Assembly (NCBI GenBank): GCA_035291225.1
Contig: DATDSO010000004.1
Span: forward strand, 331,130 to 395,129
Direction: 5' to 3'
Length of the DNA: 64,000 nt
Source of the DNA: an archaeon
Lineage (GTDB): Archaea; Aenigmatarchaeota; Aenigmatarchaeia; Aenigmatarchaeales; JACQIB01
Part shown: piece by piece, positions 1-64,000 of the stretch
Position numbering within the stretch: position 1 is the first letter of the stretch
How the letters are laid out: every line of letters begins with the position of its first letter
Program-made: the position numbers and the translations under genes
The notes under the pieces: generated by a model
The model's database searches: none
The model's input: only the letters and a program-made list of their open reading frames with translations
What the model was told of the DNA's origin: nothing

Positions 1-7
1 GTTTAAA

Positions 8-520
8 GTGATATTTATGCCAGAAGAAAAAATTGAAACCCAACCAACAGAAGAAAAGCCAAAAAGAAAAGCTCCGAGGAAAATCACAAATGTTGTGAAA
101 CCTGCCCAGCAGAAAAAAGAAAAAGCAAAGCAGGTTTTTGAATCGGGAAAAAGAAAATCTGCGGTTGCGCGCGGCAGAGTTGAGGCAGGCAATGGAAGGA
201 TTTTGATAAATGGAAGAAGCCTGAACGCGTTTCCAGAATTCCAGAAAATGATGATTACAGAGCCTTTGGTTTTGGCAGGCCCTGCTGCAGCAAATTACAA
301 TTTCGATATTTTCGTTTCAGGCGGCGGAGTTTATGGGCAGGCAGAAGCTATCCGCCAAGTGATTGCAAAAGGCCTTGTCCGCTTTGATAAAAATTTGAAA
401 AAAACTTTTTTAGATTATGACCGCGCATTGCTTGTTGCTGATGTAAGGCACAATGAGCCGCACAAGCCTTCGCGCTCGAGTGCTGGGCCGCGCAGGCACA
501 AACAGAGGAGCAAGAGATGA
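8..520 (+). CDS. rps9: 30S ribosomal protein uS9 (S9), with Lys-rich N-terminal extension; true start may be internal
   Basis: GKRKSAVARGRV core and C-terminal RRHKQRSKR tail typical of uS9; followed by rpoN as in the archaeal rpl13-rps9-rpoN cluster. Confidence 0.85.
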   Translation: MIFMPEEKIETQPTEEKPKRKAPRKITNVVKPAQQKKEKAKQVFESGKRKSAVARGRVEAGNGRILINGRSLNAFPEFQKMMITEPLVLAGPAAANYNFDIFVSGGGVYGQAEAIRQVIAKGLVRFDKNLKKTFLDYDRALLVADVRHNEPHKPSRSSAGPRRHKQRSKR

Positions 521-637
521 TAATTATGGGAATATTGAAAGAGATGGTGTTTTGACCCCAGAGCAATCTTCGAGAATGAGAAGAAACATGGGTTTAGTGT
601 ATGCAATGAAAGCGGCATTAAATGAAGGTGATAAAAA

Positions 638-832
638 ATGATAATACCAGTCCGATGCATTTCATGCGGCAGGCCAGTTTCGCAGAATTGGGAAAAGTTT
701 CAGGAGAAAGTGAAAGCCGGCGAGGATGCGAAAAAAGCTTTGGATGATCTTGAAATTAAAAATTACTGCTGCCGCGCGCTTTTCTTAACGCATGTGGATT
801 TGGTAAAAGAAGTGGCGAAGTTTAAGAGATAA
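638..832 (+). CDS. rpoN: DNA-directed RNA polymerase subunit N (Rpo10)
   Basis: 64 aa, MIIPVRCISCG N-terminus with CxxC and downstream CC zinc-binding pattern of Rpo10; position after rps9. Confidence 0.85.
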   Translation: MIIPVRCISCGRPVSQNWEKFQEKVKAGEDAKKALDDLEIKNYCCRALFLTHVDLVKEVAKFKR

Positions 833-901
833 ATCTTTTTAATCTACCGCGCATAAAAATCTCCCATGATGTTTAAATCTTTAGGCTTTAAACAGCCCAG
901 A

Positions 902-1001
902 GAAAATCCTTCAGGATTTTCTATGCAATCGAAATCAGCAAGATTTCGATGCACACAAAAACAAAGAGTTTTTGCTGTGAGCAAAAATCTGAAAGATTTT
1001 T
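902..1001 (+). other. Cluster of four consecutive stem-loops between rpoN and smc (terminator-like or structured leader)
   Basis: Perfect inverted repeats: gaaaatcct/aggattttc (902-921), atcgaaat/atttcgat (928-950), tttttgct/agcaaaaa (969-987), aaaaatct/agattttt (983-1001). Confidence 0.4.
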
Positions 1002-1042
1002 GCGGCGTTGAAAACATCAAAAAAATACCATAGGTTTTCAAC

Positions 1043-3541
1043 ATGCCCCGAATAACAAAACTGGAAATTCAAGGCTTCAAGTCCTTTGCAAAGAAAACGC
1101 AAATTCTCTTTCCAAGCAACTTCTCAATTATAGCTGGTCCGAACGGCTCTGGGAAAAGCAATGTTCTTGACGCAATTGTTTTTGTTTTAGGAAGGACAAG
1201 CGCAAAAAGCATCCGCGCGGACAAAATGCTGGAAGTGATTTTCAACGGCTCGAAAAAATCCAGCCCGGCGGAATTCGCAAGCGTGAAAATGCACTTCGAC
1301 AACAAGGACAAAAAATTTCCTGTAGAGGCGGATGAAATTGAAATCAACAGAAAAGTAAACAGAAAGGGAGTTTCAATTTACAAATTAAACAGCCAAACTG
1401 TAACGCGCGAAAAAATTCTTGAAGTTTTGCGCGCGGCAAACATAAATCCTGATGGGCACAACATAATTTTGCAGGGAGATGTGACAAATGTAATTGAGAT
1501 GTCTGATTTAGAACGCAGGGAAATTATAGACGATATTTCAGGAATTTCAGAATTCGAGGACAAGCGCGAAAAAGCAAACAAGGAATTAATGGTTGTTGAA
1601 GAAAGGCTTGACACGACTTCTGTGATTTTGGGCGAACGGGAAAACCAAATGAAAAAATTGCAGGAAGAGGCAAAATCCGCTATTGAATACAATGATTTAG
1701 CAAAAGAGCTTGATAAGCTACGCGCTTCTCTGGCTGCGCGCAGGCTCGGAGAGGCTGGCGAAGCAATGAAAATTCTTGAGGAGAAAATTTCCGAGAAAGA
1801 AAAAGAAACAAAAATTGCAGAGGCAGAAGTTTCCGCAATAGATTCTGAAATGGATAAAACCCAGAAAGAATTTTCCATGCTTACGGAAAAAACAATTTCG
1901 CGCGCCGGCGATGTTTCAATTATAAAGGAAGCGGAAAAAATCCGCGCGGAAATTTACGCAAAGAAAAATAAAATCGAGAGCGGTGAATTTGACATAAAAA
2001 GAATTGATGATGTGATTGCGCGGCTGAAGGATATTGCTGAAAGGGCTTTGACAGAAAGCGCGAGCGGGGCTGTGCAGGCTGTTTTGAAATTAAACCGCAC
2101 GGGGATTTATGGAACAATCGCCAAGCTCTCGAAAGTTCCGCAAAACTTCCAGACTGCAATTGAAGTTTGCGCAGGCCCGCACCTACACGATTTGGTTGTT
2201 TCTGATTCTTCTGTTGCAGTTGACTGCGTGAATTATTTGAAGCAAAACAGAGTGGGCCGCGCAACTTTTCTTCCGCTGGACAAAATTCACGAGCGCAATC
2301 CAGAGCATGTTAGAAGATTTTTGAAGCAGCCCGGAGTTGTCGGGCTTGCAATTGACTTAATCCAGTTTGACAAAAAATACTGGCACGCGTTCTCGCATAT
2401 TTTCGGGGACACGTTGGTTGTGGACAAAATTGAAACCGCGCGGCGCATTGGAATCGGCGAGGCGCGCATGGTTACTCTTGATGGAGATTTAGTTGAGCGC
2501 GGCGGCGCGATAATCGGCGGGTTTTACAGAAGCGACAAAAAAGTTTTTTCTGTGGCCGAAGATTTTTCAAAATATGAAAAAGAGAAAGAGAGAATTTTGC
2601 GCGAGAGTGAAAGCCTGCAAATTGAAATTGAAAAACTTTCCCGCGAGCTGGAAAAACTTTCCCAACAGGAACAAGCGGGCGGAAAAGAAGTTTCTGAAAT
2701 GCAGACAGCACGCGCTGATGCAGAGAAGGCTCTGCATGGATTGAGGCTGAGAAGGAAAGAGGCTTTTGAGCACAAGCTGAACTTGGGCGAGGAAATTAAC
2801 AAGCTGAAAATTTCCCGCGCGCGGTTTGAGGCAGAGCTGGAGAATATCAAAGCGGAATTTTCAAATTACAAGCAGGAGCTCGCCGAGTACAAAGAAATGA
2901 GCGCCGGAGAATTGAACACGAAAATTTTGAAATCAGTTTCGAAAATTCAGTCTCTCGGACCGATAAACCAGAAAGCAGTTGAGGAGTTCGAGGAAATAAA
3001 AAAAGGGTTTTCCGAGCTGAAGGAAAAATTTGATGTGCTTACAAAGGAAAGGGACAGGGTTGTGAAAATGATTCTGGAAATTGAATCTGGCAGAAAAGAA
3101 ACTTTCATGAAAACTTTCAATGCGATTTCCCAGCAGTTCAAAAATGTTTACAAGGACTTAACAAATGGCGAGGGATTTTTGAGCTTGGACAATGAGCTGA
3201 TTGATGAGGCGGGTTTGATAATTGAGGCAGTGCCTGCCGGAAAGAAAAAAATAAATATAGATTCAATGTCCGGCGGGGAAAAAACAATGGTCGCGCTTGC
3301 TTTTCTTTTTGCTTTGCAAAGATTCAGGCCGTCCCCATTCTATATTTTAGATGAGATTGATGCTGCTTTGGATAAGCCAAATGCCGCCCGCGTTGTTGGC
3401 CTGATAAAAAAATATTCGGACAATGCGCAGTTTATTGTTATCTCGCATAATGAAACAACAATTCAGGCTGCGGACTGCGTTTACGGAGTGAGCATGGACG
3501 AGGGAGAAAGCAAAATGGTTGGGATTAGGATGCCTGGGTGA
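1043..3541 (+). CDS. smc: Chromosome segregation protein SMC, compact form (832 aa)
   Basis: N-terminal Walker A GPNGSGKSN, central hinge (GIYGTIAKL...GRATFLPLDKI), C-terminal ABC signature SGGEKTMVALAFLFAL and Walker B FYILDEIDAALD. Confidence 0.9.
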   Translation: MPRITKLEIQGFKSFAKKTQILFPSNFSIIAGPNGSGKSNVLDAIVFVLGRTSAKSIRADKMLEVIFNGSKKSSPAEFASVKMHFDNKDKKFPVEADEIEINRKVNRKGVSIYKLNSQTVTREKILEVLRAANINPDGHNIILQGDVTNVIEMSDLERREIIDDISGISEFEDKREKANKELMVVEERLDTTSVILGERENQMKKLQEEAKSAIEYNDLAKELDKLRASLAARRLGEAGEAMKILEEKISEKEKETKIAEAEVSAIDSEMDKTQKEFSMLTEKTISRAGDVSIIKEAEKIRAEIYAKKNKIESGEFDIKRIDDVIARLKDIAERALTESASGAVQAVLKLNRTGIYGTIAKLSKVPQNFQTAIEVCAGPHLHDLVVSDSSVAVDCVNYLKQNRVGRATFLPLDKIHERNPEHVRRFLKQPGVVGLAIDLIQFDKKYWHAFSHIFGDTLVVDKIETARRIGIGEARMVTLDGDLVERGGAIIGGFYRSDKKVFSVAEDFSKYEKEKERILRESESLQIEIEKLSRELEKLSQQEQAGGKEVSEMQTARADAEKALHGLRLRRKEAFEHKLNLGEEINKLKISRARFEAELENIKAEFSNYKQELAEYKEMSAGELNTKILKSVSKIQSLGPINQKAVEEFEEIKKGFSELKEKFDVLTKERDRVVKMILEIESGRKETFMKTFNAISQQFKNVYKDLTNGEGFLSLDNELIDEAGLIIEAVPAGKKKINIDSMSGGEKTMVALAFLFALQRFRPSPFYILDEIDAALDKPNAARVVGLIKKYSDNAQFIVISHNETTIQAADCVYGVSMDEGESKMVGIRMPG

Positions 3542-3545
3542 TTCC

Positions 3546-4250
3546 ATGCTCTCCGACTCTGATATGATTTCGCTGATGGTCAACGAGCCCAGCTGGGAGG
3601 ATGTGATTGTCCGAATAGTCGCGGAGGAGGGAATGGACCCGTGGGCTGTGGATATCGTGAAACTTGCTGACGGGTTCGGAAAATATATGGAAAACCTGAG
3701 CGAGATTGATTTGAGAATTCCAGCGCGCTTTATTCTTGTTGCCGCAATTTTGCTGCGGATGAAATCAGATATTCTCGCTGGAAAAAAAGAAAGAAATATT
3801 CTGGAAAGCGAGGGCCCAAGAGAAGACAGATATGCGAAAATTGTTGCAATGCTTTCTCAAATTCCCCCGCTGCAGCCGCCAGTGAAAAGGCAGCCTTTGG
3901 GTTCTGTAACAATGGAAGAGCTGTTGACTGCGCTGAAAAAAGCATTTGAAGTTCAGGAAAGGAGAAAGGAAAGAAAATTAAAACTGCGCAGGATTGTTGA
4001 GCGCCATGTTGTTTTGCAGGCAGATGACATAAACGAGCGGATAGAAAATCTGATGGGGCAGATAAACAATATTCTTGCGGAGATTGAAGGCTCGGCAAAA
4101 TTTTCCTCTCTTGTAAAAAAATGGGACAGAGAAAATATTGTAAAAACTTTGATGCCAATGCTGCATTTGGAGCAGGACGGAAAGATTGAGACTGAGCAGA
4201 TGGTTTTGTTTGAGGAGATTGCTGTGAGGAGGAAAGTTAAGAAGGAATAA
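3546..4250 (+). CDS. scpA: Segregation and condensation protein A (ScpA kleisin)
   Basis: DPWAVDIVKLADGF...LRIPARFILVAAILLRMKSDIL matches the ScpA N-terminal motif; directly follows smc. Start chosen at first Met after smc stop (track ORF begins 3519). Confidence 0.75.
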   Translation: MLSDSDMISLMVNEPSWEDVIVRIVAEEGMDPWAVDIVKLADGFGKYMENLSEIDLRIPARFILVAAILLRMKSDILAGKKERNILESEGPREDRYAKIVAMLSQIPPLQPPVKRQPLGSVTMEELLTALKKAFEVQERRKERKLKLRRIVERHVVLQADDINERIENLMGQINNILAEIEGSAKFSSLVKKWDRENIVKTLMPMLHLEQDGKIETEQMVLFEEIAVRRKVKKE

Positions 4251-4323
4251 TATATCATCTTCTTTATTCTTATAAGAATAATTTTTTCAGGAAGCTTTTT
4301 ATTCTACGAAATCAGCATGTAAA

Positions 4324-4632
4324 GTGGTGATAAAACTAGAAACGCACACAGCTTTGTTTGGAGCAGATGAACTTCTCAGAGAAGTTGAAGATGGTGGCAA
4401 TCGTGTATATGTGGATGGAAAGCCAGTCAGCGAAATAAAATTCAGAATAGCTTATGTGCTGAAGAGCAGCGATTCATCAGCAACTGTTGGGCTGCGCCTG
4501 CCGCACAAAAGAACCAGTATAGAATATGAAACTTCTTTGGACGGTTTGCAGGAAGGTGATTTAGTTAACGCACGGGTTGTTGAGATCGAGCAAGGAAATT
4601 ACAGAATTGTGTCTTTGCTAGGGCCAGCCTGA
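4324..4632 (+). CDS. Hypothetical protein (102 aa) interposed between scpA and scpB
   Basis: Intact ORF with balanced composition in a tight same-strand gene array; no recognisable motif. Confidence 0.4.
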   Translation: MVIKLETHTALFGADELLREVEDGGNRVYVDGKPVSEIKFRIAYVLKSSDSSATVGLRLPHKRTSIEYETSLDGLQEGDLVNARVVEIEQGNYRIVSLLGPA

Positions 4633-4665
4633 AAGTTTTTTTAAACTACCGCGTAAACTATTCTC

Positions 4666-5193
4666 ATGCCAAGAAACAAAAAAGCCCTCCTTGAAGCTGC
4701 GCTGTTCATGGCGAACGAGCCAATGAAGTTTGAGAAATTAATGAGAGTTGTGGCAGTAGATGCTGGCAGACTGCAAGAAATGCTTGCTGAAATGAAAAAG
4801 AATTTTGAAAGCGAGGAGCGCGGAATTTATTTGCTTGAAACAGCAGAAGGCTGGGTTTTGAAAACAAAGCCGGAATATTTGAATTCTGTTAGAGCATTAT
4901 CTCCGTATCAAGATTTAAGCAAAGGGCTTTTGAGAGTTTTGGCTTTAGTAGCTTACAAACAGCCAATAACTCAAAGCGAAATTGTGCGCGTGATTGGAAA
5001 CAGAACTTACGAGTATGTGAAAATTTTGGAAGGAAGAGGTTTGCTGAAAGCAATTAAGTCTGGAAGAAGCAAGGCATTAATAATCACAAAAGGATTTCTG
5101 GATTACTTTGGCTTGGAAAAGCCAGAGGACGCGAAGAAATTATTTGAAGGGATTAAGATTGAGGAAGAGAAAGAAGAGAATAATCAAGTATGA
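4666..5193 (+). CDS. scpB: Segregation and condensation protein B (ScpB)
   Basis: LEAALFMANEP...LSPYQDLSKGLLRVLALVAYKQPITQSEIVRVIG winged-helix pattern of ScpB; smc-scpA context. Confidence 0.8.
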   Translation: MPRNKKALLEAALFMANEPMKFEKLMRVVAVDAGRLQEMLAEMKKNFESEERGIYLLETAEGWVLKTKPEYLNSVRALSPYQDLSKGLLRVLALVAYKQPITQSEIVRVIGNRTYEYVKILEGRGLLKAIKSGRSKALIITKGFLDYFGLEKPEDAKKLFEGIKIEEEKEENNQV

Positions 5194-5240
5194 ACCTTCT
5201 ATCCAACCTATTTTTAAACCTTCCATTCTAAAAACAAAAA

Positions 5241-6257
5241 ATGATAATTAGAGCGCGCGCGCCGCTGAGGATAAGTTTTGGGGGCGGAGGCACTGATGTT
5301 GAACCATTTCCTACAAGGAAAGGCGGGTGTGTTTTAAATTCTACAATAGACAAATATGTTTACACAACTGTTAGCCCAAGGCCAGATGGAAAATTAGTTG
5401 TGAATTCTTTGGATATGGGAGTTTTTGAGGAGGTGAAAGATTTTGTCTATGGAAGCAAAATTGATTTGGTAAAAGCTGTGCTGAAAAATTTTTCTGTTTC
5501 TGGCGGGGCAGAAGTTTCAATAAATTCCGAGGCACCGCCAGGATCAGGTTTGGGGGGCTCATCAACTGTTGTTGTCTCACTTATAGGAGCATTACAAAAA
5601 TGGCTCGCCCGCCCAAGAGATAATTACCAAATCGCAAAACTTGCTTACAAAATAGAAAGGGAAGAGCTGGGAATAAAAGGCGGCTACCAAGACCAAGTGG
5701 CAGCTGCTTTCGGAGGTTTCAATTTTGTGGAATTTAATTCCGGAGGGAAATTTATAGTGACTCCATTGAGATTGGATGAAGATGTTGTCGATGAAATGCA
5801 GGCAAGCCTGCTGCTTTGCAATATAGGCCGCACGCGCAGTTCAAGCGAGGTAATAGAAAAACAAGTTAAATCTTTTGAAGCAGGAATAAATGAGAAATAT
5901 CTGGAAAAGATGAAAAAATTCTGCTACCAGATGAAGGACGCTTTGCTCACAGGAAATTTGGAGGAGTTTGTTTTTCTTATTGATGAATCATGGCAGGAAA
6001 AGAGAAAACTTGCTGAAGGAATCACAAACCCAGAGATTGATGCTCTTTATACAACCGCAAGAATGAGTGGGGCGAAAGCAGGAAAAGTTACAGGCGCCGG
6101 AGGCGGCGGTCACATGCTTTTCTATTGCGAGCATTTCAAAAAACCAGAAGTTATGCGCGCGCTTCTGAAGCGTGCTTTGGAACTAAATATAAATCTGCAG
6201 GTTGTCCCATTTTCATTTGACAACCACGGGCTCAAAACATGGAGAGTAAATATATGA
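5241..6257 (+). CDS. GHMP-family sugar kinase, D-glycero-D-manno-heptose 7-phosphate kinase-like (HddA-like)
   Basis: RAPLRISFGGGGTD N-terminus and PPGSGLGGSS ATP-binding loop typical of GHMP kinases; overlaps downstream gmhA-like gene. Confidence 0.7.
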   Translation: MIIRARAPLRISFGGGGTDVEPFPTRKGGCVLNSTIDKYVYTTVSPRPDGKLVVNSLDMGVFEEVKDFVYGSKIDLVKAVLKNFSVSGGAEVSINSEAPPGSGLGGSSTVVVSLIGALQKWLARPRDNYQIAKLAYKIEREELGIKGGYQDQVAAAFGGFNFVEFNSGGKFIVTPLRLDEDVVDEMQASLLLCNIGRTRSSSEVIEKQVKSFEAGINEKYLEKMKKFCYQMKDALLTGNLEEFVFLIDESWQEKRKLAEGITNPEIDALYTTARMSGAKAGKVTGAGGGGHMLFYCEHFKKPEVMRALLKRALELNINLQVVPFSFDNHGLKTWRVNI

Positions 6258-6859
6258 GGATTTTTATGATGGATTACATAAAGCAAAAATTTGCTGATAA
6301 CCGCGCGGCGATAGATTCAATTGATTTGGAAATAGTGGAAAAAGTTGCGCGGAAAATTTCTGAGGCACTGAAAAATGGAAATAGGGTTTTCTTTTTCGGA
6401 AACGGGGGCTCTGCTGCTGACTCCGCGCATATCGCAGGAGAATTTTTGGGAAAATATGATTTTGTCAGGAAGGCATTGCCTGTGCAGGCTTTGACAACAG
6501 ATATTGCGACTATAACTGCTGTTGCAAATGATTTCGGCTATGAAAAAGTTTTTGAGCGCCAAGTGGAAGCGCTAGCAAAAGGGGGAGACATACTTGTTGG
6601 ATTGAGCACAAGCGGAACTTCAAAAAATGTTTTTCTTGCTTTGCAAAAAGGAAAAGAAATTGGAACTTTCAATATTGGATTTTTTGGTTCAAGCGCCTCT
6701 TCAAGTAAAGAGGGGCATGCGGCGAAAATTTGCGATTTGAATCTGTTTGTTGAAAGCCCCTTTGTTCCCAGAATTCAGGAAGGTCACAAGCTTGTCGGCC
6801 ACACGCTCGCGGGGCTTGTTGAAAAAGAAATGATGGAATTCTGGGGAAGCAAAAAATAA
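6239..6859 (+). CDS. gmhA: Phosphoheptose isomerase-like SIS-domain protein (GmhA-like)
   Basis: GNGGSAADSAHIAGEF SIS motif and overall GmhA-like layout; start may be at an internal Met. Confidence 0.75.
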   Translation: MESKYMRIFMMDYIKQKFADNRAAIDSIDLEIVEKVARKISEALKNGNRVFFFGNGGSAADSAHIAGEFLGKYDFVRKALPVQALTTDIATITAVANDFGYEKVFERQVEALAKGGDILVGLSTSGTSKNVFLALQKGKEIGTFNIGFFGSSASSSKEGHAAKICDLNLFVESPFVPRIQEGHKLVGHTLAGLVEKEMMEFWGSKK

Positions 6860-6860
6860 T

Positions 6861-7481
6861 TTACTCCAGCCTTCTTAAAGTTCTGCCCAAACCGTAGCTT
6901 TCGCAAATAGAAACTATTTCTTTATGTATTTCTCCTGAAGCTCTGTTGGCATCCACAATGTGCACATTCGGAAATTCTTTTGCAAGACCAAAATAGTTCT
7001 GTCGAATTTTTTCCATCTTTTCCTTCTCTTCAAAAAGCTCGCTATGGAATCTGCCTTTGCCGATTCTCTCTAAACAGACATCTGGCGGGCAATCCATTAT
7101 AAAAGTTATATCAGGCACGCGAAATTTGGAGTTTATTCTTTTTAGAAAATCCTTTTCTATCTGCAGTCCACCGAAAGCAATTGTAGAGAAAAAATACCTG
7201 TCAGAAATAATTATTTTTCCTTCTGCAATTCCGGGTTCAATTTCAGTATCCAGGTGATGTGCGCGGTCTGATGTGAATAAAATTTGCAAAGTTAAAAGAG
7301 ATGTTTTCCACTCTTTTTTCAGGCAGGATTTTATCAAGCCCCCGATCAAGCCGTCTGTCTGCTCTTTCGTAAGAACGACCTTGTAGCCTTGATTAATAAG
7401 GAAATTTCTTAATTCGAAAGATTGCGTGCTTAAGCCAGAGCCATCAAGCCCCTCGAAAACGATAAATTTCCCCACAGACAT
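6861..7481 (-). CDS. tmk: Thymidylate kinase
   Basis: FIVFEGLDGSG P-loop, DRYFFSTIAFGG lid region, 206 aa dTMP-kinase layout. Confidence 0.85.
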   Translation of the reverse strand: MSVGKFIVFEGLDGSGLSTQSFELRNFLINQGYKVVLTKEQTDGLIGGLIKSCLKKEWKTSLLTLQILFTSDRAHHLDTEIEPGIAEGKIIISDRYFFSTIAFGGLQIEKDFLKRINSKFRVPDITFIMDCPPDVCLERIGKGRFHSELFEEKEKMEKIRQNYFGLAKEFPNVHIVDANRASGEIHKEIVSICESYGLGRTLRRLE

Positions 7482-7528
7482 AAAAATTCAACGTCGGTAA
7501 AGCTTAAATTGATTTGATTTCTAGGAAA

Positions 7529-7981
7529 CTATCTTGCATAACTAAGCAAATCGCGCGCGCCGAAATATTTCTTCTCCGCAGCTTTTATTGTCCCAGAAAC
7601 CCCAATCACGCGGATTATTAATGGAGCATCACCCACGCGATTGAGAAGCGCCAAAGCTGCGCGAATTTTCTCAACGGCAGTGTGGTTGCACCTAATCATC
7701 CCAGTGTTTTTTTCCTCGTTCCATTCATTTTTCATAATCCATGCACCGGCTTCTGCTGCGCCCATCTCTCCCATATAATTCAGAATCGCATGCCACATCG
7801 CATTGCTCAAATCCTGAAAAGGAATTTTCTGGCTTGCAATAACTTCATAAGCTAAATATCTTTTTTTCTCACGCAAAGTCGGGGAGAGAAAGTTCGGCCT
7901 TCCTCCTAGTTCTTGTTCAAGCTTTTCCTGTGGGGTCAGTTCATGCACTTCGGCAGTTTCTTCTTCTACCATTTTCATCAC
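7529..7981 (-). CDS. rnp2: RNase P protein component 2 (Pop5 homologue)
   Basis: REKKRYLAYEV...GMIRCNHTAVEKIRAALALLNRV...GVSGTIKAA pattern of archaeal Pop5; overlaps rpp30-like gene by 4 nt. Confidence 0.7.
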   Translation of the reverse strand: MMKMVEEETAEVHELTPQEKLEQELGGRPNFLSPTLREKKRYLAYEVIASQKIPFQDLSNAMWHAILNYMGEMGAAEAGAWIMKNEWNEEKNTGMIRCNHTAVEKIRAALALLNRVGDAPLIIRVIGVSGTIKAAEKKYFGARDLLSYAR

Positions 7982-8700
7982 TTAACTAATTCAACGCCTT
8001 CCGCGATTCTCGTTCCTGAGAAAATCGCCCTGTTTTTTTCAATTATTTTTTGCGGAATCTCGCTCGTTGCTGAAAAGCCTTTGCTCAGCTCGAGACCCAA
8101 ATTTTCTGCGAGCGCAACAAGCTGGCGCGGATCTCTGATTTCCCAAATATTGCTGGCGCCACTGCATAAAATTGTTTTCACCTTTAAAGCCTCGCATAAT
8201 CTCAAATTTAGAGCAGTATTCTGCAAAATCTGCGAGCGTTGCCTGCGGAAATTGTTTAATATTTCCCTGAAATTTATTTCTATCGCGACATTATTTTCAA
8301 ATGCTTTTTGCATGCAGGCTTCATCCAGTCCAGAATCTAGCCTCCCGAAATCTGGGTGAGCTAAAATATCCACACGCGCATCCTCGCATGCCGCGCGATT
8401 GATCTTGTAATTCCCACCAAGAACAATCACTATGATTGCAAGCTCGCGGACTTTTTCTAATGCTCTCTTAAGCTCCATAGGATCACCAACCTGAATTTCA
8501 ACTGCTGGAAAAATCTCAACTTTTGTATTTTTTTGCGCGTCTATAACAGAGGATTTAAACTGCTTGAATTTTTCCACAGATTCAAACCTGTCCGCGAGAG
8601 CAAAGCCATCCCATCCGAGCCTTTCAGCCATTTTTGCAAATTCCTCTGCTGTGTTCGCGCCGGCGCCAACGTGCAAGTCATAGAACTTCATATAATTCAC
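7978..8700 (-). CDS. rnp3: RNase P protein component 3 (Rpp30 homologue, PHP/TIM-barrel)
   Basis: FYDLHV N-terminus, 240 aa, adjacent to pop5-like gene as in conserved archaeal cluster. Confidence 0.75.
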   Translation of the reverse strand: MNYMKFYDLHVGAGANTAEEFAKMAERLGWDGFALADRFESVEKFKQFKSSVIDAQKNTKVEIFPAVEIQVGDPMELKRALEKVRELAIIVIVLGGNYKINRAACEDARVDILAHPDFGRLDSGLDEACMQKAFENNVAIEINFREILNNFRRQRSQILQNTALNLRLCEALKVKTILCSGASNIWEIRDPRQLVALAENLGLELSKGFSATSEIPQKIIEKNRAIFSGTRIAEGVELVK

Positions 8701-8748
8701 CTATATACTAAAAAGTATATTTTTGAGAATTAATAAACGTTGTTGTTT

Positions 8749-9306
8749 TCATCGCTTTTCGGGGTTATTCCTTCTTTCAAATCCCCTTCCCTTACCGCGC
8801 AGCATTCTGTGCGAGCGCGCTGCGCTTGTCAAGCCTCTTTCAGCCCTTCCATGCACATCGCAAATCCAATTTATTTTTTCATCTGCTGCGATAGCAGGAT
8901 GTGCGGGGTCCACGAGAATTATTTCAAACCACTGGTCGCGGCCATCCTCACCGACATAGTAAGAATTCAAAACTTCTAAATTCGGAAAATGTTTGCTGGC
9001 ACGTATTTCTGCGATGTGCTGCAAATTTAAATTAGGAGGATTTTTTGTCAAGCCTGCGTGCGTAGGCTTTCTTCCGCCTGCGGGAAATTCTCTTTTTGAA
9101 GTTCCCTTTCCTATTCGTACGCGCGCCAGAATAAAACCTTGTTTTGCTTTGTAGCCGAGCGCGTGCGCCCTATCAAGCCTGGAAGGATATTCAATTTTTG
9201 CAATTGCATTTTCAGCTCTCCAAGAAATCATTCTCGCTTTTAGAATTTCTTTCATCTGCTCGGACTGCCAAGCCTGCTGCAAGTATTTGTACATCCCCAT
9301 TTTCAA
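8749..9306 (-). CDS. rpl15e: 50S ribosomal protein eL15 (L15e)
   Basis: MGMYKY...RLDRAHALGYKAKQGF...LNSYYVGEDG conserved eL15 blocks. Confidence 0.9.
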   Translation of the reverse strand: MKMGMYKYLQQAWQSEQMKEILKARMISWRAENAIAKIEYPSRLDRAHALGYKAKQGFILARVRIGKGTSKREFPAGGRKPTHAGLTKNPPNLNLQHIAEIRASKHFPNLEVLNSYYVGEDGRDQWFEIILVDPAHPAIAADEKINWICDVHGRAERGLTSAARSHRMLRGKGRGFERRNNPEKR

Positions 9307-9404
9307 AACCTCCTCACATCAACCGCATCGCTGCGGTTTTCGAGTTAGGAAAAATCCGTCAGCAAGGTTTATAAAGTTTCACTTCAATCTAAATAAAGAT
9401 TATT

Positions 9405-9644
9405 ATGAATTCAAATGTAAAGTTTGTTATTGGAATTTTGATGGTTTTAGTTGGAGTTTATCTGCTCCTTCCAAGAAGCTGGCTTTTGGATTTTGGCCTG
9501 CCTGCTTTTGGATACGGAAGGTTTCTCCTGCCGGTTTTGCAGGGAGTGATTCCGCTCTTTCTTGCAATAGTGGGTTTCATGCTCGCATGGATAATGTGGG
9601 AGGAAATGGAGCAGGAGCGCAACAGAAAGAAGATGCCAGCATAG
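9405..9644 (+). CDS. Small hypothetical membrane protein (79 aa, two predicted TM segments)
   Basis: Two hydrophobic stretches separated by a short loop; no family assignment. Confidence 0.35.
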   Translation: MNSNVKFVIGILMVLVGVYLLLPRSWLLDFGLPAFGYGRFLLPVLQGVIPLFLAIVGFMLAWIMWEEMEQERNRKKMPA

Positions 9645-9751
9645 AGAAATCTATAAATTTCCACAACGCTGAAAAATTCTTTGTTCCAGAAGAGGCTGGC
9701 GGATTTTGTGAGACCGAAGAGCTTAAATGCTTCTAGTTCGTAAGCAGTTCT

Positions 9752-10249
9752 ATGAAAGGCAGGCGATTAGTTGCTGGTCAGCTTTTGATTTATATTCTAA
9801 ATTTTCCACAGCTTCCAGTTAGAGAAGATGTTGTGCTAGAAAGTCTGAGGTGTACTAGAGCGAGCGGTTTGGAACCTCGGGCTGTTCTCACATACTATGA
9901 TGAAAACAATTTCAGAGCGAGGTACGCAATTCCATCAGAAGATTTTATTGTAAAGAAAATAGGAATAGCTCCAAGAGGATATCCATTTGCCAGAGTTGCA
10001 AATGCCGTAGAAGATTTAGATGAAGAAGCCAAAGCGCTTGTAACACCATCCACATCAGAAATCAGACTGGCAGAAGTTGGAGATAATACTGAGAAATTAC
10101 AAAGAACACTATATCGTTTAAGCGAATTTGCCGACAGATTTAATGTTGGAATACTCGTTCCATATGTTTCGGGTACCTATGATCAGCAATTTGAAAGAAC
10201 GCTCTCGGCAACATTCGACACAGCGGTTCTGCTCGAATCTGTTCCTTAA
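9752..10249 (+). CDS. Hypothetical protein (165 aa)
   Basis: Intact ORF in intergenic-sized gap; no recognisable motif. Confidence 0.4.
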   Translation: MKGRRLVAGQLLIYILNFPQLPVREDVVLESLRCTRASGLEPRAVLTYYDENNFRARYAIPSEDFIVKKIGIAPRGYPFARVANAVEDLDEEAKALVTPSTSEIRLAEVGDNTEKLQRTLYRLSEFADRFNVGILVPYVSGTYDQQFERTLSATFDTAVLLESVP

Positions 10250-10281
10250 AGCATTTTAAATCTGGGTTTGATATTAATTCT

Positions 10282-11712
10282 ATGCAAAGCAAATCTGCAA
10301 AACTTTCAGAAAAACAAACTGCCCGCGGAATGAAATACATAATGGCAGATGGTGCAAGCAATGCTGCGAAAGATTCTGTATTGACAAGCTATCTTACTCC
10401 ACTCGCGCTTGCGCTTGGAGCAAGCAATCAGCAAATCGGTTTTCTCAATAGCTTCCCTTACTTGTTCGGAAATTTAATCCAGCCTGTTGCCGGAAAATAT
10501 ATTGAAACCCGCGGCGGCAAAAAAAGCACAACTTTAGTAATGCAGTTTTTCGCGCCAATTTTAATTTTGCTGATGGCTTTTCTCCCAATTTCAGCAGTCG
10601 CTGATAAAGTTTTTTATCTTATAATCTTTACAACTTTCTATCAAATAATTTACGGCTTTCAGTCAACAGCATGGATATCTTGGATTGCAGATATTGTTCC
10701 TGAAAAAACGCGCGGGGAATTTTTTGGGAAGAGAAACACAATTGCGGGATTTGTTTCCCTCGGAGTCAGCTTTGTGGCCGGATGGCTTCTGAGTGCTACT
10801 AGAGGAAATTTTGGCTTCACAATAATTTTTGGCTTCGCTGCGCTTGCCGGAGTTGTTTCATATTTTCTTCTGAGGCAGGTTCCAAAAAGCCCTCAGGGCC
10901 CGCAAGGCAGTTTCAATTTGAGGGTAAAAGAGTTTTTCAGAGATTTTCGCTCGCATAAAAATTTCTCAAATTTCACTTACTACATTTTCTTTCTGAATTT
11001 TGGAGTTTTCATAGCTTCCCCATTTTTTGTCGTTTATATGCTGAAAGATTTGGGAATTGGATATTTTGGCTACGCAGTTTTAATTGCTGCTGAGGCGGTA
11101 GTCGCAATTTTTTCCCAGAAATATTGGGGAAAGCTGATGGACAGGTTTGGAGACAGGACAATTTTAGGAGTCTGCGGAATTTTGATTTCACTTGTTCCAA
11201 TTGCCTTTATTTTCACCGGGAATTTCTTTACACTGCTTTTCGCGCAGGCGCTCGCAGGTTTTGCGTGGGCTGGGTTTGATTTAGCAAGATTCAATTTTTT
11301 GATTGATGCAACGCCGCCGCAAAAAAGGCCGAGCTTTATTGCGAACCACAAACTTTTGGGAGGGTTTGCAATTTTTGCCGGCGGTCTTGTTGGCGGATTT
11401 TTGGCCGGAGCTTTTTCTGGGGTGGAATTTTTCTTTTTAGAAGGATTGAAAATTCTTTTCGCGCTCGCTTTTGTTTTCAGAATCCTTCCGCTGATAATTT
11501 TCCTCCCTCGCCTCCGTGAGCAGCGCGTGCCGGCTTCTCAGGCGGCTCCCGTAAAAAATATTTTCTGGCGCGCTATTGCGGTCTATCCCACACAGGGCAT
11601 TTTGCATGAGCTCATGTATATCGGGCATCTGGAGCGCGATTTTATCAAAAAGGGAAGAAAAATTTACAGGAATTTCACGGACAGATTTGGCAGGAAAAAT
11701 AAGCTTTATTAA
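10282..11712 (+). CDS. MFS-type membrane transporter
   Basis: 476 aa with about 12 hydrophobic segments in the two-half MFS layout. Confidence 0.75.
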   Translation: MQSKSAKLSEKQTARGMKYIMADGASNAAKDSVLTSYLTPLALALGASNQQIGFLNSFPYLFGNLIQPVAGKYIETRGGKKSTTLVMQFFAPILILLMAFLPISAVADKVFYLIIFTTFYQIIYGFQSTAWISWIADIVPEKTRGEFFGKRNTIAGFVSLGVSFVAGWLLSATRGNFGFTIIFGFAALAGVVSYFLLRQVPKSPQGPQGSFNLRVKEFFRDFRSHKNFSNFTYYIFFLNFGVFIASPFFVVYMLKDLGIGYFGYAVLIAAEAVVAIFSQKYWGKLMDRFGDRTILGVCGILISLVPIAFIFTGNFFTLLFAQALAGFAWAGFDLARFNFLIDATPPQKRPSFIANHKLLGGFAIFAGGLVGGFLAGAFSGVEFFFLEGLKILFALAFVFRILPLIIFLPRLREQRVPASQAAPVKNIFWRAIAVYPTQGILHELMYIGHLERDFIKKGRKIYRNFTDRFGRKNKLY

Positions 11713-11733
11713 TCTCATATCCCAAGAGAAAAC

Positions 11734-12180
11734 ATGCAAAAAATAGCAATAGCTTTGGCGGCGATGGTTTTGATTGCAGGATGCGTCGGTAGCAGCAAAA
11801 CAACAACTACAACCGAACCTCCGGCAACATCTCCGCCCACGACATCTCCACCTACTACTACAACAGGCCCGGTAAAGACATTTGATATGCTGATAACGCA
11901 CACATCTTACGGCACGCCTGTAATCAATGTGAAGAAAGGCGATCATGTTGTTATCCGCGCGAGGGCAATCGATGGAACAGCCACGCACAAACATGGCATA
12001 ACAGTTGATGAGCTTGGTGTAAATCAGGCTGTTACAACTGAGGATAGGGACAATCCGCAGCTGGTAGAATTTGACGCAACAAAGGTTGGCGAATTCAAGA
12101 TGTATTGTGGGACATGCAAAGACGGAATCTATGGAGCAAACCACCCGAAGCTTAACGGACAAGTTGTTGTAACCGAGTAA
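11734..12180 (+). CDS. Lipoprotein with Thr/Pro-rich linker and cupredoxin-like domain
   Basis: Signal peptide plus lipobox-like AGC, TTTTTEPPATSPPTTSPPTTTT linker, then GDHVVIRARAIDGTATHKHG...GEFKMYCGTCKDGIYGANHPKLNGQVVV resembling cupredoxin folds. Confidence 0.55.
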   Translation: MQKIAIALAAMVLIAGCVGSSKTTTTTEPPATSPPTTSPPTTTTGPVKTFDMLITHTSYGTPVINVKKGDHVVIRARAIDGTATHKHGITVDELGVNQAVTTEDRDNPQLVEFDATKVGEFKMYCGTCKDGIYGANHPKLNGQVVVTE

Positions 12181-12205
12181 ATCAGTTTTTTATTTTCTTT
12201 TTATT

Positions 12206-12958
12206 TTGGCGAATCTAGTAGTAACTATGGAAATCTTTCAAAAATTAAAAACAGACATTTACTGGCTGATGATTTTTTCACTTGCAGTTTCCACAGCCGC
12301 AGCTATTTTCATTCTGAACAAGCCAGAAAATCTGGTAAATGTTCTTGCTGCGATTTTTACTGCCGCGGTTTTGGATTTGGGGATTAAAAAATATTGGAAA
12401 AAAGAAAATATGAAATTTCCAAAATCTGCAGTAATATCCGGATTTTTTGTTTCAACTGTTTTGGAGCAGGGCACTCCACTTTTAACAATAATCGTAGCCG
12501 CAGCAATTGCAATTTTATCCAAACACATTTTGCGCCTACAAGGAAAGCATATTTTCAATCCGGCAAATTTTGGAATGCTCGCTGCGATGCTGTTTCTATC
12601 AGCAACGCATGGCTGGTGGGCTTCTATCAGCCCGATTGCAATTTTGCTCGGGTTGATTGTAGTTTGGAGATTTGAAAGGTTTCATCAGGTTATTCCGTTT
12701 TTGATAACTTACTATTTGGCGAATTTCGCTTTCAACCAAACTTTACCAACGCCTGATTTCACTTTGCTTTTCTTTTCATTTTTCATGTTCATTGAGCCGA
12801 AAACTTCTCCCTCCAATAGAAACGCGAGAATTGCTTACGGCGCGCTTGCCGGAATAATCGTTTTCGCAGCAACAGTTTTCTTCCCCACTTATTCAATTTT
12901 CGCCGGGCTTGCGATTGCAAATATTTTTGGGTTTTTAATAAACAGATTTGTGAAGTGA
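12206..12958 (+). CDS. RnfD/NqrB-family-like polytopic membrane protein (truncated, 250 aa)
   Basis: LQGKHIFNPANFGMLAAMLF matches the GRNFLNPALAGRAF block of NqrB/RnfD; downstream SAT could correspond to the FMN-attachment Thr; multiple TM helices. Confidence 0.5.
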   Translation: MANLVVTMEIFQKLKTDIYWLMIFSLAVSTAAAIFILNKPENLVNVLAAIFTAAVLDLGIKKYWKKENMKFPKSAVISGFFVSTVLEQGTPLLTIIVAAAIAILSKHILRLQGKHIFNPANFGMLAAMLFLSATHGWWASISPIAILLGLIVVWRFERFHQVIPFLITYYLANFAFNQTLPTPDFTLLFFSFFMFIEPKTSPSNRNARIAYGALAGIIVFAATVFFPTYSIFAGLAIANIFGFLINRFVK

Positions 12959-12962
12959 GAAT

Positions 12963-13253
12963 ATGGCAAAACTTGTGAGAGATAAAGTTCCGGAAATAAT
13001 GAAGCTGGAAGGAAAAAATCCTGCAACTCACATTGCAGATGATGAAGAATACTGGAAGCGGCTGAAAGAAAAATTAAGGCTGGAGGCCGCAGAATTCACC
13101 GCGAACGAAAAAATCGAAGAACTTGCTAGCGTTCTTGAAGTTATCCGCGCGATTTGCGATTTCAGAAAAATTGATTTGAAAGATATTGAAGCTTTGCTGG
13201 AAAAGAAAGCAAAAGAGCGCGGGGGATTTGTAAAGAGGATCATTATCGAGTAA
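12963..13253 (+). CDS. MazG-like nucleoside triphosphate pyrophosphohydrolase (small all-alpha NTP-PPase)
   Basis: KLVRDKVPEIM...EELASVLEVIRAICDF...KKAKERGGFVKRIIIE typical of short MazG/HisE-like NTP pyrophosphatases. Confidence 0.7.
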   Translation: MAKLVRDKVPEIMKLEGKNPATHIADDEEYWKRLKEKLRLEAAEFTANEKIEELASVLEVIRAICDFRKIDLKDIEALLEKKAKERGGFVKRIIIE

Positions 13254-13327
13254 AGTCAACATAATTAACTATTTATAAGTAACAAAGCTTTAAATATAGG
13301 TTCGTACCATATATTTAGTAGATTTTC

Positions 13328-15118
13328 ATGCCACAAAGACGCCATACCGTAATGAAAACTCCATTTACAACAGAATACCGTGGAACATGGGGATACCGCA
13401 GAATGGTTCTTGATTCTGTTTCCAACCACCTTCCTGCGGACAGTCTTGGGACAGAAACTAAAGTTTTGTTGAGACAGGACGGTCATTACGTTGATTTAAA
13501 GTCAGCAGATCCAGCAAAGCCAACAGAAGAAGTTGTTTTCAGGGACAATGGCCCCGGCTATCCCAGAGAGTTTTTGGTTTGGATGCACTCTACAAAAACA
13601 GATGACCCAAAAACTGTTGGCCAGTTTGGGGAAGGTTTGAAGCTTGCGGCACTTGCTGCTTTGAGATCTGAAGTATCTCTTGAATATAGGTCTAGAGATT
13701 CTGAAGGAAACTGGACAGCTGTCCCATTCAAAGAGCCAGCATCTGCTGGTAGCAGAAAAGTTGAATTGCTTTGTTATGAAATAAAAGATGATGAGGGTTT
13801 TACAGGTTCTCAAACTGTTTTTAAAAATCCCAATCCCGAACTGCTCAAGGAAGTTTTCGGGATTCCAGAAAATGTTTTATTCTTCAATAATATTTATAGA
13901 GAGCTCTACAGCGAAAAGGATAATTTGCCATATAGCAAAGAGAAGGTAGTTATAGAGGGCGGGCCGAGGCCAAAGAGGTATTTATCCAGAATAATTGACA
14001 CCGGAAAGGGTTCCAGCCTCTTTGTGAAAGGAATAAAGCTAAGGGATGTGATTCCTTCAATTTTCAGCTATGATCTCGGCACGCAAGATATTGCGCCGGA
14101 CAGAAATCTGGCTGATATGGAAATCGTTGTGGATGAAATAGAACATATATTGAAGGGCTGCTCCAATCCGGAAATTGTAAAGAAAGTTTTAATGACTGCT
14201 AACGAAAGACCTAATGAAAGCCTTCTCGAATTCTCTGCTTTCAGCAACATAAGGAAAGTGGACGAAGAAATTAGGCGTCGGAAATATGGTTTTACTGAAC
14301 AAGAGCAAGATGCAATCGGAGGAAATAAAAAGGCGAAAAAAATCCCAAAAAATCTGTGGGCCAAAACCTTCAGAGATATTTGGGGAGAGAAAGCTGTTAT
14401 AGCTTCAGGAAATGTAAACAAAAATAAAGAAGCCGAATTAATGGGCTACAATCCTGTTTTGTTAGACGGGTATATAGGAAGATATCTTGCTGATAAAGGT
14501 ATAATGACAGCAGATGGGCTAGTCAAAGGAACTGGTTATAAGTGGATTGATGAAAGCGAGCTAACAGGTGAAGAGAAAGAAATGATTTCCAGAGCTGAAG
14601 AGATAAACAGAACTCTATCACATAATCGAATACTTACTTTTGATTTTCCAATTAGAGTTTATTCTCACGCGCTTTTGCCTGATGGCGAAGAAGCTCAGGA
14701 AACAGAGGGTGTTTTCGATAAGCAAGGTCGATTTATCGGAATACGGCGCGACCAGCTTGTTAACTTTAGAACATTTGCAGAAGTCTATGTACATGAGTTA
14801 GGCCATGGTGTTACAAATAAAGGTGATTACGATAGAGAATTTACAGATTATTTTGTGAAAGCAGCTGCCGCACTTATTTCAAGCTCACTTTCTAGAGAGA
14901 CTCCCGAACCAGAAACAACCGAAGTGATAGAAGTAGTTGAAGAGGTCACTCTGGTTGAGCCGGAAATTGTTGAACATGTTGAAGCCGCAATGCCAGAACC
15001 ACTTATAATGGCTAAGAGAAGAGCTGAAGGGCAAGTTCCAGTTGAAGTTCCTCTAACGCCAGAGCATGAAAACGGAATTGATAAAACAATAAAAGAAATA
15101 TTTGAAAGATACCTATAA
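13328..15118 (+). CDS. GHKL (Bergerat-fold) ATPase fused to a C-terminal HExxH zincin-like domain; function unknown
   Basis: N-box-like DSVSNHLPAD, G1 box DNGPGY, G2 box GQFGEGLK in the N-terminal 120 aa; VYVHELGHGV (HExxH) near residue 495; acidic C-terminal tail. Confidence 0.6.
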   Translation: MPQRRHTVMKTPFTTEYRGTWGYRRMVLDSVSNHLPADSLGTETKVLLRQDGHYVDLKSADPAKPTEEVVFRDNGPGYPREFLVWMHSTKTDDPKTVGQFGEGLKLAALAALRSEVSLEYRSRDSEGNWTAVPFKEPASAGSRKVELLCYEIKDDEGFTGSQTVFKNPNPELLKEVFGIPENVLFFNNIYRELYSEKDNLPYSKEKVVIEGGPRPKRYLSRIIDTGKGSSLFVKGIKLRDVIPSIFSYDLGTQDIAPDRNLADMEIVVDEIEHILKGCSNPEIVKKVLMTANERPNESLLEFSAFSNIRKVDEEIRRRKYGFTEQEQDAIGGNKKAKKIPKNLWAKTFRDIWGEKAVIASGNVNKNKEAELMGYNPVLLDGYIGRYLADKGIMTADGLVKGTGYKWIDESELTGEEKEMISRAEEINRTLSHNRILTFDFPIRVYSHALLPDGEEAQETEGVFDKQGRFIGIRRDQLVNFRTFAEVYVHELGHGVTNKGDYDREFTDYFVKAAAALISSSLSRETPEPETTEVIEVVEEVTLVEPEIVEHVEAAMPEPLIMAKRRAEGQVPVEVPLTPEHENGIDKTIKEIFERYL

Positions 15119-15135
15119 ATAAATTTGTGAAATGA

Positions 15136-15573
15136 TTATTTTATTTTTCTTATCAAAATAACTGCACTCTCCAGAATTTTTTCCATGTTTGCATAGCCAG
15201 AAGTTTTCAAAACATCTTCTACAGGAAACCACTCCACGCCCTTTATCTCCCATTGCGGCACAAGCTTTTCATCTGCGGTTTCCATCAGGAAAAAAATCAC
15301 GCGCTTGTGCACGCGCTCGCCTTTTTTCAATCCATAATCGCGGTTGTGCGTTGCCGCGTAGAAATATTCTGTCTCGCCCAGCCGCGCTAGAATTTTTAAA
15401 TTTTTTAATCCGGTTTCTTCCTGAACTTCCCGCACAGCGGCCTGCTCTTCTGTTTCTCCTTTCTCAATCCAGCCTTTAGGCAAAGCCCATTTATCCGCGA
15501 AATCTTTTATCAGAAGGATTTTTTTTAATGTAGGATTATAGACAACGCCGCCTGCAGAAACTTCATTTCTCAT
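15136..15573 (-). CDS. NUDIX hydrolase
   Basis: Nudix box GWIEKGETEEQAAVREVQEETG. Confidence 0.85.
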   Translation of the reverse strand: MRNEVSAGGVVYNPTLKKILLIKDFADKWALPKGWIEKGETEEQAAVREVQEETGLKNLKILARLGETEYFYAATHNRDYGLKKGERVHKRVIFFLMETADEKLVPQWEIKGVEWFPVEDVLKTSGYANMEKILESAVILIRKIK

Positions 15574-15605
15574 GGGGGAAATTCTTTTTTGAATTTAAAA
15601 AGAAT

Positions 15606-16634
15606 TCACTTTTTTCTTCTTACAAGCCTGCCGCCATCAGTTTTTGGCTGAGGGGCTTGCGCCGGAACAGAAACTTTTGGCCTTTTCATGATAAAGAAAG
15701 CAGTAGCACCCAAAACAACAAGAACAGCCGCGCCACCTATCAGTGTTGTTGGAGAGCTAAGCAAATCTCCGATAGAGGAAGTTGTTGCTGTTGTATCTTT
15801 TATCGCGTCATTCGCCTGAAGAGCAAGATTTTTCGCAGCAGCATAATCTTGGGAGTTGTAGGATTTTACAGCTTCCACATAGAGCTTGAGCGCACTGCTG
15901 ACATCTTTTTTTCCGGAATTTTCATTTATTGTATTGTTAACATTTTCTATTGCTGCGAGCGCCTCCTCGGGCGTTATAGTGGTTGAAGTTGCCGTGGTTT
16001 CTTGGGAAGAAGCAGCTGTGGTTGTGGTACCCTGTTGATTAATAATTATTTCAGAGGCAGAAGTTGATCCAGTTGAGCCAGCGGAAGTTGCCGCAGTTGG
16101 TGAAGTTGTTGTGGTAGCTGCAGCAGATGTGGACGTGGTGTTGGGGGCTGTAGTTGTCGTTGGAGCGGCTGTAGTAGTTGGGGCTGCAGTTGTCGTTGGC
16201 GGTGTAGTTGTAGTAGTTGGCGGAGTTGTGGTGGTAGTGGTAGGCGGAGTAAACGAGCCAGTCGCACTACCGCCAAAGCACATCACAACTTGAGCTACAT
16301 CCTCGACATTACCACTCCACGAAAATGTTTTTCCTTCATTTCCAGCAGTAGGCGTGTAAACATAGCTCAGAACAGTATCTAAATTTTGTGTGTATGCTTT
16401 CGGAAATCTATGAATATCATTCGTTATTGCCGGAGTGCAAGAAGCGCAGTTTATATTGAAATTATAGAAACTAGGAGTTTGGTCAGCTCCATTCCAATTT
16501 GCTGTAAATTCGAGCCTATAGTCGCCATTTTCTAACAAGGTTGTTGTAGGAAGTGTACAGGTTGTCATCGCAAAAGCTCCCTGAGCTAAGAAAATGAAAA
16601 TTAAAACTCCTATAAGTCCGAATTTCTTATTCAT
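15606..16634 (-). CDS. Cell-surface protein: signal peptide, Cys-containing globular domain, Thr/Pro-rich linker, C-terminal TM anchor
   Basis: N-terminal signal peptide, long TPPTTTTT/APTTT repeats (likely O-glycosylation linker), C-terminal hydrophobic helix followed by basic tail RLVRRKK. Confidence 0.7.
   Translation of the reverse strand: MNKKFGLIGVLIFIFLAQGAFAMTTCTLPTTTLLENGDYRLEFTANWNGADQTPSFYNFNINCASCTPAITNDIHRFPKAYTQNLDTVLSYVYTPTAGNEGKTFSWSGNVEDVAQVVMCFGGSATGSFTPPTTTTTTPPTTTTTPPTTTAAPTTTAAPTTTTAPNTTSTSAAATTTTSPTAATSAGSTGSTSASEIIINQQGTTTTAASSQETTATSTTITPEEALAAIENVNNTINENSGKKDVSSALKLYVEAVKSYNSQDYAAAKNLALQANDAIKDTTATTSSIGDLLSSPTTLIGGAAVLVVLGATAFFIMKRPKVSVPAQAPQPKTDGGRLVRRKK
16046..16280 (-). 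repeat. Low-complexity Thr/Pro codon repeat inside the surface-protein gene
   Basis: Reiterated ggtgtagttgt/ggcggagttgt-type units on plus strand encoding poly-Thr/Pro-Thr on minus strand. Confidence 0.6.
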
Positions 16635-16671
16635 TCAATCAAAAAATATCTAATGGCTATATTTAAAAATC

Positions 16672-17874
16672 TTATTTTACAGCACTAATAATCTCAACAA
16701 CATCCCTATTCTTTAATTTCTGCTCGCCAGAAATTTTCATTTTGGTTTTTACATTTACTGCATACAAGAAATTTTTTCCAAAGTCTGTGTGGATTTTGAA
16801 TGCAAAATCCAAAGCAGTAGAGCCTGGAGGCATTAGGAAGCAATCTGGCAGAACTCTCCCTTGGGAATCGGAAAGCTTTCCAACACCGCCGGGAAAAATC
16901 GCAATATATTTCAAGAAATCAAAAACTGCTGCGTCCAGACATTGCTGAACTCCTGTTGAGCTGAACTTTTTTAAAACATTATCGCGGATAAAATTTAACG
17001 CAGAAGTTTGCTGCGAATTTATTTTTTCCTCAACAATAATTTCAAAGTCAGAATTTCCCGGAGTATATTTTATCAATCCAGCTTTCGCAGCTCCCCGCAA
17101 AGCAACTTCAGAATCAGAAGCGCACGCAACAAATTTGTAATCAGGAAATTCCTTTTGCAGGCGCGCAAAATTTTTTTCTGCAGGTTCCAAATCCATTTTG
17201 TTGCAGGCAATAATAATTGGTTTTGTTCTTCTTCTAAGAGCGACAGCAAGAGCTTTCAGCTCTTCCTCTTTCCACGCGGAAGGTTTCTCTTTGTTTACTT
17301 TCAGCTCTGCCAAAACTTCCTCAATCATGGGTAGAGTGACTTTGAAAGCAGTCAATTGCTTTTCAATCTGCTCCTCAACTTTAACTTTTGTCTGCTCAAC
17401 CAAGCGGGAAATTTTTTCCCAATGCCTTTTGATAATGTCTAGATACCACAAGTCTAATTCTTCCTCTAAAAACTTCACATCATTCACAGGATCATAACTT
17501 CCAGCAGGCAGAGCTTCACCTTTCTCATTAGTCGCGCCCGCGCAATCAATTATGTGAATAAAAATATCTGCCTGATTCAAGTCATTCAGAAATTGGTTTC
17601 CCAAACCTTTCCCCTCATGCGCGCCCGGCACCAACCCCGCAACATCAATTAAATCAACAGGAACAAATCTTGTTCCGGAAATACAAAATCCTGAGCGCGG
17701 ATTGCACTGAACTTTGAATTCTTTGTCAACGCAGGCGACGCGCACAAAACCCACGCCGCGATTTGGTTTTATTGTTGTAAATGGGTATGAAGCAATTGCC
17801 ACATCCGCAAGAGTTGCTGCTTTGAAAAAAGTGCTTTTGCCGCACGAGGGCTTGCCCACGATTCCAATTAACAT
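16672..17874 (-). CDS. Obg-family GTPase (YchF/OLA1-like) with C-terminal TGS-like domain
   Basis: G1 GIVGKPSCGKST, G3 DVAGLV, coiled insert, C-terminal beta-grasp region ending RDVVEI. Confidence 0.8.
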   Translation of the reverse strand: MLIGIVGKPSCGKSTFFKAATLADVAIASYPFTTIKPNRGVGFVRVACVDKEFKVQCNPRSGFCISGTRFVPVDLIDVAGLVPGAHEGKGLGNQFLNDLNQADIFIHIIDCAGATNEKGEALPAGSYDPVNDVKFLEEELDLWYLDIIKRHWEKISRLVEQTKVKVEEQIEKQLTAFKVTLPMIEEVLAELKVNKEKPSAWKEEELKALAVALRRRTKPIIIACNKMDLEPAEKNFARLQKEFPDYKFVACASDSEVALRGAAKAGLIKYTPGNSDFEIIVEEKINSQQTSALNFIRDNVLKKFSSTGVQQCLDAAVFDFLKYIAIFPGGVGKLSDSQGRVLPDCFLMPPGSTALDFAFKIHTDFGKNFLYAVNVKTKMKISGEQKLKNRDVVEIISAVK

Positions 17875-17962
17875 GAAAATTTTACGTAAGAGAGAAATAA
17901 AAAGGAATTTTTGGCTTTAACATGCCTTTATAAAAATTAGATTCCAACTCTTTTCGGTAAAT

Positions 17963-18454
17963 ATGCTCGCTCCACTTTGCAACGTCTGCCTGAATTCAGA
18001 TATTTTATGCGGCGGATGCTCCGCAAAATTAACAGAGGGGAAAATTTCCCAGACAGAAGTGGACGCCTCGCGCTTTCTGAAAAGTTTGGAGGAGAAGCAC
18101 ACACAGCTTGCGGACGCGAAACTTTTGAAAGTAATTGACGCAGACCATTTGATTTTTATTGCAGGCCGCGGGGACGCGCCCAAGCTTGTCGGCAGGCAGG
18201 GCTCGGTTGTAAAAGAGCTTGCGAGAAAATTCGGGAAGAACATAAAAATTTTGGAGGAAGGGGACTTGAAAAATTTTGTTTCCAATTTAGTCCAGCCTGC
18301 TGTTGTTTCCGGGATAAACACAATTTATTCTCAGGCAGGCGAAAAAATCCGCGTGCGGGTTTCGCGCAACAGGCCAAATGTTTCCGCTGAAAGTTTTTCG
18401 CAAATTGTTTCTGCTGTTTTCGGAAAGAAGGCTGAGATGGTTGTGGAAGGATAA
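17963..18454 (+). CDS. KH-domain RNA-binding protein with N-terminal Cys4 zinc-ribbon-like motif
   Basis: CNVCLNSDILCGGC followed by KH-type GxxG motif (LVGRQGSVVKELARKFG). Confidence 0.5.
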   Translation: MLAPLCNVCLNSDILCGGCSAKLTEGKISQTEVDASRFLKSLEEKHTQLADAKLLKVIDADHLIFIAGRGDAPKLVGRQGSVVKELARKFGKNIKILEEGDLKNFVSNLVQPAVVSGINTIYSQAGEKIRVRVSRNRPNVSAESFSQIVSAVFGKKAEMVVEG

Positions 18455-18485
18455 AGAATAAAAGCTTTTCTCCTCGATCTTTTGT

Positions 18486-19238
18486 ATGAGCCAAAGAATA
18501 ATCCGCAGCGAGTTTCGTTCAAGATTTCCCGGCTACATTGGAGAGAGAGACTTCTACGCGGAAAACCTTAGTATGTATAGAGAAACTGAACTTTTGTGGT
18601 TGCTACATAATTATGTGAAAATAAATAGAGATGGCTCTGCTGAGCGTGTTCAAACAGAGCAGGAATATGAAAAAATAAAGCAAAGAATGTTGAGAAGATA
18701 TAGAAGACATTCAGATCCTCATCTGTTATTTGATATTGAGAGAGGGGTTCATTTAAGCCCCGATTACAAACTATTGCCCTCGACGTATTCTGTCTCTATC
18801 GGAGGGATCTTCTATAGGAAGCAGTATACAAAAGAAATATTTTGCAAAAGAGTTTCAAGAACAAAAGAATTTAGAGTTAAGCAAAAAGACTATAGGGATG
18901 GAGGATTTAATGTAACATGCGAGGCAGAAGATGGAACATTTTTGACGTTTTTTAGAAATTGCAGCGATTACCCGACCAGTTTTTATGCTGGACACTTTGA
19001 CCCATCTTCGACATTACAGCAAGAAATAGTGGAAGGTATTCCTCGAGTCATCGATGCTTTCGATAGATTCTCTCCGAGGATGCTTGATAGTGAAGTTGTT
19101 AAAGCATCAATAGAACTCGCCTTGGAAAATGATAAATCAGAACCAAATTATGAAATTTCTGGAAAGTTAAAACCTGTGGAGGAATTTGTAGCCGCCATAG
19201 GAAGCACATTAGTCTTTGGTCCTTCTAAAACCTTTTAA
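18486..19238 (+). CDS. Hypothetical protein (250 aa)
   Basis: Intact ORF between the KH-protein gene and abcE1; no recognisable motif. Confidence 0.4.
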   Translation: MSQRIIRSEFRSRFPGYIGERDFYAENLSMYRETELLWLLHNYVKINRDGSAERVQTEQEYEKIKQRMLRRYRRHSDPHLLFDIERGVHLSPDYKLLPSTYSVSIGGIFYRKQYTKEIFCKRVSRTKEFRVKQKDYRDGGFNVTCEAEDGTFLTFFRNCSDYPTSFYAGHFDPSSTLQQEIVEGIPRVIDAFDRFSPRMLDSEVVKASIELALENDKSEPNYEISGKLKPVEEFVAAIGSTLVFGPSKTF

Positions 19239-19262
19239 CCTTCAAAAAATATTTTTCTCTGA

Positions 19263-21038
19263 TTGATTATGAGAATAGCAGTCGTCGACCGAAGCCTCTG
19301 CAGGCCAGACAAGTGCCAGCACGAATGCATGAATGTTTGCCCGATAAATCGCGCGGGAGAAAATTGCATTTGGATTTCTGAAAGAACAGACGGGAAAAAA
19401 GCCGCAATCTCCGAAGAGCTTTGCATAGACTGCGGGCTTTGCATAAAAGCTTGCCCGTTTGGCGCAATTGAAATTGTCCACACCCCAGAGCAATTGAAAG
19501 AAAAACCAGTCCACCGCTTCGGAGAAAATCTTTTTGAATTATTCAGGCTGCCCTTTCCAATCAAAGGAGAAGTTGTTGGAATGCTCGGACCCAACGGAAC
19601 TGGAAAAACAACTGCGCTGAAAATTTTGTCCGGAGAAATAAAATCAAACTTGGGCGATTATGAAAGCGCTGGCGCGTCTGCCAGAGAATTAATAAAAATT
19701 TTCCGCGGAACCGAGCTGCAAATTTATTTGCAGCTCTTGGAAAAAGGTGGCGTGAAAACAGTTGTGAAGCCGCAGAAAATTGAAATGCTTTCGCAAGTTG
19801 AGGAAACAGCAGAAAATGTTTTGCGCAAGCATGACGAAAGAAAAATATTTTCAGATATTGTGAAAAAATTGCAATTGGAAAAAATTCTCAATAGAAAACT
19901 TTCTCAATTAAGCGGAGGAGAATTGCAGCGCATTGCAATTGCAATCGCTGCTTTGAGAAAAGCGGATTTCTATTTCATTGACGAGCCTTCAAATTATTTG
20001 GATGTTTACCAGAGATTGAACGCGGCAAAAGTTATTCGCGAGCTCGCAAAAGATTCTGCGGTTCTTGTAGTAGAGCATGACCTCGCAACTCTGGATTTTC
20101 TTGCTGACAGAATTCATGTTTTGTATGGCGTGCCGGGAGTTTATGGAATTGTTTCAGCAGCCTATGGAACGCGCGTGGGAGTGAATGCTTTTCTTGATGG
20201 ATACTTGAAAACAGAAAATATGCGCGTGCGATCTGAAGCATTGGATTTCACAAGCACAAAGCAAAAGGGCTCTGCGAAAAAAGAAATTTATTTGCAGTGG
20301 GAAAATCTGGAAAAAACTCTGGGCAATTTTGATCTTTCCATTGGAGTGGGCTCTGTATTCAAAGGAGAAGTTATTGGAATTTTCGGCGCGAATGGTTTGG
20401 GCAAAACAACTTTCGCAAAAATTCTCGCAGGCGAAATAAAAACTGACGCTGGAAAAATAACCAAGTCTGTGAAAATTTCCTACAAGCCCCAGTATATCAA
20501 AGCAGAGGGAGATGAAACAGTTTCTGAAATGCTTTCCTCAGAAACAAATATTTTTGCAGAGGACTTTAAGGCAATGATTTTGAAACCCTTGGGGATTGAA
20601 AAACTTTTGGAGAGAAAAGTTTCCGAGCTTTCCGGCGGAGAGCTGCAGGCTGTTGCGATTGCTCTCTGCCTTGGGAGAAAAGCTGATTTGTATTTGCTGG
20701 ACGAGCCTTCTGCTTTTCTTGACGCGGAAAAAAGGCTCGCCGCCGGCCGCGCAATAAGAAAATTCTGCGAGGCGCACGAATGCTCTGCGTTGATAATTGA
20801 CCACGACTTGCTTTTTTTGAGCTATCTGGCAGACCGCGCAATTGTTTTTTCTGGAATTTCTGCGGAAAAAGGAACTGCCGAGCAAATGGACTTGCAGGCG
20901 GGCTTCAACAAATTTTTGCGCGAGGTGGACATAACTTTCAGAAGAGACCCGCAAACAATGCGGCCGCGCGCGAATAAGCCGGGCTCGCAGAAAGATTTGA
21001 AGCAGAAAGCTGAGGGAAAATATTTTGTTGTTGAGTGA
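19263..21038 (+). CDS. abcE1: ABCE1 / RNase L inhibitor homologue (ribosome recycling ATPase)
   Basis: N-terminal double 4Fe-4S cysteine clusters (CRPDKCQHECMNVCP, CIDCGLCIKACP) followed by two ABC domains (GPNGTGKTT, LSGGELQ twice). Confidence 0.9.
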   Translation: MIMRIAVVDRSLCRPDKCQHECMNVCPINRAGENCIWISERTDGKKAAISEELCIDCGLCIKACPFGAIEIVHTPEQLKEKPVHRFGENLFELFRLPFPIKGEVVGMLGPNGTGKTTALKILSGEIKSNLGDYESAGASARELIKIFRGTELQIYLQLLEKGGVKTVVKPQKIEMLSQVEETAENVLRKHDERKIFSDIVKKLQLEKILNRKLSQLSGGELQRIAIAIAALRKADFYFIDEPSNYLDVYQRLNAAKVIRELAKDSAVLVVEHDLATLDFLADRIHVLYGVPGVYGIVSAAYGTRVGVNAFLDGYLKTENMRVRSEALDFTSTKQKGSAKKEIYLQWENLEKTLGNFDLSIGVGSVFKGEVIGIFGANGLGKTTFAKILAGEIKTDAGKITKSVKISYKPQYIKAEGDETVSEMLSSETNIFAEDFKAMILKPLGIEKLLERKVSELSGGELQAVAIALCLGRKADLYLLDEPSAFLDAEKRLAAGRAIRKFCEAHECSALIIDHDLLFLSYLADRAIVFSGISAEKGTAEQMDLQAGFNKFLREVDITFRRDPQTMRPRANKPGSQKDLKQKAEGKYFVVE

Positions 21039-21130
21039 AAGTGGAGAACTTCTCTCAAATTATGTGTCGTAGAAAAATTCCGCCGCTAAAAATTTCTGGC
21101 GTATTTATTTTTTCTTTTCACACACCAGTT

Positions 21131-21163
21131 GCGAGCGCGTTTGAGTTTACTCAACGCGCGAGC
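21131..21163. repeat. GC-rich palindromic intergenic repeat, copy 1
   Basis: gcgagcgcgtttgagtttactcaacgcgcgagc; first 20 nt recur in reverse complement at 38170-38204 with one mismatch. Confidence 0.55.
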
Positions 21164-21166
21164 TTA

Positions 21167-21961
21167 TCAGCTCCCTGTGCTTGAATAATGCTTCAGCCCG
21201 AATTTCCAAAAGCTGTATGCAACTGCGAAAGAAATTATTGCGACAAGCGGCGAAAGATATTGGAGCTGAGGCCAGATTCCTTTTCCTAAAATTGCGGCAG
21301 CTGGGAAATAATTTACGAAAGCGAGTGGCATGATAAAAGTCAGGAATGCCTTAATGTATTTATTGAAAATTTCCAAAGGGTAGTTTGTAAAATTTCCTGT
21401 TATCCAAACAATTTCAGTAATTGGACCGATTCTTGTTGTCCAGAACGCGAGCGTCGCTATTGCAAGAAAAATTGAATAAATTATCAGAGAGCCGCTTAAA
21501 AGAAAAATAGCAAGAGCGAAAAGCTTTTCCACGCTCCACACAACGCTAACAATTGGCATGCTTATTGCCAGCAAAGCAATTCCGCTTAATAAATCCCCAA
21601 ATCCATGTGTGTCAAAAGTAGAAATCATCATATATTTTATCGGCTTCATTGGCTGAACAAGAACTCTGTCAAGGCTGCCGCTGCGCACAGCTTCTTCAAC
21701 GCGCCAAGGAACTGTCCCTTTAAGAAAAGTATTCCACACTCCCCACGCAAAAACTTCAAGCGCGTATAGGAATAATAGCTCTTCCAATGTCCAGCCATTT
21801 ATATTTGGAATATTTTGCATAATAACCCAATAGAATAGGACGCCTATTACATTTGTGAGAACAAGCGCAAAAATTCCCAAAAAGAAATCTTCCGCATATT
21901 GAAAATCTTCGGCAATTCGCGCAACTGCAAATTTTTTCCACAACCTGAAAGTTTTTAACAT
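21167..21961 (-). CDS. ABC-2 type transporter permease subunit
   Basis: Polytopic membrane protein in operon with a second permease and an ABC ATPase; start set at internal Met (track ORF extends to 22006). Confidence 0.6.
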   Translation of the reverse strand: MLKTFRLWKKFAVARIAEDFQYAEDFFLGIFALVLTNVIGVLFYWVIMQNIPNINGWTLEELLFLYALEVFAWGVWNTFLKGTVPWRVEEAVRSGSLDRVLVQPMKPIKYMMISTFDTHGFGDLLSGIALLAISMPIVSVVWSVEKLFALAIFLLSGSLIIYSIFLAIATLAFWTTRIGPITEIVWITGNFTNYPLEIFNKYIKAFLTFIMPLAFVNYFPAAAILGKGIWPQLQYLSPLVAIISFAVAYSFWKFGLKHYSSTGS

Positions 21962-22044
21962 TTCAACCACCCCCCGAGGAGGGCTCCGCCCTCCTTCTGG
22001 GTTCATTCTCCCGAATTTCTGCTTCGCAAAATATAATTTTCATT

Positions 22045-22839
22045 TCAACCACCCTGTGAAAATATTCTTTTTTTCGCGCGGCTCCAAACAAAACCCACAA
22101 ATGCAGACAAAATCAAAATCCACAAAACCTGAAAGCCCAGAGCTGAAAAAATTTCCACGCCGGAGATTTTTCCAATGTAGATTGAAAGAGGGATATGAAA
22201 GGCTGCTGCGAATGGAAGCAGTTGAAGGATTGAAAAAAGCCATGCCGGGAAAAAATAAAGCGGCATGAGGGAGCCGGAAACCATGTCGCTAATCATGTTT
22301 CTGCTGAGCGTCAAGCCCCAGACTTTTCCGCCCGACCAGAAAACCCACATACCTGTTAGAAAAGCCAAAAGGAAATTTATCAGATATGAAAAAATCAGGC
22401 TGACGAAAAATAAAAGCGAGGCAGGCATAGAAACTTTTACAATTAAAACCGCGCCCAACAAAACAGGGAAGCCCCATGTCATAACTTTGTATCCTACAGC
22501 TCCGATATTCCCAAAAAGCCTGTAAAGCGGATAGCTCATTGGGATTGTAAGCTTTCGCGTTATTCCTCCCATGCGCACATCATACTCTATCTCACCTTCT
22601 ACGAAGCTCCAAGCAAGCGGCCGTATCAGCGAAGAAATTACCATGTAGGTTATCATAATTTCAAAAGTCATTCCATTTATTTCTGGAGTTCCTGCGGTTG
22701 TGAAAATCGCTTTCCATAAAAACCAGAATGCAATCAAAGTCAGGACAGACTGCGCGAGCCCGCCAATAAAATTCGTCCTGTAAGCAAGCATTTCCTTGAA
22801 AGAAGTTTCAGCAAGTTTCAAATATCTTCCCAGCATCAA
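22045..22839 (-). CDS. ABC-2 type transporter permease subunit
   Basis: About 6 TM helices; overlaps the upstream ABC ATPase gene by 4 nt. Confidence 0.6.
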   Translation of the reverse strand: MMLGRYLKLAETSFKEMLAYRTNFIGGLAQSVLTLIAFWFLWKAIFTTAGTPEINGMTFEIMITYMVISSLIRPLAWSFVEGEIEYDVRMGGITRKLTIPMSYPLYRLFGNIGAVGYKVMTWGFPVLLGAVLIVKVSMPASLLFFVSLIFSYLINFLLAFLTGMWVFWSGGKVWGLTLSRNMISDMVSGSLMPLYFFPAWLFSILQLLPFAAAFHIPLSIYIGKISGVEIFSALGFQVLWILILSAFVGFVWSRAKKRIFSQGG

Positions 22840-23837
22840 ATCCCCTCCCTGTAAATTCTCCTAATAATTTCCTCAATGTCAGGCTCCTCAATTTCAATAT
22901 CATGCACAGGATAGCGCGAGAGAATTTTTTTCAATGCTTCAGTCAGGGAAATTTTTTCAGTGTTGACGGAAATTTTTGCAGTATTTTCTTTTCTTTCTAA
23001 AATCTTTACTCCATTGATTGAAATTCTTTTCACAGGCTTGTGGAACTCAGCGAGCAAAATTCTTTCCTTTCCAAATTTTTTCTTTATCTCCGCGAACGAG
23101 CCATCGTAAATTATTTTTCCGCTGTCCACAATAATTATCCGCTCGCACAGCTCCTCAATGTCGCCGACATCGTGAGTTGTGAGAATAATCGTTGAGCCTG
23201 CTGAATTCACTTCTTTCAAAAACTTTCTCATGCGGTGCTTGCCTTCAACATCCAATCCAATTGTCGGCTCATCCAAGTAAACAATCGGCGGGCCGTGCAA
23301 AAGGCAGGCGGCAAGCTCGCAGCGCATTCTCTCGCCCAAAGAAAGCTTGCGCGTGGGCTGCTCCAGATATTTTTCTATTCCCAGAACCTGAGAAAATTTT
23401 TTCATGCGGGCGCGAAAATCTTTTTCAGGGATTTCATAAATTGCTTTCAAAAGTTCAAAAGTATTTTTCACAGGAATATCCCACCAGAGCTGGGTGCGCT
23501 GACCGAAAACAACTCCCATCTGGCGCGCATTTTTTTCGCGTTGCTCGTATGGAACCAAGCCATTCACAATTGCTTTTCCGTTCGTTGGCAAAAGAATTCC
23601 AGTGAGAATTTTTATCAGCGTGGACTTGCCCGCGCCGTTCGGCCCGATTATTCCAACAAATTCTCCGGGCGCGATTTTCAGGTTTATGTTTTTCAGCGCA
23701 GTGTGAATTTTATATTTTCTGCTAAACAAGCTCGCCAAATTTTCTTTCAATGTAGAGCCGCGCAAGTAGGTCTTGAATTCCTTGCTCAAGTCGCGGACAT
23801 CTATGATTGGGGCAATGGGCATTGTATCAGTCTCCAT
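22836..23837 (-). CDS. ABC transporter ATP-binding protein
   Basis: Walker A GPNGAGKST, signature LSLGERMR, Walker B VYLDEPT, H-loop TTHD. Confidence 0.85.
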   Translation of the reverse strand: METDTMPIAPIIDVRDLSKEFKTYLRGSTLKENLASLFSRKYKIHTALKNINLKIAPGEFVGIIGPNGAGKSTLIKILTGILLPTNGKAIVNGLVPYEQREKNARQMGVVFGQRTQLWWDIPVKNTFELLKAIYEIPEKDFRARMKKFSQVLGIEKYLEQPTRKLSLGERMRCELAACLLHGPPIVYLDEPTIGLDVEGKHRMRKFLKEVNSAGSTIILTTHDVGDIEELCERIIIVDSGKIIYDGSFAEIKKKFGKERILLAEFHKPVKRISINGVKILERKENTAKISVNTEKISLTEALKKILSRYPVHDIEIEEPDIEEIIRRIYREGI

Positions 23838-23960
23838 TTGTTTTGCTGCTTAAAAAATGCAGCGAAAAGAAAAATATTTTTGGCTCTAAGTTAAAAAAGA
23901 ATTAGTTGTATTTTACCATTGAAATCGCCTGCACTATATTGGGTTCGCAATTTAAAAAGC

Positions 23961-25136
23961 TTATAATTTTCTTTTTCCCACAAAACTGAAAACCAAAAAG
24001 TAAATCCAAATCACAACAGCCATGCCGATGAAGGCATAGTTATGATTTATTCCATAGAGAAATCCTCCCAACATTGGGCCTGTCATCAGTCCGAGTGAGC
24101 GGAATGAGCTTTCCAAGCCAAGAATAGTTCCGCGCTTACCTGAAACTTTTTTTGTCAGCAGCGATGGAACGGAAGGAAAAATAAGAGCATTGCCCAACAC
24201 GAAAACAGTCAGCGGAAGCAAAAGAGATATCCAATCTTTTGCAAAAAGCAGAGTCAAAAATCCCAAACCAGAAACAAGGAGTCCGGCTTGTATGAGTTTT
24301 ATTTCTCCGTATTTGTTAATGAATTTTCCGGTCAGGCCGCGCGAGAGAAAAATCAGCACACCTACATAAGTGAAAACTATTCCGAGCTGGGAGGAAGTGA
24401 AGCCGAGCCTCTCGCCGGTATATAGAGCAATAACAGCTTCATGCCCTCCAACCATGAAGCTCGCCATAAACGAAGATAGGAAAAGAAAAAGCATGTTTGA
24501 TTTCAGGTGCTGGAAAAAAGAAATTTCTTTTTCCACCAAATTTTTGCTTTCTGCCTTTTCTTTCAGTTCAGAAAGCTGGAAATTAACTGAAAATAAATTC
24601 GCGGCGCTCAATGCAAAAGAAAGTAAGAACGCGTCCCTTACAGAAAAATGCGAAGCCAAGCCCCCGAAAGCAGGGCCAAGAATAAAACCCGCGGACATAG
24701 CCATTCCAAAAAGCCCCATTACTTCGCCACGCTGTTTCTCAGTTGTGAAGTCTGAAAGAAGTGAAATGCATGAAGGAAAAACTGCTGCGGCAAAAACTCC
24801 GGCAAGCGCACGCGCAAACAAAATCATTGCAAGCGAATCAGAAAAAGCCAAAAGCAAATAAGAGGATCCGTAGCCTGCAACACCGGCCAGCAGAATTTTT
24901 TTTCTTCCAAATTTATCAGAAAGCTTTCCCATTATCGGGCTGAAAATCAAACTTGCAAACGCGAATGCCGAGACAATCATACCCAGTTCAATAGGCTTTG
25001 CTCCGATAGAGAGCGAATAAAATGGGAGTATTGGCAAAATAATTCCGAATCCAATGCTCGTCATTAAAACTGTAAAGAGGACTGTTTTTACTCCCGGAAC
25101 TTTTAGTATATCTTTGAATGACATTTTACCACCCAC
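23961..25136 (-). CDS. MFS-type membrane transporter
   Basis: 391 aa, 12 predicted TM segments, SDKFGRKK loop motif between TM2 and TM3. Confidence 0.8.
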   Translation of the reverse strand: MGGKMSFKDILKVPGVKTVLFTVLMTSIGFGIILPILPFYSLSIGAKPIELGMIVSAFAFASLIFSPIMGKLSDKFGRKKILLAGVAGYGSSYLLLAFSDSLAMILFARALAGVFAAAVFPSCISLLSDFTTEKQRGEVMGLFGMAMSAGFILGPAFGGLASHFSVRDAFLLSFALSAANLFSVNFQLSELKEKAESKNLVEKEISFFQHLKSNMLFLFLSSFMASFMVGGHEAVIALYTGERLGFTSSQLGIVFTYVGVLIFLSRGLTGKFINKYGEIKLIQAGLLVSGLGFLTLLFAKDWISLLLPLTVFVLGNALIFPSVPSLLTKKVSGKRGTILGLESSFRSLGLMTGPMLGGFLYGINHNYAFIGMAVVIWIYFLVFSFVGKRKL

Positions 25137-25192
25137 ACTAAAGAGTTAATTCCAAAATGAATATTTAAAAACTCCCAAGGCTAAATATTTTA

Positions 25193-25525
25193 GTGCCCCA
25201 AGATATTTCCTGTGTTGCCTGCGGCGGCAAGAATGTGCGCATGCGCGTATACAGTTCTACAAAATTTTTTGACGGCACTTGCTTGTGCTTGGACTGCGGG
25301 GCGGAGTTTTGAAAAAGATTTATAATGCTCCTTGGCATGAAACGTATTGCATTTTCATCACGGGGGCTTACCATACGAAAGAACCGAGCATTGATGCTAT
25401 GGTGCAACACCTTGTACGCGTAGCTAGACGAGTTGTATACGAACCTGGTGCCGGGCTTGTAGAGCGCAAGCCGCGCGACCCCTACGACCACGACTTTTCT
25501 GGTTTTTTCTCGAACGCAGGCTAAA
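25193..25525 (+). ncRNA. Candidate structured RNA locus (identity unresolved); 5' part could alternatively encode a 39 aa CxxC...CxCxxC zinc-ribbon peptide
   Basis: GC-rich island relative to flanks; nested long-range complementarity (gcctgcg 25218-24 with cgcaggc 25515-21; gttctacaa 25253-61 with ttgtagagc 25458-66; cggcac with gtgccg); overlapping long ORFs look non-protein-like. Confidence 0.25.
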
Positions 25526-25531
25526 CTTTTT

Positions 25532-27247
25532 TTACTTCCCCAATATCTCCCTAGCCAACTCCGCTTCGGCCGCATCGAATTCTTCCAAAACTTTCAAATC
25601 ATTTTCAGAAATAATTGTTTCCAAAACATCTCCTTCGGAAATTCCTCGCCCAACAACTGCGCCTTCAATTGAAATCGCAACGCGCTCGCCGGCTTTTGCT
25701 TTTTCAATTGTCTGGCTCTCCTGCTGGATTTGCCTTAGCGTGCCAATCTCATTTTTATTTTTCTGCAGGCGGCAGCCGGATTTTAATTCTCCTGACAGAA
25801 TTTCCACGCCAACAACAGCAGGCTCGCTCTGGCGGAAAACAAAGCCTGGTAAAATTCTCATACGGCAGGGCATTGTAATGCTCGCAAGCTTTTCCTGCTT
25901 CAATTTTTCCTTCTCGCTTTTCAGCCAAGAATCATACTCTTCAAACAATCTGTAAATAATATTGCTCGCCAGAATTTTCACTCCAGAATTTTTCACCTCG
26001 CTTAAAATTTCATCTCCAACAGGAACATTGAAAACAAAAATCAACTTTTTAAAATTATCTTTCAAAAGTTTTTGGTCCTGTATATCTCTTCTGGAAGCAG
26101 GCCCGACTTCTGCTTTTCTGATTGGGATTTCCTTTTGCTTGAGAATGTGAATCAAAGCTTCCAGTGATCCGAGAGTGTCTGCGCGTACAATTGCGCCTTC
26201 AATTTCCGACTCAAATTCAACTTCCTCAACTTCTGCTTTCAATTCCGCTTTTGCGGCATCAACTTCCTTTTCTGTTTTTACAGCGCGCACAGGCGAGCCT
26301 GCGACAGCGTTTTCAATTCCTGTTGCGGAAACTTTTATTCCAGCCGCAGCTGAAACAGAATCAACATTTTCAAAATCTTTTTCAACTCTCAATTCAGACA
26401 TTGGCTTTGGTTTTAGCAAAGCTTTCACTTTTCCCACAGCAGGCTCGCGGCCTCCTACAACCAGAAAATCCCCGCGGGAAATTTTTCCATCAAACAAAAT
26501 TACATCAATTGTTGTGCCAAGACCTTTGAAATCTTTTACCTCTAGAATAATTCCCTTTCCGCTCTCGCCGGAAAGTTCCAATTCTTTTTTCAAAAATGCT
26601 TGAGCCAAACCAGAAAGCATCATTATCAACTCGGGAATTCCCTCGCCTGTAATTCCGGAAACTGGGACAATAGCAACAGTTTTTTTGAAGTCAGAAACTC
26701 TGTCAAATCTTTCAGACTCAAACCCGCGCTGGGAAAGCTGGCCAAGAATTTTGTAAATAGCCTCGTCAGCTTTTTCTTTCACATGTTCGGGTTGCTTGTC
26801 CAAGCTTTTCAAAAAACTTTCTCCCTCATTTGCATGCCAACCTTCAACGCGGTCGATTTTTGTCGCAGCGACAATGAACGGAGTTTTAAACTGCTTTAGA
26901 AAATTCAGTGATTCATCAGTCTGCGGCTCAAATCCTTTTGTCACATCAACAACTAAAATCGCCAAGTCCGAGCATGAGCCCCCGCGTTTTCTCAAAGTTG
27001 TAAAGGCTTCGTGTCCTGGAGTGTCAATAAAAAGCAAACCTGGAATTTCCAAACTTATTTTTAATTTATCCAGAAGCTCGCCGGAAATTTTTCTTATAGA
27101 ATCAGAAGGAATTTCAGTTGCGCCTATTGCCTGCGTTATTCCGCCGGCTTCTTTTGCTGCGACAGCGCTCGACCTGATGCGGTCTAGCAAAGTTGTCTTT
27201 CCGTGGTCCACATGACCGAGAACGCAAACAATTGGCTGGCGCAACAT
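25532..27247 (-). CDS. infB: Translation initiation factor aIF5B (IF-2 homologue)
   Basis: G domain GHVDHGKTTLLD, DTPGHEAF, ATKIDR; domain order typical of aIF5B. Confidence 0.9.
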   Translation of the reverse strand: MLRQPIVCVLGHVDHGKTTLLDRIRSSAVAAKEAGGITQAIGATEIPSDSIRKISGELLDKLKISLEIPGLLFIDTPGHEAFTTLRKRGGSCSDLAILVVDVTKGFEPQTDESLNFLKQFKTPFIVAATKIDRVEGWHANEGESFLKSLDKQPEHVKEKADEAIYKILGQLSQRGFESERFDRVSDFKKTVAIVPVSGITGEGIPELIMMLSGLAQAFLKKELELSGESGKGIILEVKDFKGLGTTIDVILFDGKISRGDFLVVGGREPAVGKVKALLKPKPMSELRVEKDFENVDSVSAAAGIKVSATGIENAVAGSPVRAVKTEKEVDAAKAELKAEVEEVEFESEIEGAIVRADTLGSLEALIHILKQKEIPIRKAEVGPASRRDIQDQKLLKDNFKKLIFVFNVPVGDEILSEVKNSGVKILASNIIYRLFEEYDSWLKSEKEKLKQEKLASITMPCRMRILPGFVFRQSEPAVVGVEILSGELKSGCRLQKNKNEIGTLRQIQQESQTIEKAKAGERVAISIEGAVVGRGISEGDVLETIISENDLKVLEEFDAAEAELAREILGK

Positions 27248-27297
27248 ATCGGATCACAAAGAAATTTCGTGCGCGAGACTTATAAATTAGAATTTTA

Positions 27298-28377
27298 TTA
27301 TGCAGGTTTAGCCATTCCAATATCTGCTAGTGCGCGCTCCACTTCCCCTTCATATCCATCTTGCTGGCCAAACACCGACATACCAGCATCTCTGCTTCTT
27401 CCATAAGCTGTCTTTTGTGCAGCTTTCTTAGCAATTCCCGGCTCAATCAAACCAGTTTTCGTGTGATAACCTATCTGCAGGCATTGAGAAAGAAAATCTA
27501 AAAATCTGTCCGGCTTGTAGAGCTTAGCACCTTCACCATCTTCTTTCATTGTATACGCCACACCCAATCCAATTGCCAATGCCTTATTATTGAATGGAAA
27601 TAGAGGGGCATCTTCTACTAGTCTCCTTTCTTTTCTTTTTATCTGAGAAACATATCTTTCGACAATTTCCATTAAAACTTTTACTGGATATCCGTTTATT
27701 GTATACTCCTGCGTTCTCCTCAGAAATGCCTGAGATTTTTCTCTCAAAACTTTTTCTTCGATAGGATCTCTCCCTTTTATCTCACTGCCAACAGACGGCT
27801 TCATTGCAAATACAGTAGCGTAGCAATTATCTATGAATTCTCCAAGAGTATTAAGATCCTCAACAGATGCGAGACTGTCGGCATCATCGAAAAAAATTGC
27901 GATCTCCCTTTCTATTGGAGGTTCCCTTATTTTTTCTAATATCTGGTGGATGTGATCGCTCTTCTCTTGTGCTGATACGTCCCTGCCAGATCGCCTGAGG
28001 GCAGCAACATCATCAGATATTTTACCTGGAATGCCGCCTGTACTTTTTTTCAATTCCCTCACGATATAACGTCCAATTACTGTTATCCCACCTCTTCCGA
28101 TGTAAGTGTGTGTAGATGTATCTGGAAGAGCATCGAATGGAATAATAGGAACAAGCAACCTTCCATCAAACTCTTCAACAAGCTTTTTCTTAACTTCTCT
28201 CAAAATTGTTGTTTTGCCTGTGCCTGCCTCTGCCACAAGCCTAACAGACTTCTCAGCCTTTATCAAATCAAAAACATCTTCAGCATGCTCTGTTGATATT
28301 ACAACCCTTGCCTTAGTAGGATCTGTCTTTAATCCGTAGAAATCCAGATATCTCACAGGAGTTTTTAGCATGAGCAT
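27298..28377 (-). CDS. P-loop NTPase of unknown function (AAA-like)
   Basis: Walker A-like LVAEAGTGKTT near residue 50 and Walker B-like IAIFFDDAD; no further family assignment possible. Confidence 0.55.
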   Translation of the reverse strand: MLMLKTPVRYLDFYGLKTDPTKARVVISTEHAEDVFDLIKAEKSVRLVAEAGTGKTTILREVKKKLVEEFDGRLLVPIIPFDALPDTSTHTYIGRGGITVIGRYIVRELKKSTGGIPGKISDDVAALRRSGRDVSAQEKSDHIHQILEKIREPPIEREIAIFFDDADSLASVEDLNTLGEFIDNCYATVFAMKPSVGSEIKGRDPIEEKVLREKSQAFLRRTQEYTINGYPVKVLMEIVERYVSQIKRKERRLVEDAPLFPFNNKALAIGLGVAYTMKEDGEGAKLYKPDRFLDFLSQCLQIGYHTKTGLIEPGIAKKAAQKTAYGRSRDAGMSVFGQQDGYEGEVERALADIGMAKPA

Positions 28378-28444
28378 TCAAAATTAATGTGGGAACTTCT
28401 ATAAATATTTGCTTTTATTCCAGAATCTCAACTTCTTACCTGCA

Positions 28445-29179
28445 TCAACACCATTTTTTGTAAACTCTAGACAAATCAACTGTTTTTTTCAAATCTCTCA
28501 TCAAAACTTTCCCGGCTTTACCACTTATATTTTCTGCTCCGAAAATTTCTGCAGAGCGGAATTTTGTTTTGAAAATCAAAGATAAGTAAATGTTGAAGCT
28601 TTCTGCTATTTTGTCATAATGCCTTCTCCGAACCTGAGATTTATGTTTTCTAATGGCAGAAATTTTCTCCTCAAATTCTTTGCTTATATCAACCAGAAAA
28701 ACTTCATCTGAGTTATCATGAACTTTCTGAAAAATATCAGGATATACCCAAAGTATGAATTTCAAAATTGGAATTTGGAAATTCTTAAGAGACTCCAGAA
28801 CAATTCTATTAGTCTCTCTATGCTCCGGATGGCCTTCCGAAAGCGACGGGAGCAAAGCAACATCAGGTTTGAATTCTTTTACAATTTCAGTTATTTTAGT
28901 TTTAAATTTTTCCCTCACGAAATTTTTAATCAAACAAAGTTTTCCGTTTGGCACTCCAAGTTCCCAGAAATTTTTTACTTCCAGAAAATTTCTTTCAGAT
29001 GCAGCTTCTTTTGCGCGCAGAATTTTATTTTTTTCAAAATCTGAAAAATCAGTCCCTCTTCTGCTATCTGTGATATAAACATATCCGACCTCCCATCCTT
29101 TGTTCAGAAGTTTTATTATAGACCCACCGGCGCCGATTACAATATCATCATTGTGGGCCTGAAAACAGAGCAGTTTCAT
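28445..29179 (-). CDS. PIG-L/LmbE-family N-acetylglucosaminyl deacetylase-like protein
   Basis: N-terminal AHNDDIVIGAGG (HxDD...GxGG) motif of the LmbE family. Confidence 0.75.
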   Translation of the reverse strand: MKLLCFQAHNDDIVIGAGGSIIKLLNKGWEVGYVYITDSRRGTDFSDFEKNKILRAKEAASERNFLEVKNFWELGVPNGKLCLIKNFVREKFKTKITEIVKEFKPDVALLPSLSEGHPEHRETNRIVLESLKNFQIPILKFILWVYPDIFQKVHDNSDEVFLVDISKEFEEKISAIRKHKSQVRRRHYDKIAESFNIYLSLIFKTKFRSAEIFGAENISGKAGKVLMRDLKKTVDLSRVYKKWC

Positions 29180-29213
29180 AAATTAATTCGTTTTTTCAGA
29201 TTTATGAACATTT

Positions 29214-30161
29214 CTATTCAAGAATTTCAACAGCATCAACAACCCCATCATTATCCCTATCAACACCCTCAACAACTTTTGCAAACACGCCTCTTTCTCT
29301 TTTGTTTCCTGCGCAAACCTCATCAAACTTTTGCAGAAGCGCGAGCAGGGCAGCGCGCGTCCCTTGGTTTCCTTTTCCCGCAATAACTAAAATTTCCTTC
29401 TCTTTAGAGAAAGGATTTTTTGCTTTCACAATCATTCCCTCCTCTTCTGTGTAATGCTTATCAGAAAATTCCGAGTAAATGCTCGAGAAAAAATTTGCCT
29501 GTTGTTTCATTTCAATGAATTTTATCGGCAGACGGGGGTTTAACTTCGCTGTAATTGCATTCACGCGCGGACCCCCGATTAAAATCAAGTTTTCTTTCAT
29601 CTCCTCGGGCCGTAATTCTGTATCTATTTTCACGCAGGCCGGCGGTGAGTGATGGAGAAAAGTTCCGAGGAAAAGCGCGAACTGCGCAGCAGCCGGCCCG
29701 TCTTTTGCTCTTGTTTTAGCAGGACCGTGCGGCTCCGGGCTTCCCATGATTATTTTTGCATTTATTTTTCCGTCCAGCACAAATGGCTCAAGAAATTTTT
29801 TCTGTTCCCTGCTTAAGGAGAAAATTTTCTGCGCAGGCTCCATGGGCTTGAGAAGAATTGCAAAAGCAGTATGCGTGGGCGCGTAGAATTTTGCAGTTGC
29901 GCCGAGCTTGCTTTCCTCGCCAACTTTTTCAATCAAGCCTGCGGTTTGCAGATTTCTGATGTGATAGTAAACTTTCTGCTCGTGGACTTTGAGTTTTTTC
30001 CCGATTTGCTTCGGGTAAGAAGGGCTCTGAGAAAGCGTTTGCAGAATTTTCCATGCTAGAGGGCTTAAAGCTGACTTAAGCTTATGTGGCTCAAGGATTT
30101 TCGCGACTGCCGAAAAGTTTTTCCCCTCTTTTTGCTCAATTATATGCGCCATATCAACCAT
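29214..30161 (-). CDS. Winged-helix transcriptional regulator with C-terminal putative ligand-binding domain
   Basis: N-terminal wHTH (LAWKILQTL...PKQIGKKLKVHEQKVYYHIRNLQTAGLIEK); divergent from the glmS array. Confidence 0.55.
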   Translation of the reverse strand: MVDMAHIIEQKEGKNFSAVAKILEPHKLKSALSPLAWKILQTLSQSPSYPKQIGKKLKVHEQKVYYHIRNLQTAGLIEKVGEESKLGATAKFYAPTHTAFAILLKPMEPAQKIFSLSREQKKFLEPFVLDGKINAKIIMGSPEPHGPAKTRAKDGPAAAQFALFLGTFLHHSPPACVKIDTELRPEEMKENLILIGGPRVNAITAKLNPRLPIKFIEMKQQANFFSSIYSEFSDKHYTEEEGMIVKAKNPFSKEKEILVIAGKGNQGTRAALLALLQKFDEVCAGNKRERGVFAKVVEGVDRDNDGVVDAVEILE

Positions 30162-30289
30162 TACAAATATTCTTTTAATACTACTAAAAATATGTTGATA
30201 AGGTTTATAAAGCCCACGGGAGCATGATGTTCTATACTTTCAGTTCATAAGCGATTTTAATAGGAGAACTTTTTTAATTTTGTGATAAC

Positions 30290-32062
30290 ATGTGTGGAAT
30301 ACTCGGCTACTACGGACCAAAAAATGCGGCGCAAGTTGTAATCGATGGCCTTAAGAAATTAGAATACCGCGGCTACGATTCTGCTGGCATTGCTATTCCG
30401 AATGGGTTGGGATTTTTTGTCCACAAAAACGCCGGCCGCGTTGCTGATGTTTTTTCAAATTTTTCTTTGAACGGATTTTCCGGTGGAATAGCAATTGGCC
30501 ACACGCGTTGGGCAACGCACGGAGGAGTTACAGCAGCAAACGCGCACCCACACTTGAGCAACAACGGAAAAATTGCAGTTGCCCACAATGGGATCATAGA
30601 AAATTACCAAGAGCTGCGCGACCAGTTAATCGGAGAGGGGTTTGTTTTCAAAAGCCAGACCGATACAGAAGTTATTCCGATTTTGATTGAAAAATTCATG
30701 CGGCAGGGAAAAAATTTTGTGGATGCAACAAAGGAAACTTTGAAAACTGTAGAGGGCAGCTGGGCAATTGCTGCCTACCACATAGATGAAAAGAAATTAA
30801 TCGGCGCGCGCCACGAATCCCCGCTCGTGTTTGGCGTGGGTGACGGAGAATTTTTTCTGGGTTCAGACATTCCTGCTTTCCTTGATTATACAAAAAAAGT
30901 TATTGATTTAGACGATAAAGAGATGGTTGTTGTTGGAGAAGGTGGGTATCAATTATTTAGCTTAGCGAAAAATATTCCAGTCGGCCGCGCGCCATACTTG
31001 ATTGACTGGGACGCGGAGCAGGCAAAGAAAGGAAATTTCGACCACTTTATGATTAAGGAAATTATGGAGCAGGCTGAAGTTATCAAGCGCGCGATTGCGC
31101 AGGATAAAAATATTGTGATGAAAATTGCCGATGAAATAAAAAACGCAAAAGATGTTTATTTGATTGCGTGCGGCACGGCTTTCCATGGCTGCATTTCCGC
31201 GAGCTATGTTTTTGCGAAAATTGCGAAGAAAAGCGTGCGGCCGATTTATGCGCACGAGTTTCCGCAGTTCGCGGAATTTTTAGGTCCAGAAAGTTTGGTG
31301 ATTGCTGTTTCACAATCTGGAGAAACCGCAGACACTTTGAACGCGATTAGAATTGCAAAAGAGCGCGGGGCAAAAGTTTTCTCAATCACAAATGGAATGG
31401 GCTCTTCTCTTGCGCGCGAAAGCACTGGTGCGCTGATTCAAAAAGCCGGTCCGGAAATTTGCGTTGTCTCAACAAAGGCTTACACTTCCCAGCAGGCAAT
31501 ACAGGCAATGCTTGCATACTCAATGATTGGAAAATATGATGAGTGCATTTCAGCATTAAAAAATCTCGTGATGATGATTTTTTATTTGACTTCTGAAAAT
31601 GCGCGCGTCTACACAAAAAATCTTGCGGAGAAATTAAGATACGCGCAGCACATTTATCTTTTGGGGCGAGGCATGCTTTATCCTGCTGCGCTTGAGGCTG
31701 CGCTGAAAATAAAAGAAGTTTCTTACATTCACGCAGAAGCTTACGCGGGTGGGGAGCTGAAGCATGGAAATATTGCTTTGATTGAGCACGGAACCCCATG
31801 CATAATTTTCACGAACGAGGAAACCGAGCGCGAGATTTTGAGCAATGCTGCTGAGCTGAAAGCGCGCGGCGCTTACATTATTGGAGTCGGCCCGAAAAAC
31901 AATGAGCTGTTTGATTACTGGATAAAAGTCTGGGACGCGGGAATTTTCAATTCGGTTGTGCAGACAATTCCAATGCAGATTCTAGCTTACCAGCTCGCGA
32001 TTTTACGCGGCTGCGATCCAGACAAACCAAGAAATTTGGCGAAGAGTGTTACGGTGAAATAA
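30290..32062 (+). CDS. glmS: Glutamine--fructose-6-phosphate aminotransferase (GlmS)
   Basis: N-terminal MCGILGY Ntn-amidotransferase start, two SIS domains, 590 aa. Confidence 0.9.
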   Translation: MCGILGYYGPKNAAQVVIDGLKKLEYRGYDSAGIAIPNGLGFFVHKNAGRVADVFSNFSLNGFSGGIAIGHTRWATHGGVTAANAHPHLSNNGKIAVAHNGIIENYQELRDQLIGEGFVFKSQTDTEVIPILIEKFMRQGKNFVDATKETLKTVEGSWAIAAYHIDEKKLIGARHESPLVFGVGDGEFFLGSDIPAFLDYTKKVIDLDDKEMVVVGEGGYQLFSLAKNIPVGRAPYLIDWDAEQAKKGNFDHFMIKEIMEQAEVIKRAIAQDKNIVMKIADEIKNAKDVYLIACGTAFHGCISASYVFAKIAKKSVRPIYAHEFPQFAEFLGPESLVIAVSQSGETADTLNAIRIAKERGAKVFSITNGMGSSLARESTGALIQKAGPEICVVSTKAYTSQQAIQAMLAYSMIGKYDECISALKNLVMMIFYLTSENARVYTKNLAEKLRYAQHIYLLGRGMLYPAALEAALKIKEVSYIHAEAYAGGELKHGNIALIEHGTPCIIFTNEETEREILSNAAELKARGAYIIGVGPKNNELFDYWIKVWDAGIFNSVVQTIPMQILAYQLAILRGCDPDKPRNLAKSVTVK

Positions 32063-32063
32063 A

Positions 32064-32708
32064 ATGATAAAAGGTTTTGTTTCAGATATGGACGGCACTG
32101 TTGTGAATAGCGAGACGCTTTGCTTTGAGTCAACAAAAATGTTTTTGGAAAAATTTGGGATAGAATTTAGTAAAAAAGATTTTTCAGATATTATAGGATA
32201 TACAGAAATTGAAGCAGCAAAATTATTGAAAGAGAAGTTCAAAATATCATTAAGCATAGATTACATATTTTCTGAGAGAAGAAAATTCTTGGAAGCATTG
32301 AATGAAAATGCGTATTTGATAGAAGATTACTTGCGGCTGATATCTTTGCTAAAAAATAATAATGTAAAAATTTCTCTAGCTTCTTCCTCACCTAAGAAGC
32401 TAATAGAGAAAACTTTGAAGAGGAATGCGATAGAACAACATTTTATCGCTTCTGTTTCTGCTGAAGAAGTTGGTAGCAAAGTTAATGCCTATAAAACTGC
32501 TGTCGAGAAAATGGGACTTAGAACTTCGGAGTGTTTTGCACTTGAAGATTCTGTTTTCGGAGCAAGAGCTGCGAAAGATGCAGGACTCTATTGCGTTTTA
32601 ATTCCCAACGAGTTCATGAACGGCCATGATACTTCTTTCGTAGATGAGGTCCATAAAAGCATTCGAGACTTTCTGCACAAAGGAAAAGTCTTAAAGGAGC
32701 TGAGCTAA
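32064..32708 (+). CDS. HAD-superfamily phosphatase/phosphomutase-like hydrolase
   Basis: DMDGTV motif I at N-terminus, beta-phosphoglucomutase-like layout. Confidence 0.75.
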   Translation: MIKGFVSDMDGTVVNSETLCFESTKMFLEKFGIEFSKKDFSDIIGYTEIEAAKLLKEKFKISLSIDYIFSERRKFLEALNENAYLIEDYLRLISLLKNNNVKISLASSSPKKLIEKTLKRNAIEQHFIASVSAEEVGSKVNAYKTAVEKMGLRTSECFALEDSVFGARAAKDAGLYCVLIPNEFMNGHDTSFVDEVHKSIRDFLHKGKVLKELS

Positions 32709-33395
32709 ATGAAATCCTTAATACTTGCAGCAGGCCGCGGAGCAGGGGCAATGCCGCTTACTGAAAATGTTCCGAAAAGTTTGATAGCAGTAGGCAGGAA
32801 ACCATTTTTGTGGAATATAATCACAAACCTCCAGCTTGCGGGCTCAAATGAAATCGGAATCGTTGTTGGCTGGAAAAAAGAAAAAATAAAAGATTTTATC
32901 TTCAAGGAAGGTTTCAAGAACATAACTTTTATTGAGCAGTCCGAGCCAAAAGGAACTGCTCATGCGGTTTCGCTTGCGAAAGATTTTGTCGGCGGAGAAA
33001 ACTTTTTGGTTGTCATGGGTGACAATCTTTACTCGCCTGCTGACTTGAAAGAAATTTTAAATTCTGGCGGGAACTGCATTGCAGCTACAGAGCACGAATC
33101 TCCTGAAGAATACGGAGTTGTGCTCCACGAAAACGGAATCCTAAAAGAAATTATTGAAAAGCCTGCGGCTGCGGAAAGCAATCTGATAAACGCTGGCGCG
33201 TATTTTTTCACGCCGGAAATTTTCTCTGCGATTGAAAAGATTTCCGGAAATGGAAACATGAAACTGCCGGATGCTGTAAACGCTCTTGCGCAAAGTGAAA
33301 AAGTAAAAGTCCACAAGCTCAACGGCTACTGGTTTGATTTTGGAACTATAGAGGACATAATGAAGATCGAGGAAAAAATGGAGGAGCTGAAATAG
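32709..33395 (+). CDS. Sugar-phosphate nucleotidyltransferase
   Basis: LAAGRGAGAMPLTENVPKSL N-terminal G-rich loop of NDP-sugar pyrophosphorylases. Confidence 0.8.
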   Translation: MKSLILAAGRGAGAMPLTENVPKSLIAVGRKPFLWNIITNLQLAGSNEIGIVVGWKKEKIKDFIFKEGFKNITFIEQSEPKGTAHAVSLAKDFVGGENFLVVMGDNLYSPADLKEILNSGGNCIAATEHESPEEYGVVLHENGILKEIIEKPAAAESNLINAGAYFFTPEIFSAIEKISGNGNMKLPDAVNALAQSEKVKVHKLNGYWFDFGTIEDIMKIEEKMEELK

Positions 33396-33397
33396 TT

Positions 33398-34738
33398 ATG
33401 AATGATATTTCGCATATATTCCGCGCTTATGATATCCGCGGGATTTATGGAAAGGATTTGACAGACGAAGTTGCATATAAGATTGGTTTTGTTGTCGGCT
33501 CAAAAGAAAAATTTGTAGTCGGAAATGACATACGAGCTTCAAGCCCTGCGCTTGCGAAAGCTTTGATGGCGGGCCTGAAAGCAAAGGCAGCTGAAATAAT
33601 TTATGTTGGAGAGGCATCTTATGGCCAGACCTTGTTCGCAGGAAAACTTTTCTCAGCAGAAAAAACAATTTTTATAACAGCCTCGCATCTGCCTCCTGAA
33701 TGGAATGGAGTAAAGCCTTACCATGGAGATGGAATCGCTTTCAGCGAAAGCGAGCTAAAAAGTCTTAGAGACAAAGTTTTGGAAATGGAAGAAGCAAAAT
33801 TTTCTCCCGCTGAAGAAAAAATTCAAGATGTAAAAAAAGAATATTCTGATTTTCTTTTCAGGACTTTCAAAATTCCAAGAAAGCTGAAAATTGTTTTGGA
33901 CTGCGGGAACGGCGCGACATGCTTGTCTGCCCCGGAAATTTTCAAAAGATTTGGGCATGAAGTTATTGAAATGTTCTGCGCGCCTGACGCAAGATTTCCT
34001 AATAGGCCAAGCGAGCCAAGCCCAGAAAATATTTCTGCTTTGAGAAAAAAAGTTTTAGAAACAGGCGCAGACATGGGAATTGCTTTTGATGGCGATGGAG
34101 ACCGCTCTGCTGTTGTTGATGGAACCGGCCGCGTGCTTACAGGAAACGAAACCGGAGTCATGATTGGCTGCGACATTCTAAAAAATAATGGTGGCGCGAA
34201 AGTCATAAAAACTGTTTCATGCTCAATGGCTATTGACACCGAATTTGCTCCGCACAGCGCAAAAATAATTACAACTCCTGTTGGGCACACTTTTGTCGGC
34301 GAGGCTGTAAAAAGAGAAGGGGCGGTGATTGGAATTGAAGAGAGCGGGCATGTCTTCATTCCTGAATATGCTTACTATGATGATGCGCTTTTTGTGCCGC
34401 TGAAAATTATGGAAATCCTTTCTTCCAGCAAAAGAAAACTTTCTGAAATCGCAGATGAGCATCCTATTTATCCATTTGAGGAAATTGTTTTCAAATGCGT
34501 AGACTCAGAAAAATTTAAAATTATTGATAGATTTAAAGAAAAACTTTCTAAAAAATATTTAGATACAAACACCCTGGATGGCGTGAAAGTGAATTTTGAT
34601 GACGGCTGGACTCTTGTGCGCGCAGCAAACACAAGCCCAAAAATTCGGCTTTATGTTGAAGCTTTAAGCCAAAAAAGATTTGAGGATTTGAAAAAAGAAT
34701 TTCTTGGCTATTTGGAAGAGGAGGGATTGCATTTATGA
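33398..34738 (+). CDS. Phosphohexomutase (phosphoglucosamine mutase / phosphomannomutase family)
   Basis: Active-site region TASHLPPEWNG (cf. TASHNP), 446 aa four-domain layout. Confidence 0.85.
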   Translation: MNDISHIFRAYDIRGIYGKDLTDEVAYKIGFVVGSKEKFVVGNDIRASSPALAKALMAGLKAKAAEIIYVGEASYGQTLFAGKLFSAEKTIFITASHLPPEWNGVKPYHGDGIAFSESELKSLRDKVLEMEEAKFSPAEEKIQDVKKEYSDFLFRTFKIPRKLKIVLDCGNGATCLSAPEIFKRFGHEVIEMFCAPDARFPNRPSEPSPENISALRKKVLETGADMGIAFDGDGDRSAVVDGTGRVLTGNETGVMIGCDILKNNGGAKVIKTVSCSMAIDTEFAPHSAKIITTPVGHTFVGEAVKREGAVIGIEESGHVFIPEYAYYDDALFVPLKIMEILSSSKRKLSEIADEHPIYPFEEIVFKCVDSEKFKIIDRFKEKLSKKYLDTNTLDGVKVNFDDGWTLVRAANTSPKIRLYVEALSQKRFEDLKKEFLGYLEEEGLHL

Positions 34739-36063
34739 AAACAGTTTTCCTTTGCGGTGGAATTGGCAAGCGCATGCATCCGATTGCAGAAGAAAAATTT
34801 CTGCTGAAGTTCGCTGGAAAAACTTTGCTGGAGCGCCATATTGATGCTGCGCGCTCAGCAGGCTTGAAAGATTTTGTGATTATTGGAAACCCGCATAATA
34901 TTGAAAAAATAAAGGATTTGTGTTCAAGACAAAATGGAGCAAATTTTGAATTTGCTGTGCAGAAAGAGCCAAAAGGAATGGCGGACGCAATGCTTTCCGC
35001 CAGCCACATTTTTGACGGAGAAGATTTCATTGTTGTTAACACAAATGATATTTTTGAGCCAAGCGCTTACAAAAATATTTTGGACGCTGCGAAAAATTCC
35101 GAGCACGATTCTCTGCTTACTGGATATGAAGTGCAAAAATATTTTCCCGGCGGTTATTTCCGCACAAACGAAAATGGAGAAATGATAGAGCTTGTTGAAA
35201 AGCCGGGCGCGGAAAATATGCCGAGCAATCTTCTGAATATTGTTTTGCACTTGCACAGAAACACAAAAAAGCACTTCAAGCATTGGGCGGAAACAAAATC
35301 TGAAAAGGATGATATTTATGAGCGGGCTCTGACTGAAATGGTGAAGAGCGGCGGAAAAATAAAAGTTGTTCCCTATTCAGGATTCTGGACTGCAATAAAA
35401 TATCCATGGCACATTCATGACGCGGCAGAATTTTTCATGAAAAATCAAGAGAGAAAAATTTCTCCTAATGCGAAAATTTCCGAGCGCGCGGTTGTTGATG
35501 GAAATGTTGTGATTGAAGATGGTGTTAGAATTTTTGAGAACGCTGTTGTGCGCGGACCGGCTTACATCGGAAAAAATACAATCATTGGAAACAACGCGCT
35601 CGTTTGGTCAGGCTCGCATATTGGAGACAACTCCGTTGTGGGATTCTCAACTGAGATAAAGCATTCATACATAGGAGACAACTGCTGGTTTCATTCAAAT
35701 TATGTTGGAGATTCAATTATACTGGACAACACAACTTTCGGAGCAGGAACAATAACAGCAAACCTGCGTTTTGACAATGGAAATGTAAAAGTCAATGTAA
35801 GAGGAGAAAGAGTTGACACAGGCACAGAAAAATTCGGCGCGATTTTCGGAGAGAACTGCAAAACAGGAATCAATTGCGTTATACTTCCGGGAATAAAAAT
35901 CGGGCCGAATAGTTTTGTCGGGCCGCATGTGCATTTGGACGAAGACCTAGAGCCAGACAAAATGATTTTCCTGAAGCAAAGCCATGTAGTAAAAGAAAAC
36001 ACAATAAAGCCCGGGAAAAGCTATGAGGAGTTCAGAAAAAAACTTCCGGATGTTGGGAAGTGA
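34735..36063 (+). CDS. Bifunctional sugar-1-phosphate nucleotidyltransferase / hexapeptide-repeat acetyltransferase (archaeal GlmU-like)
   Basis: N-terminal nucleotidyltransferase fold (LCGGIGKRM) and C-terminal left-handed beta-helix hexapeptide repeats. Confidence 0.8.
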   Translation: MKTVFLCGGIGKRMHPIAEEKFLLKFAGKTLLERHIDAARSAGLKDFVIIGNPHNIEKIKDLCSRQNGANFEFAVQKEPKGMADAMLSASHIFDGEDFIVVNTNDIFEPSAYKNILDAAKNSEHDSLLTGYEVQKYFPGGYFRTNENGEMIELVEKPGAENMPSNLLNIVLHLHRNTKKHFKHWAETKSEKDDIYERALTEMVKSGGKIKVVPYSGFWTAIKYPWHIHDAAEFFMKNQERKISPNAKISERAVVDGNVVIEDGVRIFENAVVRGPAYIGKNTIIGNNALVWSGSHIGDNSVVGFSTEIKHSYIGDNCWFHSNYVGDSIILDNTTFGAGTITANLRFDNGNVKVNVRGERVDTGTEKFGAIFGENCKTGINCVILPGIKIGPNSFVGPHVHLDEDLEPDKMIFLKQSHVVKENTIKPGKSYEEFRKKLPDVGK

Positions 36064-36067
36064 TTCT

Positions 36068-37252
36068 ATGCGCCTCTACGAATTTGAAAGCAAGCAAATG
36101 CTGAAAAAAAATGGAATAAAAATTCCGCAGTCAGTTCTTTCCACTTCTGCGATTTCTGAAATCCCGTTCAACAGCGAAATTGCTGTGAAAGCCCAAGTGC
36201 TTTCTAATGGAAGGGGAAAAGCTGGCGGAGTGAAAGTTTTTTCCAGCCCAGAGGAAGCGAAAAATTTTGCGAACTCTTTGCTCGGCTCGGTTTTGCTGAA
36301 AGAAAAAGTGAAGTCTGTTTTGATTGAAAAGAAAATTAAAACAAAAAACGAATTCTACATAAGCTTTGCTTATGACACTGACACGCAGCTGCCGGTTTTG
36401 GTTTTGAGCAAATCCGGCGGAGTGGATGTCGCCGAGCTAACAAAAAACAGCTGGCTTGCGAAAATTCCCATTGACCCTTTGCTTGGGCTGAAAGAGTGGC
36501 AGGCGAGAGATGCTGCTGTTGACGCAGGATTCGCAAGCGAGCTGATTCCAAAAATTTCTGATTTTGCCTTGAGGCTTTACAATGTTTTCTCATCAGAGGA
36601 CTGCAGGCTTTTGGAAATAAATCCGCTGAGCCTGACAGAAGAAGGAGAGCTTGTTGCAGTCGGCGCGCTTATAGATTTGGACAACGATGCGGGCTATAAG
36701 CACAAGGAAAGAAATTATCCGCCGCGCATGCCCGGAGTTGGACGCGAACTTACAGACGGAGAAATGCTTGTGAAAAAATCTGACGAGGCAGATTACCGCG
36801 GCTCAATAAAATTTATTGAGCTCGGCGGAGAAATTGGATTTCTCGCAGCAGGTGGGGGCGGGAGCATGGCTGCGATGGACGCTTTAATTATTGCCGGAGG
36901 AAATCCCGCGAACTATGCGGAATTTTCCGGAGACCCGCCGAAAGAAAAAGTCTACGCGCTCGCGAAAGCAATTCTCTCGCAGAAAAATTTGGCCGGCTTG
37001 TGGATTGTCGGGGCAATTGCAAATTTCACGCGCATGGACCAGACAATGCAGGGAGTTGTTGAAGCCCTGAGAGAAGCAAAGCCAAAATATCCGATTGTTG
37101 TTCGGCGCTCGGGCCCGTATGAAAAAGAAGGATTGCAAATGCTGAAAGATGTTGGGGTCGAGCTCGGGCTTGACATTGAAGTGCACGGCTCTGAAGTTTC
37201 AATGACAGCGACTGCGAAGACAATTGCGGAGAAAGTTAAAAAACAAAAATGA
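36068..37252 (+). CDS. Succinyl-CoA synthetase beta-like ATP-grasp subunit (possible citryl-CoA synthetase / ACL beta)
   Basis: ATP-grasp N-terminus (QVLSNGRGKAGGVKV) and CoA-ligase C-terminus (GFLAAGGGGSMAAMD...GGNPANYAEF); start set at first Met after upstream stop. Confidence 0.75.
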   Translation: MRLYEFESKQMLKKNGIKIPQSVLSTSAISEIPFNSEIAVKAQVLSNGRGKAGGVKVFSSPEEAKNFANSLLGSVLLKEKVKSVLIEKKIKTKNEFYISFAYDTDTQLPVLVLSKSGGVDVAELTKNSWLAKIPIDPLLGLKEWQARDAAVDAGFASELIPKISDFALRLYNVFSSEDCRLLEINPLSLTEEGELVAVGALIDLDNDAGYKHKERNYPPRMPGVGRELTDGEMLVKKSDEADYRGSIKFIELGGEIGFLAAGGGGSMAAMDALIIAGGNPANYAEFSGDPPKEKVYALAKAILSQKNLAGLWIVGAIANFTRMDQTMQGVVEALREAKPKYPIVVRRSGPYEKEGLQMLKDVGVELGLDIEVHGSEVSMTATAKTIAEKVKKQK

Positions 37253-38163
37253 TTTTTATGAGCATTCTAATAAACAAAGAAACAAAAGTTTTAATTCAGG
37301 GAATTACTGGACGCAGCGGGCAGGTTGCGCTCCACACAATGAAAGAATACGGGACAAAAGTTTTGGCAGGTGTGACTCCGGGGAAGGGTGGGCAGGAAGT
37401 TGAAGGGGTTCCGGTTTTCAATTCAGTTCACGAGGCTTTGAAAAAATTTCCGGAAATAAATTGCTCAGCAATTTATGTTCCGCCCGCAGCTTGCCGCGAG
37501 GCAGTGATTGAGGCGGTTTCAAATGGAATTAAATTGGTGAATGTAATTACAGAAGGAGTTGCGATTCAGGACACGGTTCAAATGCTGCGCTACGCAAAAC
37601 TTTATGGAGCGCGAATTGTCGGGCCATCTTCAATTGGAATTTTAACTCCGAAGCAATGCAAGATTGGAGTTCTCGGCGGCTCTGCTGTGGACACTGACAA
37701 AATTTATTTTCCCGGAAGCATTGGAGTGATTTCGAAAAGCGGAGGCATGACAAATGAAACTGCATGGGTTGTGCGTTCAGCTGGATTGGGCCAGTCAACT
37801 GTTGTTGGAATTGGCGGGGATGTGATTTTGGGAACTGATTTTGTGGATTTGCTGAAAATGTTTGAGGCAGACAAGGAAACAAAAGGGGTTGTAATTTTCG
37901 GAGAGCCTGGCGGGACTTATGAGGACAAGATTGCCGAGGCTGTCAGGAAAAAAGAATTCACAAAACCGATTGCTGCTTTTATTGCAGGAGTTTTCGCCGA
38001 GAGGCTTCCGCACGGAACGCAGTTCGGCCACGCGGGCGCGCTGATTGAAAATGGAAGGGGCTCGCCTGTGCAGAAAATTAAAATTTTGAAAGAGGCTGGG
38101 GTTTTAATTGCGGAAACGCATGATATGTTGGGGGAGGTTATAAAAAGAGCTATTGAAAATTAA
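37249..38163 (+). CDS. Succinyl-CoA synthetase alpha-like CoA-binding subunit
   Basis: KVLIQGITGRSGQ CoA-binding start and phosphohistidine loop GTQFGHAGA. Confidence 0.8.
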   Translation: MIFMSILINKETKVLIQGITGRSGQVALHTMKEYGTKVLAGVTPGKGGQEVEGVPVFNSVHEALKKFPEINCSAIYVPPAACREAVIEAVSNGIKLVNVITEGVAIQDTVQMLRYAKLYGARIVGPSSIGILTPKQCKIGVLGGSAVDTDKIYFPGSIGVISKSGGMTNETAWVVRSAGLGQSTVVGIGGDVILGTDFVDLLKMFEADKETKGVVIFGEPGGTYEDKIAEAVRKKEFTKPIAAFIAGVFAERLPHGTQFGHAGALIENGRGSPVQKIKILKEAGVLIAETHDMLGEVIKRAIEN

Positions 38164-38169
38164 TTAAAG

Positions 38170-38268
38170 GGCTCGCAGGTTTTCGTAAACTCAAACCCGC
38201 TCGCGACTAATGTGGAATAAAAATATTTTCACACATTAGTTAGCGAGGCTCATGGGTTTACCCTGAGC
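38170..38268. other. Structured intergenic region: GC-rich repeat copy 2 plus two stem-loops
   Basis: ggctcgcaggttttcgtaaactcaaacccgctcgc (38170-38204); inverted repeats actaatgtg/cacattagt (38207-38240) and gctcatggg/accctgagc (38248-38268). Confidence 0.5.
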
Positions 38269-38296
38269 CGAGCAAATCAAAATAAGTTGTGATAAC

Positions 38297-39025
38297 ATGA
38301 AATGGAAAACAAAAATTTCAGATGCGAACGATGAAGGCACAAAGATTAGAGGAAAAGCTCTTGAAGAGCTTGTGGGAAAAATTTCCTATGCTGAAATGGT
38401 TTTTCTTTTGCTGCGCGGAAAAATGCCAACGCCTGAAGAAAGCAAAATGATGGAAGCGCTTTTGGTTTGCGTGGCAGAGCACAGCATTGCTGTTCCTTCT
38501 ATAACTGCTGCGCGCATAGCAGCGAGCGGCTCGGGAAGTTTTGTGCAGGGAGTTGCCGCAGGAATTTTGGGAATAGGCGAGCACCACGGAGGCGCAGGCG
38601 AGGGCTGCGCAAAAGTTCTGCAGGAAAATTTGGGAAAGCCTGCTGCTGAAGTTGTCGCAAAATTTTCCGCGAGAAAAGAAAGGCTGCCGGGCTTTGGGCA
38701 CAAAATTTATACAACAGACCCGCGCACGAAAAAACTTTTTTCAATTGCAAAAGAGCTTGGGATTTTTGGGAGCTACTGCAATTTTGCGCTTGAGCTCGAA
38801 AAAGAATTGGAGCGCGCGGGTGGAAAAAAACTCTGCCTTAATGTTGACGGCGCGATTGCCGCAATAATTTCTGAAATGGGATTCCACTGGAAAAGCGGCC
38901 GCGCGTTTTTTGTGATTCCGCGCACAGCAGGAATTTCCGCGCATGTTATTGAGGAACTGATGGAGGAGAAGCCGTTTTCAAAAAGATTGGAAGAGGGGGA
39001 ATATGAATATTTGGGGGAGAAATAA
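38297..39025 (+). CDS. Citrate synthase-fold small protein (citryl-CoA lyase-like)
   Basis: GEHHGGAGEG (cf. GPLHGGANE) and PGFGHKIYTTDPR (citrate synthase signature); 242 aa, like short stand-alone citryl-CoA lyases. Confidence 0.65.
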   Translation: MKWKTKISDANDEGTKIRGKALEELVGKISYAEMVFLLLRGKMPTPEESKMMEALLVCVAEHSIAVPSITAARIAASGSGSFVQGVAAGILGIGEHHGGAGEGCAKVLQENLGKPAAEVVAKFSARKERLPGFGHKIYTTDPRTKKLFSIAKELGIFGSYCNFALELEKELERAGGKKLCLNVDGAIAAIISEMGFHWKSGRAFFVIPRTAGISAHVIEELMEEKPFSKRLEEGEYEYLGEK

Positions 39026-39028
39026 TTT

Positions 39029-39664
39029 CTATTCAATATTTTCTTCAATTATTCTTCTGATAGCTTTCTTAACAAGCTCTTGATTTTGCGGTGGAACACG
39101 CAGCGCATTTTCTAAAGCATCTCTAAGATAAGACGGGGGCTCTGTTATAATAGGCTGTGTTCCAGATAAACTATAAGGTTCCTGAGAGGCAACTCCGCCA
39201 ACAATCACACCTTCAGGCACTCCAGAATATGCTGCATCTCTTAGAACTCTCGGCAGGTGATCCGGATTGCTCACAAAAAATACTGCCTGTTTATCTTTGC
39301 CTCCGCGAAGGGCTGCAGCAGTGCTTTCTTCTGTAGTAGTTCCGCGGGTTTCAAAATTTATAGTGTAATTTTCCAACCCAGGAAACGCTTCTCTCGCATA
39401 TTCGTAGAAAGCTGCAGTTTCCAAAACCCCCTCATGCTTTAAGCCCCCTGCAATAGTTATGTCAACTTCAAAACCGCGGCCGCTTAAAAATTCTGCCAAC
39501 TCCAAAGCAGTTCTGGTTCTATCGTAGACAACATCTTCCCAAGGCCTGAAGCCTTCTGGAACCGGCTTGGCATAGCCGCACAAAACTATTCTAACACCAC
39601 GTTTCATATTTACTATATTGGGGTAACTAATATATAAATGCCTCTCCAACCAAATGCCCTCCAT
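39029..39664 (-). CDS. Hypothetical protein, possibly DUF218 (YdcF/ElyC)-like
   Basis: Weak resemblance (VRIVLCGYA, TINFETRGTTTEES) to DUF218; start probably at internal Met. Confidence 0.4.
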   Translation of the reverse strand: MEGIWLERHLYISYPNIVNMKRGVRIVLCGYAKPVPEGFRPWEDVVYDRTRTALELAEFLSGRGFEVDITIAGGLKHEGVLETAAFYEYAREAFPGLENYTINFETRGTTTEESTAAALRGGKDKQAVFFVSNPDHLPRVLRDAAYSGVPEGVIVGGVASQEPYSLSGTQPIITEPPSYLRDALENALRVPPQNQELVKKAIRRIIEENIE

Positions 39665-39889
39665 CTATTTTAGAAATCTTCATCTCTACAAATTTTCTCA
39701 ACAAACAAAGTCTAATTACTTTTTCTCCTCTTTTTCTAAAAGTCTTGAGGCTAGAGAATATAAATGTGTTGGGGAGAAATAATATTTATAAAGATTGAAT
39801 TTCATTTCTTGCAGTGATTAAATGTTTAAATCTGCTTTTTAAAGCTCTGCAAAAGTTAGATTTATAAATATGAAATTCCAAGTAAAATT

Positions 39890-40522
39890 ATGACAGGATA
39901 TATGGGAAAAGGCGCGCAAAAAGTTAAAGATGCTCTAATGCGTGGAGCGTCTGGTGTAAAAATATATGGCGCGTCCGCTGTAAAATCTGTTTTTTCTTAC
40001 AGGCCTGAGATTGGCGCAATTCGTGGAATTGCTTCGCAAGTGTCTGGGACAGTTGAAGTTCTCAAAGCTGCTTATGATAGGACCCGCAAAGATGCAGATG
40101 GATATAGCAAAGATTCTAACTGGGTTTTTGATCATTCTATGAAAAGCAGAGAAGCTGGTGACACGCTTCATGCTCGGGAACAGGAGGCTGTTGCCAGAAA
40201 TCTACACAAGAGAGCTGCTGAGTTTTATAGAGAAGCTGACGCTTTTGGAGGTGCGAAAAGCAGCGTCGGTATTGTGAAATCTAGCTTAGAAGGGCTACAA
40301 AAACAAATTCCAAAAGTTAGTGATATAAAAAGTGCGGCAGCGGTTATTGGTGCTATACAATCTGCGAGAGAAAATGCCGGAGTCTTAGCTCAACTTCCAG
40401 ACCCGCGCCTTGCCGGGCAATATAGCAGAGTTTCTGTAGAATTGGCTGGAGTTGAAAGAGATTTAATGGGAAAATTTGGGAAGAGATTTGGCTTAACAGA
40501 ACATTATTTAAAAACTCATTGA
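39890..40522 (+). CDS. Hypothetical Ala/Gly-rich protein (210 aa)
   Basis: Intact ORF preceded by a 225 nt AT-rich gap; composition differs from neighbours; no motif. Confidence 0.4.
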   Translation: MTGYMGKGAQKVKDALMRGASGVKIYGASAVKSVFSYRPEIGAIRGIASQVSGTVEVLKAAYDRTRKDADGYSKDSNWVFDHSMKSREAGDTLHAREQEAVARNLHKRAAEFYREADAFGGAKSSVGIVKSSLEGLQKQIPKVSDIKSAAAVIGAIQSARENAGVLAQLPDPRLAGQYSRVSVELAGVERDLMGKFGKRFGLTEHYLKTH

Positions 40523-40527
40523 GAATC

Positions 40528-41277
40528 TTATTCATAATCTTTATGCAGAACATCTCGAATCTTCTGAGCAATTTTTTCTCCAACTCCGTCAACTTCTCTG
40601 AGCTCTTCTTTCGAAGCCATGAAAATTCTCTCCGGTGTCCCGAATTTTTTCAAAAGCGCGCGGGCGCGTGTGTTGGAAATCTCTGGTAGGCCAGCAATTA
40701 AAAATTCCTGCATCTGCTTGAGCCCACGCTCTTTTTTTTCTCCGCGAATAGCGAGCTCGCGGCCGCTGTCAAACTGCTCGCGCCGCGCAAGCCAGAAAAT
40801 CATTCCTGCCGTTTCCTTCGGGTCGCGCGTCCATAAAATTGGAATGGAAAAATCCAGCGCAACAGAAGCGAGCGCGCCCCTCAGAGCGTTTGGCTGTATG
40901 CGCTCGTAAAAATTATTTCCTTCAATCAGCAGCACCGGCTTTTCAAAGTTTTGCTTCAGCTCGCTCAGCTGCTTGAAAAGCCTTTGGTCCATTATGCTTG
41001 AAACCAAATCAGGAGAAGTTTTGCGCTCAACTGCAACGCGGTCTGAGCAGAGATAATCCGCAACATTCAGCATTTTTTCTTTCACAACACATTCGAACTC
41101 TGCTAGCGCCTGCACCACTCCGGAGTTCTGCTCGCGCGTGTCCACAAAAATCAGCGGCTTGGCTTTCTCAGGCTTTTTTTTCATACTCTCGCGCAGGAAA
41201 TCGAAATAGTCAATTTTTTCTTCTTTGGGCATGGAAGAAAATATCTCAGCGGGTTTAAATCTCTTTGAAATTTCCAA
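40528..41277 (-). CDS. XPF/ERCC4-type nuclease domain protein with C-terminal HhH2 (Hef nuclease part)
   Basis: ERCC4 block IFVDTRE...VADYLCSDRVAVERKTSPDLVSS and HhH2 GLPEIS...KFGTPERIFMASKEELREVDGVGEKIA. Confidence 0.8.
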   Translation of the reverse strand: MEISKRFKPAEIFSSMPKEEKIDYFDFLRESMKKKPEKAKPLIFVDTREQNSGVVQALAEFECVVKEKMLNVADYLCSDRVAVERKTSPDLVSSIMDQRLFKQLSELKQNFEKPVLLIEGNNFYERIQPNALRGALASVALDFSIPILWTRDPKETAGMIFWLARREQFDSGRELAIRGEKKERGLKQMQEFLIAGLPEISNTRARALLKKFGTPERIFMASKEELREVDGVGEKIAQKIRDVLHKDYE

Positions 41278-42781
41278 TTGTTTTCTGCGCCTGCATACCC
41301 TTCAAAATTTCTTTCATTTTTTTCTCCTTTCTGCTGGCAGAATAAAAATTCGCCTCGTCGCGCGTGTCTTTTGTAATCAGGAAAATTATTTTCCCCAATT
41401 TTGTTCTTCCAACTCGCCCGCGCCTTTGTATTGTTCTAATCTCGCTTGCAACAGGCTCGTAGAAAATTGCGATGTCCGCGCTCGCTATATGCAGGCCCTC
41501 CTCACCTATCGGGCTCGTGATTAAACAATTGTAAACTCCTGCCTCAAAATCTTTCAGCACATCAATCTGCTCTTTCTGGCTCAGGCCTTTTTCACCAGAC
41601 TGGCCGATTAAAGAAATAGGCGAGCAAATATTTTTTAAAATTTCAAGCAGGCGGGAAATATTTTCGCGGTAGTGAGAAAATATAATTATTTTTACATTCT
41701 TATTCTCTGAAAATTCTTTGGAAACAATTTCTTTCAGAGCGGCGATTTTCGGGTGCTCCTCATCCGCGAGCGCGAGCTCTTCAACATTCCTAACAGCGTT
41801 CTGGAAAGGCGCTGACTGCGAAAGCCTAATGCTAGCCTTGTCGGATTTTTTCCTCAGCTCGTCAAAATATTTTTTTGTCGCACCCACGCTTTGGGTTTCT
41901 ATAAGCTCGGCCGCATGCCAGACTTTAAGCGCTTCTGCTACAATAGAGATTATTTGGAAGTTCATCGGGTTGCTATGCAAATTTCTCTGTGCGCGGCTTT
42001 GGGCTAAAAGCAAATCCTTTTTGCTGAACGCATAAACTTTGTATTTTTTCAGCTTTTCCAAAAGCTCTCGCAGACACAGTCTGAGTGAGCTTTGGGTGTA
42101 TTTCATCTTTTGTGGAAGCTCTACGCGCACTTGAACTAAATTTTTCTCTTCAACATATTTTTCAACATCTGGATCGTTTTCGCTTCTTATTTCAACGGCA
42201 GTTGCAAAAAGATTTTCGCAGATTTCTTTTATGCGCGCCTCATCTGAACCTGGGCTTGCGGTGAGTCCGAGAATTCTTCCGCGCTTAGCCTGCTGATTGT
42301 AAACTTTGCATACAAATGGGTAGGCATAGCCTTTCACAGCTTTATGCACCTCATCAACAACCAGAAGAGAAAAGTTTTCCAAATTTAATTTTCCCGTTTT
42401 CAAATCATTTTGTATTGTCTGAGGAGTTGCAGAAATAATTTTTGCTTTCAGGTAAATTTCCTTTCTAATCTCAGGGGAGATTTTTCCTGTAAGCAAAACT
42501 ATTTCCTCTTCAGGAATTTCCATGCTTTCAGAAAAGCTTCTCATGTGCTGTTCGCATAATGGGCGCGTGGGCGCAACAATTAAAATCTTTGAATCTGGAA
42601 ACTTCTCCAAGCGCTGCGCGGCAAGCATAATAGCAACAGCAGTTTTTCCCAAGCCTGTTGGCAGAACCACGAGAGTATTATTTGCGCAAGCAGTCCGCAA
42701 AATATTTACCTGATATTCTCGCGCTTCTATTGCATTTGGTTTTACCATGGGAGAAATAAAAAATGGCATAAAATGAATCAA
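41255..42781 (-). CDS. Hef-type DEAH/FANCM-like helicase (helicase part of Hef)
   Basis: Motif I LPTGLGKT, motif II VVDEVH, motif VI QRRGRVGR; 3' end overlaps the nuclease gene by 23 nt in another frame. Confidence 0.8.
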   Translation of the reverse strand: MIHFMPFFISPMVKPNAIEAREYQVNILRTACANNTLVVLPTGLGKTAVAIMLAAQRLEKFPDSKILIVAPTRPLCEQHMRSFSESMEIPEEEIVLLTGKISPEIRKEIYLKAKIISATPQTIQNDLKTGKLNLENFSLLVVDEVHKAVKGYAYPFVCKVYNQQAKRGRILGLTASPGSDEARIKEICENLFATAVEIRSENDPDVEKYVEEKNLVQVRVELPQKMKYTQSSLRLCLRELLEKLKKYKVYAFSKKDLLLAQSRAQRNLHSNPMNFQIISIVAEALKVWHAAELIETQSVGATKKYFDELRKKSDKASIRLSQSAPFQNAVRNVEELALADEEHPKIAALKEIVSKEFSENKNVKIIIFSHYRENISRLLEILKNICSPISLIGQSGEKGLSQKEQIDVLKDFEAGVYNCLITSPIGEEGLHIASADIAIFYEPVASEIRTIQRRGRVGRTKLGKIIFLITKDTRDEANFYSASRKEKKMKEILKGMQAQKTIGNFKEI

Positions 42782-42811
42782 GATCTGTTTTATTAATAGC
42801 TTATTTTCGAC

Positions 42812-43720
42812 CTATCTGTACTTATGATATTTTTTCCACCAACCCGGATCTATAAAAAACAGAGAGCCAGCCACAAAAACAAAGAGAATCACCAGCCATA
42901 TTGGGATTATTTTTTCAGGATTTAGTCCCAAAATAAACCTGAAAAAAATCGGGGCAGCCAGCAAAATAATGAAAAACAGCTCTTCGCCTCCAGACCAGAA
43001 GTATTTTTTATTTTCCGTAGGCAGACCAGAAATTTTTCTTGCGCGCTCCCCAATTTCAAAAATATCTAATCTAAAAATTTCCAACAAGACAACAGCTGCT
43101 TTGAATATAAAATATAGCCCCATCCAAAGCTTTATCATTGATATATTCCCAGATCCATAATATGTCACAGGCATTACAAAGTACAAGGAGAAAATCAGCC
43201 AGTCATAGGATTTGATTTTTCTCCCGGAAGAGCCCAAAATATATTGAATCAAGAAAAGAAAAATGAGCGGAACAGACTTAGTATACTGGTAGATGACTAC
43301 AGAAAAAAGAAAAATTATCAGAGGTATATTGCCTGAAAAATATTTCTGTTCGGCCTCCACGGCATACATATTTACAATCAGAAAAAGCATTGCTAGTATA
43401 AAGAAGACGAATATTTTGTCTATCATGCTGAAAATTAAAATTAGCGACAGCAAAAATGCAAGAACAATCTTAAGAGAAAACGAATTTAATATTTTGTACA
43501 GGAGCTTTCCGGTTAAGCCCATACTGATTGCAACAACAGCAGCTGAAATGAATTCTGTCAAAACTATTATTTTCAGCGTGAAAGGTCCAAAAGCCTGCTC
43601 CAGAGACTGCTGCGCAGGCGTATATAAAAACAAAGCCGCAAAAAGAACAGAAATCAAGAGATTAAAAACAGGATTTAGGAAGACTTTTTCTAATCTCGAG
43701 TTTTGCTTTGAAATTAGCAT
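42812..43720 (-). CDS. Polytopic hypothetical membrane protein (302 aa)
   Basis: At least 8 hydrophobic helices; no family motif. Confidence 0.5.
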   Translation of the reverse strand: MLISKQNSRLEKVFLNPVFNLLISVLFAALFLYTPAQQSLEQAFGPFTLKIIVLTEFISAAVVAISMGLTGKLLYKILNSFSLKIVLAFLLSLILIFSMIDKIFVFFILAMLFLIVNMYAVEAEQKYFSGNIPLIIFLFSVVIYQYTKSVPLIFLFLIQYILGSSGRKIKSYDWLIFSLYFVMPVTYYGSGNISMIKLWMGLYFIFKAAVVLLEIFRLDIFEIGERARKISGLPTENKKYFWSGGEELFFIILLAAPIFFRFILGLNPEKIIPIWLVILFVFVAGSLFFIDPGWWKKYHKYR

Positions 43721-43730
43721 ACTTTTCTAC

Positions 43731-44864
43731 CTAGCTAAACAAAATTCTGAAAAATTCTCTTATTGCTTCAGATAGCTTTTCAATAAAACCCTTTTCTTTT
43801 TTATCCTCAATTTTTTCGTTCGCGCAGAGCACAGCTTCTCTGCTTGGCTCTGCTTTTAGAACATCACCGCTGCCCGGCATTACAGTGATATATGTTTCGT
43901 AATCCCTGTACCCCGGCGCTTTGCACACAATTTTGTAATCACCATATTTCAGCTCTTGTAATTTTACCGAACGATTGCCCTTGAAAGTTCCATTGAGATA
44001 AATCAGAGAGTTCAGCTGGGAGTTTACCTGAACTTCTGCGCTTTCCTCTATCATAACAAGGCCGCTTGAAAAAACATTTGGCGAGAGTGTGCTGTAGATT
44101 TCGATAAAATATCTTCCGGTTTCCGAAAATGTTGCAGAATTCTCAAAGTTGCCTTGGGAATCGGTGACAACATTTCTTTTGTAAAACTGCACGCCCGCTT
44201 TCTTGGAAAGCTCAACAAATTCTAACTTTGTATTTACAGATGTGTTGCCGGAAAATTTCACACTTGTACCCACCATCGCCCTGCGCGGGGTTATATTCAA
44301 ATTCAAATTGTAAGAGCTTATATCAAAGCCAACCGGAGAAAGTTGTATTGTCTGCCTTTTTGTCATGATATCGTACAGGTCGTCTGTGTGGTCCAAACCA
44401 AGCGCATGCCCAAGCTCGTGCATGGAAGTAATTTTCATTTCCCTATGGGAAAACTCTTTCGCAACATCTCCTGATCTCATGTAAAATTTTCCCAAGCACG
44501 CAAGCCTTATTTTTGCTGATACAAACCTTTTGTTGGGAACAAGAACAATATTTGTTATTCCACCCACTTCCTCGCTGACATTTTCCAAATCCCTTACCCA
44601 TTGGACTGTTACATCGCCTCCATTTTCAACCTCCCTGAAATTTGGCTGAAAGGAAAGCCGGCCATTTCCTCCGTTTTTCCAGTATTCTATTGATTTGTAG
44701 AAATCATCTACATAAGCAGGATCGCATTCCGGAGGAAATGACCTGTTTATGAAAAAAGATAAAGTGGGATGGTCCCACGGCTGCTCGAGCTCCTTTGGGT
44801 AAGTGTATGCAAATGCGGCCGAAGAAATGATTATAAAACAAAGCGCCGCAAACAGATATTTCAT
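43731..44864 (-). CDS. Secreted metzincin-type zinc metalloprotease
   Basis: Signal peptide MKYLFAALCFIIISSAAFA; HELGHALGLDH (HExxHxxGxxH) followed by DIM Met-turn candidate. Confidence 0.7.
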   Translation of the reverse strand: MKYLFAALCFIIISSAAFAYTYPKELEQPWDHPTLSFFINRSFPPECDPAYVDDFYKSIEYWKNGGNGRLSFQPNFREVENGGDVTVQWVRDLENVSEEVGGITNIVLVPNKRFVSAKIRLACLGKFYMRSGDVAKEFSHREMKITSMHELGHALGLDHTDDLYDIMTKRQTIQLSPVGFDISSYNLNLNITPRRAMVGTSVKFSGNTSVNTKLEFVELSKKAGVQFYKRNVVTDSQGNFENSATFSETGRYFIEIYSTLSPNVFSSGLVMIEESAEVQVNSQLNSLIYLNGTFKGNRSVKLQELKYGDYKIVCKAPGYRDYETYITVMPGSGDVLKAEPSREAVLCANEKIEDKKEKGFIEKLSEAIREFFRILFS

Positions 44865-44914
44865 AAAGAGAATAAACAGGTTCTATTTAAATTTGCGGCA
44901 AACAAAAAAGAAAT

Positions 44915-45670
44915 ATGAAAATCAGAAAAAACGAACTTATTTTGCTTTCGGGAGGCGGCCGCAAATATTTAACATCCTGCGCGGGGAAATTTTCCTGTAA
45001 ATTCGGTTCAGTCAATTTAGACCTTTTTGTAGGGAAAAAATTTGGCATAAAAATAAAAATTGGAAAGGAAAAGTTTTCTGCTATTAAGCCAAATGTTCTT
45101 GATATTCTGAGATTTGCAAAACGCGGCCCGCAGGTTATTCTATCAAAAGATTCGTCTGCAATAGCTTCAGTAACAGGCTGTGGAAAGGGGTGGAAAGTTT
45201 TAGACGCCGGCTCAGGTTCGGGCTTCAATGCTATTTTTTTAGCAAATTTAGGATGTGAAGTTTTAACTGCAGAAAAGGACAAGAGGTTCTTTCGCTTGGC
45301 AGAAAGAAATATTTTGACTTCGAATAGTATTTCGCCTCTAAAAATACAAATAAAGAACTCCCCGGTTGAAAAACTCTTCAGAAAAGAACATTTTGATTTA
45401 ATAACTTTGGATCTGCAAAATTCTCAGAAACTTGTTAGGAAATCCTTTTCTGCTCTAAAGCCGGGGGGCTGGCTTGCTGTCTATGCATTACAATCGGAAG
45501 ATTTGCCAAGGATTTCTTCAGAGATAAAAAAAGTTTTTGGGAATTCAAAAATTTCTGAATTTCTTCAAAGGGATTGGCAGTTTGAAAAATTTGGAGATAA
45601 AACTTTTACTCGCCCGAAAACTTGGATGATGGGACATACGGGGTTTCTGATTTTCAGCAGAAAACAGTAG
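44915..45670 (+). CDS. trmI: tRNA (adenine-N1)-methyltransferase TrmI-like (GCD14 family)
   Basis: SAM-binding VLDAGSGSG and C-terminal RP...MGHTGFLIFSRK tail typical of TrmI. Confidence 0.7.
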   Translation: MKIRKNELILLSGGGRKYLTSCAGKFSCKFGSVNLDLFVGKKFGIKIKIGKEKFSAIKPNVLDILRFAKRGPQVILSKDSSAIASVTGCGKGWKVLDAGSGSGFNAIFLANLGCEVLTAEKDKRFFRLAERNILTSNSISPLKIQIKNSPVEKLFRKEHFDLITLDLQNSQKLVRKSFSALKPGGWLAVYALQSEDLPRISSEIKKVFGNSKISEFLQRDWQFEKFGDKTFTRPKTWMMGHTGFLIFSRKQ

Positions 45671-45727
45671 CTTTTTCTAACTAGACAAAAAATTGGTTTA
45701 TAAATTTATTGCGCAAAGCTTTCTTGC

Positions 45728-45916
45728 GGGCTCGTGGTATAGCTTGGTATTATTCGAGGTTATGTTGGAATTTTACCAGCACCTCAACGGGACCTCGCGA
45801 CCTGTGTTCAAACGGCCTTTTCTTTCATGGAAAGAAAAGAACCGCGGAAAAGAAAGATATTAAATCCAAAAAGGCAGATAGCCTTCGGATATATGAAAAT
45901 CACAGCGAGCCCACCA
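45728..45916 (+). tRNA. tRNA-Pro (anticodon CGG inferred) with two introns (33/34 and 59/60) and encoded CCA
   Basis: Acceptor GGGCUCG pairs CGAGCCC then A-CCA; U8, A14, G18G19; anticodon stem CGAGG/CCUCG; T-stem CUGUG/CACAG; introns 45762-45787 and 45813-45899 each flanked by a 4 bp helix with 3 nt bulges (BHB). Confidence 0.65.
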
Positions 45917-45947
45917 AGTATAAATAATCCAAATACAAAGCAAATTT

Positions 45948-46424
45948 ATGAAAGCTGAAGGAAAGTTATCCCGAATAAAAACTGGTTTAAAGGATGCCAG
46001 AAAAAGGGTCGGAGATTTTTCAGGGCGGCATACTTTCCTAGTATATGCGCTCCCGACCATTACCGGTATAGCGTTGGGATTTGCATATTCTGTCGCAGAT
46101 GGTTTTGAACGGATGAGCGAAGAAATCAGCAGAATGAATTTGCCTCAAACAAATATAGATGGTTTCACAAATCCGGATTACCCAAGCGTTTTTGAATACC
46201 TCAGATCATTGCTCATCGGAGAAAATGTCTCTGTTGGCTATGAGAATGGAATAACTTGCCCTTCAGATGGAGGGTGTTATGGGTGGGCTAAGTCTGTTTT
46301 TATGAACTCTCGAAATTACCATAGCAATATACCACCTCTCATTGGGGGATCGTCCGGAGCTGCAATATCGCTGGTTGGCGGATACAGCTGGGCAAGGAAT
46401 GATGAAGAATTGAAAAGAAGTTGA
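45948..46424 (+). CDS. Hypothetical protein with one TM segment (158 aa)
   Basis: Intact ORF; hydrophobic segment LVYALPTITGIALGFAY. Confidence 0.4.
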   Translation: MKAEGKLSRIKTGLKDARKRVGDFSGRHTFLVYALPTITGIALGFAYSVADGFERMSEEISRMNLPQTNIDGFTNPDYPSVFEYLRSLLIGENVSVGYENGITCPSDGGCYGWAKSVFMNSRNYHSNIPPLIGGSSGAAISLVGGYSWARNDEELKRS

Positions 46425-46435
46425 AAATATTTTCT

Positions 46436-48574
46436 CTAAATATTGTCCTTTGATATCTGTTCCTTAACTTCTTTCGCAACAGCCTCACCCAAAATTAAAC
46501 TCAAAGTTTCCACTGGAGTTTTTTTCAAGCTCAAAATTGTTTTCATTCCAGCATTCCACAATCTGCGCGCTCTCACTCTTCCAATTCCTTTCAGCCGCAC
46601 AAGCGGGAGCAGCTCTTCCTTTATTCCATATTTCAATCGCGTGCGCAGTTTTCTTATCTCAGCCATGGATTCTCTTTTTCCCAAAAGCAAAGCAAGCTCT
46701 CCGCAAGAGTAAAGCAGCCAGTCTGCGATATCAACTTTTCCATGCAGCTCTCCGGGGGAGATTTTGAATTTTTCATTCATTTCATTTTCTCCCAATTCAG
46801 AAAGCCAGCCCTCGAACATTGCTGCGGTTTTTATTTCGGCGAGAAAAAATTCATATTCAGAATCCCATTCATCAATTGGCAAAGCCATCAGCTCATTTTC
46901 TTTTCGCGCAAGCAAATCCACATAGTCAGCAGTTTCTGCCTGCCGAACATTTAATTTCTGCCCGAGCTCGCGTGCGCTGGAAATTAAATGCAAAAGCCCG
47001 AAAGCATTTGCATTGTACTGCGCTAGGCTGCCCGCAAATTTATGCGCGGTTTCCGGATCCAAATAAAGTTCAGCAACGCGCTTTCCAATTCTTGTTGGCC
47101 GCAACTCTGTTCCAATTCTAATAATAAATTTCCACTCAGCGAGCTCGTTCAAGATTTTTTCAATTCTCTCCCCTAGCGCTGCTTCATTTGGAAATTGAAA
47201 TCCATAAAAAGTTTGCGCGAAAAATTCTTCAAGCTCTTTTTCTGTTTTTACAAGCTCGCTTCCTATAAGCGCGAGCGCGTGAGTTCTCAGAACGGGCTCG
47301 GCAGAAAGCTTGCTATAAATTTCCTCCGTTTCTCCGAGAATAAATTTTTCATACATTTCTTTTGCTTCGCGTGGGTCCTTGGCAATTAGAATCGATTCTC
47401 CCTCTTTATCAAACTGTGGCCTGCCAGCGCGGCCGCGCATCTGCTCATATTCTAAAACCGGAATGTAAACATAGCCATAGTCTGCGTAGTATCTTTTGGA
47501 ATCTCTAATTACAACTCTGAAAGCCGGTAGGTTTACTCCGGCAGCAAGCGTGGGCGTGGAGGAAATAATTTTTATTAATTTTTCCTTGAAAGCATTTTCA
47601 ATTTCCTTTCTCTGTTTTGCAACCAAGCCTGCGTGGTGGAAGGCTGTCCCATCTTTCACGCAGCCTGCCAGGCGTTTGCACTGCTTTGTCGGGCTGTCCA
47701 AGGTTCTTTCAATTTTTTCTGAAATTTCAAAAAGTTTCTCTCTCTCTTCAGCAGACAAGTGAGGCTTAACAACTTTTCCGCACTTCTCTGCAATCGCTTC
47801 TGCGCTGCGGCGCGTGGAGGAAAAAATCAGCGCCTGCTTTTTTATTTCAGCAGTTTGCCCGGCAATTCCAAGCTCACCTCCGTCCGCAAGAAACCCGTCC
47901 TTCTCTAAAAATTTTACAGCAGTCCCATCGTAAATTCCTTCATGCAGTTTCACTGGCCGCCACTCGCTCTGCACAAGCTTTCCGTTTATCCAGCTCGCCA
48001 AGTCTTTTGCGTTTTTTATTGTTGCGCTCAGAAAAAGAAAATTTATTTTCGGATTCAGCTGGCGCAGTTTTGTAATTGTAATTTCCAAAGTCGGCCCGCG
48101 GTCTGCGTCATTCAGCAAATGAACTTCATCAATAACAACAACTCCGACAGAAAAAACCCAGCTGGCTTTATGCCTCAAAAGGGAATCCATTTTCTCGCTT
48201 GTGAGAACAATCAAATCATAGTCTGCGAGCCAGCTATCAGAGGAGTCCAAATCGCCTGTGCTGATTGCAACTCTCAGGCCGAACTTGGAATATTTCTCCT
48301 TGAAGCTTTCGTATTTTTCCGAAGCTAATGCTCTGAGAGGAACAATGTAAATCGCTTTCGTTTTGTTCTCCAAAACATTTTTTACCATCATTAATTCGGC
48401 AATCAAGGTTTTTCCGCTTGCTGTTGGTGCGGAAATTATAAAAGAATTCTTCAAATCAAGCAAGCCAGCTTCAATTGCTTTCTCCTGAACAGGATTCAGC
48501 TTTTCTATTCCGGATTCTTTGAGTGAAGAAAAAAGTTTTTCTGGGAGTTTTCCTTCAAGTCTAGAAATTTGCAT
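46436..48574 (-). CDS. hel308: Hel308/Hjm-type Ski2-like DNA helicase
   Basis: Motif I APTASGKT, motif II DEVH, later helicase motifs, C-terminal HhH region; start set at internal Met. Confidence 0.85.
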   Translation of the reverse strand: MQISRLEGKLPEKLFSSLKESGIEKLNPVQEKAIEAGLLDLKNSFIISAPTASGKTLIAELMMVKNVLENKTKAIYIVPLRALASEKYESFKEKYSKFGLRVAISTGDLDSSDSWLADYDLIVLTSEKMDSLLRHKASWVFSVGVVVIDEVHLLNDADRGPTLEITITKLRQLNPKINFLFLSATIKNAKDLASWINGKLVQSEWRPVKLHEGIYDGTAVKFLEKDGFLADGGELGIAGQTAEIKKQALIFSSTRRSAEAIAEKCGKVVKPHLSAEEREKLFEISEKIERTLDSPTKQCKRLAGCVKDGTAFHHAGLVAKQRKEIENAFKEKLIKIISSTPTLAAGVNLPAFRVVIRDSKRYYADYGYVYIPVLEYEQMRGRAGRPQFDKEGESILIAKDPREAKEMYEKFILGETEEIYSKLSAEPVLRTHALALIGSELVKTEKELEEFFAQTFYGFQFPNEAALGERIEKILNELAEWKFIIRIGTELRPTRIGKRVAELYLDPETAHKFAGSLAQYNANAFGLLHLISSARELGQKLNVRQAETADYVDLLARKENELMALPIDEWDSEYEFFLAEIKTAAMFEGWLSELGENEMNEKFKISPGELHGKVDIADWLLYSCGELALLLGKRESMAEIRKLRTRLKYGIKEELLPLVRLKGIGRVRARRLWNAGMKTILSLKKTPVETLSLILGEAVAKEVKEQISKDNI

Positions 48575-48641
48575 GCAAATTACTCGTGCCGCAGGTATTA
48601 AAATCAATGCCTTTATAAATTTTCTTTCCTATAAGTTTTTA

Positions 48642-49223
48642 ATGCCTTCAGGCAAACTTCTGGTGGTCTATGGTGTGAACCACGTGCACAAGACAAACAA
48701 TGCGCGCAAGCTTGCTGAGTTAATAAAGCAGCGCGGAAAGAAAGCGGATTTTATAGAATATCCAAATTATTCTCTTGCGCCCTCTGGATTCTATATTGAC
48801 CAAGCCCTGCGCGCGAAATTAAAACTGCGCGAGGAGGAATTGCAGATTTGGTTTACCCTCAATAGATTCCAATACCAGCCTGTGCTTGAGAAAAAACTTT
48901 CAGAAGGCACGCACATTATTGCGAAAGATTATATCGGAACCGCAATTGCGTGGGCGATGGCAAAAGGAGTTGAGAAAGATTGGGTTGAAAAATTAAACTC
49001 TGTTGTCCTGAAAGAGGATGCGGCGATTTTGCTTGACAGCAGGCTTTTTGTAGGCTCAAGCAATGAACGTACTTATGGAGATTACGCGCTCGTTGAAAGA
49101 GTGAGGAGAAATCTTTTGGAGCTTGCGCGCGAACGCGGTTGGATTGTTATTGATTCGAACCGCGGGGAGCAGGAAGTTTTTGCCGATGTTGTGCGCGCGG
49201 CTGAAAAAATCGGAATTTTGTAA
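48642..49223 (+). CDS. Thymidylate/nucleoside-monophosphate kinase-like protein with degenerate P-loop
   Basis: Tmk-like layout but P-loop reads GVNHVHKT instead of GxxGxGKT; start set at internal Met to avoid overlap with hel308. Confidence 0.45.
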   Translation: MPSGKLLVVYGVNHVHKTNNARKLAELIKQRGKKADFIEYPNYSLAPSGFYIDQALRAKLKLREEELQIWFTLNRFQYQPVLEKKLSEGTHIIAKDYIGTAIAWAMAKGVEKDWVEKLNSVVLKEDAAILLDSRLFVGSSNERTYGDYALVERVRRNLLELARERGWIVIDSNRGEQEVFADVVRAAEKIGIL

Positions 49224-49322
49224 AAAATTTTTAATTCAAAATCTTTATAAATCCTCCCAGACAAGGAAATATATTAAAATCTTTCAAAAAATATTTTAAC
49301 AAAAAAACTTTTGTGATAAAAA

Positions 49323-50036
49323 ATGGAAGCAATGCCAGAGTTCATGGGATACGACCGCGCGATTGTGACTTTCTCGCCAGACGGCAGATTGTTTCAGGTT
49401 GAATATGCGCGCGAGGCCGTTAAGCGCGGGACAACCTCTCTCGGATTAATTTTTGATAAAGGAGTTGTGCTTGCAGCTGCTCGGCCAATTCAAGAGCTTA
49501 TGGTTCCGAATGTTGGCAGCGACAAAGTCCACGAAGTAGATTCAAATTTGGGATTGGCGCTTGCAGGATTTTTAGCTGATGGCCGCGTGCTTATGGATAT
49601 TGCACGAGTTAAGGCGCAGATTTTCAAACTTACTTATGATGAGCCTTTGAATGTACAGGGAGTTGTCAGGGAAATTTCTGACCGCATGCAGGTTTATACG
49701 CAGTTTGGAGGAGTGCGGCCTTTTGGAGTTGCGATTTTAGTTGGCGGGGTCGATGAGAAAGGCGCACAGCTTTTCGAAGTTGATCCTTCTTCTGCTTTCT
49801 ACGGATGGCAGGCGCAGGTAATTGGAAGGGGTTCTACTGAGGCGCTGAAAGTTTTGAAGAAAGGCTGGAATGAAAAACTTTCCGAGGAAGACGGAGTGAA
49901 GCTTGCCCTGAGCGCGCTTAAATCTGGGGAGAAAGGAATCCGCGCAGAGGAAGTTGAGGTTGCAGTTATCAACGGATCTGGGTTCAGAAAATATTCTGGC
50001 GGCGATGGGCTGAAGTTTATTAAGAAATATTTCTGA
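49323..50036 (+). CDS. psmA: Proteasome alpha subunit
   Basis: YDRAIVTFSPDGRLFQVEYAREAVKRG alpha-subunit signature. Confidence 0.9.
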   Translation: MEAMPEFMGYDRAIVTFSPDGRLFQVEYAREAVKRGTTSLGLIFDKGVVLAAARPIQELMVPNVGSDKVHEVDSNLGLALAGFLADGRVLMDIARVKAQIFKLTYDEPLNVQGVVREISDRMQVYTQFGGVRPFGVAILVGGVDEKGAQLFEVDPSSAFYGWQAQVIGRGSTEALKVLKKGWNEKLSEEDGVKLALSALKSGEKGIRAEEVEVAVINGSGFRKYSGGDGLKFIKKYF

Positions 50037-50047
50037 AGATTTTTCAA

Positions 50048-50737
50048 CTAAGGTTTAGGCAATTTCTTTGTATCAATATGCGTAAATCCTGCTCGTATAG
50101 GGTAAGCGACATCAAACACGGGAATTTCTCCAACAAAAGCCAGCGGCATTCCATAGTGCGCGTGCCCGTGCAGAGCAAAAGTAACTTTTGTTTTCAGCAA
50201 AATTTTTTCCATGCGCGAATCTCCGAGCCCGCCCCAAATTTGCTGAGGCTCTCCATCCAAAGTTTTGTAGGTTGGAGAATAGTGGGTTAGCAAAATTTTC
50301 TGCCCGCTGCACTGCCCCAAAAGTTTTTCAATTGTTTTCATTCTTTTTTCCAAATCAGAGTGCCGCGCCGCGTCAATATAGTAGCTAAGCGAGCCGCTTT
50401 CCAGGCTCCCGCGCGAGCCAACAATCCAAAATTTTTCCCCCTTTATTTTAACCTGCACTCGCTCGTTGTCGAGAATTTTTATTAGCGGGCTAAGCGAAGA
50501 AAATCTTTCAGCTGCATTTTCCGGCTCATGATTTCCCAGACAGGCAATAATGGGGCACGACCAGTCCTTTTTTTCAATCGAATCCACAAGCTTGATGTAT
50601 TCTTCAATTGTTCCCCACTGCGTCAGGTCTCCTGCAATTAAAAATAAGTCAGGCTCTTTTTCCTTCTGCAAAATCCTTTCAAAAATTTTGTAGTCCCCGA
50701 ACAAAGCATCCAAGTCGCCGATTGCTAGAATTTGCAT
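50048..50737 (-). CDS. Calcineurin-like metallophosphoesterase
   Basis: Motifs GDLD, GDL, GNHE and C-terminal HGHAH. Confidence 0.75.
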   Translation of the reverse strand: MQILAIGDLDALFGDYKIFERILQKEKEPDLFLIAGDLTQWGTIEEYIKLVDSIEKKDWSCPIIACLGNHEPENAAERFSSLSPLIKILDNERVQVKIKGEKFWIVGSRGSLESGSLSYYIDAARHSDLEKRMKTIEKLLGQCSGQKILLTHYSPTYKTLDGEPQQIWGGLGDSRMEKILLKTKVTFALHGHAHYGMPLAFVGEIPVFDVAYPIRAGFTHIDTKKLPKP

Positions 50738-50742
50738 AATAA

Positions 50743-51216
50743 TCACTTTTGTTTTAATAACTCCACTCTTATTGATTTTATATCATCCTCTTTTAGTTTT
50801 GAAAAAGCGGCCATTGTATTCGCATAAAAATCCGACGCATATTTTTTAACCTGATTTATCGTTGAATCTAAAACGCCCTTATCTGGATAGTATTGCAAAT
50901 CACTTCTTGCTTCGGAAGCTTCATAAATCATCTCAATATCTTTCTCGGAATAAAATTTTCTTAAAAAAGTTTTCATGAAAAGCAAAGAGCATGCATGTAT
51001 TTCACACTTAACTCCTATTCTCATGAGAAGCGCATATAGGCAATAGTACATTGTGTAATAAGAGGCGGAAGCAATCCAGATTTTACTCTCAAGCTTTTTC
51101 AACTGCTCCAAGGACTCTTCTGCCATTTTTAGATAAGAGCGCGAAACGTTTTCATTTGGCTCTACAAGCTCCAGCCCATTTTTTGCGCGGAGGCACCACC
51201 TAATATTTAATGCCAT
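50743..51216 (-). CDS. HEPN-domain protein (putative toxin of HEPN/MNT pair 1)
   Basis: All-alpha 157 aa protein with R-x7-H (RIGVKCEIH); overlaps upstream MNT gene by 17 nt. Confidence 0.55.
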   Translation of the reverse strand: MALNIRWCLRAKNGLELVEPNENVSRSYLKMAEESLEQLKKLESKIWIASASYYTMYYCLYALLMRIGVKCEIHACSLLFMKTFLRKFYSEKDIEMIYEASEARSDLQYYPDKGVLDSTINQVKKYASDFYANTMAAFSKLKEDDIKSIRVELLKQK

Positions 51217-51781
51217 AAAAATCTGACCAAATTTTATTTATGAAATCTTCCAAACCTTTAATTATTATGTGGTTCGACACTATCTCGCTTATCATAGGGC
51301 TTTTTTCTTTTAGCGCGGAAATAAACTGCTTCTCAGAATAAATTTTCCCGCTTATATTTAAATCGTACTTTAGCGCGACTTTTTTTATCTGAGCCCTGCT
51401 TCCATCAACAACAAACAAGTCGGTGTCGGAGGTTTTTTTCTCCGCGCCTCTTGCGTAGCTCCCGAATATGCAAATTATTTTTCCATCAATTTCTTTCATT
51501 GCCAAGTTTATTTTAGGATTTTTTTGCTGGAAAACTTTAGAATTTTCATTTTCAGCCTCCAGCAGAAATGATTTCATAACAGGGCTGCGCAGATTAAGCG
51601 AATAGTATTTTTGTTTCCCCTCTATCTTTGAAAGCAAAATATCATTTGCTTCCATTTTCTTCAGAGTTGATGCTATCCATTTCTGGCTTATTGAAACCTT
51701 CCCAACAATCTGCCTTCCGTAAATTCTTCTGTTATAATCTCCCAAAAAAAGCTTCAATATCTCAGCTTCTTTATTGTGCAT
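51200..51781 (-). CDS. Minimal nucleotidyltransferase (MNT) with N-terminal wHTH (putative antitoxin of pair 1)
   Basis: GSYARGAEKKTSDTDLFVV nucleotidyltransferase motif; N-terminal wHTH-like region. Confidence 0.65.
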   Translation of the reverse strand: MHNKEAEILKLFLGDYNRRIYGRQIVGKVSISQKWIASTLKKMEANDILLSKIEGKQKYYSLNLRSPVMKSFLLEAENENSKVFQQKNPKINLAMKEIDGKIICIFGSYARGAEKKTSDTDLFVVDGSRAQIKKVALKYDLNISGKIYSEKQFISALKEKSPMISEIVSNHIIIKGLEDFINKIWSDFYGIKY

Positions 51782-51825
51782 AATAATACACATATGTGTA
51801 GTTTTCTACTCTTTATAAACTTTTA

Positions 51826-52254
51826 TCATAAGCTTGAAATTTCTATTTCGCCGCCGGCTTTAATTTTATTTTTTTCAACAAAACCCGCCTTAACTTCAAG
51901 CGCAAATTTTATCGGGCCCGGCGGAGAATAAATTTTGCACTCTTTCTCAAAGCAGGTTTCCATTCTATCTGTTCCAATAATTCTTTTCTCAGAGTCAATC
52001 CAAATTATGTCCAGAGGAAAATTTACATTTTTCATCCAGAAGCCCTCGCTTGTGGGAGAGGGAAAAATAAAAATCATTGGGCTTGGCGCGGCGCGATACA
52101 TTAAGCCGCGCGAGCGCGTCAGCATATTGTCAGCGACTTCAGCTGAAAAAGTTTTGCCGCCAATTTTTATTTCAGCGGTTTTCGGCTTGAGATAAAAAAT
52201 TAGCAAAAGCAAAATTATTATGAAGCCGGCGAAATAAATTTTGTCCGTGGGCAT
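51826..52254 (-). CDS. DUF192-family protein with N-terminal membrane anchor
   Basis: FWMKNVNFPLDIIWID block typical of DUF192 (COG1430-like). Confidence 0.65.
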   Translation of the reverse strand: MPTDKIYFAGFIIILLLLIFYLKPKTAEIKIGGKTFSAEVADNMLTRSRGLMYRAAPSPMIFIFPSPTSEGFWMKNVNFPLDIIWIDSEKRIIGTDRMETCFEKECKIYSPPGPIKFALEVKAGFVEKNKIKAGGEIEISSL

Positions 52255-52286
52255 TATTTAAATTTGACTTCCCATTTTAAAAGCAC

Positions 52287-52568
52287 GGGCTCGTGGTCTA
52301 GTCCATCCCTTCTTTCTTTTTCCGAAAGAAGAGCTTCAAAAAAGAAAGAAGCGATAGGTTTTCGGAAGAAAGAAAAAGACGGATGGAGAAATTGGAATGA
52401 AGCGCCCGCGCTTCAGCACGGGAAGAGCTTCAACACAATGACGCGACGTTCGCAACGTCGAAGCCGTGGGTTCAAACCCAAGCCTTTTTCGTGAAAAAGG
52501 CTAGGGCTTATCCAAAAAAGCAGATAGCCGCTTCGCGGGTATATCAGAAATTCCCACCGAGTCCACCA
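52287..52568 (+). tRNA. tRNA-Ala (anticodon CGC) with T-loop intron and a long unresolved D-region insertion; encoded CCA
   Basis: Acceptor GGGCUCG/CGAGUCC with G3:U70, A73-CCA; anticodon arm CGACG-UUCGCAA-CGUCG (52444-52460); T-stem GUGGG/CCCAC split by 52477-52551; D-stem GUCU/UGAC split by about 135 nt. Confidence 0.6.
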
Positions 52569-52570
52569 AT

Positions 52571-52810
52571 TCAACTATAGAAGCGCATTGTTCCAAACCC
52601 TATATCATCCTCAGAGACTCTTACTTCGCCTCTCTGAACAGCCTCGTCAAGAAATCTTTCTACCCGGTCTCTCACCCGTGGATATTCGGGATGTCCGACT
52701 GGACATATTTGTACAGTAACTGCCTCGGCGGGGAATTCTCCAGAATTATCATATCTTGCGCGTAGTTCTCTCAGCCTTGCTTTGGCGGTTTCTCTTGAAA
52801 CAAACAACAT
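52571..52810 (-). CDS. Hypothetical small protein (79 aa)
   Basis: Intact ORF between two tRNA genes; GC-richer than surroundings; no motif. Confidence 0.3.
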   Translation of the reverse strand: MLFVSRETAKARLRELRARYDNSGEFPAEAVTVQICPVGHPEYPRVRDRVERFLDEAVQRGEVRVSEDDIGFGTMRFYS

Positions 52811-52934
52811 GGAAATAAATGATTTCTGACAAATTTAAACTTATTTACTTCACTTGCTTTCAAACGAAAATTTTATTTTATTCGACAAAAGCATGGGCGC
52901 GTTCGGCCCGCGGATAGGTCTGTTTAAAAATTAG

Positions 52935-53123
52935 TGGTGGGCGGGCAGAGATTTCCGAACCGCGGAAACCTAAGGTTTCCTCAGTTCAAGGTTTTTCCTG
53001 ATCCTTCCTCAGGTTCTTGCTTCGCAATTATTTTATTTGAACTCTGGACCCCCACATTATCAGTGTGGTGCTCGTTGGCATTTTTCTTTTTAGAAAAATT
53101 TAACCAGGCTGAGCCACCCGCCC
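52935..53123 (-). tRNA. tRNA-Ile (anticodon GAU) with D-loop and T-loop introns; encoded CCA
   Basis: Minus strand: GGGCGGG-U-G-GCUC-AGCCUGGUUA, 27 nt insert, GAGC; anticodon arm CCACA-CUGAUAA-UGUGG; T-stem CAGAG/CUCUG split by about 84 nt; acceptor 3' CCCGCCC-A-CCA. Confidence 0.65.
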
Positions 53124-53172
53124 ATTGATGTTAATTTCATAGAAGTCTTTAAAAAGTTTCAGTTGTTCAAAA

Positions 53173-55056
53173 TTATTTCAACCTAACCGTCTCCAACAAC
53201 CTCGGCGCCAGCGTCTCGCACTTGAAAATCCTGTGTGCATTCCGCGCGAACTCAATGCACTTCATAGCCTCTCCGTGGTTTGCAATAATTCTCTCAGGAT
53301 TGTTTCGCAATTTTCCAATATAGTTCATCAGCTGTTTGTAATCAGAATGCCCAGACAACCCGTCCATTGTTAGAACTTCCATATTCAGCGGAACAGATTT
53401 TGTGCGGCCGTCAATTTCCATAGGCACTTCCTTGTAGCCTTTTTGTATTTTCCTCCCAAGGGAATTTTCAGCCTGCCAGCCCACAAAAATTATCATATTT
53501 TTTTTGTCCTCAGCAAAAGCCTTGAAATAATTTACAGCCGGTCCTCCAGTCAGCATTCCGCTTGTTGAAATCACAACAGCTGGGTCGCTTGAGTCAATGA
53601 TTTTTTTCCTCTCAGTTTCCGAGCCAACTCTTTTGAAAAAATTTTGCGTGAAAGGATTCCATCCCTCAACCAGAATTTTTCTCTGCATCTCGCGGCTCAT
53701 GAACTCTGGATATGTAGTATGCAAAGCAGAAACATCCCAAATCATTCCGTCTAAATAAATTGGAATATCCAAATTCGCCATTGCAAGAATAACTTGAATA
53801 TCCTGCGCGCGCTGGACTGCGAAAGAAGGAATCAAAACTTTTCCATTTCGCGCAATTGCTTTTTTCACAGCATTTACTAATCCAGCTTCAGCTTCATCGC
53901 GCCGCGGCTGAATATCTTCAGGCAAACCATAAGTGCTTTCTGTAATTACAGTTTCAGCTCGCGCGAAATCATGGCTCGCGGGATCATACAAAAGCGTGCG
54001 GTCAAATTTTAAATCTCCTGTGTACAAAACATTATGCAATCCATTTCCAATATGCACATGCACAAGCGAGCCTCCTAGAATATGCCCATCGTTCAAAAGT
54101 GTAAGCCGCATGTCTGGAGTTATGTCAGAAACTTCTCCCCAGTCTAATGGAACGCAATGCTTCACTGCTTCTGTAATTCCTTTTGTTGTGTATGGAAGCG
54201 GTCTGCCTTCTCTCTGTGCAATTTCAATCATGTCCATGCACATCATCACCATTAAATCCCGCGAAGGCTCTGTGAGGTAAAGCGGCGCCTCGCAGCCATA
54301 TTCATAAAGCCACGGAATAAATCCTGCGTGGTCCATGTGCGCGTGGCTCAAAACAACTGAATCCAGTTTTTGCAAATCAAATTCCGGAACTCCGAGATAA
54401 GGATAGTCAGTTGAGCCGCCGGGTTTTACCCCGCAGTCCATTAGAATTCTGGATTCAGGAGTTGAAAGCAAAACCGCAGAGCGACCAACTTCCCTGAACG
54501 CGCCAAGCGCAGTCATGCGAATCCAGTCAGTCGGCTTCCACCCGCCGTGAATTCTTTTTCCAACTTTGTTCAGAAAATCTTTTCTCCACTCGCTTTCCAT
54601 GTGAATTATTTTTCTCAAAGTTTTCACAACCTCGCTCGGAATCGCAGGCGCCCTTCTTACAACAGGAGTCCAGAAAATTTGCCTTTTGATTTCGCGCAGA
54701 ATTTCCCCGCCCGCGCCGATCGCAATTCCCGGCTTGTCAACTTCAATAATTGCAGTCCCAAATCCGGGCTCAAAAGAAATTTCCCGCAAGCCCGCTTCCT
54801 CGGGAATAATTTCCTGAATTGCTTTTTTCGCTTTTTCCACATCAGCCATTATGCTCGCGTCCGGCCGCAGGAGAATTCTTTTTTTGAGCTCCATGACTTT
54901 ATTTTTCAAAACATCTCCGGGCTCTGCAAAAAATTCCTTGCTCTTTGTGTAGAGAACAATTTCACATCCCTCATATTTTATGTCAGAAATATTTGCTCCG
55001 CTGGGCAGGCCTTCTTTTACTTTTTCAAATAATTCTTGTGTTGAGATTTCTACCAT
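53173..55056 (-). CDS. aCPSF1-type beta-CASP ribonuclease with N-terminal KH domains
   Basis: N-terminal KH region, metallo-beta-lactamase motif HAHMDHAG, beta-CASP and C-terminal His motifs; 627 aa. Confidence 0.9.
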   Translation of the reverse strand: MVEISTQELFEKVKEGLPSGANISDIKYEGCEIVLYTKSKEFFAEPGDVLKNKVMELKKRILLRPDASIMADVEKAKKAIQEIIPEEAGLREISFEPGFGTAIIEVDKPGIAIGAGGEILREIKRQIFWTPVVRRAPAIPSEVVKTLRKIIHMESEWRKDFLNKVGKRIHGGWKPTDWIRMTALGAFREVGRSAVLLSTPESRILMDCGVKPGGSTDYPYLGVPEFDLQKLDSVVLSHAHMDHAGFIPWLYEYGCEAPLYLTEPSRDLMVMMCMDMIEIAQREGRPLPYTTKGITEAVKHCVPLDWGEVSDITPDMRLTLLNDGHILGGSLVHVHIGNGLHNVLYTGDLKFDRTLLYDPASHDFARAETVITESTYGLPEDIQPRRDEAEAGLVNAVKKAIARNGKVLIPSFAVQRAQDIQVILAMANLDIPIYLDGMIWDVSALHTTYPEFMSREMQRKILVEGWNPFTQNFFKRVGSETERKKIIDSSDPAVVISTSGMLTGGPAVNYFKAFAEDKKNMIIFVGWQAENSLGRKIQKGYKEVPMEIDGRTKSVPLNMEVLTMDGLSGHSDYKQLMNYIGKLRNNPERIIANHGEAMKCIEFARNAHRIFKCETLAPRLLETVRLK

Positions 55057-55085
55057 TTTTTATTTCACCTGAAATAATTTCCAAT

Positions 55086-55129
55086 GGCTCGCGCGCAGAG
55101 CAAGCTCATGCGCGCTCGCTATTGATATG
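55086..55129. repeat. GC-rich intergenic repeat, copy 3 (30-73 nt upstream of aCPSF1 start)
   Basis: ggctcgcgcgcagagcaagctcatgcgcgctcgctattgatatg; shares ggctcgc...cagagc...gcgcgct(t)cgctattgat[ag]tg with 63226-63280. Confidence 0.55.
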
Positions 55130-55325
55130 TAAAAAATATCCCCAAAAATTCTGTATGCAAAAATGTTTTTATTTTTTTCTCAGTAAATTTCAAAAAATCG
55201 TACTAAAAATTTACGTGTATGAGATTTAGATTTGCTGTAGTCTGCTTCAAGTAATCAGAATTTTCTAAAAGAATAATTGCAGAGGGGATTTATAAAGATT
55301 AGCCACGGTTGAGACCGACGGGACG

Positions 55326-55362
55326 TTCCTTCTATATTTTCCTTCTATATTTCCTTCTATAT
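55326..55362. repeat. Three tandem direct repeats of ttccttctatat
   Basis: Units at 55326-55337, 55339-55350, 55351-55362. Confidence 0.7.
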
Positions 55363-55646
55363 ATTATCTCAAGAACAGGTCCCCTACCGGCACGACGCGC
55401 CTCACTACTAAATTTATAATACTCCAAGCCTCTATAAATTACCTTATCAGCTCCGGACAAGAAAAGCGCATTATCGTCCCTCCGAAGATTAGGTTGAACA
55501 ATGTATTTTAAAAAGAGGATATTAGCATTCCCACTGCCGAACAAATATTTTAGGACTCTGACCTCCTCTGGAGTTTTTCTCATTTAAATCATTACTAATA
55601 GAAACTAAAAGCATTTAAAGCTATCTGCCGGCGCAGAAATCCGTGT

Positions 55647-55681
55647 TTCTAAAATTAGAAAATGAAATTCTAATTTTAGAA
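55647..55681. terminator. Perfect 14 bp inverted repeat downstream of psmB (terminator or binding site)
   Basis: ttctaaaattagaa (55647-55660) and its reverse complement ttctaattttagaa (55668-55681), 7 nt spacer. Confidence 0.4.
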
Positions 55682-55703
55682 AAAGGAAAAGGTTGGATAA
55701 AAT

Positions 55704-56333
55704 TTATTTCAAATACTGCTTAATCTCATTCTCTGAAAGTTCCCTGTATCCATTCTTGTCAATAACAGCAATTGTAAACCCGCGGCCGCCCGAGCCAATA
55801 TCCCTTTCAATCGCAGATTTCAGCGCGCGCAGCGCAAGGGCGATTGCTTCATCAACTGGCATGTTCTCGCGAAAGCCTGCTTCCAAAACTCCGTAAGCAT
55901 AGGGAGAGCCTGAGCCTGTTGAGAAAAATTTATCCTCATTTGAGCTTCCGCCCGCCAAGTCAATTGAGTAAACCTGCGGGCCGACTGAATCATACCCGCC
56001 CAAAATAAATTGGTTGAAGAACGGCATCCATTTTGAGCCCTGCAAAATATTCATCATCAGAGTTGCAGCTGCTTTAACAGTTATTGCCCCGCGGTCCAAT
56101 CTGTAAAGCTTGAACTGCGCTCTCAATAATCGCACCATTGCCTGCGCGTCCCCGACCGAGCCTGCGATTGTTAATCCAAGATGGTCATCAAGCGGGTGCA
56201 CTTTTCTCGCGAGCTTGCTCTCAATCAAATAGCCCATTGTCGCTTTTTTCTCTGCAGCAAGCACAACCGCGTCCCTCGCGGAAATTCCCATTGTAGTTGT
56301 TCCTGTTTTCAGAGTTTGCATTTCTGTTTGCAT
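55704..56333 (-). CDS. psmB: Proteasome beta subunit (with propeptide)
   Basis: Propeptide ending LKTG followed by TTTMGI (catalytic Thr1 after processing). Confidence 0.9.
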   Translation of the reverse strand: MQTEMQTLKTGTTTMGISARDAVVLAAEKKATMGYLIESKLARKVHPLDDHLGLTIAGSVGDAQAMVRLLRAQFKLYRLDRGAITVKAAATLMMNILQGSKWMPFFNQFILGGYDSVGPQVYSIDLAGGSSNEDKFFSTGSGSPYAYGVLEAGFRENMPVDEAIALALRALKSAIERDIGSGGRGFTIAVIDKNGYRELSENEIKQYLK

Positions 56334-56420
56334 AAAATTTTCACCAAGAACTCAAAATTATTTTCTGAAATTAAATTGTCGGTGGGATTTATAAAGGTTT
56401 TGAATTTGTAGAAAGTTATT

Positions 56421-57128
56421 TTAGCCTATTTCACAATCACCAAAAACCCAAACGCGTCCCTTTAAGATATCTGATGCGTAATCTAGCATTTGTAGACTTT
56501 TTTGATTTTCAAGAAGTCCTTCTGGCATCTCCACAGTATCTCTGACGCTCAGTGGGATGCTTACTGAACCAGGAACAATTTCAGGCGGAGTGGGAAACAC
56601 ATCTATTTTTGCTGAATATCCATTGCATATGCTTCCGTCTGCGGGTTTAATATGAAGATACCAACCCGAGGGTTCATCTCCCAGCTCATCCAGTATATCA
56701 GGAGCAGTATCAATTTGAGATGGCGGGGCAACATCTATTGGATTCTGTTGAGGTTCTGGTACAGGAACTTCTACGTGTGTTATAGGTGGTTCACGTGATA
56801 CATCTTCTGTATCAACACCACATACTTGTGAGGCATTATTTACAGGAACAACATTTTCTCCGCTGCCTAAAAATTGACCCAAAAAAGGAATATCGCCAAT
56901 ATCGTAATGTAGAGTTCCCAAAACATAACCTGCTACTCTTGGTACAACATAAAAAGATCCTAAGAATGCGCCTATCATTAAGGCAGTTGCTCCGCGCGGA
57001 TGTCTGGATGCCCAACCATAAAATCCTGTTGTTTCATAGTGGTGGTCGGGTGCTTCTCTTTCATCATAAGCATCGCCGCCTCTTCCTTTTATTATTCTTA
57101 ACTTTCTAACTTTTTCAGCCATATTCAA
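56421..57128 (-). CDS. Hypothetical membrane-anchored protein (235 aa)
   Basis: One hydrophobic helix near residue 50-70, Pro/Asp-rich extracellular region; no motif. Confidence 0.4.
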   Translation of the reverse strand: MNMAEKVRKLRIIKGRGGDAYDEREAPDHHYETTGFYGWASRHPRGATALMIGAFLGSFYVVPRVAGYVLGTLHYDIGDIPFLGQFLGSGENVVPVNNASQVCGVDTEDVSREPPITHVEVPVPEPQQNPIDVAPPSQIDTAPDILDELGDEPSGWYLHIKPADGSICNGYSAKIDVFPTPPEIVPGSVSIPLSVRDTVEMPEGLLENQKSLQMLDYASDILKGRVWVFGDCEIG

Positions 57129-57236
57129 CCTATAAAATGATAGACTTATAGATATTTAAAGGTTTGTTTTTTAGCCATTTAGAAATAGTTCTAATATCTT
57201 CTCCCAAACCACAAAAACATTTTCGCGCCCGTCACT

Positions 57237-57641
57237 TCAAAAGTTTTTCATAACCTCGCTTTTTGCAAAATCAAAAATCCTCTCGCCATGCTTCACAGCG
57301 CTTTCAGCATCTCCGCGGCTCAGCAGACGGTTCCCATACTCTGCGTCGGATTTTATTTGCAGAAGCGCGGACAAATGTTTCACTGCGTTCTTTATGTCAT
57401 TGCTGTTAGGGTCAATGCTGTTCAGCAGCGCGAGCGCGTCTGTGTGATTTTCGCTTGCGTTCCTTAAACCTTTTTTCCATATACAAAGCGCATCCGCAGA
57501 GGAAATCGCGCAGTGTATAGCGCTTATCACGCAGCCGTTCCACTCCTCCGCCTCGAGCGAGCGGCTCATTGAGTTCTTGCACTCTTCCGCGCGCTTTAGA
57601 TAATCTTTTGCGTAATGCCTGTCGAGGTTTCGGGTTTTCAT
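57237..57641 (-). CDS. HEPN-domain protein (putative toxin of HEPN/MNT pair 2)
   Basis: 134 aa all-alpha protein with archaeal HEPN-like blocks (WNGCVISAIHCAISSADAL, NAVKHLSALL...AEYG); overlaps MNT gene by 4 nt. Confidence 0.6.
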   Translation of the reverse strand: MKTRNLDRHYAKDYLKRAEECKNSMSRSLEAEEWNGCVISAIHCAISSADALCIWKKGLRNASENHTDALALLNSIDPNSNDIKNAVKHLSALLQIKSDAEYGNRLLSRGDAESAVKHGERIFDFAKSEVMKNF

Positions 57642-58228
57642 CTTTCTATCACTGCAATGCCTTTTTTAATTTCCTCTAAAAGTTTTTTATTTTTGAATTT
57701 CGAATATTCTTTTTCTGTCATTACAATAGGAGAAAGTTTATTGCCATATTTTTGCAGGCAAAAGTCGCTGAACTTTTCTAAAGAGGCGCCGACCTTTCTC
57801 TTTTCTTTATCTCTATTGATCAGAATAAATAAGTCTATGTCGCTTGTTGGCCTTTCTTTCCCATCGGGAATAGAGCCGAAAATAATAGTTTTTTTCACGC
57901 CCGCAACACGGCCAAGAAATAACGCTATATCTTTTTTCAACTCATTTAGAGGTGAAGATTTTATTTTCATAGAAAAGTTTTGCAAAAAGCTGTAGGCATA
58001 ACTTCTTTTATTCAGCTTCCATATTGTAGAATTTCCAACTCTGGACGGGTTTATTAAATTAAGTTCGTGGAGTGATTTTAGAACTTTATTTACAGAGTCT
58101 GGAGAAACCCCTGTAATTGAGGCTATTTCCCTTTCGCTTGTTGTAGACTCTTCCGCAAGCAAGTATTTTACAAGTTTTAGCTTAGCCCACGATCCTATAA
58201 GATTCTCCGCAAATTCTTTGAATATCAT
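57638..58228 (-). CDS. Minimal nucleotidyltransferase with N-terminal wHTH (putative antitoxin of pair 2)
   Basis: GSIPDGKERPTSDIDLFIL nucleotidyltransferase motif; N-terminal wHTH (SEREIASITGVSPDSVNKVLKSLHELNLI). Confidence 0.65.
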   Translation of the reverse strand: MIFKEFAENLIGSWAKLKLVKYLLAEESTTSEREIASITGVSPDSVNKVLKSLHELNLINPSRVGNSTIWKLNKRSYAYSFLQNFSMKIKSSPLNELKKDIALFLGRVAGVKKTIIFGSIPDGKERPTSDIDLFILINRDKEKRKVGASLEKFSDFCLQKYGNKLSPIVMTEKEYSKFKNKKLLEEIKKGIAVIER

Positions 58229-58243
58229 GAAATATAGTAGCAT

Positions 58244-58282
58244 TCGTCATTTAAATATGACATTTGTCATATTTTTATGACA
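58244..58282. promoter_or_regulatory. Putative operator/promoter of HEPN/MNT pair 2
   Basis: Immediately upstream of MNT start: cgtcatttaaatatgacatttgtcatatttttatgacatc with repeated GTCAT / ATGAC half-sites in inverted orientation. Confidence 0.4.
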
Positions 58283-59710
58283 TCAATAGCTCTTCGCAAA
58301 CATCACAACTTGCTTTGCGTCCTTCCCGCATTTCACGCATTTGGAAAATACTTTCTCGTTCTCCAAAGGTATGCAGGAAATTTTCGCGCCAGTTTCCTCT
58401 TTCACCTTATCTTCACATTCTCTTGAGCCGCACCAGCAGGCTTTCACGCGGTTGCCTTCAATATTTTTTTTCAGCTCATCATAAGTCTTTGCTGTTTTCG
58501 TTTTTTCAGCGGAAAATTTCTCAGCCTTTTCATAAAGATTTTTGTGGATATCCTTCAATAATTTTGAAATCTCTTTTTTCAATTCTGTTATTTTCACATT
58601 TTCTTTTTTTAGTTCATCTCTTCTGACAACAACAGCCTGTTTTTTCTCAATATCTTTCGGGCCAATCTCAACTCTAACAGGAACCCCTTTTAACTCCCAT
58701 TCATTGAACTTGAATCCGGGAGTGTAATTATCCCTATCATCCAAATGAACTCTGAAACTCTCCAAATCTTTTTTAATAGCTTCTGCGGCTTTCAAAACAT
58801 CTTTTTTGTTTTTCTCCTGGTAAATTGGAATAATAACAATTTGTATGGGAGCAATATTCGGCGGCAGAACCAAGCCTTTGTCATCTCCATGGTTCGCTAT
58901 CATCACTCCAATCATTCTTGTTGTTATTGCCCAGGTATTTTGGAAAGCGAATTTTATTTTTTCATCCTTATCCAAAAATTTTATGTCAAAAGCTTTTGCG
59001 AAATTCTGGCCGTCAAAATGCGCATCTGGCCCCTGAATTACTTTTCCATCAGGCATCATGAATTCAATTGTTTTTGTGTAAACAGCTCCGGCGAATTTTT
59101 CCTTGTCTGTTTTTTTTCCTTTTGTCCCTGGCAGTGCCAAAAATTCTCTGCAGAACCAGTCATACATTTCTAAAATATCCACGCATTCTTTTTCAGCTTC
59201 ATCTTGTGTTGCAAAAACCGTGTGCCCCTCATTCCACAAAAATTCCCTTGTTCTCAAAAAAGGTTTTGCGTGCTTGAACTCCCATCTCAAAACATTGTTC
59301 CACTGGTTTAATCTCATAGGCAAATCTCTCCAGCTTCTTATCCATTTGGAATAAGAATCATACATTATTGTTTCAGAAGTTGGCCTGATAGCAAGGCGCT
59401 CGCCAAGTTTTGTTTCTCCAGAATGTGTAACCCACGCAACTTCTGGAGTGAATCCTTCAAAGTGCGTTGCCTCTTTCATTAGCAAGCGTTCAGGAATCAA
59501 AAGAGGGAAGTAGGCATTTTTTATTCCCATTTCCTTGAATTTTCCATCAACAACTTTTTGAATCATTTCCCAAATTGCGTAAGCATACGGCTTGATTATT
59601 GTAAAGCCATCTACGCAAGCGTAATCGGCCAAGTCAGCTTTCTGCACCAACTCCAAGTACCATTCATTAAAATTTTCTTTTTTTGCTGTCATTCCAAGTT
59701 GTTCGCTCAT
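58283..59710 (-). CDS. proS: Prolyl-tRNA synthetase (archaeal/eukaryotic type)
   Basis: Class II aaRS motifs and C-terminal Cys-containing zinc-binding domain; 475 aa. Confidence 0.9.
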   Translation of the reverse strand: MSEQLGMTAKKENFNEWYLELVQKADLADYACVDGFTIIKPYAYAIWEMIQKVVDGKFKEMGIKNAYFPLLIPERLLMKEATHFEGFTPEVAWVTHSGETKLGERLAIRPTSETIMYDSYSKWIRSWRDLPMRLNQWNNVLRWEFKHAKPFLRTREFLWNEGHTVFATQDEAEKECVDILEMYDWFCREFLALPGTKGKKTDKEKFAGAVYTKTIEFMMPDGKVIQGPDAHFDGQNFAKAFDIKFLDKDEKIKFAFQNTWAITTRMIGVMIANHGDDKGLVLPPNIAPIQIVIIPIYQEKNKKDVLKAAEAIKKDLESFRVHLDDRDNYTPGFKFNEWELKGVPVRVEIGPKDIEKKQAVVVRRDELKKENVKITELKKEISKLLKDIHKNLYEKAEKFSAEKTKTAKTYDELKKNIEGNRVKACWCGSRECEDKVKEETGAKISCIPLENEKVFSKCVKCGKDAKQVVMFAKSY

Positions 59711-59754
59711 TTCATTACACCTCTATTTTTCAATTGTTTTCTTTGTTTAAATGT

Positions 59755-60093
59755 TTAATACAATCTTTTTCCAACTTCAACTTCCTTCTCAGGAATTGCA
59801 ATGACAATCCCGTCCTTCCCATCAAACCCAACTGTAAGCACTTCTGACTTGAACGGCCCAATCTGCTTTGCAGGAAAATTTACAACTCCTACAACAAGCT
59901 TCCCAAACAAATCTTCCTTCTTATAATATTTGCAAATCTGCGCGCTGGATTTTTTTATTCCAATTTCTTTTCCGAAATCTATTATAAGTTTGTACGCGGG
60001 CTTTTTCGCTTCAGGAAAATCTTCCACTGCTATAACCCTGCCTACGCGGATGTCGACTTTCCTGAAATCTTCGTATGAGATTTGTGTTGTCAT
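59755..60093 (-). CDS. tRNA-binding protein (Trbp111/CsaA-like OB-fold)
   Basis: DFRKVDIRVGRV...KLIIDFGKEIG...VVGVVNFPAKQIGPFKSE pattern. Confidence 0.8.
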   Translation of the reverse strand: MTTQISYEDFRKVDIRVGRVIAVEDFPEAKKPAYKLIIDFGKEIGIKKSSAQICKYYKKEDLFGKLVVGVVNFPAKQIGPFKSEVLTVGFDGKDGIVIAIPEKEVEVGKRLY

Positions 60094-60926
60094 GCTTTCA
60101 CTTTTTCTTTTGCTTTTTCTCTTAGCTGCTTGCCATGGTCAATCGCGTGCTTGTAGCAACGCGCCACAGCCTCTTCCGCTGCTTTTTCAAATTCATTCCA
60201 GCCAGCTTCTGTCATGCCACCCCTGCTTGCAACTCTTTTGTAAAATTCCCCCCTCTGCATGCCCTCCGCAGATAGCGCATATCCATCAAGCACTTTTCTG
60301 GAAATTAATTTCGCCTCTGATTTATTAAAGCCGGACGATTCCGTTGCATTTTCCAGAGCTCTTAGCAAATTATCTTCTGTTGCAAAAACCTCTTTCAAAT
60401 TATCTACCCAGCCTATTGCGCACGCATATGCTGCCGTAAACGCATCAAATTTATTTTCATCAAGCTCTATCACATCTCCACCCAAGGAAAGATATTCTTC
60501 CATCAAACTTCTTTCTTCACCATTCAAATTTTTATTATAAGATATTGCTGTTATAGCTTTGCCTTCCGAAAATGCGAGGCTTGTCATCGCCCTTGATATT
60601 TTATTTCTGCTTCCAAATATTTTTTCCAAATCTTCCAGCCAAACTCCTGCAATAAAAGAGACGCCAAGTTTTCCGTTTGACACCCCAGCAGTTTCTGATG
60701 CTACATCTCTGAGATTCGCCTGCTTTACACAAATGTTGAATATGTCAGCCGCTCCGACAACTTCCGCATTTGTTCTTATTCTTATTCCTTCAGCATTTCC
60801 ATACTGCAAAGTCTTTCTGCTTGCATACCTGTTTTGAAATCCGCAGTATCTAAGTCTTGAATCTATTGCGCGTCCAAGAGAGCCGTACCCTAAAATTCCT
60901 ATTGTTAAATCCTTTCGGAAGGCCAC
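60090..60926 (-). CDS. proC: Pyrroline-5-carboxylate reductase-like protein (GTG start)
   Basis: N-terminal Rossmann IGILGYGSLGRAI and C-terminal SRGGMTEAG (cf. SPGGTT); overlaps Trbp gene by 4 nt. Confidence 0.65.
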   Translation of the reverse strand: MAFRKDLTIGILGYGSLGRAIDSRLRYCGFQNRYASRKTLQYGNAEGIRIRTNAEVVGAADIFNICVKQANLRDVASETAGVSNGKLGVSFIAGVWLEDLEKIFGSRNKISRAMTSLAFSEGKAITAISYNKNLNGEERSLMEEYLSLGGDVIELDENKFDAFTAAYACAIGWVDNLKEVFATEDNLLRALENATESSGFNKSEAKLISRKVLDGYALSAEGMQRGEFYKRVASRGGMTEAGWNEFEKAAEEAVARCYKHAIDHGKQLREKAKEKVKA

Positions 60927-60944
60927 CTCCGCGTTTTATTTTTT

Positions 60945-61297
60945 CATACATACAATTTACCTCCTTTTGTTTTTTGGCTTGAGTCCAATGTTTTGAAAAT
61001 AAATTTTCCAAATTCTGTCAGCTGCGCGGCAGAAGAATTCCCAAAAGAAATCATTTTGAGCTCGCGCAAAATCTTTGCGTTCAGCTTCAAAGTTGAAATA
61101 GAAATTTTTTCTTTTTTATAAATTTCATTGACAAGCTTAGAAATTGTATGGCTTCTGTTCTTTGATACTTCATTCAGAATTAAAATTTGATTTTTATTGA
61201 GAGCTCTAACTAAAAGAAGTTTCAGTTCCTCTGTATGAGCAAGTCCTTGCGCCTTGCTTTGATTGGTTGGTAGGTCATCACTCTCACCAATAAATAA
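60945..61297 (-). pseudogene. Winged-helix-like ORF lacking an in-frame start (possible frameshifted gene or non-canonical start)
   Basis: Minus-strand frame encodes ...LVRALNKNQILILNEVSKNRSHTISKLVNEIYKKEK...; an upstream ATG/GTG lies in a different frame with a stop after 20 codons. Confidence 0.25.
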
Positions 61298-61804
61298 TTA
61301 TACAGAGGTGGTATATAAAGCAGGTGGTTAGATGCACATGACCAAAAAACTTTTCCTATGAAAAATCGCTTGTTGCCGAAAAGGCGAAATCTTTTTAAAG
61401 CTTTCGGTTGGCTAAAATCTTTTTATAGCTCAAGTTCCTATTTCTAAAAAGATTTTTATGCCAGCAGGAACGGAGCAAGAGAGAAAGCCCACACAAAAAA
61501 GAAAAGGCCCAGAGTACGATAAAGCCGGAGGTCCACCAGCTCCGGGTGTAACATTTGATGCAGGAAAAGTTTTCGGTCCAGAAGCGGCGAAAAGTGAGGA
61601 TTTTGATTTGTATGCTGACAGAGACTCCGCAACCTACCGCGCGCGCCATGGGCAGGGCGGAGACAGAAGCAGAATTTACGGAACAGCTTAATTTTATATA
61701 ATTTATTTCCTCAGAAATTTTGCGATACAATCTTTTACATCTTATGCGTAATTAGAAAAATGCAAGCTTAAATAGTTTTGTTTCCTATTACAGAATAGAT
61801 TTTT

Positions 61805-62842
61805 ATGGTCTTTGAAGCGGAAAGGGCTCCCAGGCTAAGAGGTATGTTAAGCTTAGATGGCGCGGCGTACACACAATTTGGAGATGGAATGAAAATAGTA
61901 ACTGAAGGAGAAGCAAACATAGTTGCAATCTATTTGCTCATATGCAAAGAGAGAGGTGACACCCCAGATAAGAAAAAGTTGGAAGGCATGGGAAGAGAGG
62001 TTGGAATGAAAAAAGTTGTTTTGCAGAATGGCCTTGTATATCTCCAGCCTCTTGGAGACGGCGGAAAACCATATATTCCAGGGTCATGCACGGCATGCAG
62101 CAAATCTCACACAGAAGAAGCTAGATTGGTGTTTGGTAATAACATTGTTGGGGATGGCTTGGATCTTGGAGATGGCTTAGGATTCCAACATTTCGGCATT
62201 TCTGGAAAAGGCAGAAGGCGGATTGGAAGCCTTATCGAAAAGAATTTCAAATCAGATGATACAGAAGTTGATGTTGATTATCTCTTGGTTCCTCCGGAAG
62301 ATGGATACGGAGGGTTCTTGGATTTCACTTACAGTTATAAAATAATGAAAAATTCGAGACCAGGAATTTTAGGAAAAGCAGAAATTTTGCCTGGGGTTTC
62401 GATGGTTCTTGTAAATCCTGGAGGCAGGGCTCCCAGATATGTTGTTGATGTTAATGTAAAAACTGCAGACAGTGAAAAAGGTTCAGATTGCGAAACAGAA
62501 GTATTTGTGGCGCATATAGATGGCCCGCAAAATGCAGAAGTTATGAAATTCTTTTTTGATCCTAATGGAAAAATGAGAAAAGTGGAATCTCTAAGCAAAG
62601 GAGAAATTGGAGGTGGATTTTCCGGCAGGAGGGTTGCAGAAGTAGTAAAAAGAGGGGAAGGCTCTCCTCTTGAATACAGCGCAGCAACGGAGGAAGCGGG
62701 CGTTCTTTCAGAAGCTGTCTTCGGTAAAGATGTTACCGGTATGGTTCACTATACTGCTGAAACCTTGAAAGTATTAGTAAGGTCTGCCCGCACAGAAGAT
62801 AAAACAGACCCTTTAAGGCAAATGGTTTTTTCTGAAGCGTAA
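61805..62842 (+). CDS. Hypothetical Gly-rich protein (345 aa)
   Basis: Intact long ORF; composition atypical for neighbours; no motif. Confidence 0.45.
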   Translation: MVFEAERAPRLRGMLSLDGAAYTQFGDGMKIVTEGEANIVAIYLLICKERGDTPDKKKLEGMGREVGMKKVVLQNGLVYLQPLGDGGKPYIPGSCTACSKSHTEEARLVFGNNIVGDGLDLGDGLGFQHFGISGKGRRRIGSLIEKNFKSDDTEVDVDYLLVPPEDGYGGFLDFTYSYKIMKNSRPGILGKAEILPGVSMVLVNPGGRAPRYVVDVNVKTADSEKGSDCETEVFVAHIDGPQNAEVMKFFFDPNGKMRKVESLSKGEIGGGFSGRRVAEVVKRGEGSPLEYSAATEEAGVLSEAVFGKDVTGMVHYTAETLKVLVRSARTEDKTDPLRQMVFSEA

Positions 62843-62845
62843 TTT

Positions 62846-63184
62846 TTATTTCCTCAGAAATTCTTTTGCTTTTCTGTAAAGCCCCAAATCAAACCCGTCT
62901 AAATTCTGCACAACTTCCCCGCGCGCCTCAAATCCATTTGTGAGCGGAAGCACGCGCGTGATTACGCGCACAAGCTGGCCCTCGCGCAAATTCACCAACT
63001 GCTGCTGGTCATCAAAGAAAATTTCCAATTTTCCCGAGCCGTCATCAATTATCATCTCTCCCTCGCTGAGCGCGAGTATTGTTCCAAGAATCCGCACGCG
63101 AATGTCCTCGGGCTTTATTTCTTTTATTGTTTTTTCAGCGGCAGCAATTCTTCTTTGGGGCCGCTCGCCGTTGGGAGTTGGCAT
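62846..63184 (-). CDS. Hypothetical small protein, possibly OB-fold (112 aa)
   Basis: Intact ORF preceded by GC-rich repeat copy 4; beta-rich sequence pattern. Confidence 0.35.
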   Translation of the reverse strand: MPTPNGERPQRRIAAAEKTIKEIKPEDIRVRILGTILALSEGEMIIDDGSGKLEIFFDDQQQLVNLREGQLVRVITRVLPLTNGFEARGEVVQNLDGFDLGLYRKAKEFLRK

Positions 63185-63225
63185 GAGAATTAATTGTTGT
63201 GAAAGAATAAAAAGGTTTTTGTACA

Positions 63226-63280
63226 GGCTCGCATCCAGAGCTCAGCGCGAGGTAAACCTGCGCGCTTCGCTATTGATGTG
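63226..63280. repeat. GC-rich intergenic repeat, copy 4 (42-96 nt upstream of the 62846-63184 gene)
   Basis: ggctcgcatccagagctcagcgcgaggtaaacctgcgcgcttcgctattgatgtg; shares both end motifs with copy 3. Confidence 0.55.
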
Positions 63281-63355
63281 TGGAAAGAAAAAAACAAAGA
63301 CTGAGATATTTTGGCGCAAAATTATTTTTGCAATACATATTGATATTCAAGTTCT

Positions 63356-64000
63356 TCATTTCAAAACTTCCCCAACCTCATCCGCGCCAATCAGCGGTTT
63401 AGAAAAATTCGCTCGGTCCTCCACTGCTATGCGAGGGCAGGCCGTGTTAATCCAGCAGTCAACTTCTAATCCCATTAATTTTGCCTCTGAGATTTCATCC
63501 AGTACAATTATGAACGCCTCCTTCCCAGCAGCTGTTAATTTTTTCTTTATTGCTTCCGCAAATTGGAGCGCGAGCTGGCCCTTTTTTGGAGAAATCAGAA
63601 TCCCAAATTTTTTTGCGTGTCGCGCGAGACCGATTGCCGCAAATTTTTGCTTCAAAAACTTTTGCTTTATCGGCTCCAAATCAAAAAATTTTCCCTGTGT
63701 TAAATCAATCGCAAACACGGGCTTGTTTTGCTTCATGTCCGCGCCCAGCGGGTGAAATTTTCCCGAGCCCACAAAAAGAAAGCAGTCAACAGAATTGTAA
63801 ATATTGCTTGCAGCCCCAACATCGCAGCCCAAAGTTTGCCCGCCGTGCATAATTTTCTGTGGGTCTGTGCTGGCAGAAATAAAAACTTTTTTCCCGCGGG
63901 CTTCTAAAAGTTTTTTTAGCGGCTCCAAATAGTCCAAATACTGCGCGCTTGTGAGCAGTCCGAAATTTTGGAATTTTTCAATTTTCTCCCAGCCTAATTC
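63356..64000 (-). CDS. dph2: Diphthamide synthesis protein Dph2-like radical-SAM enzyme; N-terminus lies beyond the window end
   Basis: C-terminal VDCWINTACPRIA block typical of Dph2; ORF open to the window edge. Confidence 0.7.
   Translation of the reverse strand, partial: ELGWEKIEKFQNFGLLTSAQYLDYLEPLKKLLEARGKKVFISASTDPQKIMHGGQTLGCDVGAASNIYNSVDCFLFVGSGKFHPLGADMKQNKPVFAIDLTQGKFFDLEPIKQKFLKQKFAAIGLARHAKKFGILISPKKGQLALQFAEAIKKKLTAAGKEAFIIVLDEISEAKLMGLEVDCWINTACPRIAVEDRANFSKPLIGADEVGEVLK

Follow-up and report, generated by a model that had tools for sequence, protein, structure and literature searches.

Evidence for a functional tRNA-Pro(CGG) gene interrupted by two bulge-helix-bulge introns in an Aenigmatarchaeota archaeon

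Does a 189-nt stretch of archaeal DNA in which standard search tools find no tRNA nevertheless encode one? In the window, that is, the whole 64,000-nt stretch analyzed here, ARAGORN reports no tRNA when applied to the unspliced sequence, Rfam yields no match at its gathering thresholds, and even at E = 10 a search of positions 45600-46050 brings up nothing tRNA-like and no intron family. On the raw window, these blanks are uninformative because introns break the tRNA models. The first-pass annotation, made from the sequence alone, had proposed a tRNA-Pro gene with two introns at this place, starting from an acceptor stem that we find exactly as described: GGGCTCG (45728-45734) is perfectly complementary to CGAGCCC, 178 nt further on (45906-45912), and the latter is followed by A73 (45913) and CCA (45914-45916). 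The two forward-strand ORFs that it had dismissed as spurious (45693-45863 and 45709-45927) exist, and both are absent from the gene calls of the source contig (L001). What the annotation had stated about the sequence proved correct throughout. Taken together, the results presented below lead us to conclude with high confidence that an Aenigmatarchaeota (DPANN) archaeon has a functional tRNA-Pro(CGG) gene at this locus, interrupted by two bulge-helix-bulge (BHB) introns (Table 1). This high confidence applies to the structure of the gene; the enzymatic steps are inferred from what is known of tRNA splicing in archaea.

Table 1. The tRNA-Pro(CGG) gene, its predicted splicing motifs and other features of the window
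Feature	Position	Strand	Description
trmI	44915..45670	+	tRNA m1A57/58 methyltransferase; neighbor and synteny anchor, outside the tRNA gene
TATA-box-like element	45697..45705	+	TTTATAAAT, centered ~27 nt upstream of tRNA position 1
tRNA-Pro(CGG) gene	45728-45916	+	two introns, encoded CCA
Exon 1	45728..45761	+	tRNA positions 1-33: acceptor 5' strand, D-arm, anticodon stem 5' strand, U32, U33
Intron 1	45762..45787	+	26 nt, site 33/34, strict hBHBh'
Intron 1, h	45753-45755 with 45789-45791		3 bp: C27:G35, U26.G36, U25.G37
Intron 1, H	45756-45759 with 45782-45785		GAGG/CCUC, 4/4
Intron 1, h'	45763-45768 with 45776-45781		6 bp, UGUUGG/CCAGCA
Intron 1, bulges (arrow, cut)	45760-45762 and 45786-45788		UU↓A and AA↓C
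Exon 2	45788..45812	+	tRNA positions 34-59: CGG, G37, anticodon stem 3' strand, 4-nt variable loop, T-stem 5' strand, T-loop U54-A59
Intron 2	45813..45899	+	87 nt, site 59/60, relaxed hBH
Intron 2, h	45802-45806 with 45901-45905		5-bp T-stem
Intron 2, H	45807-45810 with 45894-45897		UUCA/UGAA, 4/4
Intron 2, bulges (arrow, cut)	45811-45813 and 45898-45900		AA↓C and AA↓U
Exon 3	45900..45916	+	U60, T-stem 3' strand, acceptor 3' strand, A73, CCA
Probable tRNA-Ala(CGC)	52287-52568	+	G3.U70; 75-nt intron at 59/60; at least 2 inserts in the 5' half
tRNA-Ile(GAU)	53123-52935	-	27-nt intron at 21/22 (H 4/4, h' 8 bp); 84-nt intron at 59/60
Prolyl-tRNA synthetase (ProRS)	58283-59710		archaeal type, 12 kb from the tRNA-Pro gene

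Removal of the two introns leaves 73 nt plus CCA, the 76-mer GGGCTCGTGGTATAGCTTGGTATTATTCGAGGTTCGGGACCTCGCGACCTGTGTTCAAATCACAGCGAGCCCACCA, which ARAGORN identifies as tRNA-Pro(cgg), in agreement with the canonical 73-nt tRNA that had been predicted. The cloverleaf is restored once both inserts are taken out, as judged by ARAGORN on the 76-mer and by the Rfam tRNA model on an identical sequence from a relative. The anticodon loop of the spliced molecule is the predicted heptamer UUCGGGA (TTCGGGA in the ARAGORN output), with U33, the anticodon C34 G35 G36 and G37; the T-loop reads UUCAAAU and the variable loop is 4 nt long. Archaeal tRNA-Pro is recognized by an NGG anticodon with G37, by A73 and by a G1:C72 pair, identity rules that we apply as general background, and all of these are found in the spliced product. 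The standard tertiary nucleotides U8, A14, G18G19, U33, U54U55C56 and A58 are in place as well, both in the ARAGORN drawing and in the Rfam alignment. The sole irregularity is a U13.U22 mismatch, which is common to an intronless UGG isoacceptor (L007).

Introns of the BHB class are defined by a central helix (H) of 4 bp. A bulge of 3 nt lies at either end of it, one on each strand, and is cut behind its second nucleotide; beyond the bulges, further helices follow on the exon side (h) and on the intron side (h'). We scored every possible cut pair against this geometry. All four junctions fall after nucleotide 2 of a 3-nt bulge beside a 4-bp helix. For intron 1, the scoring recovered the entire motif that had been proposed, including the central helix, both bulges and the 6-bp intron helix, and the boundary is unique, although the outer helix h consists of only 3 bp, two of which are G.U pairs. 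For intron 2, the central helix and both bulges were borne out; h' comprises 0 bp, a detail absent from the first-pass annotation, and the motif is of the relaxed hBH form rather than a full BHB. Here the intron folds into two internal hairpins and the 5' bulge opens onto them as a multiloop. The boundary of intron 2 can slide along an AAA run with the product unchanged, and a good motif is found at 59/60 only. With regard to position, 33/34 is a non-canonical site, as originally stated; however, it is not the only one in this gene given that 59/60 is non-canonical too.

How specific these motifs are can be gauged in several ways. We tried 6,417 combinations of BHB-like deletions that leave the correct length; ARAGORN recognized a full-length tRNA in no more than 5 of them, and among those 5, two 4/4 H helices together with 7-nt loops were found only in the combination that the first-pass annotation had chosen. 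When intron 1 was shuffled 100,000 times, an in-register 4/4 H helix appeared in 3.8% of the cases, and in combination with an h' helix of at least 6 bp, the frequency dropped to 3e-5; for intron 2, the same number of shuffles produced an in-register 4/4 H in 1.7% of the cases. The unconstrained minimum-free-energy fold essentially includes the intron-1 BHB, and forcing this motif costs 1.1 kcal/mol, compared to 3.9 kcal/mol for the motif of intron 2. With both motifs forced, the precursor folds at -51.9 kcal/mol, 7.5 kcal/mol above the minimum of -59.4 kcal/mol.

The evidence that carries the most weight comes from orthologous genes adjoining trmI, which we sought on the contigs encoding the closest TrmI homologs (64-72% identical, BLASTP) and through one DNA-pattern scan each of a genome and a metagenome collection. 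Two orthologs, L008 and L014, contain no inserts and are identical to the predicted spliced product at 76 of 76 positions. The former comes from a related metagenomic species (JGI contig Ga0209541_10194686), and its intronless gene adjoins trmI; at the level of sequence comparison, we regard this identical ortholog in the same neighborhood as decisive. Applied to it as the closest stand-in for the covariance-model check that had been suggested, Rfam RF00005 gives 54.1 bits (threshold 29, E = 2.4e-9), and the full-length alignment uses the cloverleaf that had been drawn for the window gene. The scan of the metagenome collection returned one locus, the very intronless CGG gene on which this comparison turns. 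In the genome collection, which consists of species representatives, the 5' 22-mer hit a single locus, in an Aenigmatarchaeota groundwater MAG; this is an intronless tRNA-Pro(UGG) gene (L007) that agrees with the window tRNA-Pro in its acceptor, D and T arms.

Other orthologs carry one intron at a time. Only an intron at 33/34, of 25 nt, is present in L003/L004, and only one at 59/60, of 55 nt, in L010, so that each boundary is confirmed separately. Thus, the natural variants of the same gene, intronless and single-intron ones alike, reproduce the predicted junctions and imply the very exon-intron boundaries of the initial reading. The remaining orthologs are more diverse: L011 combines a 13-nt D-loop intron (17/17a) with a 108-nt intron at 59/60; L009 has an 86-nt D-loop intron, a 29-nt intron at 33/34 and a 166-nt insert in the T-arm; L013 has a 106-nt D-loop intron (19/20) along with a canonical 13-nt intron at 37/38; and L002 has an intron at 59/60 within which the contig ends. 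Accordingly, intron 1 is missing in L008, L010, L011 and L013, and intron 2 is missing in L003, L008 and L013. Separately, an orphan 3' piece resembling tRNA-Pro was observed in L005/L006.

Intron 1 has counterparts in L003 and L009 that differ from it by compatible base changes. When the 33/34 introns of the three genes are compared, each of the 35 cells that can be scored in h, H and h' is paired, with two wobble-compatible changes, a count that is based on three sequences only and for which the shuffle control had no discriminating power. Direct reading of the sequences reveals a double change from G:C to A:U in the h' helix of L003, the sole double compensatory pair, which was misplaced in the MAFFT alignment underlying the count. 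We consider this pairing supportive but not statistically decisive.

The exons and the introns of these genes evolve in sharply different ways. Exon 1 is identical at all 34 positions in L003, L008 and L009, exon 2 is identical to that of the intronless L008, and across the extracted orthologs the exons show 0 to 5 mismatches to the latter. TrmI, by comparison, is only ~65-85% identical between the species bearing these orthologs (MAFFT alignment). Because the exons are near-constant while TrmI has diverged and the introns are free to vary, purifying selection appears to act on the exons only. In the neighbor-joining tree of TrmI, the intron-free L014/L008 are sister to L009, which carries at least 3 inserts, with TrmI 85% identical and the exons identical, and the 33/34 intron is distributed patchily. 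The contrast between sister species with none and with at least three inserts, combined with this patchiness, indicates rapid gain or precise loss of the introns.

Several other explanations of the locus have to be weighed against these observations. A decaying pseudogene, with two junk inserts that are never removed and no functional tRNA, would account for the failure of ARAGORN and Rfam to see a tRNA in the unspliced sequence, and some copies in this family may indeed be degenerating, as the 166-nt T-arm insert of L009 lacks a good BHB motif. Nevertheless, decay is very unlikely given that the exons match the intronless ortholog at all 76 positions although the neighboring protein has diverged to ~68% identity, that both inserts lie exactly in BHB geometry, with 3-nt bulges and a 4-bp helix that random insertions are not expected to hit, and that the promoter box is conserved. 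Still less credible, to the point of being negligible, is a different exon structure. In its intron mode, ARAGORN reads the sequence without intron 2 as tRNA-His(AUG) with a 26-nt intron beside the anticodon; this candidate is ruled out by the intronless orthologs and by their loop UUCGGGA with the anticodon CGG, and direct reading of the sequence shows no BHB motif at the canonical 37/38 placement. Moreover, a tRNA with an A34 anticodon that lacks G-1 and has A73 is, as we take the established identity rules to mean, not a tRNA-His. A BHB register shifted by one base, with cuts after gene positions 35 and 59, scores well in part (H 4/4, h 4, h' 5), but yields a 78-nt 'tRNA-Arg(ACG)' with an abnormal 9-nt anticodon loop, which the intronless orthologs contradict.

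It is likewise highly improbable that the inserts of the tRNA-Pro gene are removed outside the EndA/BHB pathway, either as self-splicing introns or through the joining of a split tRNA in trans. What could be held in favor of such a route is the relaxed motif of intron 2 and the failure to find EndA in the window: a Pfam scan of 25 window ORFs detected neither EndA nor RtcB, and a rough tblastn search with an approximate M. jannaschii EndA query detected no EndA. Group I and group II introns in tRNA genes exceed ~200 nt and possess a conserved ribozyme core; the inserts here, at 26 and 87 nt, are much too short for that and resemble no intron family even in the permissive Rfam search. Split tRNAs do exist in Nanoarchaeota, according to a review (PMC4090602). 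Here, however, the three exons are collinear, on one strand and within 189 nt, downstream of a single TATA box, which argues against a split or permuted gene, and in ARMAN-2, which also belongs to the DPANN, EndA has been proven to cut an hBH intron at 59/60 (PMC3239211). We therefore retain the reading of a continuous tRNA-Pro gene with two BHB introns.

Under the model that we propose for this gene, a precursor of ~190 nt would be transcribed and cut by EndA between positions 45761 and 45762, 45787 and 45788, 45812 and 45813, and 45899 and 45900. At intron 1, EndA would recognize the strict hBHBh' motif. Here G28-G31, the 5' side of the anticodon stem, would pair with the intron rather than with positions 39-42 and C34 would lie in the 3' bulge, such that the anticodon arm would form only after excision. 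At intron 2, the enzyme would recognize the relaxed hBH motif built on the T-stem and on the helix between T-loop nucleotides U54-A57 and the intron. An RtcB-type ligase would join the three exons. Because the two motifs do not overlap in the RNA, the cuts could be made in either order. The hBH class, to which intron 2 belongs, is accepted only by EndAs of broad specificity, and the relaxed motif at 59/60 suggests that the host EndA is of this kind, as in other DPANN archaea. Among the DPANN, disrupted tRNA genes tend to go together with EndAs that carry the L3 loop (PMC5829648). Should a UGG isoacceptor be present, the CGG isoacceptor could be dispensable, so that weak expression of this gene would be tolerable.

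A (T)TTATAAAT box is found at an equal distance upstream of most of the orthologous tRNA-Pro genes compared, on either strand, and has diverged in L013; this TATA-like box would serve as an archaeal promoter. The neighboring TrmI shows Pfam methyltransferase matches, and its homologs, several of which come from Aenigmatarchaeota MAGs, are named tRNA (adenine57-N1/adenine58-N1)-methyltransferase; these homologs identify the host lineage as Aenigmatarchaeota. The same window also contains a gene for an archaeal-type ProRS (Table 1).

The tRNA-Pro gene is not the only one hidden in this window. A scan for 7-bp acceptor stems followed by N-CCA revealed tRNA-Ile(GAU) and a probable tRNA-Ala(CGC), both of which are disrupted at the T-loop and elsewhere (Table 1). 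Over 70 nt, the 59/60 intron of the tRNA-Ala and that of the tRNA-Pro in L011 are 92.9% identical, and the T-loop intron of the tRNA-Ile is 88% identical over 51 nt to the distal part of the tRNA-Pro insert in L009. Intron 2 of the window tRNA-Pro is homologous to the L011 tRNA-Pro and window tRNA-Ala introns only in its 3' half, a hairpin (33 of 35-36 nt). Hence at least two intron families occupy the T-loop site 59/60 of different tRNA genes (Pro, Ala and Ile). The presence of homologous introns in genes for different tRNAs, the hallmark of translocatable BHB intron families, is impossible to explain by vertical inheritance alone, and these shared introns point to mobility or to recombination between T-arms, as proposed for Thermoproteales.

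Within a single orthologous family, tRNA-Pro(CGG), the number of inserts ranges from 0 to at least 3, at four or five sites (17/17a, 19/20, 33/34, 37/38 and 59/60). From these patterns, we lean, with some hesitation, toward the view that in this Aenigmatarchaeota lineage BHB introns constitute an active, mobile population and that the 33/34 insertion site, located between U33 and the wobble base, has rarely if ever been documented. The list of common sites in a 2014 review, which is open-ended, does not include 33/34 (PMC4090602). If the gains are indeed recent and the losses precise, these genes would provide a natural system in which the mechanism of BHB-intron gain and loss could be caught in the act.

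Our findings extend heavily disrupted tRNA genes to Aenigmatarchaeota and imply a broad-specificity splicing endonuclease for the host lineage; in the literature searched, we found no description of tRNA introns in this group. There are also practical consequences. Standard annotation misses this gene along with at least two neighboring tRNA genes, so that three are invisible within 64 kb. Such hidden genes will make the tRNA sets of DPANN genomes of this kind seem incomplete, cause spurious ORFs to be called and skew the estimates of genome completeness and coding capacity. The presence/absence variants among close relatives additionally offer clean material on the gain, movement and precise loss of protein-spliced tRNA introns, a question that dates from the work on Thermoproteales.

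From 2003-2011 onward, Crenarchaeota, Thaumarchaeota, Nanoarchaeota and ARMAN-2 became known for multiple BHB introns at sites other than the canonical one. The tRNA-Pro gene described here resembles the multi-intron archaeal tRNA genes in that its introns are short, are of the BHB type, occupy sites such as 59/60 and are missed by standard finders; it differs in that the host belongs to Aenigmatarchaeota, a lineage with ~41% GC. Multi-intron tRNA genes with non-canonical BHB introns have been reported in Thermoproteales, Thaumarchaeota and ARMAN-2 (Marck & Grosjean 2003 and Sugahara 2008, cited in PMC4090602 and PMC8450103), and 59/60 is among the commonly listed non-canonical sites (PMC4090602). 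tRNAscan-SE 2.0 models non-canonical introns, of which it reports at most three in a gene (PMC8450103).

The closest parallel to intron 2 is the pre-tRNA-Cys(GCA) of ARMAN-2 (Micrarchaeum), from which a 13-nt hBH intron at 59/60 is cut in vitro by the epsilon2 EndA (PMC3239211). The two introns share the site, the relaxed motif and the DPANN superphylum, and in ARMAN-2, too, the T-stem would form the outer helix. However, the intron in the tRNA-Pro gene is much larger, with 87 nt and two internal hairpins. For intron 1, the parallel is the tRNA-Pro(CGG) of Aeropyrum pernix, in which a non-canonical anticodon-loop intron lies in a BHB structure and its splicing has been confirmed at the RNA level (PMC4307357). 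The isoacceptor is the same and the anticodon-loop intron is likewise off the conventional site. A. pernix is a crenarchaeon with an (alpha-beta)2 EndA, and any kinship would be an analogy rather than demonstrated homology.

With respect to mobility, the comparison is with Thermoproteales, which have translocatable tRNA introns (Fujishima et al. 2010, cited in PMC4090602 and PMC4390854). The likeness consists in near-identical introns in different tRNA genes. The differences are that the present lineage belongs to the DPANN, that the copies found so far occupy one T-loop position and that orthologs in close species differ by the presence or absence of introns. The tRNA-Pro gene belongs to the already known type of BHB-intron-bearing tRNA genes.

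The tRNA-Pro(CGG) orthologs that adjoin trmI, the gene of the tRNA m1A57/58 methyltransferase, have nearly identical exons and carry from zero to three or more inserts, which across the set occupy sites 17/17a, 19/20, 33/34, 37/38 and 59/60. In a tree of TrmI proteins, the loci with an intron-free tRNA-Pro (L014 and L008) are sister to L009, a locus with three or more inserts. The tRNA-Pro gene lies directly 3' of trmI in the window and in the related loci L002, L003/L004, L008/L014, L009, L010, L011, L013 and L015. However, in L002, L003/L004, L013 and L015 it is on the strand opposite to trmI, unlike in the window, L008/L014, L009, L010 and L011, and this difference is a local inversion confined to the tRNA-Pro gene and its TATA box.

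In L008 and L014, the interrupted gene that follows the intronless tRNA-Pro looks, on reading the sequence by eye, like a tRNA-Thr(GGU) in which a 13-nt intron occupies the canonical 37/38 site and the T arm has 35 extra nucleotides. The more distant relatives L005/L006, with a TrmI 53% identical, contain downstream of trmI a tRNA-Pro-like 3' piece ending ...TTCGGGACCGC...CAGCGAGCCCACCA, which has a Pro(CGG)-like anticodon loop, the 3' acceptor strand and CCA; no matching 5' acceptor strand was found within 400 nt. The piece could belong to a multi-intron gene, to a split tRNA or to a decayed tRNA.

Coordinates of tRNA genes, introns and associated genes in the window and in loci of relatives (c, complement; H, central helix of the bulge-helix-bulge (BHB) motif; h, exon-side outer helix; h', intron-side helix)
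Feature	Locus	Position	Strand	Remarks
trmI (m1A57/58 methyltransferase)	window	44915-45670	+	57 nt upstream of tRNA-Pro gene
Archaeal-type prolyl-tRNA synthetase	window	58283-59710	-	12 kb from tRNA-Pro gene
tRNA-Ile(GAU)	window	53123-52935	-	CCA encoded; spliced 78-mer called tRNA-Ile(gat) by ARAGORN
tRNA-Ile D-loop intron, 21/22	window	53100-53074	-	27 nt; H TGGT/GCCA 4/4; h' 8 bp
tRNA-Ile intron, 59/60	window	53035-52952	-	84 nt; H 3/4; h = T-stem; intron-family stretch
Probable tRNA-Ala(CGC)	window	52287-52568	+	CCA encoded
tRNA-Ala candidate, likely intron, 24/25	window	52397-52441	+	45 nt; H ATTG/CAAT 4/4
tRNA-Ala candidate, intron, 59/60	window	52477-52551	+	75 nt; intron-family stretch
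tRNA-Pro(CGG) ortholog	L008	c1085-1010
tRNA-Pro(CGG) ortholog	L014	1550-1625
tRNA-Pro(CGG) ortholog	L003	c3357-3257
tRNA-Pro(CGG) ortholog	L010	2288-2418
tRNA-Pro(CGG) ortholog	L011	2288-2484
tRNA-Pro(CGG) ortholog	L009	1309-1665
tRNA-Pro(CGG) ortholog	L013	c1248-1054
Second interrupted tRNA gene	L008	about c1003-882		directly downstream of tRNA-Pro
Second interrupted tRNA gene	L014	about 1632-1753		directly downstream of tRNA-Pro
tRNA-Pro-like 3' piece	L005/L006	c3950-3857		downstream of trmI
Intron-family stretch	L011	2360-2429
Intron-family stretches	L009	1483-1524, 1598-1648
Intron-family stretch	L002	3297-3331

The target of TrmI, A58, is located within the 5' bulge of the motif that defines intron 2 of the window tRNA-Pro, and its methylation therefore presumably takes place after splicing.

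Two further interrupted tRNA genes were found in the window. The tRNA-Ile(GAU) gene was detected by neither ARAGORN nor Rfam. The other, hidden and heavily interrupted, is probably a tRNA-Ala(CGC), with the acceptor pair G3.U70 and the anticodon arm CGACG-UUCGCAA-CGUCG; it has at least one further insert, in the D-loop, and many exon models of its 5' half are compatible with ARAGORN. Separately, about three copies of a short tandem repeat, ttccttctatat, occupy positions 55328-55367, inside a 650-nt stretch (55057-55703) that has no ORF of at least 90 amino acids, with an FttA/aCPSF1-like gene on one side and a gene for a proteasome subunit on the other.

Some ARAGORN calls were misleading: at L010 2288-2360, a truncated 73-nt tRNA-Pro was reported, its 3' half borrowed from intron sequence, and genes with the 33/34 intron, including test sequences derived from the window, were reported as tRNA-His(atg). 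Automatic annotation of genomes with such interrupted tRNA genes may therefore contain wrong tRNA identities.

We detected two families of intron sequences, each common to tRNA genes that differ in identity and species. The 59/60 intron of the window tRNA-Ala matches that of the L011 tRNA-Pro at 92.9% over 70 nt, and the T-loop intron of the window tRNA-Ile shares 88% identity, along 51 nt, with the distal half of the T-arm insert in the L009 tRNA-Pro. The latter insert, of 166 nt, has no good single BHB motif and looks like a fusion of two intron families; it may represent two introns or be a sign of a decaying gene. The existence of families that span tRNA genes of different identity suggests that BHB introns are mobile.

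Follow-up and report, generated by a model that had tools for sequence, protein, structure and literature searches.

Multiply interrupted tRNA genes with a shared T-loop intron site, predicted in an archaeon related to Aenigmatarchaeota

INTRODUCTION

What becomes of a tRNA gene whose most conserved loop is split by dozens of extra nucleotides? The question is raised by a 64,000-nt stretch of archaeal DNA (GCA_035291225.1, DATDSO010000004.1:331130-395129), here called the window, with positions counted from its first letter. A sequence-only reading proposed that the Pro, Ala, and Ile tRNA genes of this window share an intron in the T-loop, at or near position 59/60, and carry one further insertion each. 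Are these genes broken or merely in pieces? The loci very probably represent functional tRNA genes, each interrupted several times, in an uncultured DPANN archaeon with kinship to Aenigmatarchaeota. Splicing is predicted from the sequence, because the exons are intact, the bulge-helix-bulge (BHB) geometry fits, promoters are present, and relatives keep the introns.

THREE HIDDEN tRNA GENES

ARAGORN, run on the whole window, reports no tRNA genes, and an Rfam scan of the window gives no tRNA match at the gathering score; within positions 45000-54000 there is none even at E<=10. A scan of the whole window for an acceptor stem plus CCA has intergenic matches only at the Pro, Ala, and Ile genes. 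Once the inserts are deleted in silico, ARAGORN calls tRNA-Pro(CGG) of 76 nt, tRNA-Ile(GAU) of 78 nt, and tRNA-Ala(CGC) of 75 nt. Together with tRNA-Leu(UAA), which lies just outside the window (L036 7920-8126), these are restored to canonical, colinear tRNAs that ARAGORN recognizes only after deletion. The multiple inserts hide the Pro, Ala, and Ile genes from standard annotation tools. The restored cloverleaves show U33, G18G19, UUCAAAU, and, in Ala, G3:U70, and all three genes encode the ACCA end, in keeping with the initial claim of an encoded CCA. Each of the three genes is 100% identical in the other near-identical metagenome contigs that span its locus (4-6 loci per gene).

The tRNA-Pro(CGG) gene (45728-45916, + strand, 189 nt) consists of exons at 45728..45761 (positions 1-33), 45788..45812 (positions 34-59), and 45900..45916 (positions 60-76, including the encoded CCA). 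The tRNA-Ala(CGC) gene (52287-52568, + strand, 282 nt) is in four pieces. Exon 1 (52287..52301, positions 1-15) contributes to the G3:U70 identity pair with exon 4; exon 2 (52393..52397) is a 5-nt micro-exon, UGGAA, with the D-loop G18 G19; exon 3 (52439..52476) holds the 3' strand of the D-stem, the anticodon arm CGACG-UUCGCAA-CGUCG, the variable loop, the 5' strand of the T stem, and T-loop positions 54-59; and exon 4 (52552..52568) supplies positions 60-76 with the encoded CCA. The tRNA-Ile(GAU) gene is on the opposite strand (53123-52935, - strand, 189 nt), with exons at 53101..53123 (positions 1-21), 53036..53073 (positions 22-59), and 52935..52951 (positions 60-76, encoded CCA included).

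TATA-like boxes can be read 25-32 nt upstream of all four genes, Leu(UAA) included: TTTATAAA at 45697..45704 (+), about 27 nt before tRNA-Pro; TTTAAAT at 52257..52263 (+), about 27 nt before tRNA-Ala; and TTTTTAAA at 53148..53155 (-), 25-32 nt before tRNA-Ile. A spacing of about 27 nt is usual for archaeal promoters. Each gene would have its own TATA-box promoter and yield a precursor of 189-282 nt. Against this reading, T5 runs within the Ala and Ile genes look like archaeal oligo-T terminators.

THE T-LOOP INTRONS

In all three genes the T-loop reads UUCAAA, insert, U. The interruption after the sixth loop nucleotide was described at the outset as 75-87 nt long, which the inserts of Pro (45813..45899, +, 87 nt), Ala (52477..52551, +, 75 nt), and Ile (52952..53035, -, 84 nt) bear out. 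How might they be removed? According to the published BHB rule (PMC4090602), a 3-nt bulge sits on either side of a 4-bp helix, the two bulges being on opposite strands and each cut falling two nucleotides 3' of the helix. The inserts fit this arrangement in full or in relaxed forms, and a further helix, outer (h) or inner (h'), adjoins the motif. At 59/60 the outer helix is the 5-bp T stem and the inner helix is absent (hBH). The last six bases of the insert pair with U54-A57 at 4/4 positions in Pro (UGAA-AA; central helix UUCA/UGAA) and at 3/4 in both Ala (AGAA-AU; UUCA/AGAA) and Ile (CGGA-AA), in exact agreement with the flanking pairing first claimed. For Ile, two central-helix registers are equally good, each with 3/4 pairs, and the site is placed at or near 59/60. 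Runs of A in Pro and Ile let the cut float from 56/57 or 57/58 through 59/60 with the product unchanged, while in Ala a cut at 59/60 alone restores UUCAAAU. In minimum free energy (MFE) folds of Pro and Ala, both the T stem and a UUC(A)/(U)GAA helix form, as does a 3-nt 3' bulge.

We propose that the inserts would be cut out by EndA as BHB introns, with the exons rejoined by an RtcB-type ligase. In the 59/60 motif, the T stem would serve as the outer helix, and T-loop U54-U55-C56-A57 would pair with a tetranucleotide placed six nucleotides from the intron's 3' end, (U/A)GAA in general and CGGA in Ile. The 5' bulge would be A58-A59 plus the first intron base, and the 3' bulge would consist of U60 together with the final two bases of the intron; a junction with one or two intron hairpins would replace the inner helix. 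Why this site? The exon half of the motif is the near-invariant UUCR of the T-loop, backed by its own T stem, so an intron ending in NGAA-NN could fit any tRNA at 59/60, with no need for tRNA-specific complementarity. Such portability may account for the use of one site by unrelated tRNAs and for the presence there of a single intron family in Pro, Ala, and Leu.

ADDITIONAL INTRONS

The claim of a second insertion per gene, in the anticodon loop or D-region, stands for Pro and Ile and needs amending for Ala, where the D-region insertion is two introns rather than one. The second Pro intron (45762..45787, +, 26 nt) lies at 33/34 in the anticodon loop and is of HBh' type, with a central helix GAGG/CCUC (4/4) and a 6-bp inner helix. 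Its inner hairpin is present in the MFE fold, in which the ordinary anticodon stem competes with the motif. The Ile intron at 21/22 in the D-loop (53074..53100, -, 27 nt) has a central helix UGGU/GCCA (4/4), a 3-nt 5' bulge, and an 8-bp inner hairpin, AUUUUUCU/AGAAAAAU.

The tRNA-Ala(CGC) gene has three introns in all. Its intron 1 (52302..52392, +, 91 nt), at 15/16 (or 16/17) in the D-loop, forms a long pyrimidine/purine hairpin with an inner helix CCAUCC/GGAUGG. The central helix is GUCU/AGAA (3/4) in the window and GUCU/AGAU (4/4) in the orthologue of a congeneric species, L033, whose neighboring proteins are 84-94% identical. Intron 2 (52398..52438, +, 41 nt), at 21/22 or equivalently 20/21, is absent from L033 and has a weak BHB-like motif that forms only after intron 1 is removed. 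Removal is therefore probably ordered, the 91-nt intron leaving before the 41-nt one; neighboring introns that leave in a set order have been described (PMC8450103). The 41-nt intron is species-specific as well as weak in motif, so the gene could be heading for decay. Of the features of the intron family described below, only the theme of a hairpin with one pyrimidine and one purine arm recurs at other sites: at Ala 15/16, at Ile 21/22, and in the D-loop and 54/55 introns of an Aenigmatarchaeota-related contig (L008).

How well does the whole set fit the rule? The central helix is 4/4 at Pro 59/60, Pro 33/34, and Ile 21/22 and 3/4 at Ala 59/60, Ile 59/60, Leu 59/60, and Ala 15/16. At Pro 33/34, Ile 21/22, and Ala 15/16, an inner helix of 6-8 bp accompanies a weak outer helix (HBh'). 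Among the four 59/60 motifs of the window's genome, three have only 3/4 central pairs, and all three of these lack an inner helix. Helices with 3/4 pairs are relaxed, within the published hBH/HBh' range (PMC3239211, PMC4090602).

Two other classes of interruption were considered and rejected. Group I and group II self-splicing introns have a ribozyme core of >200 nt, whereas the inserts are 26-91 nt and have no Rfam match. Split or permuted tRNA genes do not fit exons that are all colinear within 189-282 nt.

DISTRIBUTION AMONG RELATIVES

Is the T-loop site a peculiarity of three genes? The sample of the window's own genome, about 84 kb (the window plus +/-10 kb flanks), holds four tRNA genes. 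The only one besides Pro, Ala, and Ile is Leu(UAA), with introns at 37/38 and 59/60, giving 9 introns in four genes, and no uninterrupted tRNA was found in these ~84 kb, though uninterrupted paralogues may exist elsewhere in the genome. In L033, the Ala and Ile genes retain their 59/60 introns, and the Ala 15/16 intron is ~77% identical over its first 91 nt, with the central helix still 4/4. On Aenigmatarchaeota-related contigs, tRNA-Ile (L007), tRNA-Lys (L008), and tRNA-Leu(CAA) (L076) become tRNAs only after removal of a 59/60 insert; the tRNA-Lys gene has two T-loop introns, at 54/55 and 59/60, and two genes among the relatives have four introns. One further contig (L096) has a family-type insert in a gene that could not be decoded. 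Counting that gene, an insert at 59/60 occurs in 10/10 disrupted tRNA or tRNA-like genes sampled in the clade, and orthologues at ~63% protein identity have the intron at the same site. By contrast, the tRNA-Pro(UGG) of L009, another relative no nearer or farther than these, is ordinary and uninterrupted, and three further Aenigmatarchaeota-type loci that were searched contain no tRNA. The proposal of a lineage-wide feature is supported as far as sampled, which for the window's own genome means four genes, with L009 as a counter-case.

Could these loci instead be pseudogenes, intact tRNA genes broken by small insertion elements while functional copies reside elsewhere? Small elements do land here, for both T-loop introns of L033 contain palindromic insertions of 58-60 nt; intron content differs between the window's species and L033, the motif of the 41-nt Ala insert is weak, and the genome sample covers only ~84 kb. 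We nevertheless regard decay of this kind as very improbable. The exons are all intact, their in silico joining yields canonical tRNAs complete with identity elements and CCA, the insert ends obey BHB geometry, and the promoter boxes are retained. All four tRNA genes in the 84 kb are of this type, with no intact one; the intron helices covary; and orthologues at ~63% protein identity keep the 59/60 intron.

Another possibility is that the T-loop position is itself selected, for example because an insert there destroys attachment sites of viruses and plasmids in the 3' half or T-arm or gates T-loop modification or folding. The 10/10 count, which includes the gene that could not be decoded, is in its favor, as are documented cases of mobile elements that integrated at tRNA genes of archaea (PMC3293823) and the unrelated Ile intron at the same site, which suggests that the site rather than an intron lineage is shared. 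These data are indirect, however, portability gives the same pattern without selection, and the relative L009, at similar distance, has an uninterrupted tRNA-Pro. We consider such selection quite unlikely.

AN INTRON FAMILY IN Pro, Ala, AND Leu

Are the T-loop introns of different tRNAs kin? Identities are 66% for Pro-Ala, 68% for Ala-Leu, 85% for Leu-Leu, and 83% for Ala-Ala, against 51 +/- 3.5 (maximum 60) for shuffled sequences. The consensus structure is paired in 93% of its cells, and both sides have changed in 12/23 pairs, which 0/500 shuffles reached; in hairpin 1 both sides have changed in 7/13 pairs. A covariance model of the family scores Ala at 100.6, Leu at 88.9, and Pro at 73.8 bits, scores that are not independent, all three being in the seed alignment. 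By these comparisons, the T-loop introns of Pro, Ala, and Leu are homologous, with a covarying hairpin, and the Ile T-loop intron is unrelated to them.

Might such long, conserved 59/60 introns persist once excised, probably in circular form, and serve an independent role as stable structured RNAs, like the box C/D RNA in the archaeal tRNA-Trp intron? Archaeal tRNA introns are usually 12-25 nt (PMC4090602), much shorter than the 71-87 nt seen here, and hairpin 1 covaries. Two blocks, YUWAUCCMAAAARG in a single-stranded part and AUAUYAGAAA on the 3' side, stay conserved among the Pro, Ala, and Leu introns and from one genome to another, and the Leu(UAA) and Leu(CAA) introns of different genomes share an identical 28-nt block, read off both sequences. 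On the other side, neither C/D nor H/ACA box arrangements can be read in the introns. A tRNA-Trp-type box C/D sRNA (C box RUGAUGA, D box CUGA) was rejected for Pro and Ala, where the arrangement is absent; the Ile intron reads CUGA twice and has no C box. Rfam snoRNA families have no match in the window at threshold, and the introns match no Rfam family even at E<=10. Ile has an unrelated intron at this site, and the conservation may simply reflect recent common descent of the L076 and L096 source genomes and the window's. An independent function is, in our estimate, unlikely.

COMPARISON WITH KNOWN SYSTEMS

Position 59/60 is a listed archaeal intron site (PMC4090602), with examples in ARMAN-2 (PMC3239211) and Crenarchaeota, and intron families are known in Thermoproteales (PMC4033280, PMC4090602). 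The closest parallel is ARMAN-2 (Candidatus Micrarchaeum acidiphilum; Fujishima et al. 2011, PMC3239211), likewise a DPANN archaeon with a 59/60 intron, the T stem as outer helix, a relaxed hBH motif, genes with several introns, and a large number of disrupted tRNA genes. Its pre-tRNA-Pro(GGG) has introns at 53/54 and 59/60, much as tRNA-Lys of L008 has two T-loop introns. Its pre-tRNA-Cys(GCA) has an hBH intron at 59/60, and the ARMAN-2 EndA makes the correct cuts in this precursor in vitro. There are differences. The ARMAN-2 tRNA-Cys intron is 13 nt, whereas those here have conserved hairpins and range from 71 to 87 nt, reaching 146 nt in L033. ARMAN-2 introns occupy many positions besides 59/60, and 56% of its genes are disrupted, whereas here every sampled gene has an intron at this site; and cleavage there was shown in vitro, whereas here cleavage by an EndA is predicted.

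Thermoproteales (Sugahara et al. 2008; Fujishima et al. 2010; summarized in PMC4033280 and PMC4090602) resemble the present case in having 2-3 noncanonical BHB/hBH/HBh' introns per gene, neighboring introns that must be removed in order (PMC8450103), and similar introns in tRNAs that differ in identity, a sign that introns have spread. The last trait, similar introns in different tRNAs, is found here within one genome. The Thermoproteales families occupy various positions, whereas all 6/6 full-length members of the present family are at 59/60. Thermoproteales belong to the superphylum TACK rather than DPANN, and their reported maximum is three introns per gene, with 71 introns in 46 genes, compared with 9 introns in 4 genes here and four-intron genes in two relatives. 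In Caldiarchaeum subterraneum, where tRNA introns were gained at the population level (Sugahara et al. 2012, PMC3293823), closely related genomes also differ in the number of introns in the same tRNA gene, as the window and L033 do for Ala and Ile. A recombinase-encoding mobile element and a gene fragment are implicated there; no such element is nearby here, where only short palindromic inserts in the L033 introns are seen. The tRNA-Trp intron with its box C/D guide RNA, as cited in PMC4090602, is similarly long (~65 nt) and conserved. It is at 37/38 rather than 59/60, and in the introns here no C/D boxes can be read and no Rfam match is seen.

SPLICING ENZYMES

Which enzyme would handle so many irregular motifs? 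The window and its +/-10 kb flanks contain no PF01974 or PF02778 (EndA) gene, and neither EndA nor RtcB was seen in the ~84 kb of genome. M. jannaschii EndA (checked against PDB 1a79) finds nothing at E<0.1 by tblastn against ~1 Mb of fetched loci. Broad-specificity EndA types (the alpha-beta heterotetramer, epsilon2, and alpha4 with the L3 loop) accompany disrupted tRNA genes elsewhere (PMC3239211, PMC5829648), and a splicing endonuclease of relaxed specificity in this lineage, as initially suggested, is a reasonable inference from that literature. Overall, the inserts are relaxed bulge-helix-bulge (hBH) introns, a known archaeal kind that is here at an unusual extreme.

Three interrupted tRNA genes

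The window is an archaeal segment of 41% G+C that encodes, among others, proteasome subunits, aCPSF1, RNase P proteins, and ProRS. ARAGORN, run with and without its intron mode, reports no tRNA gene anywhere in it, and Rfam returns no match at gathering score in the window and no tRNA match at an E value of ≤10 within 45000-54000. When both strands are searched for acceptor stems of 7 bp followed by N-CCA, only three intergenic candidates emerge, at 45728-45916 (+), 52287-52568 (+), and 53123-52935 (-). These are the three interrupted tRNA genes that a sequence-only reading had described, and that observation is confirmed.

What do the genes look like once the inserts are taken out? All exon and intron coordinates were re-derived from the window sequence. 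Deleting 26 nt after U33 and 87 nt after the T-loop A59 turns the first gene into a 76-nt tRNA-Pro(CGG), as called by ARAGORN. The second, after removal of 91, 41, and 75 nt, is called as a 75-nt tRNA-Ala(CGC) and has the G3:U70 identity pair. The third becomes a 78-nt tRNA-Ile(GAU) when 27 nt after A21 and 84 nt after A59 are deleted. CCA is encoded in all three, and each has a TATA-like box 25-32 nt upstream.

Several neighbors deserve mention in their own right. Between tRNA-Ala and tRNA-Ile lies a 79-amino-acid open reading frame (ORF) with no Pfam match (52571-52810, -), for which every near-identical contig has a gene call; the corresponding interval of L033, a locus from a congeneric species, gave no tblastx match to it at an E value of <1e-10, a search that an ORF this short could escape. 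The tRNA-Ala/Ile region is flanked by two adjacent HEPN plus nucleotidyltransferase (MNT-like) gene pairs, at 50743-51793 and 57237-58243, which we take to be typical toxin-antitoxin modules. Farther away, at 36023-39025, a row of genes with ATP-grasp/citrate-binding, CoA-ligase, and citrate-synthase-like domains resembles ATP-citrate lyase or citryl-CoA synthetase/lyase.

Splice motifs of the individual introns

[quoted passage not shown] It follows that, on either strand, the cut comes two nucleotides beyond the 3' end of the helix, and this rule was applied to the introns. All four central pairs form in the tRNA-Pro introns at 59/60 (UUCA/UGAA, with the 5-bp T stem as outer helix) and 33/34 (GAGG/CCUC, with a 6-bp inner helix), and likewise in the tRNA-Ile intron at 21/22 (UGGU/GCCA, with an 8-bp inner helix). 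Three of four form at 59/60 in tRNA-Ile (UUCA/CGGA) and tRNA-Ala (UUCA/AGAA), each next to the T stem, and at 15/16 in tRNA-Ala (GUCU/AGAA, inner helix CCAUCC/GGAUGG), where the L033 orthologue has the full four (GUCU/AGAU). Placing the tRNA-Ala T-loop intron at 60/61 instead is ruled out, as only one of four central pairs would form there.

Minimum free energy folds of the T arm plus intron agree with these assignments for tRNA-Pro and tRNA-Ala: in both, the UUC(A)/(U)GAA helix extends the T stem, and three nucleotides of the 3' strand bulge out. The favored tRNA-Ile fold is in a register that has a 2-nt bulge, so the caution that had been attached to the exact 59/60 site was justified. For several introns the cut can be shifted by one to three nucleotides with no change in the mature product.

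The D region of tRNA-Ala

In the D region of tRNA-Ala, a 5-nt micro-exon, UGGAA (52393-52397), carries G18 and G19 between two D-loop introns. A permissive BHB enumerator was swamped by low-complexity purine/pyrimidine tracts and did not place these introns. The repeat of AAUGA and the low complexity of the tracts kept the window by itself from settling the region; the solution came from the L033 orthologue, whose neighboring proteins are 84-94% identical. There the D region reads GGUCUAG[intron]UGGAAUGACG, and the extra 41 nt of the window are therefore a third, species-specific intron. A single long intron spanning the D region is ruled out, since it would leave no G18G19 and L033 joins UGGAA directly to UGAC.

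How might the 41-nt intron be recognized? An intermediate lacking the 15/16 and 59/60 introns folds as a cloverleaf, and in this fold the 41-nt intron presents a BHB-like motif made of the D stem, a 3-bp helix (G15-U16-G18/CAC), two 3-nt bulges, and a 6-bp inner helix. Because G15 and U16 become adjacent only after the first splice, we infer that removal is probably ordered, with the 15/16 intron leaving before the 41-nt intron. Ordered removal of introns is known in other systems (PMC8450103).

A conserved intron family at 59/60

The 59/60 introns of tRNA-Pro, tRNA-Ala, and a tRNA-Leu gene from the flank of the same genome (described below) are homologous. Directly after the 5' splice site comes a hairpin, CCC-A-AGCCUUUUUC...GAAAAAGGCU-A-GGG, followed by a conserved single-stranded stretch, YUWAUCCMAAAARG, a variable second hairpin, and finally (G)AUAUYAGAAAN. 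Pairwise identity is 66-68% between different tRNAs of the window's genome and 83-85% when like tRNAs from different genomes are compared. The tRNA-Ile intron stands at 49-54% to all others, with shuffled controls at 51 +/- 3.5 and a maximum of 60. In the consensus structure, drawn from a small sample of six sequences, 93% of cells pair and 12 of 23 pairs are changed on both sides; none of 500 shuffles matched this pairing and covariation, and slid controls were far lower. A covariance model built from the family alignment matches only the tRNA-Ala and tRNA-Pro copies in the window.

No function for the family emerged from Rfam, which holds no matching family, or from reading the introns by eye, which revealed no C/D or H/ACA box arrangement. 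A hairpin with one pyrimidine arm and one purine arm recurs in introns at other positions, namely, tRNA-Ala 15/16, tRNA-Ile 21/22, and the D loop and 54/55 of a relative's tRNA gene (L008). Pyrimidine arms of such intron hairpins, a recurrent theme at several positions, also house runs of T5 on the sense strand, two within the tRNA-Ala gene and one within the tRNA-Ile gene (approximately 52317-52325, 52483-52490, and 53091-53098), which look like archaeal oligo-T termination signals.

Reach of the T-loop intron in the lineage

Contigs nearly identical to the window occur in several ENA and JGI metagenomes; 4-6 fetched loci per gene carry tRNA genes 100% identical to those of the window. They also supply about 20 kb of flanking DNA and one more tRNA, tRNA-Leu(UAA), at 7920-8126 (+) of the flanking locus L036, about 1 kb upstream of window position 1. 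This gene, which sits between those for RNA polymerase subunit D and ribosomal protein L18e, has a 47-nt intron at 37/38 and a 71-nt intron at 59/60, the latter of the same family as in tRNA-Pro and tRNA-Ala. In the roughly 84 kb of this genome, no uninterrupted tRNA was found; all four tRNA genes sampled have a 59/60 intron, and nine introns in four genes amount to 2.25 per gene in a very small sample.

Beyond this genome, aCPSF1 comparison places the window closest, among named relatives, to “Candidatus Aenigmatarchaeota” metagenome-assembled genomes (MAGs), at 59-68% identity, and the search returned no aCPSF1 homologue between 68% and 99%. On one Aenigmatarchaeota-related contig, tRNA-Ile(GAU) (L007 2557-2760, +), located downstream of aCPSF1 as in the window, becomes canonical only after four introns are removed, from the D loop, 30/31, 37/38, and 59/60. 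Another such contig has a 260-nt tRNA-Lys(UUU) (L008 11293-11034, -), also with four, in the D loop and at 37/38, 54/55, and 59/60. A pattern scan of metagenomes for the intron family gave 58 matches, of which only those on contigs L076 and L096 lie in a T-arm context. L076 encodes a tRNA-Leu(CAA) with three introns, 59/60 among them. On the reverse strand of L096 (reverse-complement positions of about 3250-3500) lies a tRNA-like gene whose 59/60 site holds a family-type insert; the T stem probably contains another intron, of 14 nt, at 52/53. Neither an acceptor stem nor a full cloverleaf could be assembled for this gene, which may be more complex or partly split. Three further Aenigmatarchaeota-type loci (L097-L099) contained no tRNA. 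A counter-example is L009, a locus at the same protein distance with an ordinary tRNA-Pro(UGG). As far as this sample reaches, the four genes of the window's own genome and those on L007, L008, L076, and L096 support the earlier proposal that T-loop introns are lineage-wide.

Intron turnover between congeneric species

The tRNA-Ala gene of L033 (1352-1641, -) lacks the 41-nt intron. Its tRNA-Ile gene (438-687, -) has a 13-nt canonical intron at 37/38 (CUGA/UCAG, four of four pairs) that is absent from the window, and a D-loop intron shorter than that of the window. The tRNA-Ile gene and its promoter-side flank are inverted relative to aCPSF1 when compared with the window (52935-53123) and L007. 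The 59/60 introns of both L033 genes each hold a near-perfect palindrome of 58-60 nt, UGACAUYRUGUGAUGU...ACAUCAAAYRAUGUCA, which brings the tRNA-Ile T-loop intron to 146 nt. No copy of the insert was found in the window or the other fetched loci. It resembles a miniature inverted-repeat element that had inserted itself into the introns. Intron differences at the population or species level have a precedent in Caldiarchaeum (PMC3293823).

Why the T loop?

The precursors would be cut by the tRNA splicing endonuclease, EndA, at relaxed motifs with an outer helix (hBH) or an inner helix (HBh') and then ligated, a scheme that rests on established knowledge of the pathway. A 59/60 hBH intron is cleaved in vitro by the EndA of ARMAN-2, a DPANN archaeon (PMC3239211). 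At 59/60, the exon would contribute U54-U55-C56-R57, nearly invariant in tRNAs, to the central helix, and each tRNA's own T stem would serve as the outer helix, so that an intron ending in NGAA-NN could be spliced there without any tRNA-specific sequence. An intron at 37/38, in contrast, would have to match each anticodon loop. The near-invariant T loop, as the exon half of the splice motif, would thus explain the uniform site. Such portability fits the presence of one family at 59/60 in tRNA-Pro, tRNA-Ala, and tRNA-Leu, and of an unrelated tRNA-Ile intron at the same site. No gene for EndA or for the ligase RtcB was found in the window, its flanks, and the fetched loci; genes for RNase P protein subunits (Rpp14 and Rpp30 families) at 7529-8700 (-) place another part of the tRNA-processing machinery nearby.

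A bolder proposal seems improbable to us: that the 59/60 intron is obligatory in essentially every tRNA gene of the lineage, as a structured, portable “homing” BHB family that spreads via the T-loop UUCR and whose excised product, probably circular, or hairpins have a role of their own. If it were true, no tRNA of the lineage could mature without T-loop splicing, and fragmentation would exceed the published record, with four introns in a gene, more than two per gene on average, and 5-nt exons.

Known cases and implications

This kind of intron is already known. The 59/60 position is listed among noncanonical sites (PMC4090602) and is used in ARMAN-2, in tRNA-Cys and tRNA-Pro(GGG) (PMC3239211). 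The Thermoproteales have multi-intron tRNA genes and intron families common to several tRNAs (PMC4033280), and in DPANN archaea, extra loops in EndA have been associated with a larger number of disrupted tRNA genes (PMC5829648). What is new is the lineage, the uniform T-loop site, the long conserved intron family, and the degree of fragmentation; the literature searched contained no description of tRNA introns in Aenigmatarchaeota. Three introns is the stated maximum for an archaeal tRNA gene in reviews and the tRNAscan-SE 2.0 paper (PMC4033280, PMC8450103), whereas the genes on L007 and L008 have four. The record is 71 introns in 46 genes (PMC8450103), against which the window's genome sets its 2.25 per gene, from a very small sample. 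The nine introns in four genes, the 5-nt exon, the four-intron relatives, and the 146-nt L033 intron extend the known range of tRNA gene fragmentation.

Since these genes all escape both ARAGORN and the tRNA model of Rfam, MAGs of this lineage would look tRNA poor or incomplete, an expectation that fits the published observation that for some DPANN genomes no complete tRNA set could be compiled (PMC5829648). Two congeneric species that differ in intron number, with small palindromes lodged in the introns of one of them, make the gain and loss of introns open to study in a natural setting. Finally, the pattern predicts a splicing endonuclease of broad specificity in the lineage, one that would be worth characterizing.

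Follow-up and report, generated by a model that had tools for sequence, protein, structure and literature searches.

A predicted three-intron tRNA-Ala(CGC) gene in a DPANN archaeon and the variable inserts of its orthologs

We conclude that positions 52287–52568 (plus strand) of the 64-kb window, the whole stretch of 64,000 nt that was analysed, constitute a functional tRNA-Ala(CGC) gene of a DPANN archaeon that is interrupted by endonuclease-type introns; splicing is predicted, and we give this interpretation a probability of about 0.9. The locus of 282 nt consists of a 75-nt coding sequence divided among four exons (15, 5, 38 and 17 nt) and three inserts, of 91 nt at tRNA position 15/16, 41 nt at 21/22 and 75 nt at 59/60. 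The four exons follow one another in tRNA order on the same strand of the 282 nt, which rules out a split or permuted tRNA gene, and this strand has a folding z-score of −5.6 relative to shuffled sequences. A sequence-only reading of the same DNA had recognized a tRNA-Ala locus with alanine identity elements. Splicing in silico and six orthologs, in which the exons are invariant or compensated and the inserts are variable, bear this identification out.

The window encodes a set of archaeal markers (FttA/aCPSF1, proteasome alpha and beta subunits, a Hel308-like helicase, and the RNase P proteins Pop5 and Rpp30), together with ribosomal proteins including L15e, aIF5B, ABCE1, SMC/ScpAB and ProRS. 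Its FttA is 94–99% identical to fragments of the ‘uncultured archaeon’ MAG CAZROS01, and the next matches, at 62–65%, are to MAGs labelled Aenigmatarchaeota or Nanoarchaeota. The archaeal housekeeping genes and the FttA relatives thus indicate that the host is a DPANN archaeon, whose closest named relatives are Aenigmatarchaeota MAGs. The GC content of the window is ~42%.

Anatomy of the tRNA-Ala locus

All parts of the gene lie on the plus strand. Exon 1 (52287–52301; GGGCUCGUGGUCUAG) contains the 5′ strand of the acceptor stem with G3, followed by U8, G9, the 5′ strand of the D-stem, A14 and G15. Insert 1 (52302–52392), a long hairpin with a pyrimidine-rich arm, separates it from exon 2 (52393–52397), a 5-nt micro-exon of sequence UGGAA that corresponds to U16, G18, G19, A20 and A21. 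Insert 2 (52398–52438), a putative intron, is followed by exon 3 (52439–52476), which contributes the 3′ strand of the D-stem, G26, the anticodon arm with its CGC anticodon at 52453–52455, the variable loop, the 5′ strand of the T-stem and U54 to A59. Insert 3 (52477–52551) lies in the T-loop and is built of a 5′ hairpin module, AUCCAAAAAAGCAGAUAGCC, a 3′ hairpin and AGAAAU. Exon 4 (52552–52568) supplies U60, the 3′ strand of the T-stem, the 3′ strand of the acceptor stem with U70, A73 and the encoded CCA. Exons 1, 3 and 4 are each identical in five orthologs, and exon 1 is part of the spliced ARAGORN call.

The acceptor strands GGGCUCG and CGAGUCC pair with a G3:U70 wobble (drawn as g+t by ARAGORN), and the anticodon arm reads CGACG-UUCGCAA-CGUCG; both features, with A73 and CCA, are present as the sequence-only reading had described them. 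The T-stem strands GUGGG and CCCAC are parted by UUCAAA, exactly 75 nt and U, in agreement with the T-loop intron of 75 nt that had been proposed, and an insert occupies this site in all six orthologs. We found the D-stem strands GUCU (52296–52299) and UGAC (52439–52442) 139 nt apart, and the insert of about 135 nt noted earlier between them proved to be two inserts around the micro-exon. It had also been remarked that no G18-G19 is evident next to either D-stem strand. These residues are indeed adjacent to neither strand, but they do exist, in the micro-exon. Removal of the three inserts in silico resulted in a 75-nt canonical cloverleaf tRNA-Ala(CGC) with an ARAGORN score of 119.8, a value typical of a genuine tRNA. 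This product (GGGCUCGUGGUCUAGUGGAAUGACGCGACGUUCGCAACGUCGAAGCCGUGGGUUCAAAUCCCACCGAGUCCACCA) is identical in five alleles and contains the invariant positions U8, A14, G18-G19, A21, U33, U54-U55-C56 and A58.

Neither ARAGORN nor Rfam at gathering thresholds detected a tRNA in the unspliced DNA across the whole 64-kb window. In a permissive Rfam scan of the locus, the best tRNA match to the unspliced sequence was partial and scored 13.4 bits, the remaining matches being noise (miRNA-like hairpins); a tRNA was evident only after splicing in silico. The set of features at 52287–52568 is far beyond chance. A filter that required an acceptor stem of 7 bp together with U8 and a split T-arm matched only four places on both strands of the 64 kb. 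The tRNA-Ala locus and two of the other places each splice to a full tRNA, the fourth falling within a thymidylate-kinase ORF. Exhaustive enumeration of splice boundaries, scored by ARAGORN, confirmed the tRNA-Ala. Since the ARAGORN score is independent of D-loop content, this procedure could not place the boundaries in the D region; the exact boundaries were taken from natural alleles.

A TATA-like box, TTATTTAAAT (52254–52263, plus strand), lies 24–33 nt upstream of the mature 5′ end and is a putative archaeal promoter. It is kept as (C)ATTATTTAA(A/G)T in the orthologs L033, L028, L035 and L037, and TATA-like boxes are found at the same distance upstream of the tRNA-Pro and tRNA-Ile genes in the window. 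The box abuts the start codon of a divergent DUF192 gene (52252–52254), which may account for part of its conservation.

A natural series of alleles

The tRNA-Ala gene is arranged head-to-head with the DUF192 gene, and orthologs were found via the DUF192 protein. DUF192 orthologs with 86, 80, 78 and 72% identity were taken with their contigs, and further alleles came from L028, a locus found through FttA (DUF192 identity of 86%), and from L031, the one match in a metagenome scan with the anticodon/T exon pattern, which is on a partial contig. Altogether we obtained six distinct alleles beside the same DUF192 gene, whose protein identity ranges from 100% down to 72%.

Five different insert patterns occur among the six alleles. 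The window allele is shared by L032. Three alleles have an insert at 15/16 and none at 21/22: L033, with 91 nt at 15/16 and 151 nt at 59/60; L028, with 88 and 127 nt at these sites; and L035/L036, with 82 and 81 nt. The allele of L037, L038 and L031 is uninterrupted at 15/16, with 14 nt inserted at 21/22 and 127 nt at 59/60, and L039 has a single insert, of 131 nt at 59/60. The T-loop site is thus occupied in 6 of 6 Ala orthologs by inserts of 75–151 nt. That the D region of the window gene holds two inserts is supported by the alleles that have one or neither of them: L033, L028 and L035 are without the 41-nt insert, L037 is without the 91-nt insert, and L039 is without both. The five nucleotides of exon 2 are contiguous with UGAC in L033, L028 and L035 and with GUCUAG in L037, and the spliced D-loop, AGUGGAA, matches the uninterrupted D-loops of L037 (minus its 14-nt insert) and L039 (AGCGGAA).

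Five of the alleles splice to one identical tRNA, their exons agreeing at 75 of 75 positions. The 150 nt upstream are 79–92% identical among these five alleles and the inserts are mostly 34–75% identical, except that insert 1 of L033 shares 99% identity with that of the window. In the sixth allele, L039, 16 exon positions are different; both partners have changed in four pairs of the anticodon stem and one of the T-stem, and pairing is kept in all of them. In L039, 100% of cells are paired, as opposed to 27–45% when the partner columns are slid. G3:U70, A73 and the alanine anticodon CGC are kept in 6 of 6 orthologs. Exon identity in the face of diverged flanks and inserts, together with the compensated changes in L039, indicates selection on the spliced RNA rather than on the whole DNA stretch.

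Splice sites and the predicted order of intron removal

We infer that the locus is transcribed, cleaved by the tRNA splicing endonuclease (EndA) and ligated, and that the introns leave in a particular order. Transcription from the upstream TATA box would produce a precursor of ~282 nt, in which EndA would cut at relaxed bulge-helix-bulge (BHB) motifs formed by exon nucleotides that immediately precede each 5′ splice site and intron nucleotides that immediately precede each 3′ site. The 5′ strand of the D-stem would supply the helix for intron 1 and U54-C56 of the T-loop that for intron 3, after which an RtcB-type ligase would join the exons. A scan of the 66 window ORFs of 90 aa or longer revealed no tRNA_int_endo or RtcB domain. 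Inspection of the inserts by eye for C/D-box guide RNAs revealed weak box-like strings only, with no Rfam support.

Splice sites were scored for pairing of exon nucleotides −6 to −3 of the 5′ site with intron nucleotides −6 to −3 of the 3′ site, with each cut placed two nucleotides into a 3-nt bulge. In the window, site pairs drawn at random gave all four pairs in 2.3% of cases and at least three in 16%. Among 25 lineage inserts with final boundaries, which are not independent (orthologs are included) and had 1–6 alternative boundaries each, 24 had at least three of the four central-helix pairs and nine had all four.

The sequence-only reading had also advised a BHB search across 52300–52438, which covers the two D-region inserts. 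For insert 1 this yielded the central helix GUCU/AGAA with 3 of 4 pairs and an inner helix of 6 bp; the corresponding insert of L028 has a complete central helix, GUCU/AGAU, with an inner helix of 13 bp. The basal stem of insert 1 covaries, being CCAUCC/GGAUGG in the window, CCGCC/GGCGG in L028 and CCACCC/GGGUGG in L035, and the insert is absent from L037/L031 and L039. An alternative register at 16/17 (helix UCUA/GAGA, 3 of 4 pairs), our initial assignment, would leave a 77-nt tRNA with two extra D-loop nucleotides. The register at 15/16 was chosen in its place because of the orthologs with uninterrupted D-loops; it also gives one mature tRNA in all five alleles and the perfect helix in L028.

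The junction of insert 3 is of a relaxed, bulge-helix-loop-like kind and has the same form in six alleles. Its central helix, UUCA/AGAA, has 3 of 4 pairs with an A-A mismatch beside the 5′ bulge; the T-stem serves as the outer helix (5 bp), and an inner helix is lacking. This helix and the 3-nt AUU bulge on the 3′ side formed spontaneously when the tRNA stems alone were imposed, and the splicing-competent fold of the precursor lies only 4.1 kcal/mol above the MFE. A purine mismatch beside the 5′ bulge and the lack of an inner helix are common to the T-loop inserts of the Ala, Ile and Leu genes, suggesting that an endonuclease of relaxed specificity would be needed.

Splicing of insert 2 is the weakest point of our interpretation. 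In the primary transcript only 2 of 4 pairs of its central helix are available, and in the MFE structure the 3′ splice site of insert 2 is hidden within an AUUG/CAAU helix, to which insert 1 contributes its final two nucleotides. When inserts 1 and 3 were removed, a near-canonical BHB for insert 2 appeared in the unconstrained MFE structure, which makes up 28% of the ensemble. Besides the D-stem, this structure has two helices, GUG/CAC and the inner UGAAGC/GCUUCA; GAA is left unpaired on the 5′ side and AAU forms a 3-nt bulge on the 3′ side, with both predicted cuts at bulge edges. The rise to 3 of 4 pairs after removal of insert 1 is not significant by itself, given the 16% background and six possible registers. 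Since pair counts alone are insufficient, removal of insert 2 after insert 1 is predicted from the unconstrained MFE of the intermediate. Intron 2 would then probably be the last to leave: once intron 1 was gone, G15-U16-G18 could pair with CAC of intron 2 and place both splice sites at bulges.

Other inserts at 21/22 have complete central helices, GUGG/CCGC for the 14-nt insert of L037/L031 and UGGU/GCCA for a 27-nt insert in the tRNA-Ile gene of the window. On these grounds insert 2 is probably spliced, and we predict from the modelled folds that it was acquired recently as an intron and leaves the precursor after insert 1. A competing BHB-like motif, AUUG/CAAU (local coordinates p=110/q=155), is also available in the primary transcript, and a cut there would delete part of the D-stem. 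We rejected it as a productive site, as it would remove AUGA and destroy the D-arm, in conflict with L028, L033 and L035.

The most serious rival to our interpretation is that the allele of this strain is impaired, insert 2 being a recent duplication or insertion that is unspliced or mis-spliced, so that little or no functional tRNA-Ala(CGC) is made and GCG codons are read by tRNA-Ala(UGC). Several properties of insert 2 fit such an origin. It is confined to this strain; a 5-nt direct repeat, AAUGA, at its two ends leaves its start ambiguous among six registers within 52396–52401; it has a 12-mer, GAAGAGCUUCAA, in common with insert 1; its central helix is incomplete in the primary transcript; and use of the competing motif there would yield a defective D-arm. 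However, insert 2 is exactly absent from L033, L028 and L035, and its removal restores the ortholog sequence exactly. All exons are intact, the 21/22 inserts of L037/L031 and of the window tRNA-Ile have perfect helices with the same AA|N bulges, and the near-canonical BHB of the intermediate argues for a spliceable insert. The allele is also present in two separate assemblies of the strain (L032 is 100% identical to the window and is on a separate contig, since the L032 contig would end at window position ~10,479), and an identical DUF192 protein is found on at least 24 contigs. We therefore consider impairment of the allele unlikely, and prefer the reading of a functional gene with three introns.

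It is far less probable that the inserts belong to another class of element, either self-splicing group I or group II introns or small transposable elements. Group I introns are known from DPANN archaea (PMC6125680), and palindromic blocks in the inserts of L028 look like miniature mobile elements. However, inserts of 41–91 nt here and 13–151 nt in relatives are too short for a ribozyme (roughly at least 200 nt), and no Rfam intron family was matched at gathering or permissive thresholds. Moreover, the boundary positions agree with BHB geometry, and archaeal BHB introns are known at such sites (PMC4090602). The palindromic blocks are internal to the inserts and not always present, which argues that they are passengers rather than the splicing unit.

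There is even less room for a decayed tRNA pseudogene or unexpressed, chance tRNA-like fragments. This reading would account for the failure of ARAGORN and Rfam to call a tRNA at the locus, but the exons are 100% conserved in five diverged orthologs and compensated in the sixth, the junctions are BHB-like, and a conserved TATA-like box lies upstream. As all tRNA genes detected in ~73 kb share this architecture, the pseudogene reading would also imply that there were no functional tRNAs at all. By sequence comparison, the conservation of exons relative to flanks effectively refutes it. Finally, we dismiss the possibility that the locus encodes a protein: a 76-codon ORF (52264–52494, plus strand) does appear in the mechanical ORF list, but its start codon is TTG, orthologs have indels of 91, 41 and 14 nt within it, none a multiple of three, and all sequence conservation maps to the invariant tRNA exons.

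Introns of the lineage and comparison with known systems

Three further tRNA genes of this genome have comparable inserts. The tRNA-Pro(CGG) gene (45728–45916, plus strand; ARAGORN score after splicing 117.5) has a 26-nt insert at 33/34 that forms a perfect hBHBh′ structure and, at 59/60, an insert of 87 nt whose helix is likewise perfect. The tRNA-Ile(GAU) gene (52935–53123, minus strand; 121.4) has an 84-nt insert at 59/60 in addition to its insert at 21/22, and a tRNA-Leu(UAA) gene (L041; 116.9), ~9 kb upstream of the window, has inserts of 47 nt at 37/38 and 71 nt at 59/60. Thus, 4 of the 4 tRNA genes found in ~73 kb of genome have an insert at 59/60, and none of the four was detected by ARAGORN or Rfam when unspliced. 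In a relative, L002, the tRNA-Ile gene has four inserts. A boundary at 31/32 for its 21-nt insert gave 1 of 4 helix pairs and was replaced by 30/31, with 4 of 4 pairs and an inner helix of 5.

The T-loop inserts of the Ala, Pro and Leu genes have modules in common in alignments. A 20-mer module of insert 3, ATCCAAAAARGCAGATAGCC, has two matches in the window where 0.01 would be expected, and it recurs in the window only in the T-loop insert of tRNA-Pro. The Ala T-loop insert of L033 carries a Pro-type 5′ module, and a hairpin arm is common to the T-loop insert of tRNA-Pro and the D-loop insert of L028 tRNA-Ala. The T-loop inserts of L028 contain palindromic blocks of ~55–62 nt with inverted-repeat ends, resembling miniature mobile elements. 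Resizing of the introns may have occurred partly by small palindromic elements.

We tentatively suggest, as a possibility rather than an expectation, that this DPANN lineage has an evolving modular family of endonuclease-spliced introns, located in the T-loop (59/60) of most or all tRNA genes and also in the D-loop and anticodon arm, whose members have been gained, lost, resized and recombined between tRNA genes on a strain or species time scale. If so, tRNA gene disruption here would be at a record level, with three introns and a 5-nt micro-exon in one gene, four introns in a relative and ordered splicing, and the conserved 3′ module of the T-loop intron may serve in enzyme recruitment or as a stable excised RNA.

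Standard pipelines report zero tRNAs in a 64-kb window that holds three, with a fourth just outside, and without BHB-aware searches, tRNA counts, completeness estimates and claims of missing tRNAs or codon reassignment would be wrong for lineages such as this one. The six alleles and the shared modules are a rare natural record of the gain, loss and exchange of archaeal tRNA introns. The micro-exon and the predicted obligatory splicing order are directly testable with recombinant endonuclease.

The sequence-only reading had called the locus unusually long for a tRNA gene. This was fair, but such genes form a known class. In Crenarchaeota and Nanoarchaeota, the occurrence of endonuclease-spliced introns at non-canonical sites and in multiple copies is well documented. 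A single gene can have up to three of them (PMC4090602, PMC4390854), the published maximum for archaeal tRNA genes (PMC4390854), and the known sites include 20/21, 22/23, 30/31 and 59/60 (PMC4090602). The tRNA-Ala locus belongs to this class of archaeal multi-intron tRNAs and reaches the limit of three introns known for it, a limit that the tRNA-Ile gene of L002, with four inserts, would exceed. In the searchable literature we did not find this lineage, a 59/60 insert in every sampled tRNA gene, a modular intron family, a 5-nt micro-exon or a six-allele series, each of which may be published elsewhere.

The closest counterparts are the three-intron genes of Thermoproteales, such as those for Pyrobaculum calidifontis pre-tRNA-Glu(UUC) and P. 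islandicum pre-tRNA-Pro(UGG) (PMC4390854, PMC4090602). Like these, whose junctions are strict or relaxed BHB motifs, the tRNA-Ala locus is one colinear gene with three short predicted introns at non-canonical sites, and it is missed by conventional tRNA finders; two of its inserts have junctions of relaxed BHB form. In contrast to these, the host is a mesophile-like DPANN archaeon of ~42% GC rather than a crenarchaeon, the tRNA-Ala gene has no intron at the canonical 37/38 site, its introns are long (91, 41 and 75 nt) with two D-loop introns leaving only a 5-nt micro-exon between them, and a T-loop intron is present in every tRNA gene sampled.

Increased disruption of tRNA genes has been described in DPANN archaea (PMC5829648), together with loop-bearing endonucleases, and incomplete predicted DPANN tRNA sets have been put down to undetected disrupted genes (both PMC5829648, PMC3239211, PMC12397907). 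Broad-specificity DPANN enzymes include the epsilon2 EndA of ARMAN-2 and alpha4 EndA with an L3 loop (PMC3239211, PMC5829648, PMC12397907). The locus described here is from the same superphylum, and its T-loop inserts would likewise be relaxed BHB or bulge-helix-loop substrates.

The module pattern resembles the spread of introns in Thermoproteales, in which closely similar introns occur in different tRNA genes and positions (2010 work, summarised in PMC4090602), and it hints that introns have exchanged parts with one another. The Ala, Pro and Leu T-loop inserts are similarly related by shared modules, but here the relatedness is itself modular (5′ hairpin, central A-rich block, 3′ hairpin and optional palindromic blocks), and the Pro-type 5′ module in the Ala insert of L033 points to exchange between introns, not simple copying. 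A further parallel is the heterogeneity of the tRNA-Thr(GGU) intron within a population of Caldiarchaeum subterraneum (PMC3293823). In both cases close genomes differ in the presence of an intron at one locus, indicating gain on a short time scale; unlike in C. subterraneum, neither a mobile element with a recombinase nor a split fragment plays a part here, and the changes are gains and losses of short inserts at three sites and changes in the size of the T-loop insert. Nuclear tRNA genes of a eukaryote, the red alga Cyanidioschyzon merolae, also have up to three BHB-type introns, D-loop and T-loop sites included, and the order of their removal was demonstrated by RT-PCR (PMC3728597), whereas removal of insert 1 before insert 2 is predicted here from folding only.

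Hidden tRNA-Pro and tRNA-Leu genes

A hidden tRNA-Pro(CGG) gene of 189 nt lies on the + strand of the window (45728-45916), at a locus that was undetected by both ARAGORN and Rfam. Its exons (45728-45761, 45788-45812 and 45900-45916, + strand) are interrupted at tRNA position 33/34 by a 26-nt insert and, in the T-loop at 59/60, by a second one of 87 nt. The first of these forms a perfect hBHBh' motif with a GAGG/CCUC central helix, bulges UU|A and AA|C, and a UGUUGG/CCAGCA inner helix, while UUCA/UGAA pairs 4/4 in the second. After in silico removal of the inserts, the spliced tRNA-Pro scored 117.5 with ARAGORN.

A further hidden gene, encoding the class II tRNA-Leu(UAA), was located in the same genome, some 1 kb upstream of where the window begins, on L041 (7920-8123, + strand; 204 nt). 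It is flanked by the genes for RNA polymerase subunit D and L18e, one on each side. Two inserts interrupt the gene: one of 47 nt at 37/38, and one of 71 nt at 59/60 that is homologous to the T-loop inserts of the tRNA-Ala genes. ARAGORN returned no match for the unspliced gene in L041; the spliced form scored 116.9.

Palindromic blocks and possible gene conversion

Inspection of L028, the corresponding locus of a sister species (MAG CAZROS01), revealed two related palindromic blocks of approximately 55-62 nt (503-562 and 1405-1462) with inverted-repeat ends (TGACATNNTGTGATGT...). These blocks lie inside T-loop inserts, in tRNA-Ala as well as in tRNA-Ile, and they are absent from the window alleles of the two genes. 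The blocks may be miniature mobile elements riding inside introns. The tRNA-Ala T-loop inserts of two other orthologous loci, L037 and L039, have a common hairpin pair (GTGAAAACCTTAAGTTTTCAC) that is distinct from the L028 blocks.

We also compared the window tRNA-Ala gene with its ortholog in L033 (2154-2467). From the start of exon 1 to the end of exon 2, insert 1 included (window 52287-52397), the two were identical at 110 of 111 positions, whereas the DNA adjoining this block was only ~80% identical. Moreover, the T-loop insert of the L033 gene is Pro-like and of a different type from that of the window. Taken together, these sequence comparisons suggest that recombination or gene conversion has recently taken place inside the tRNA-Ala gene.

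Protein genes and a structured-looking intergenic stretch

Two nucleotidyltransferase (Polbeta/NTP_transf_2) genes were found in the window, both on the - strand (50743-51793 and 57237-58243). The next gene is a HEPN-domain gene in one case and an unannotated 157-aa gene in the other, and the two gene pairs are likely HEPN/MNT toxin-antitoxin-type pairs. The pair at 50743-51793 lies just past the DUF192 gene that flanks tRNA-Ala.

Three neighbouring genes at 36023-39025 (+ strand) have, respectively, ATP-grasp/citrate-binding, CoA-binding/CoA-ligase and citrate-synthase C-terminal domains. Together they form a cluster of the ATP-citrate-lyase-like or citryl-CoA synthetase/lyase-like type, a surprising find in a reduced DPANN genome.

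Upstream of the window, a GC-rich, structured-looking intergenic stretch of 370 nt (L041 827-1196) had no Rfam match at the gathering threshold and could be an unrecognised structured RNA.

Interruption of tRNA-Ile genes

The window also contains a hidden 189-nt tRNA-Ile(GAU) gene (52935-53123, - strand), with the FttA gene on one side and a 79-aa ORF on the other. Its inserts are 27 nt at 21/22 (53100-53074, - strand; UGGU/GCCA with an 8-bp inner helix) and 84 nt in the T-loop at 59/60 (53035-52952, - strand), and the spliced tRNA scored 121.4 with ARAGORN. When the L028 tRNA genes (441-687 and 1355-1641) were compared with those of the window, the tRNA-Ile exons were the same but the pattern of interruptions differed. 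The D-region insert of L028 is 13 nt at 20a/21, one position off the window site, an additional 13-nt insert is present at 37/38, and the T-loop insert is 146 nt. Relative to FttA, the whole tRNA-Ile gene and its promoter are inverted in L028 versus the window.

A syntenic tRNA-Ile(GAU) gene in an uncultured archaeon (L002 2557-2757, + strand; MAG CAYJQM01), whose FttA is 63% identical, appears to have four inserts, located in the D-loop (48 nt), at 30/31 (21 nt; CGCU/AGCG, 4/4, inner helix of 5), at 37/38 (13 nt) and at 59/60 (44 nt; UUCA/UGAA, 4/4). A 7-nt anticodon micro-exon is left between inserts, and the ARAGORN score of the spliced tRNA was 119.7. Because reviews give three as the maximum number of introns per tRNA gene (PMC4390854), a tRNA-Ile gene with four inserts would exceed that maximum.
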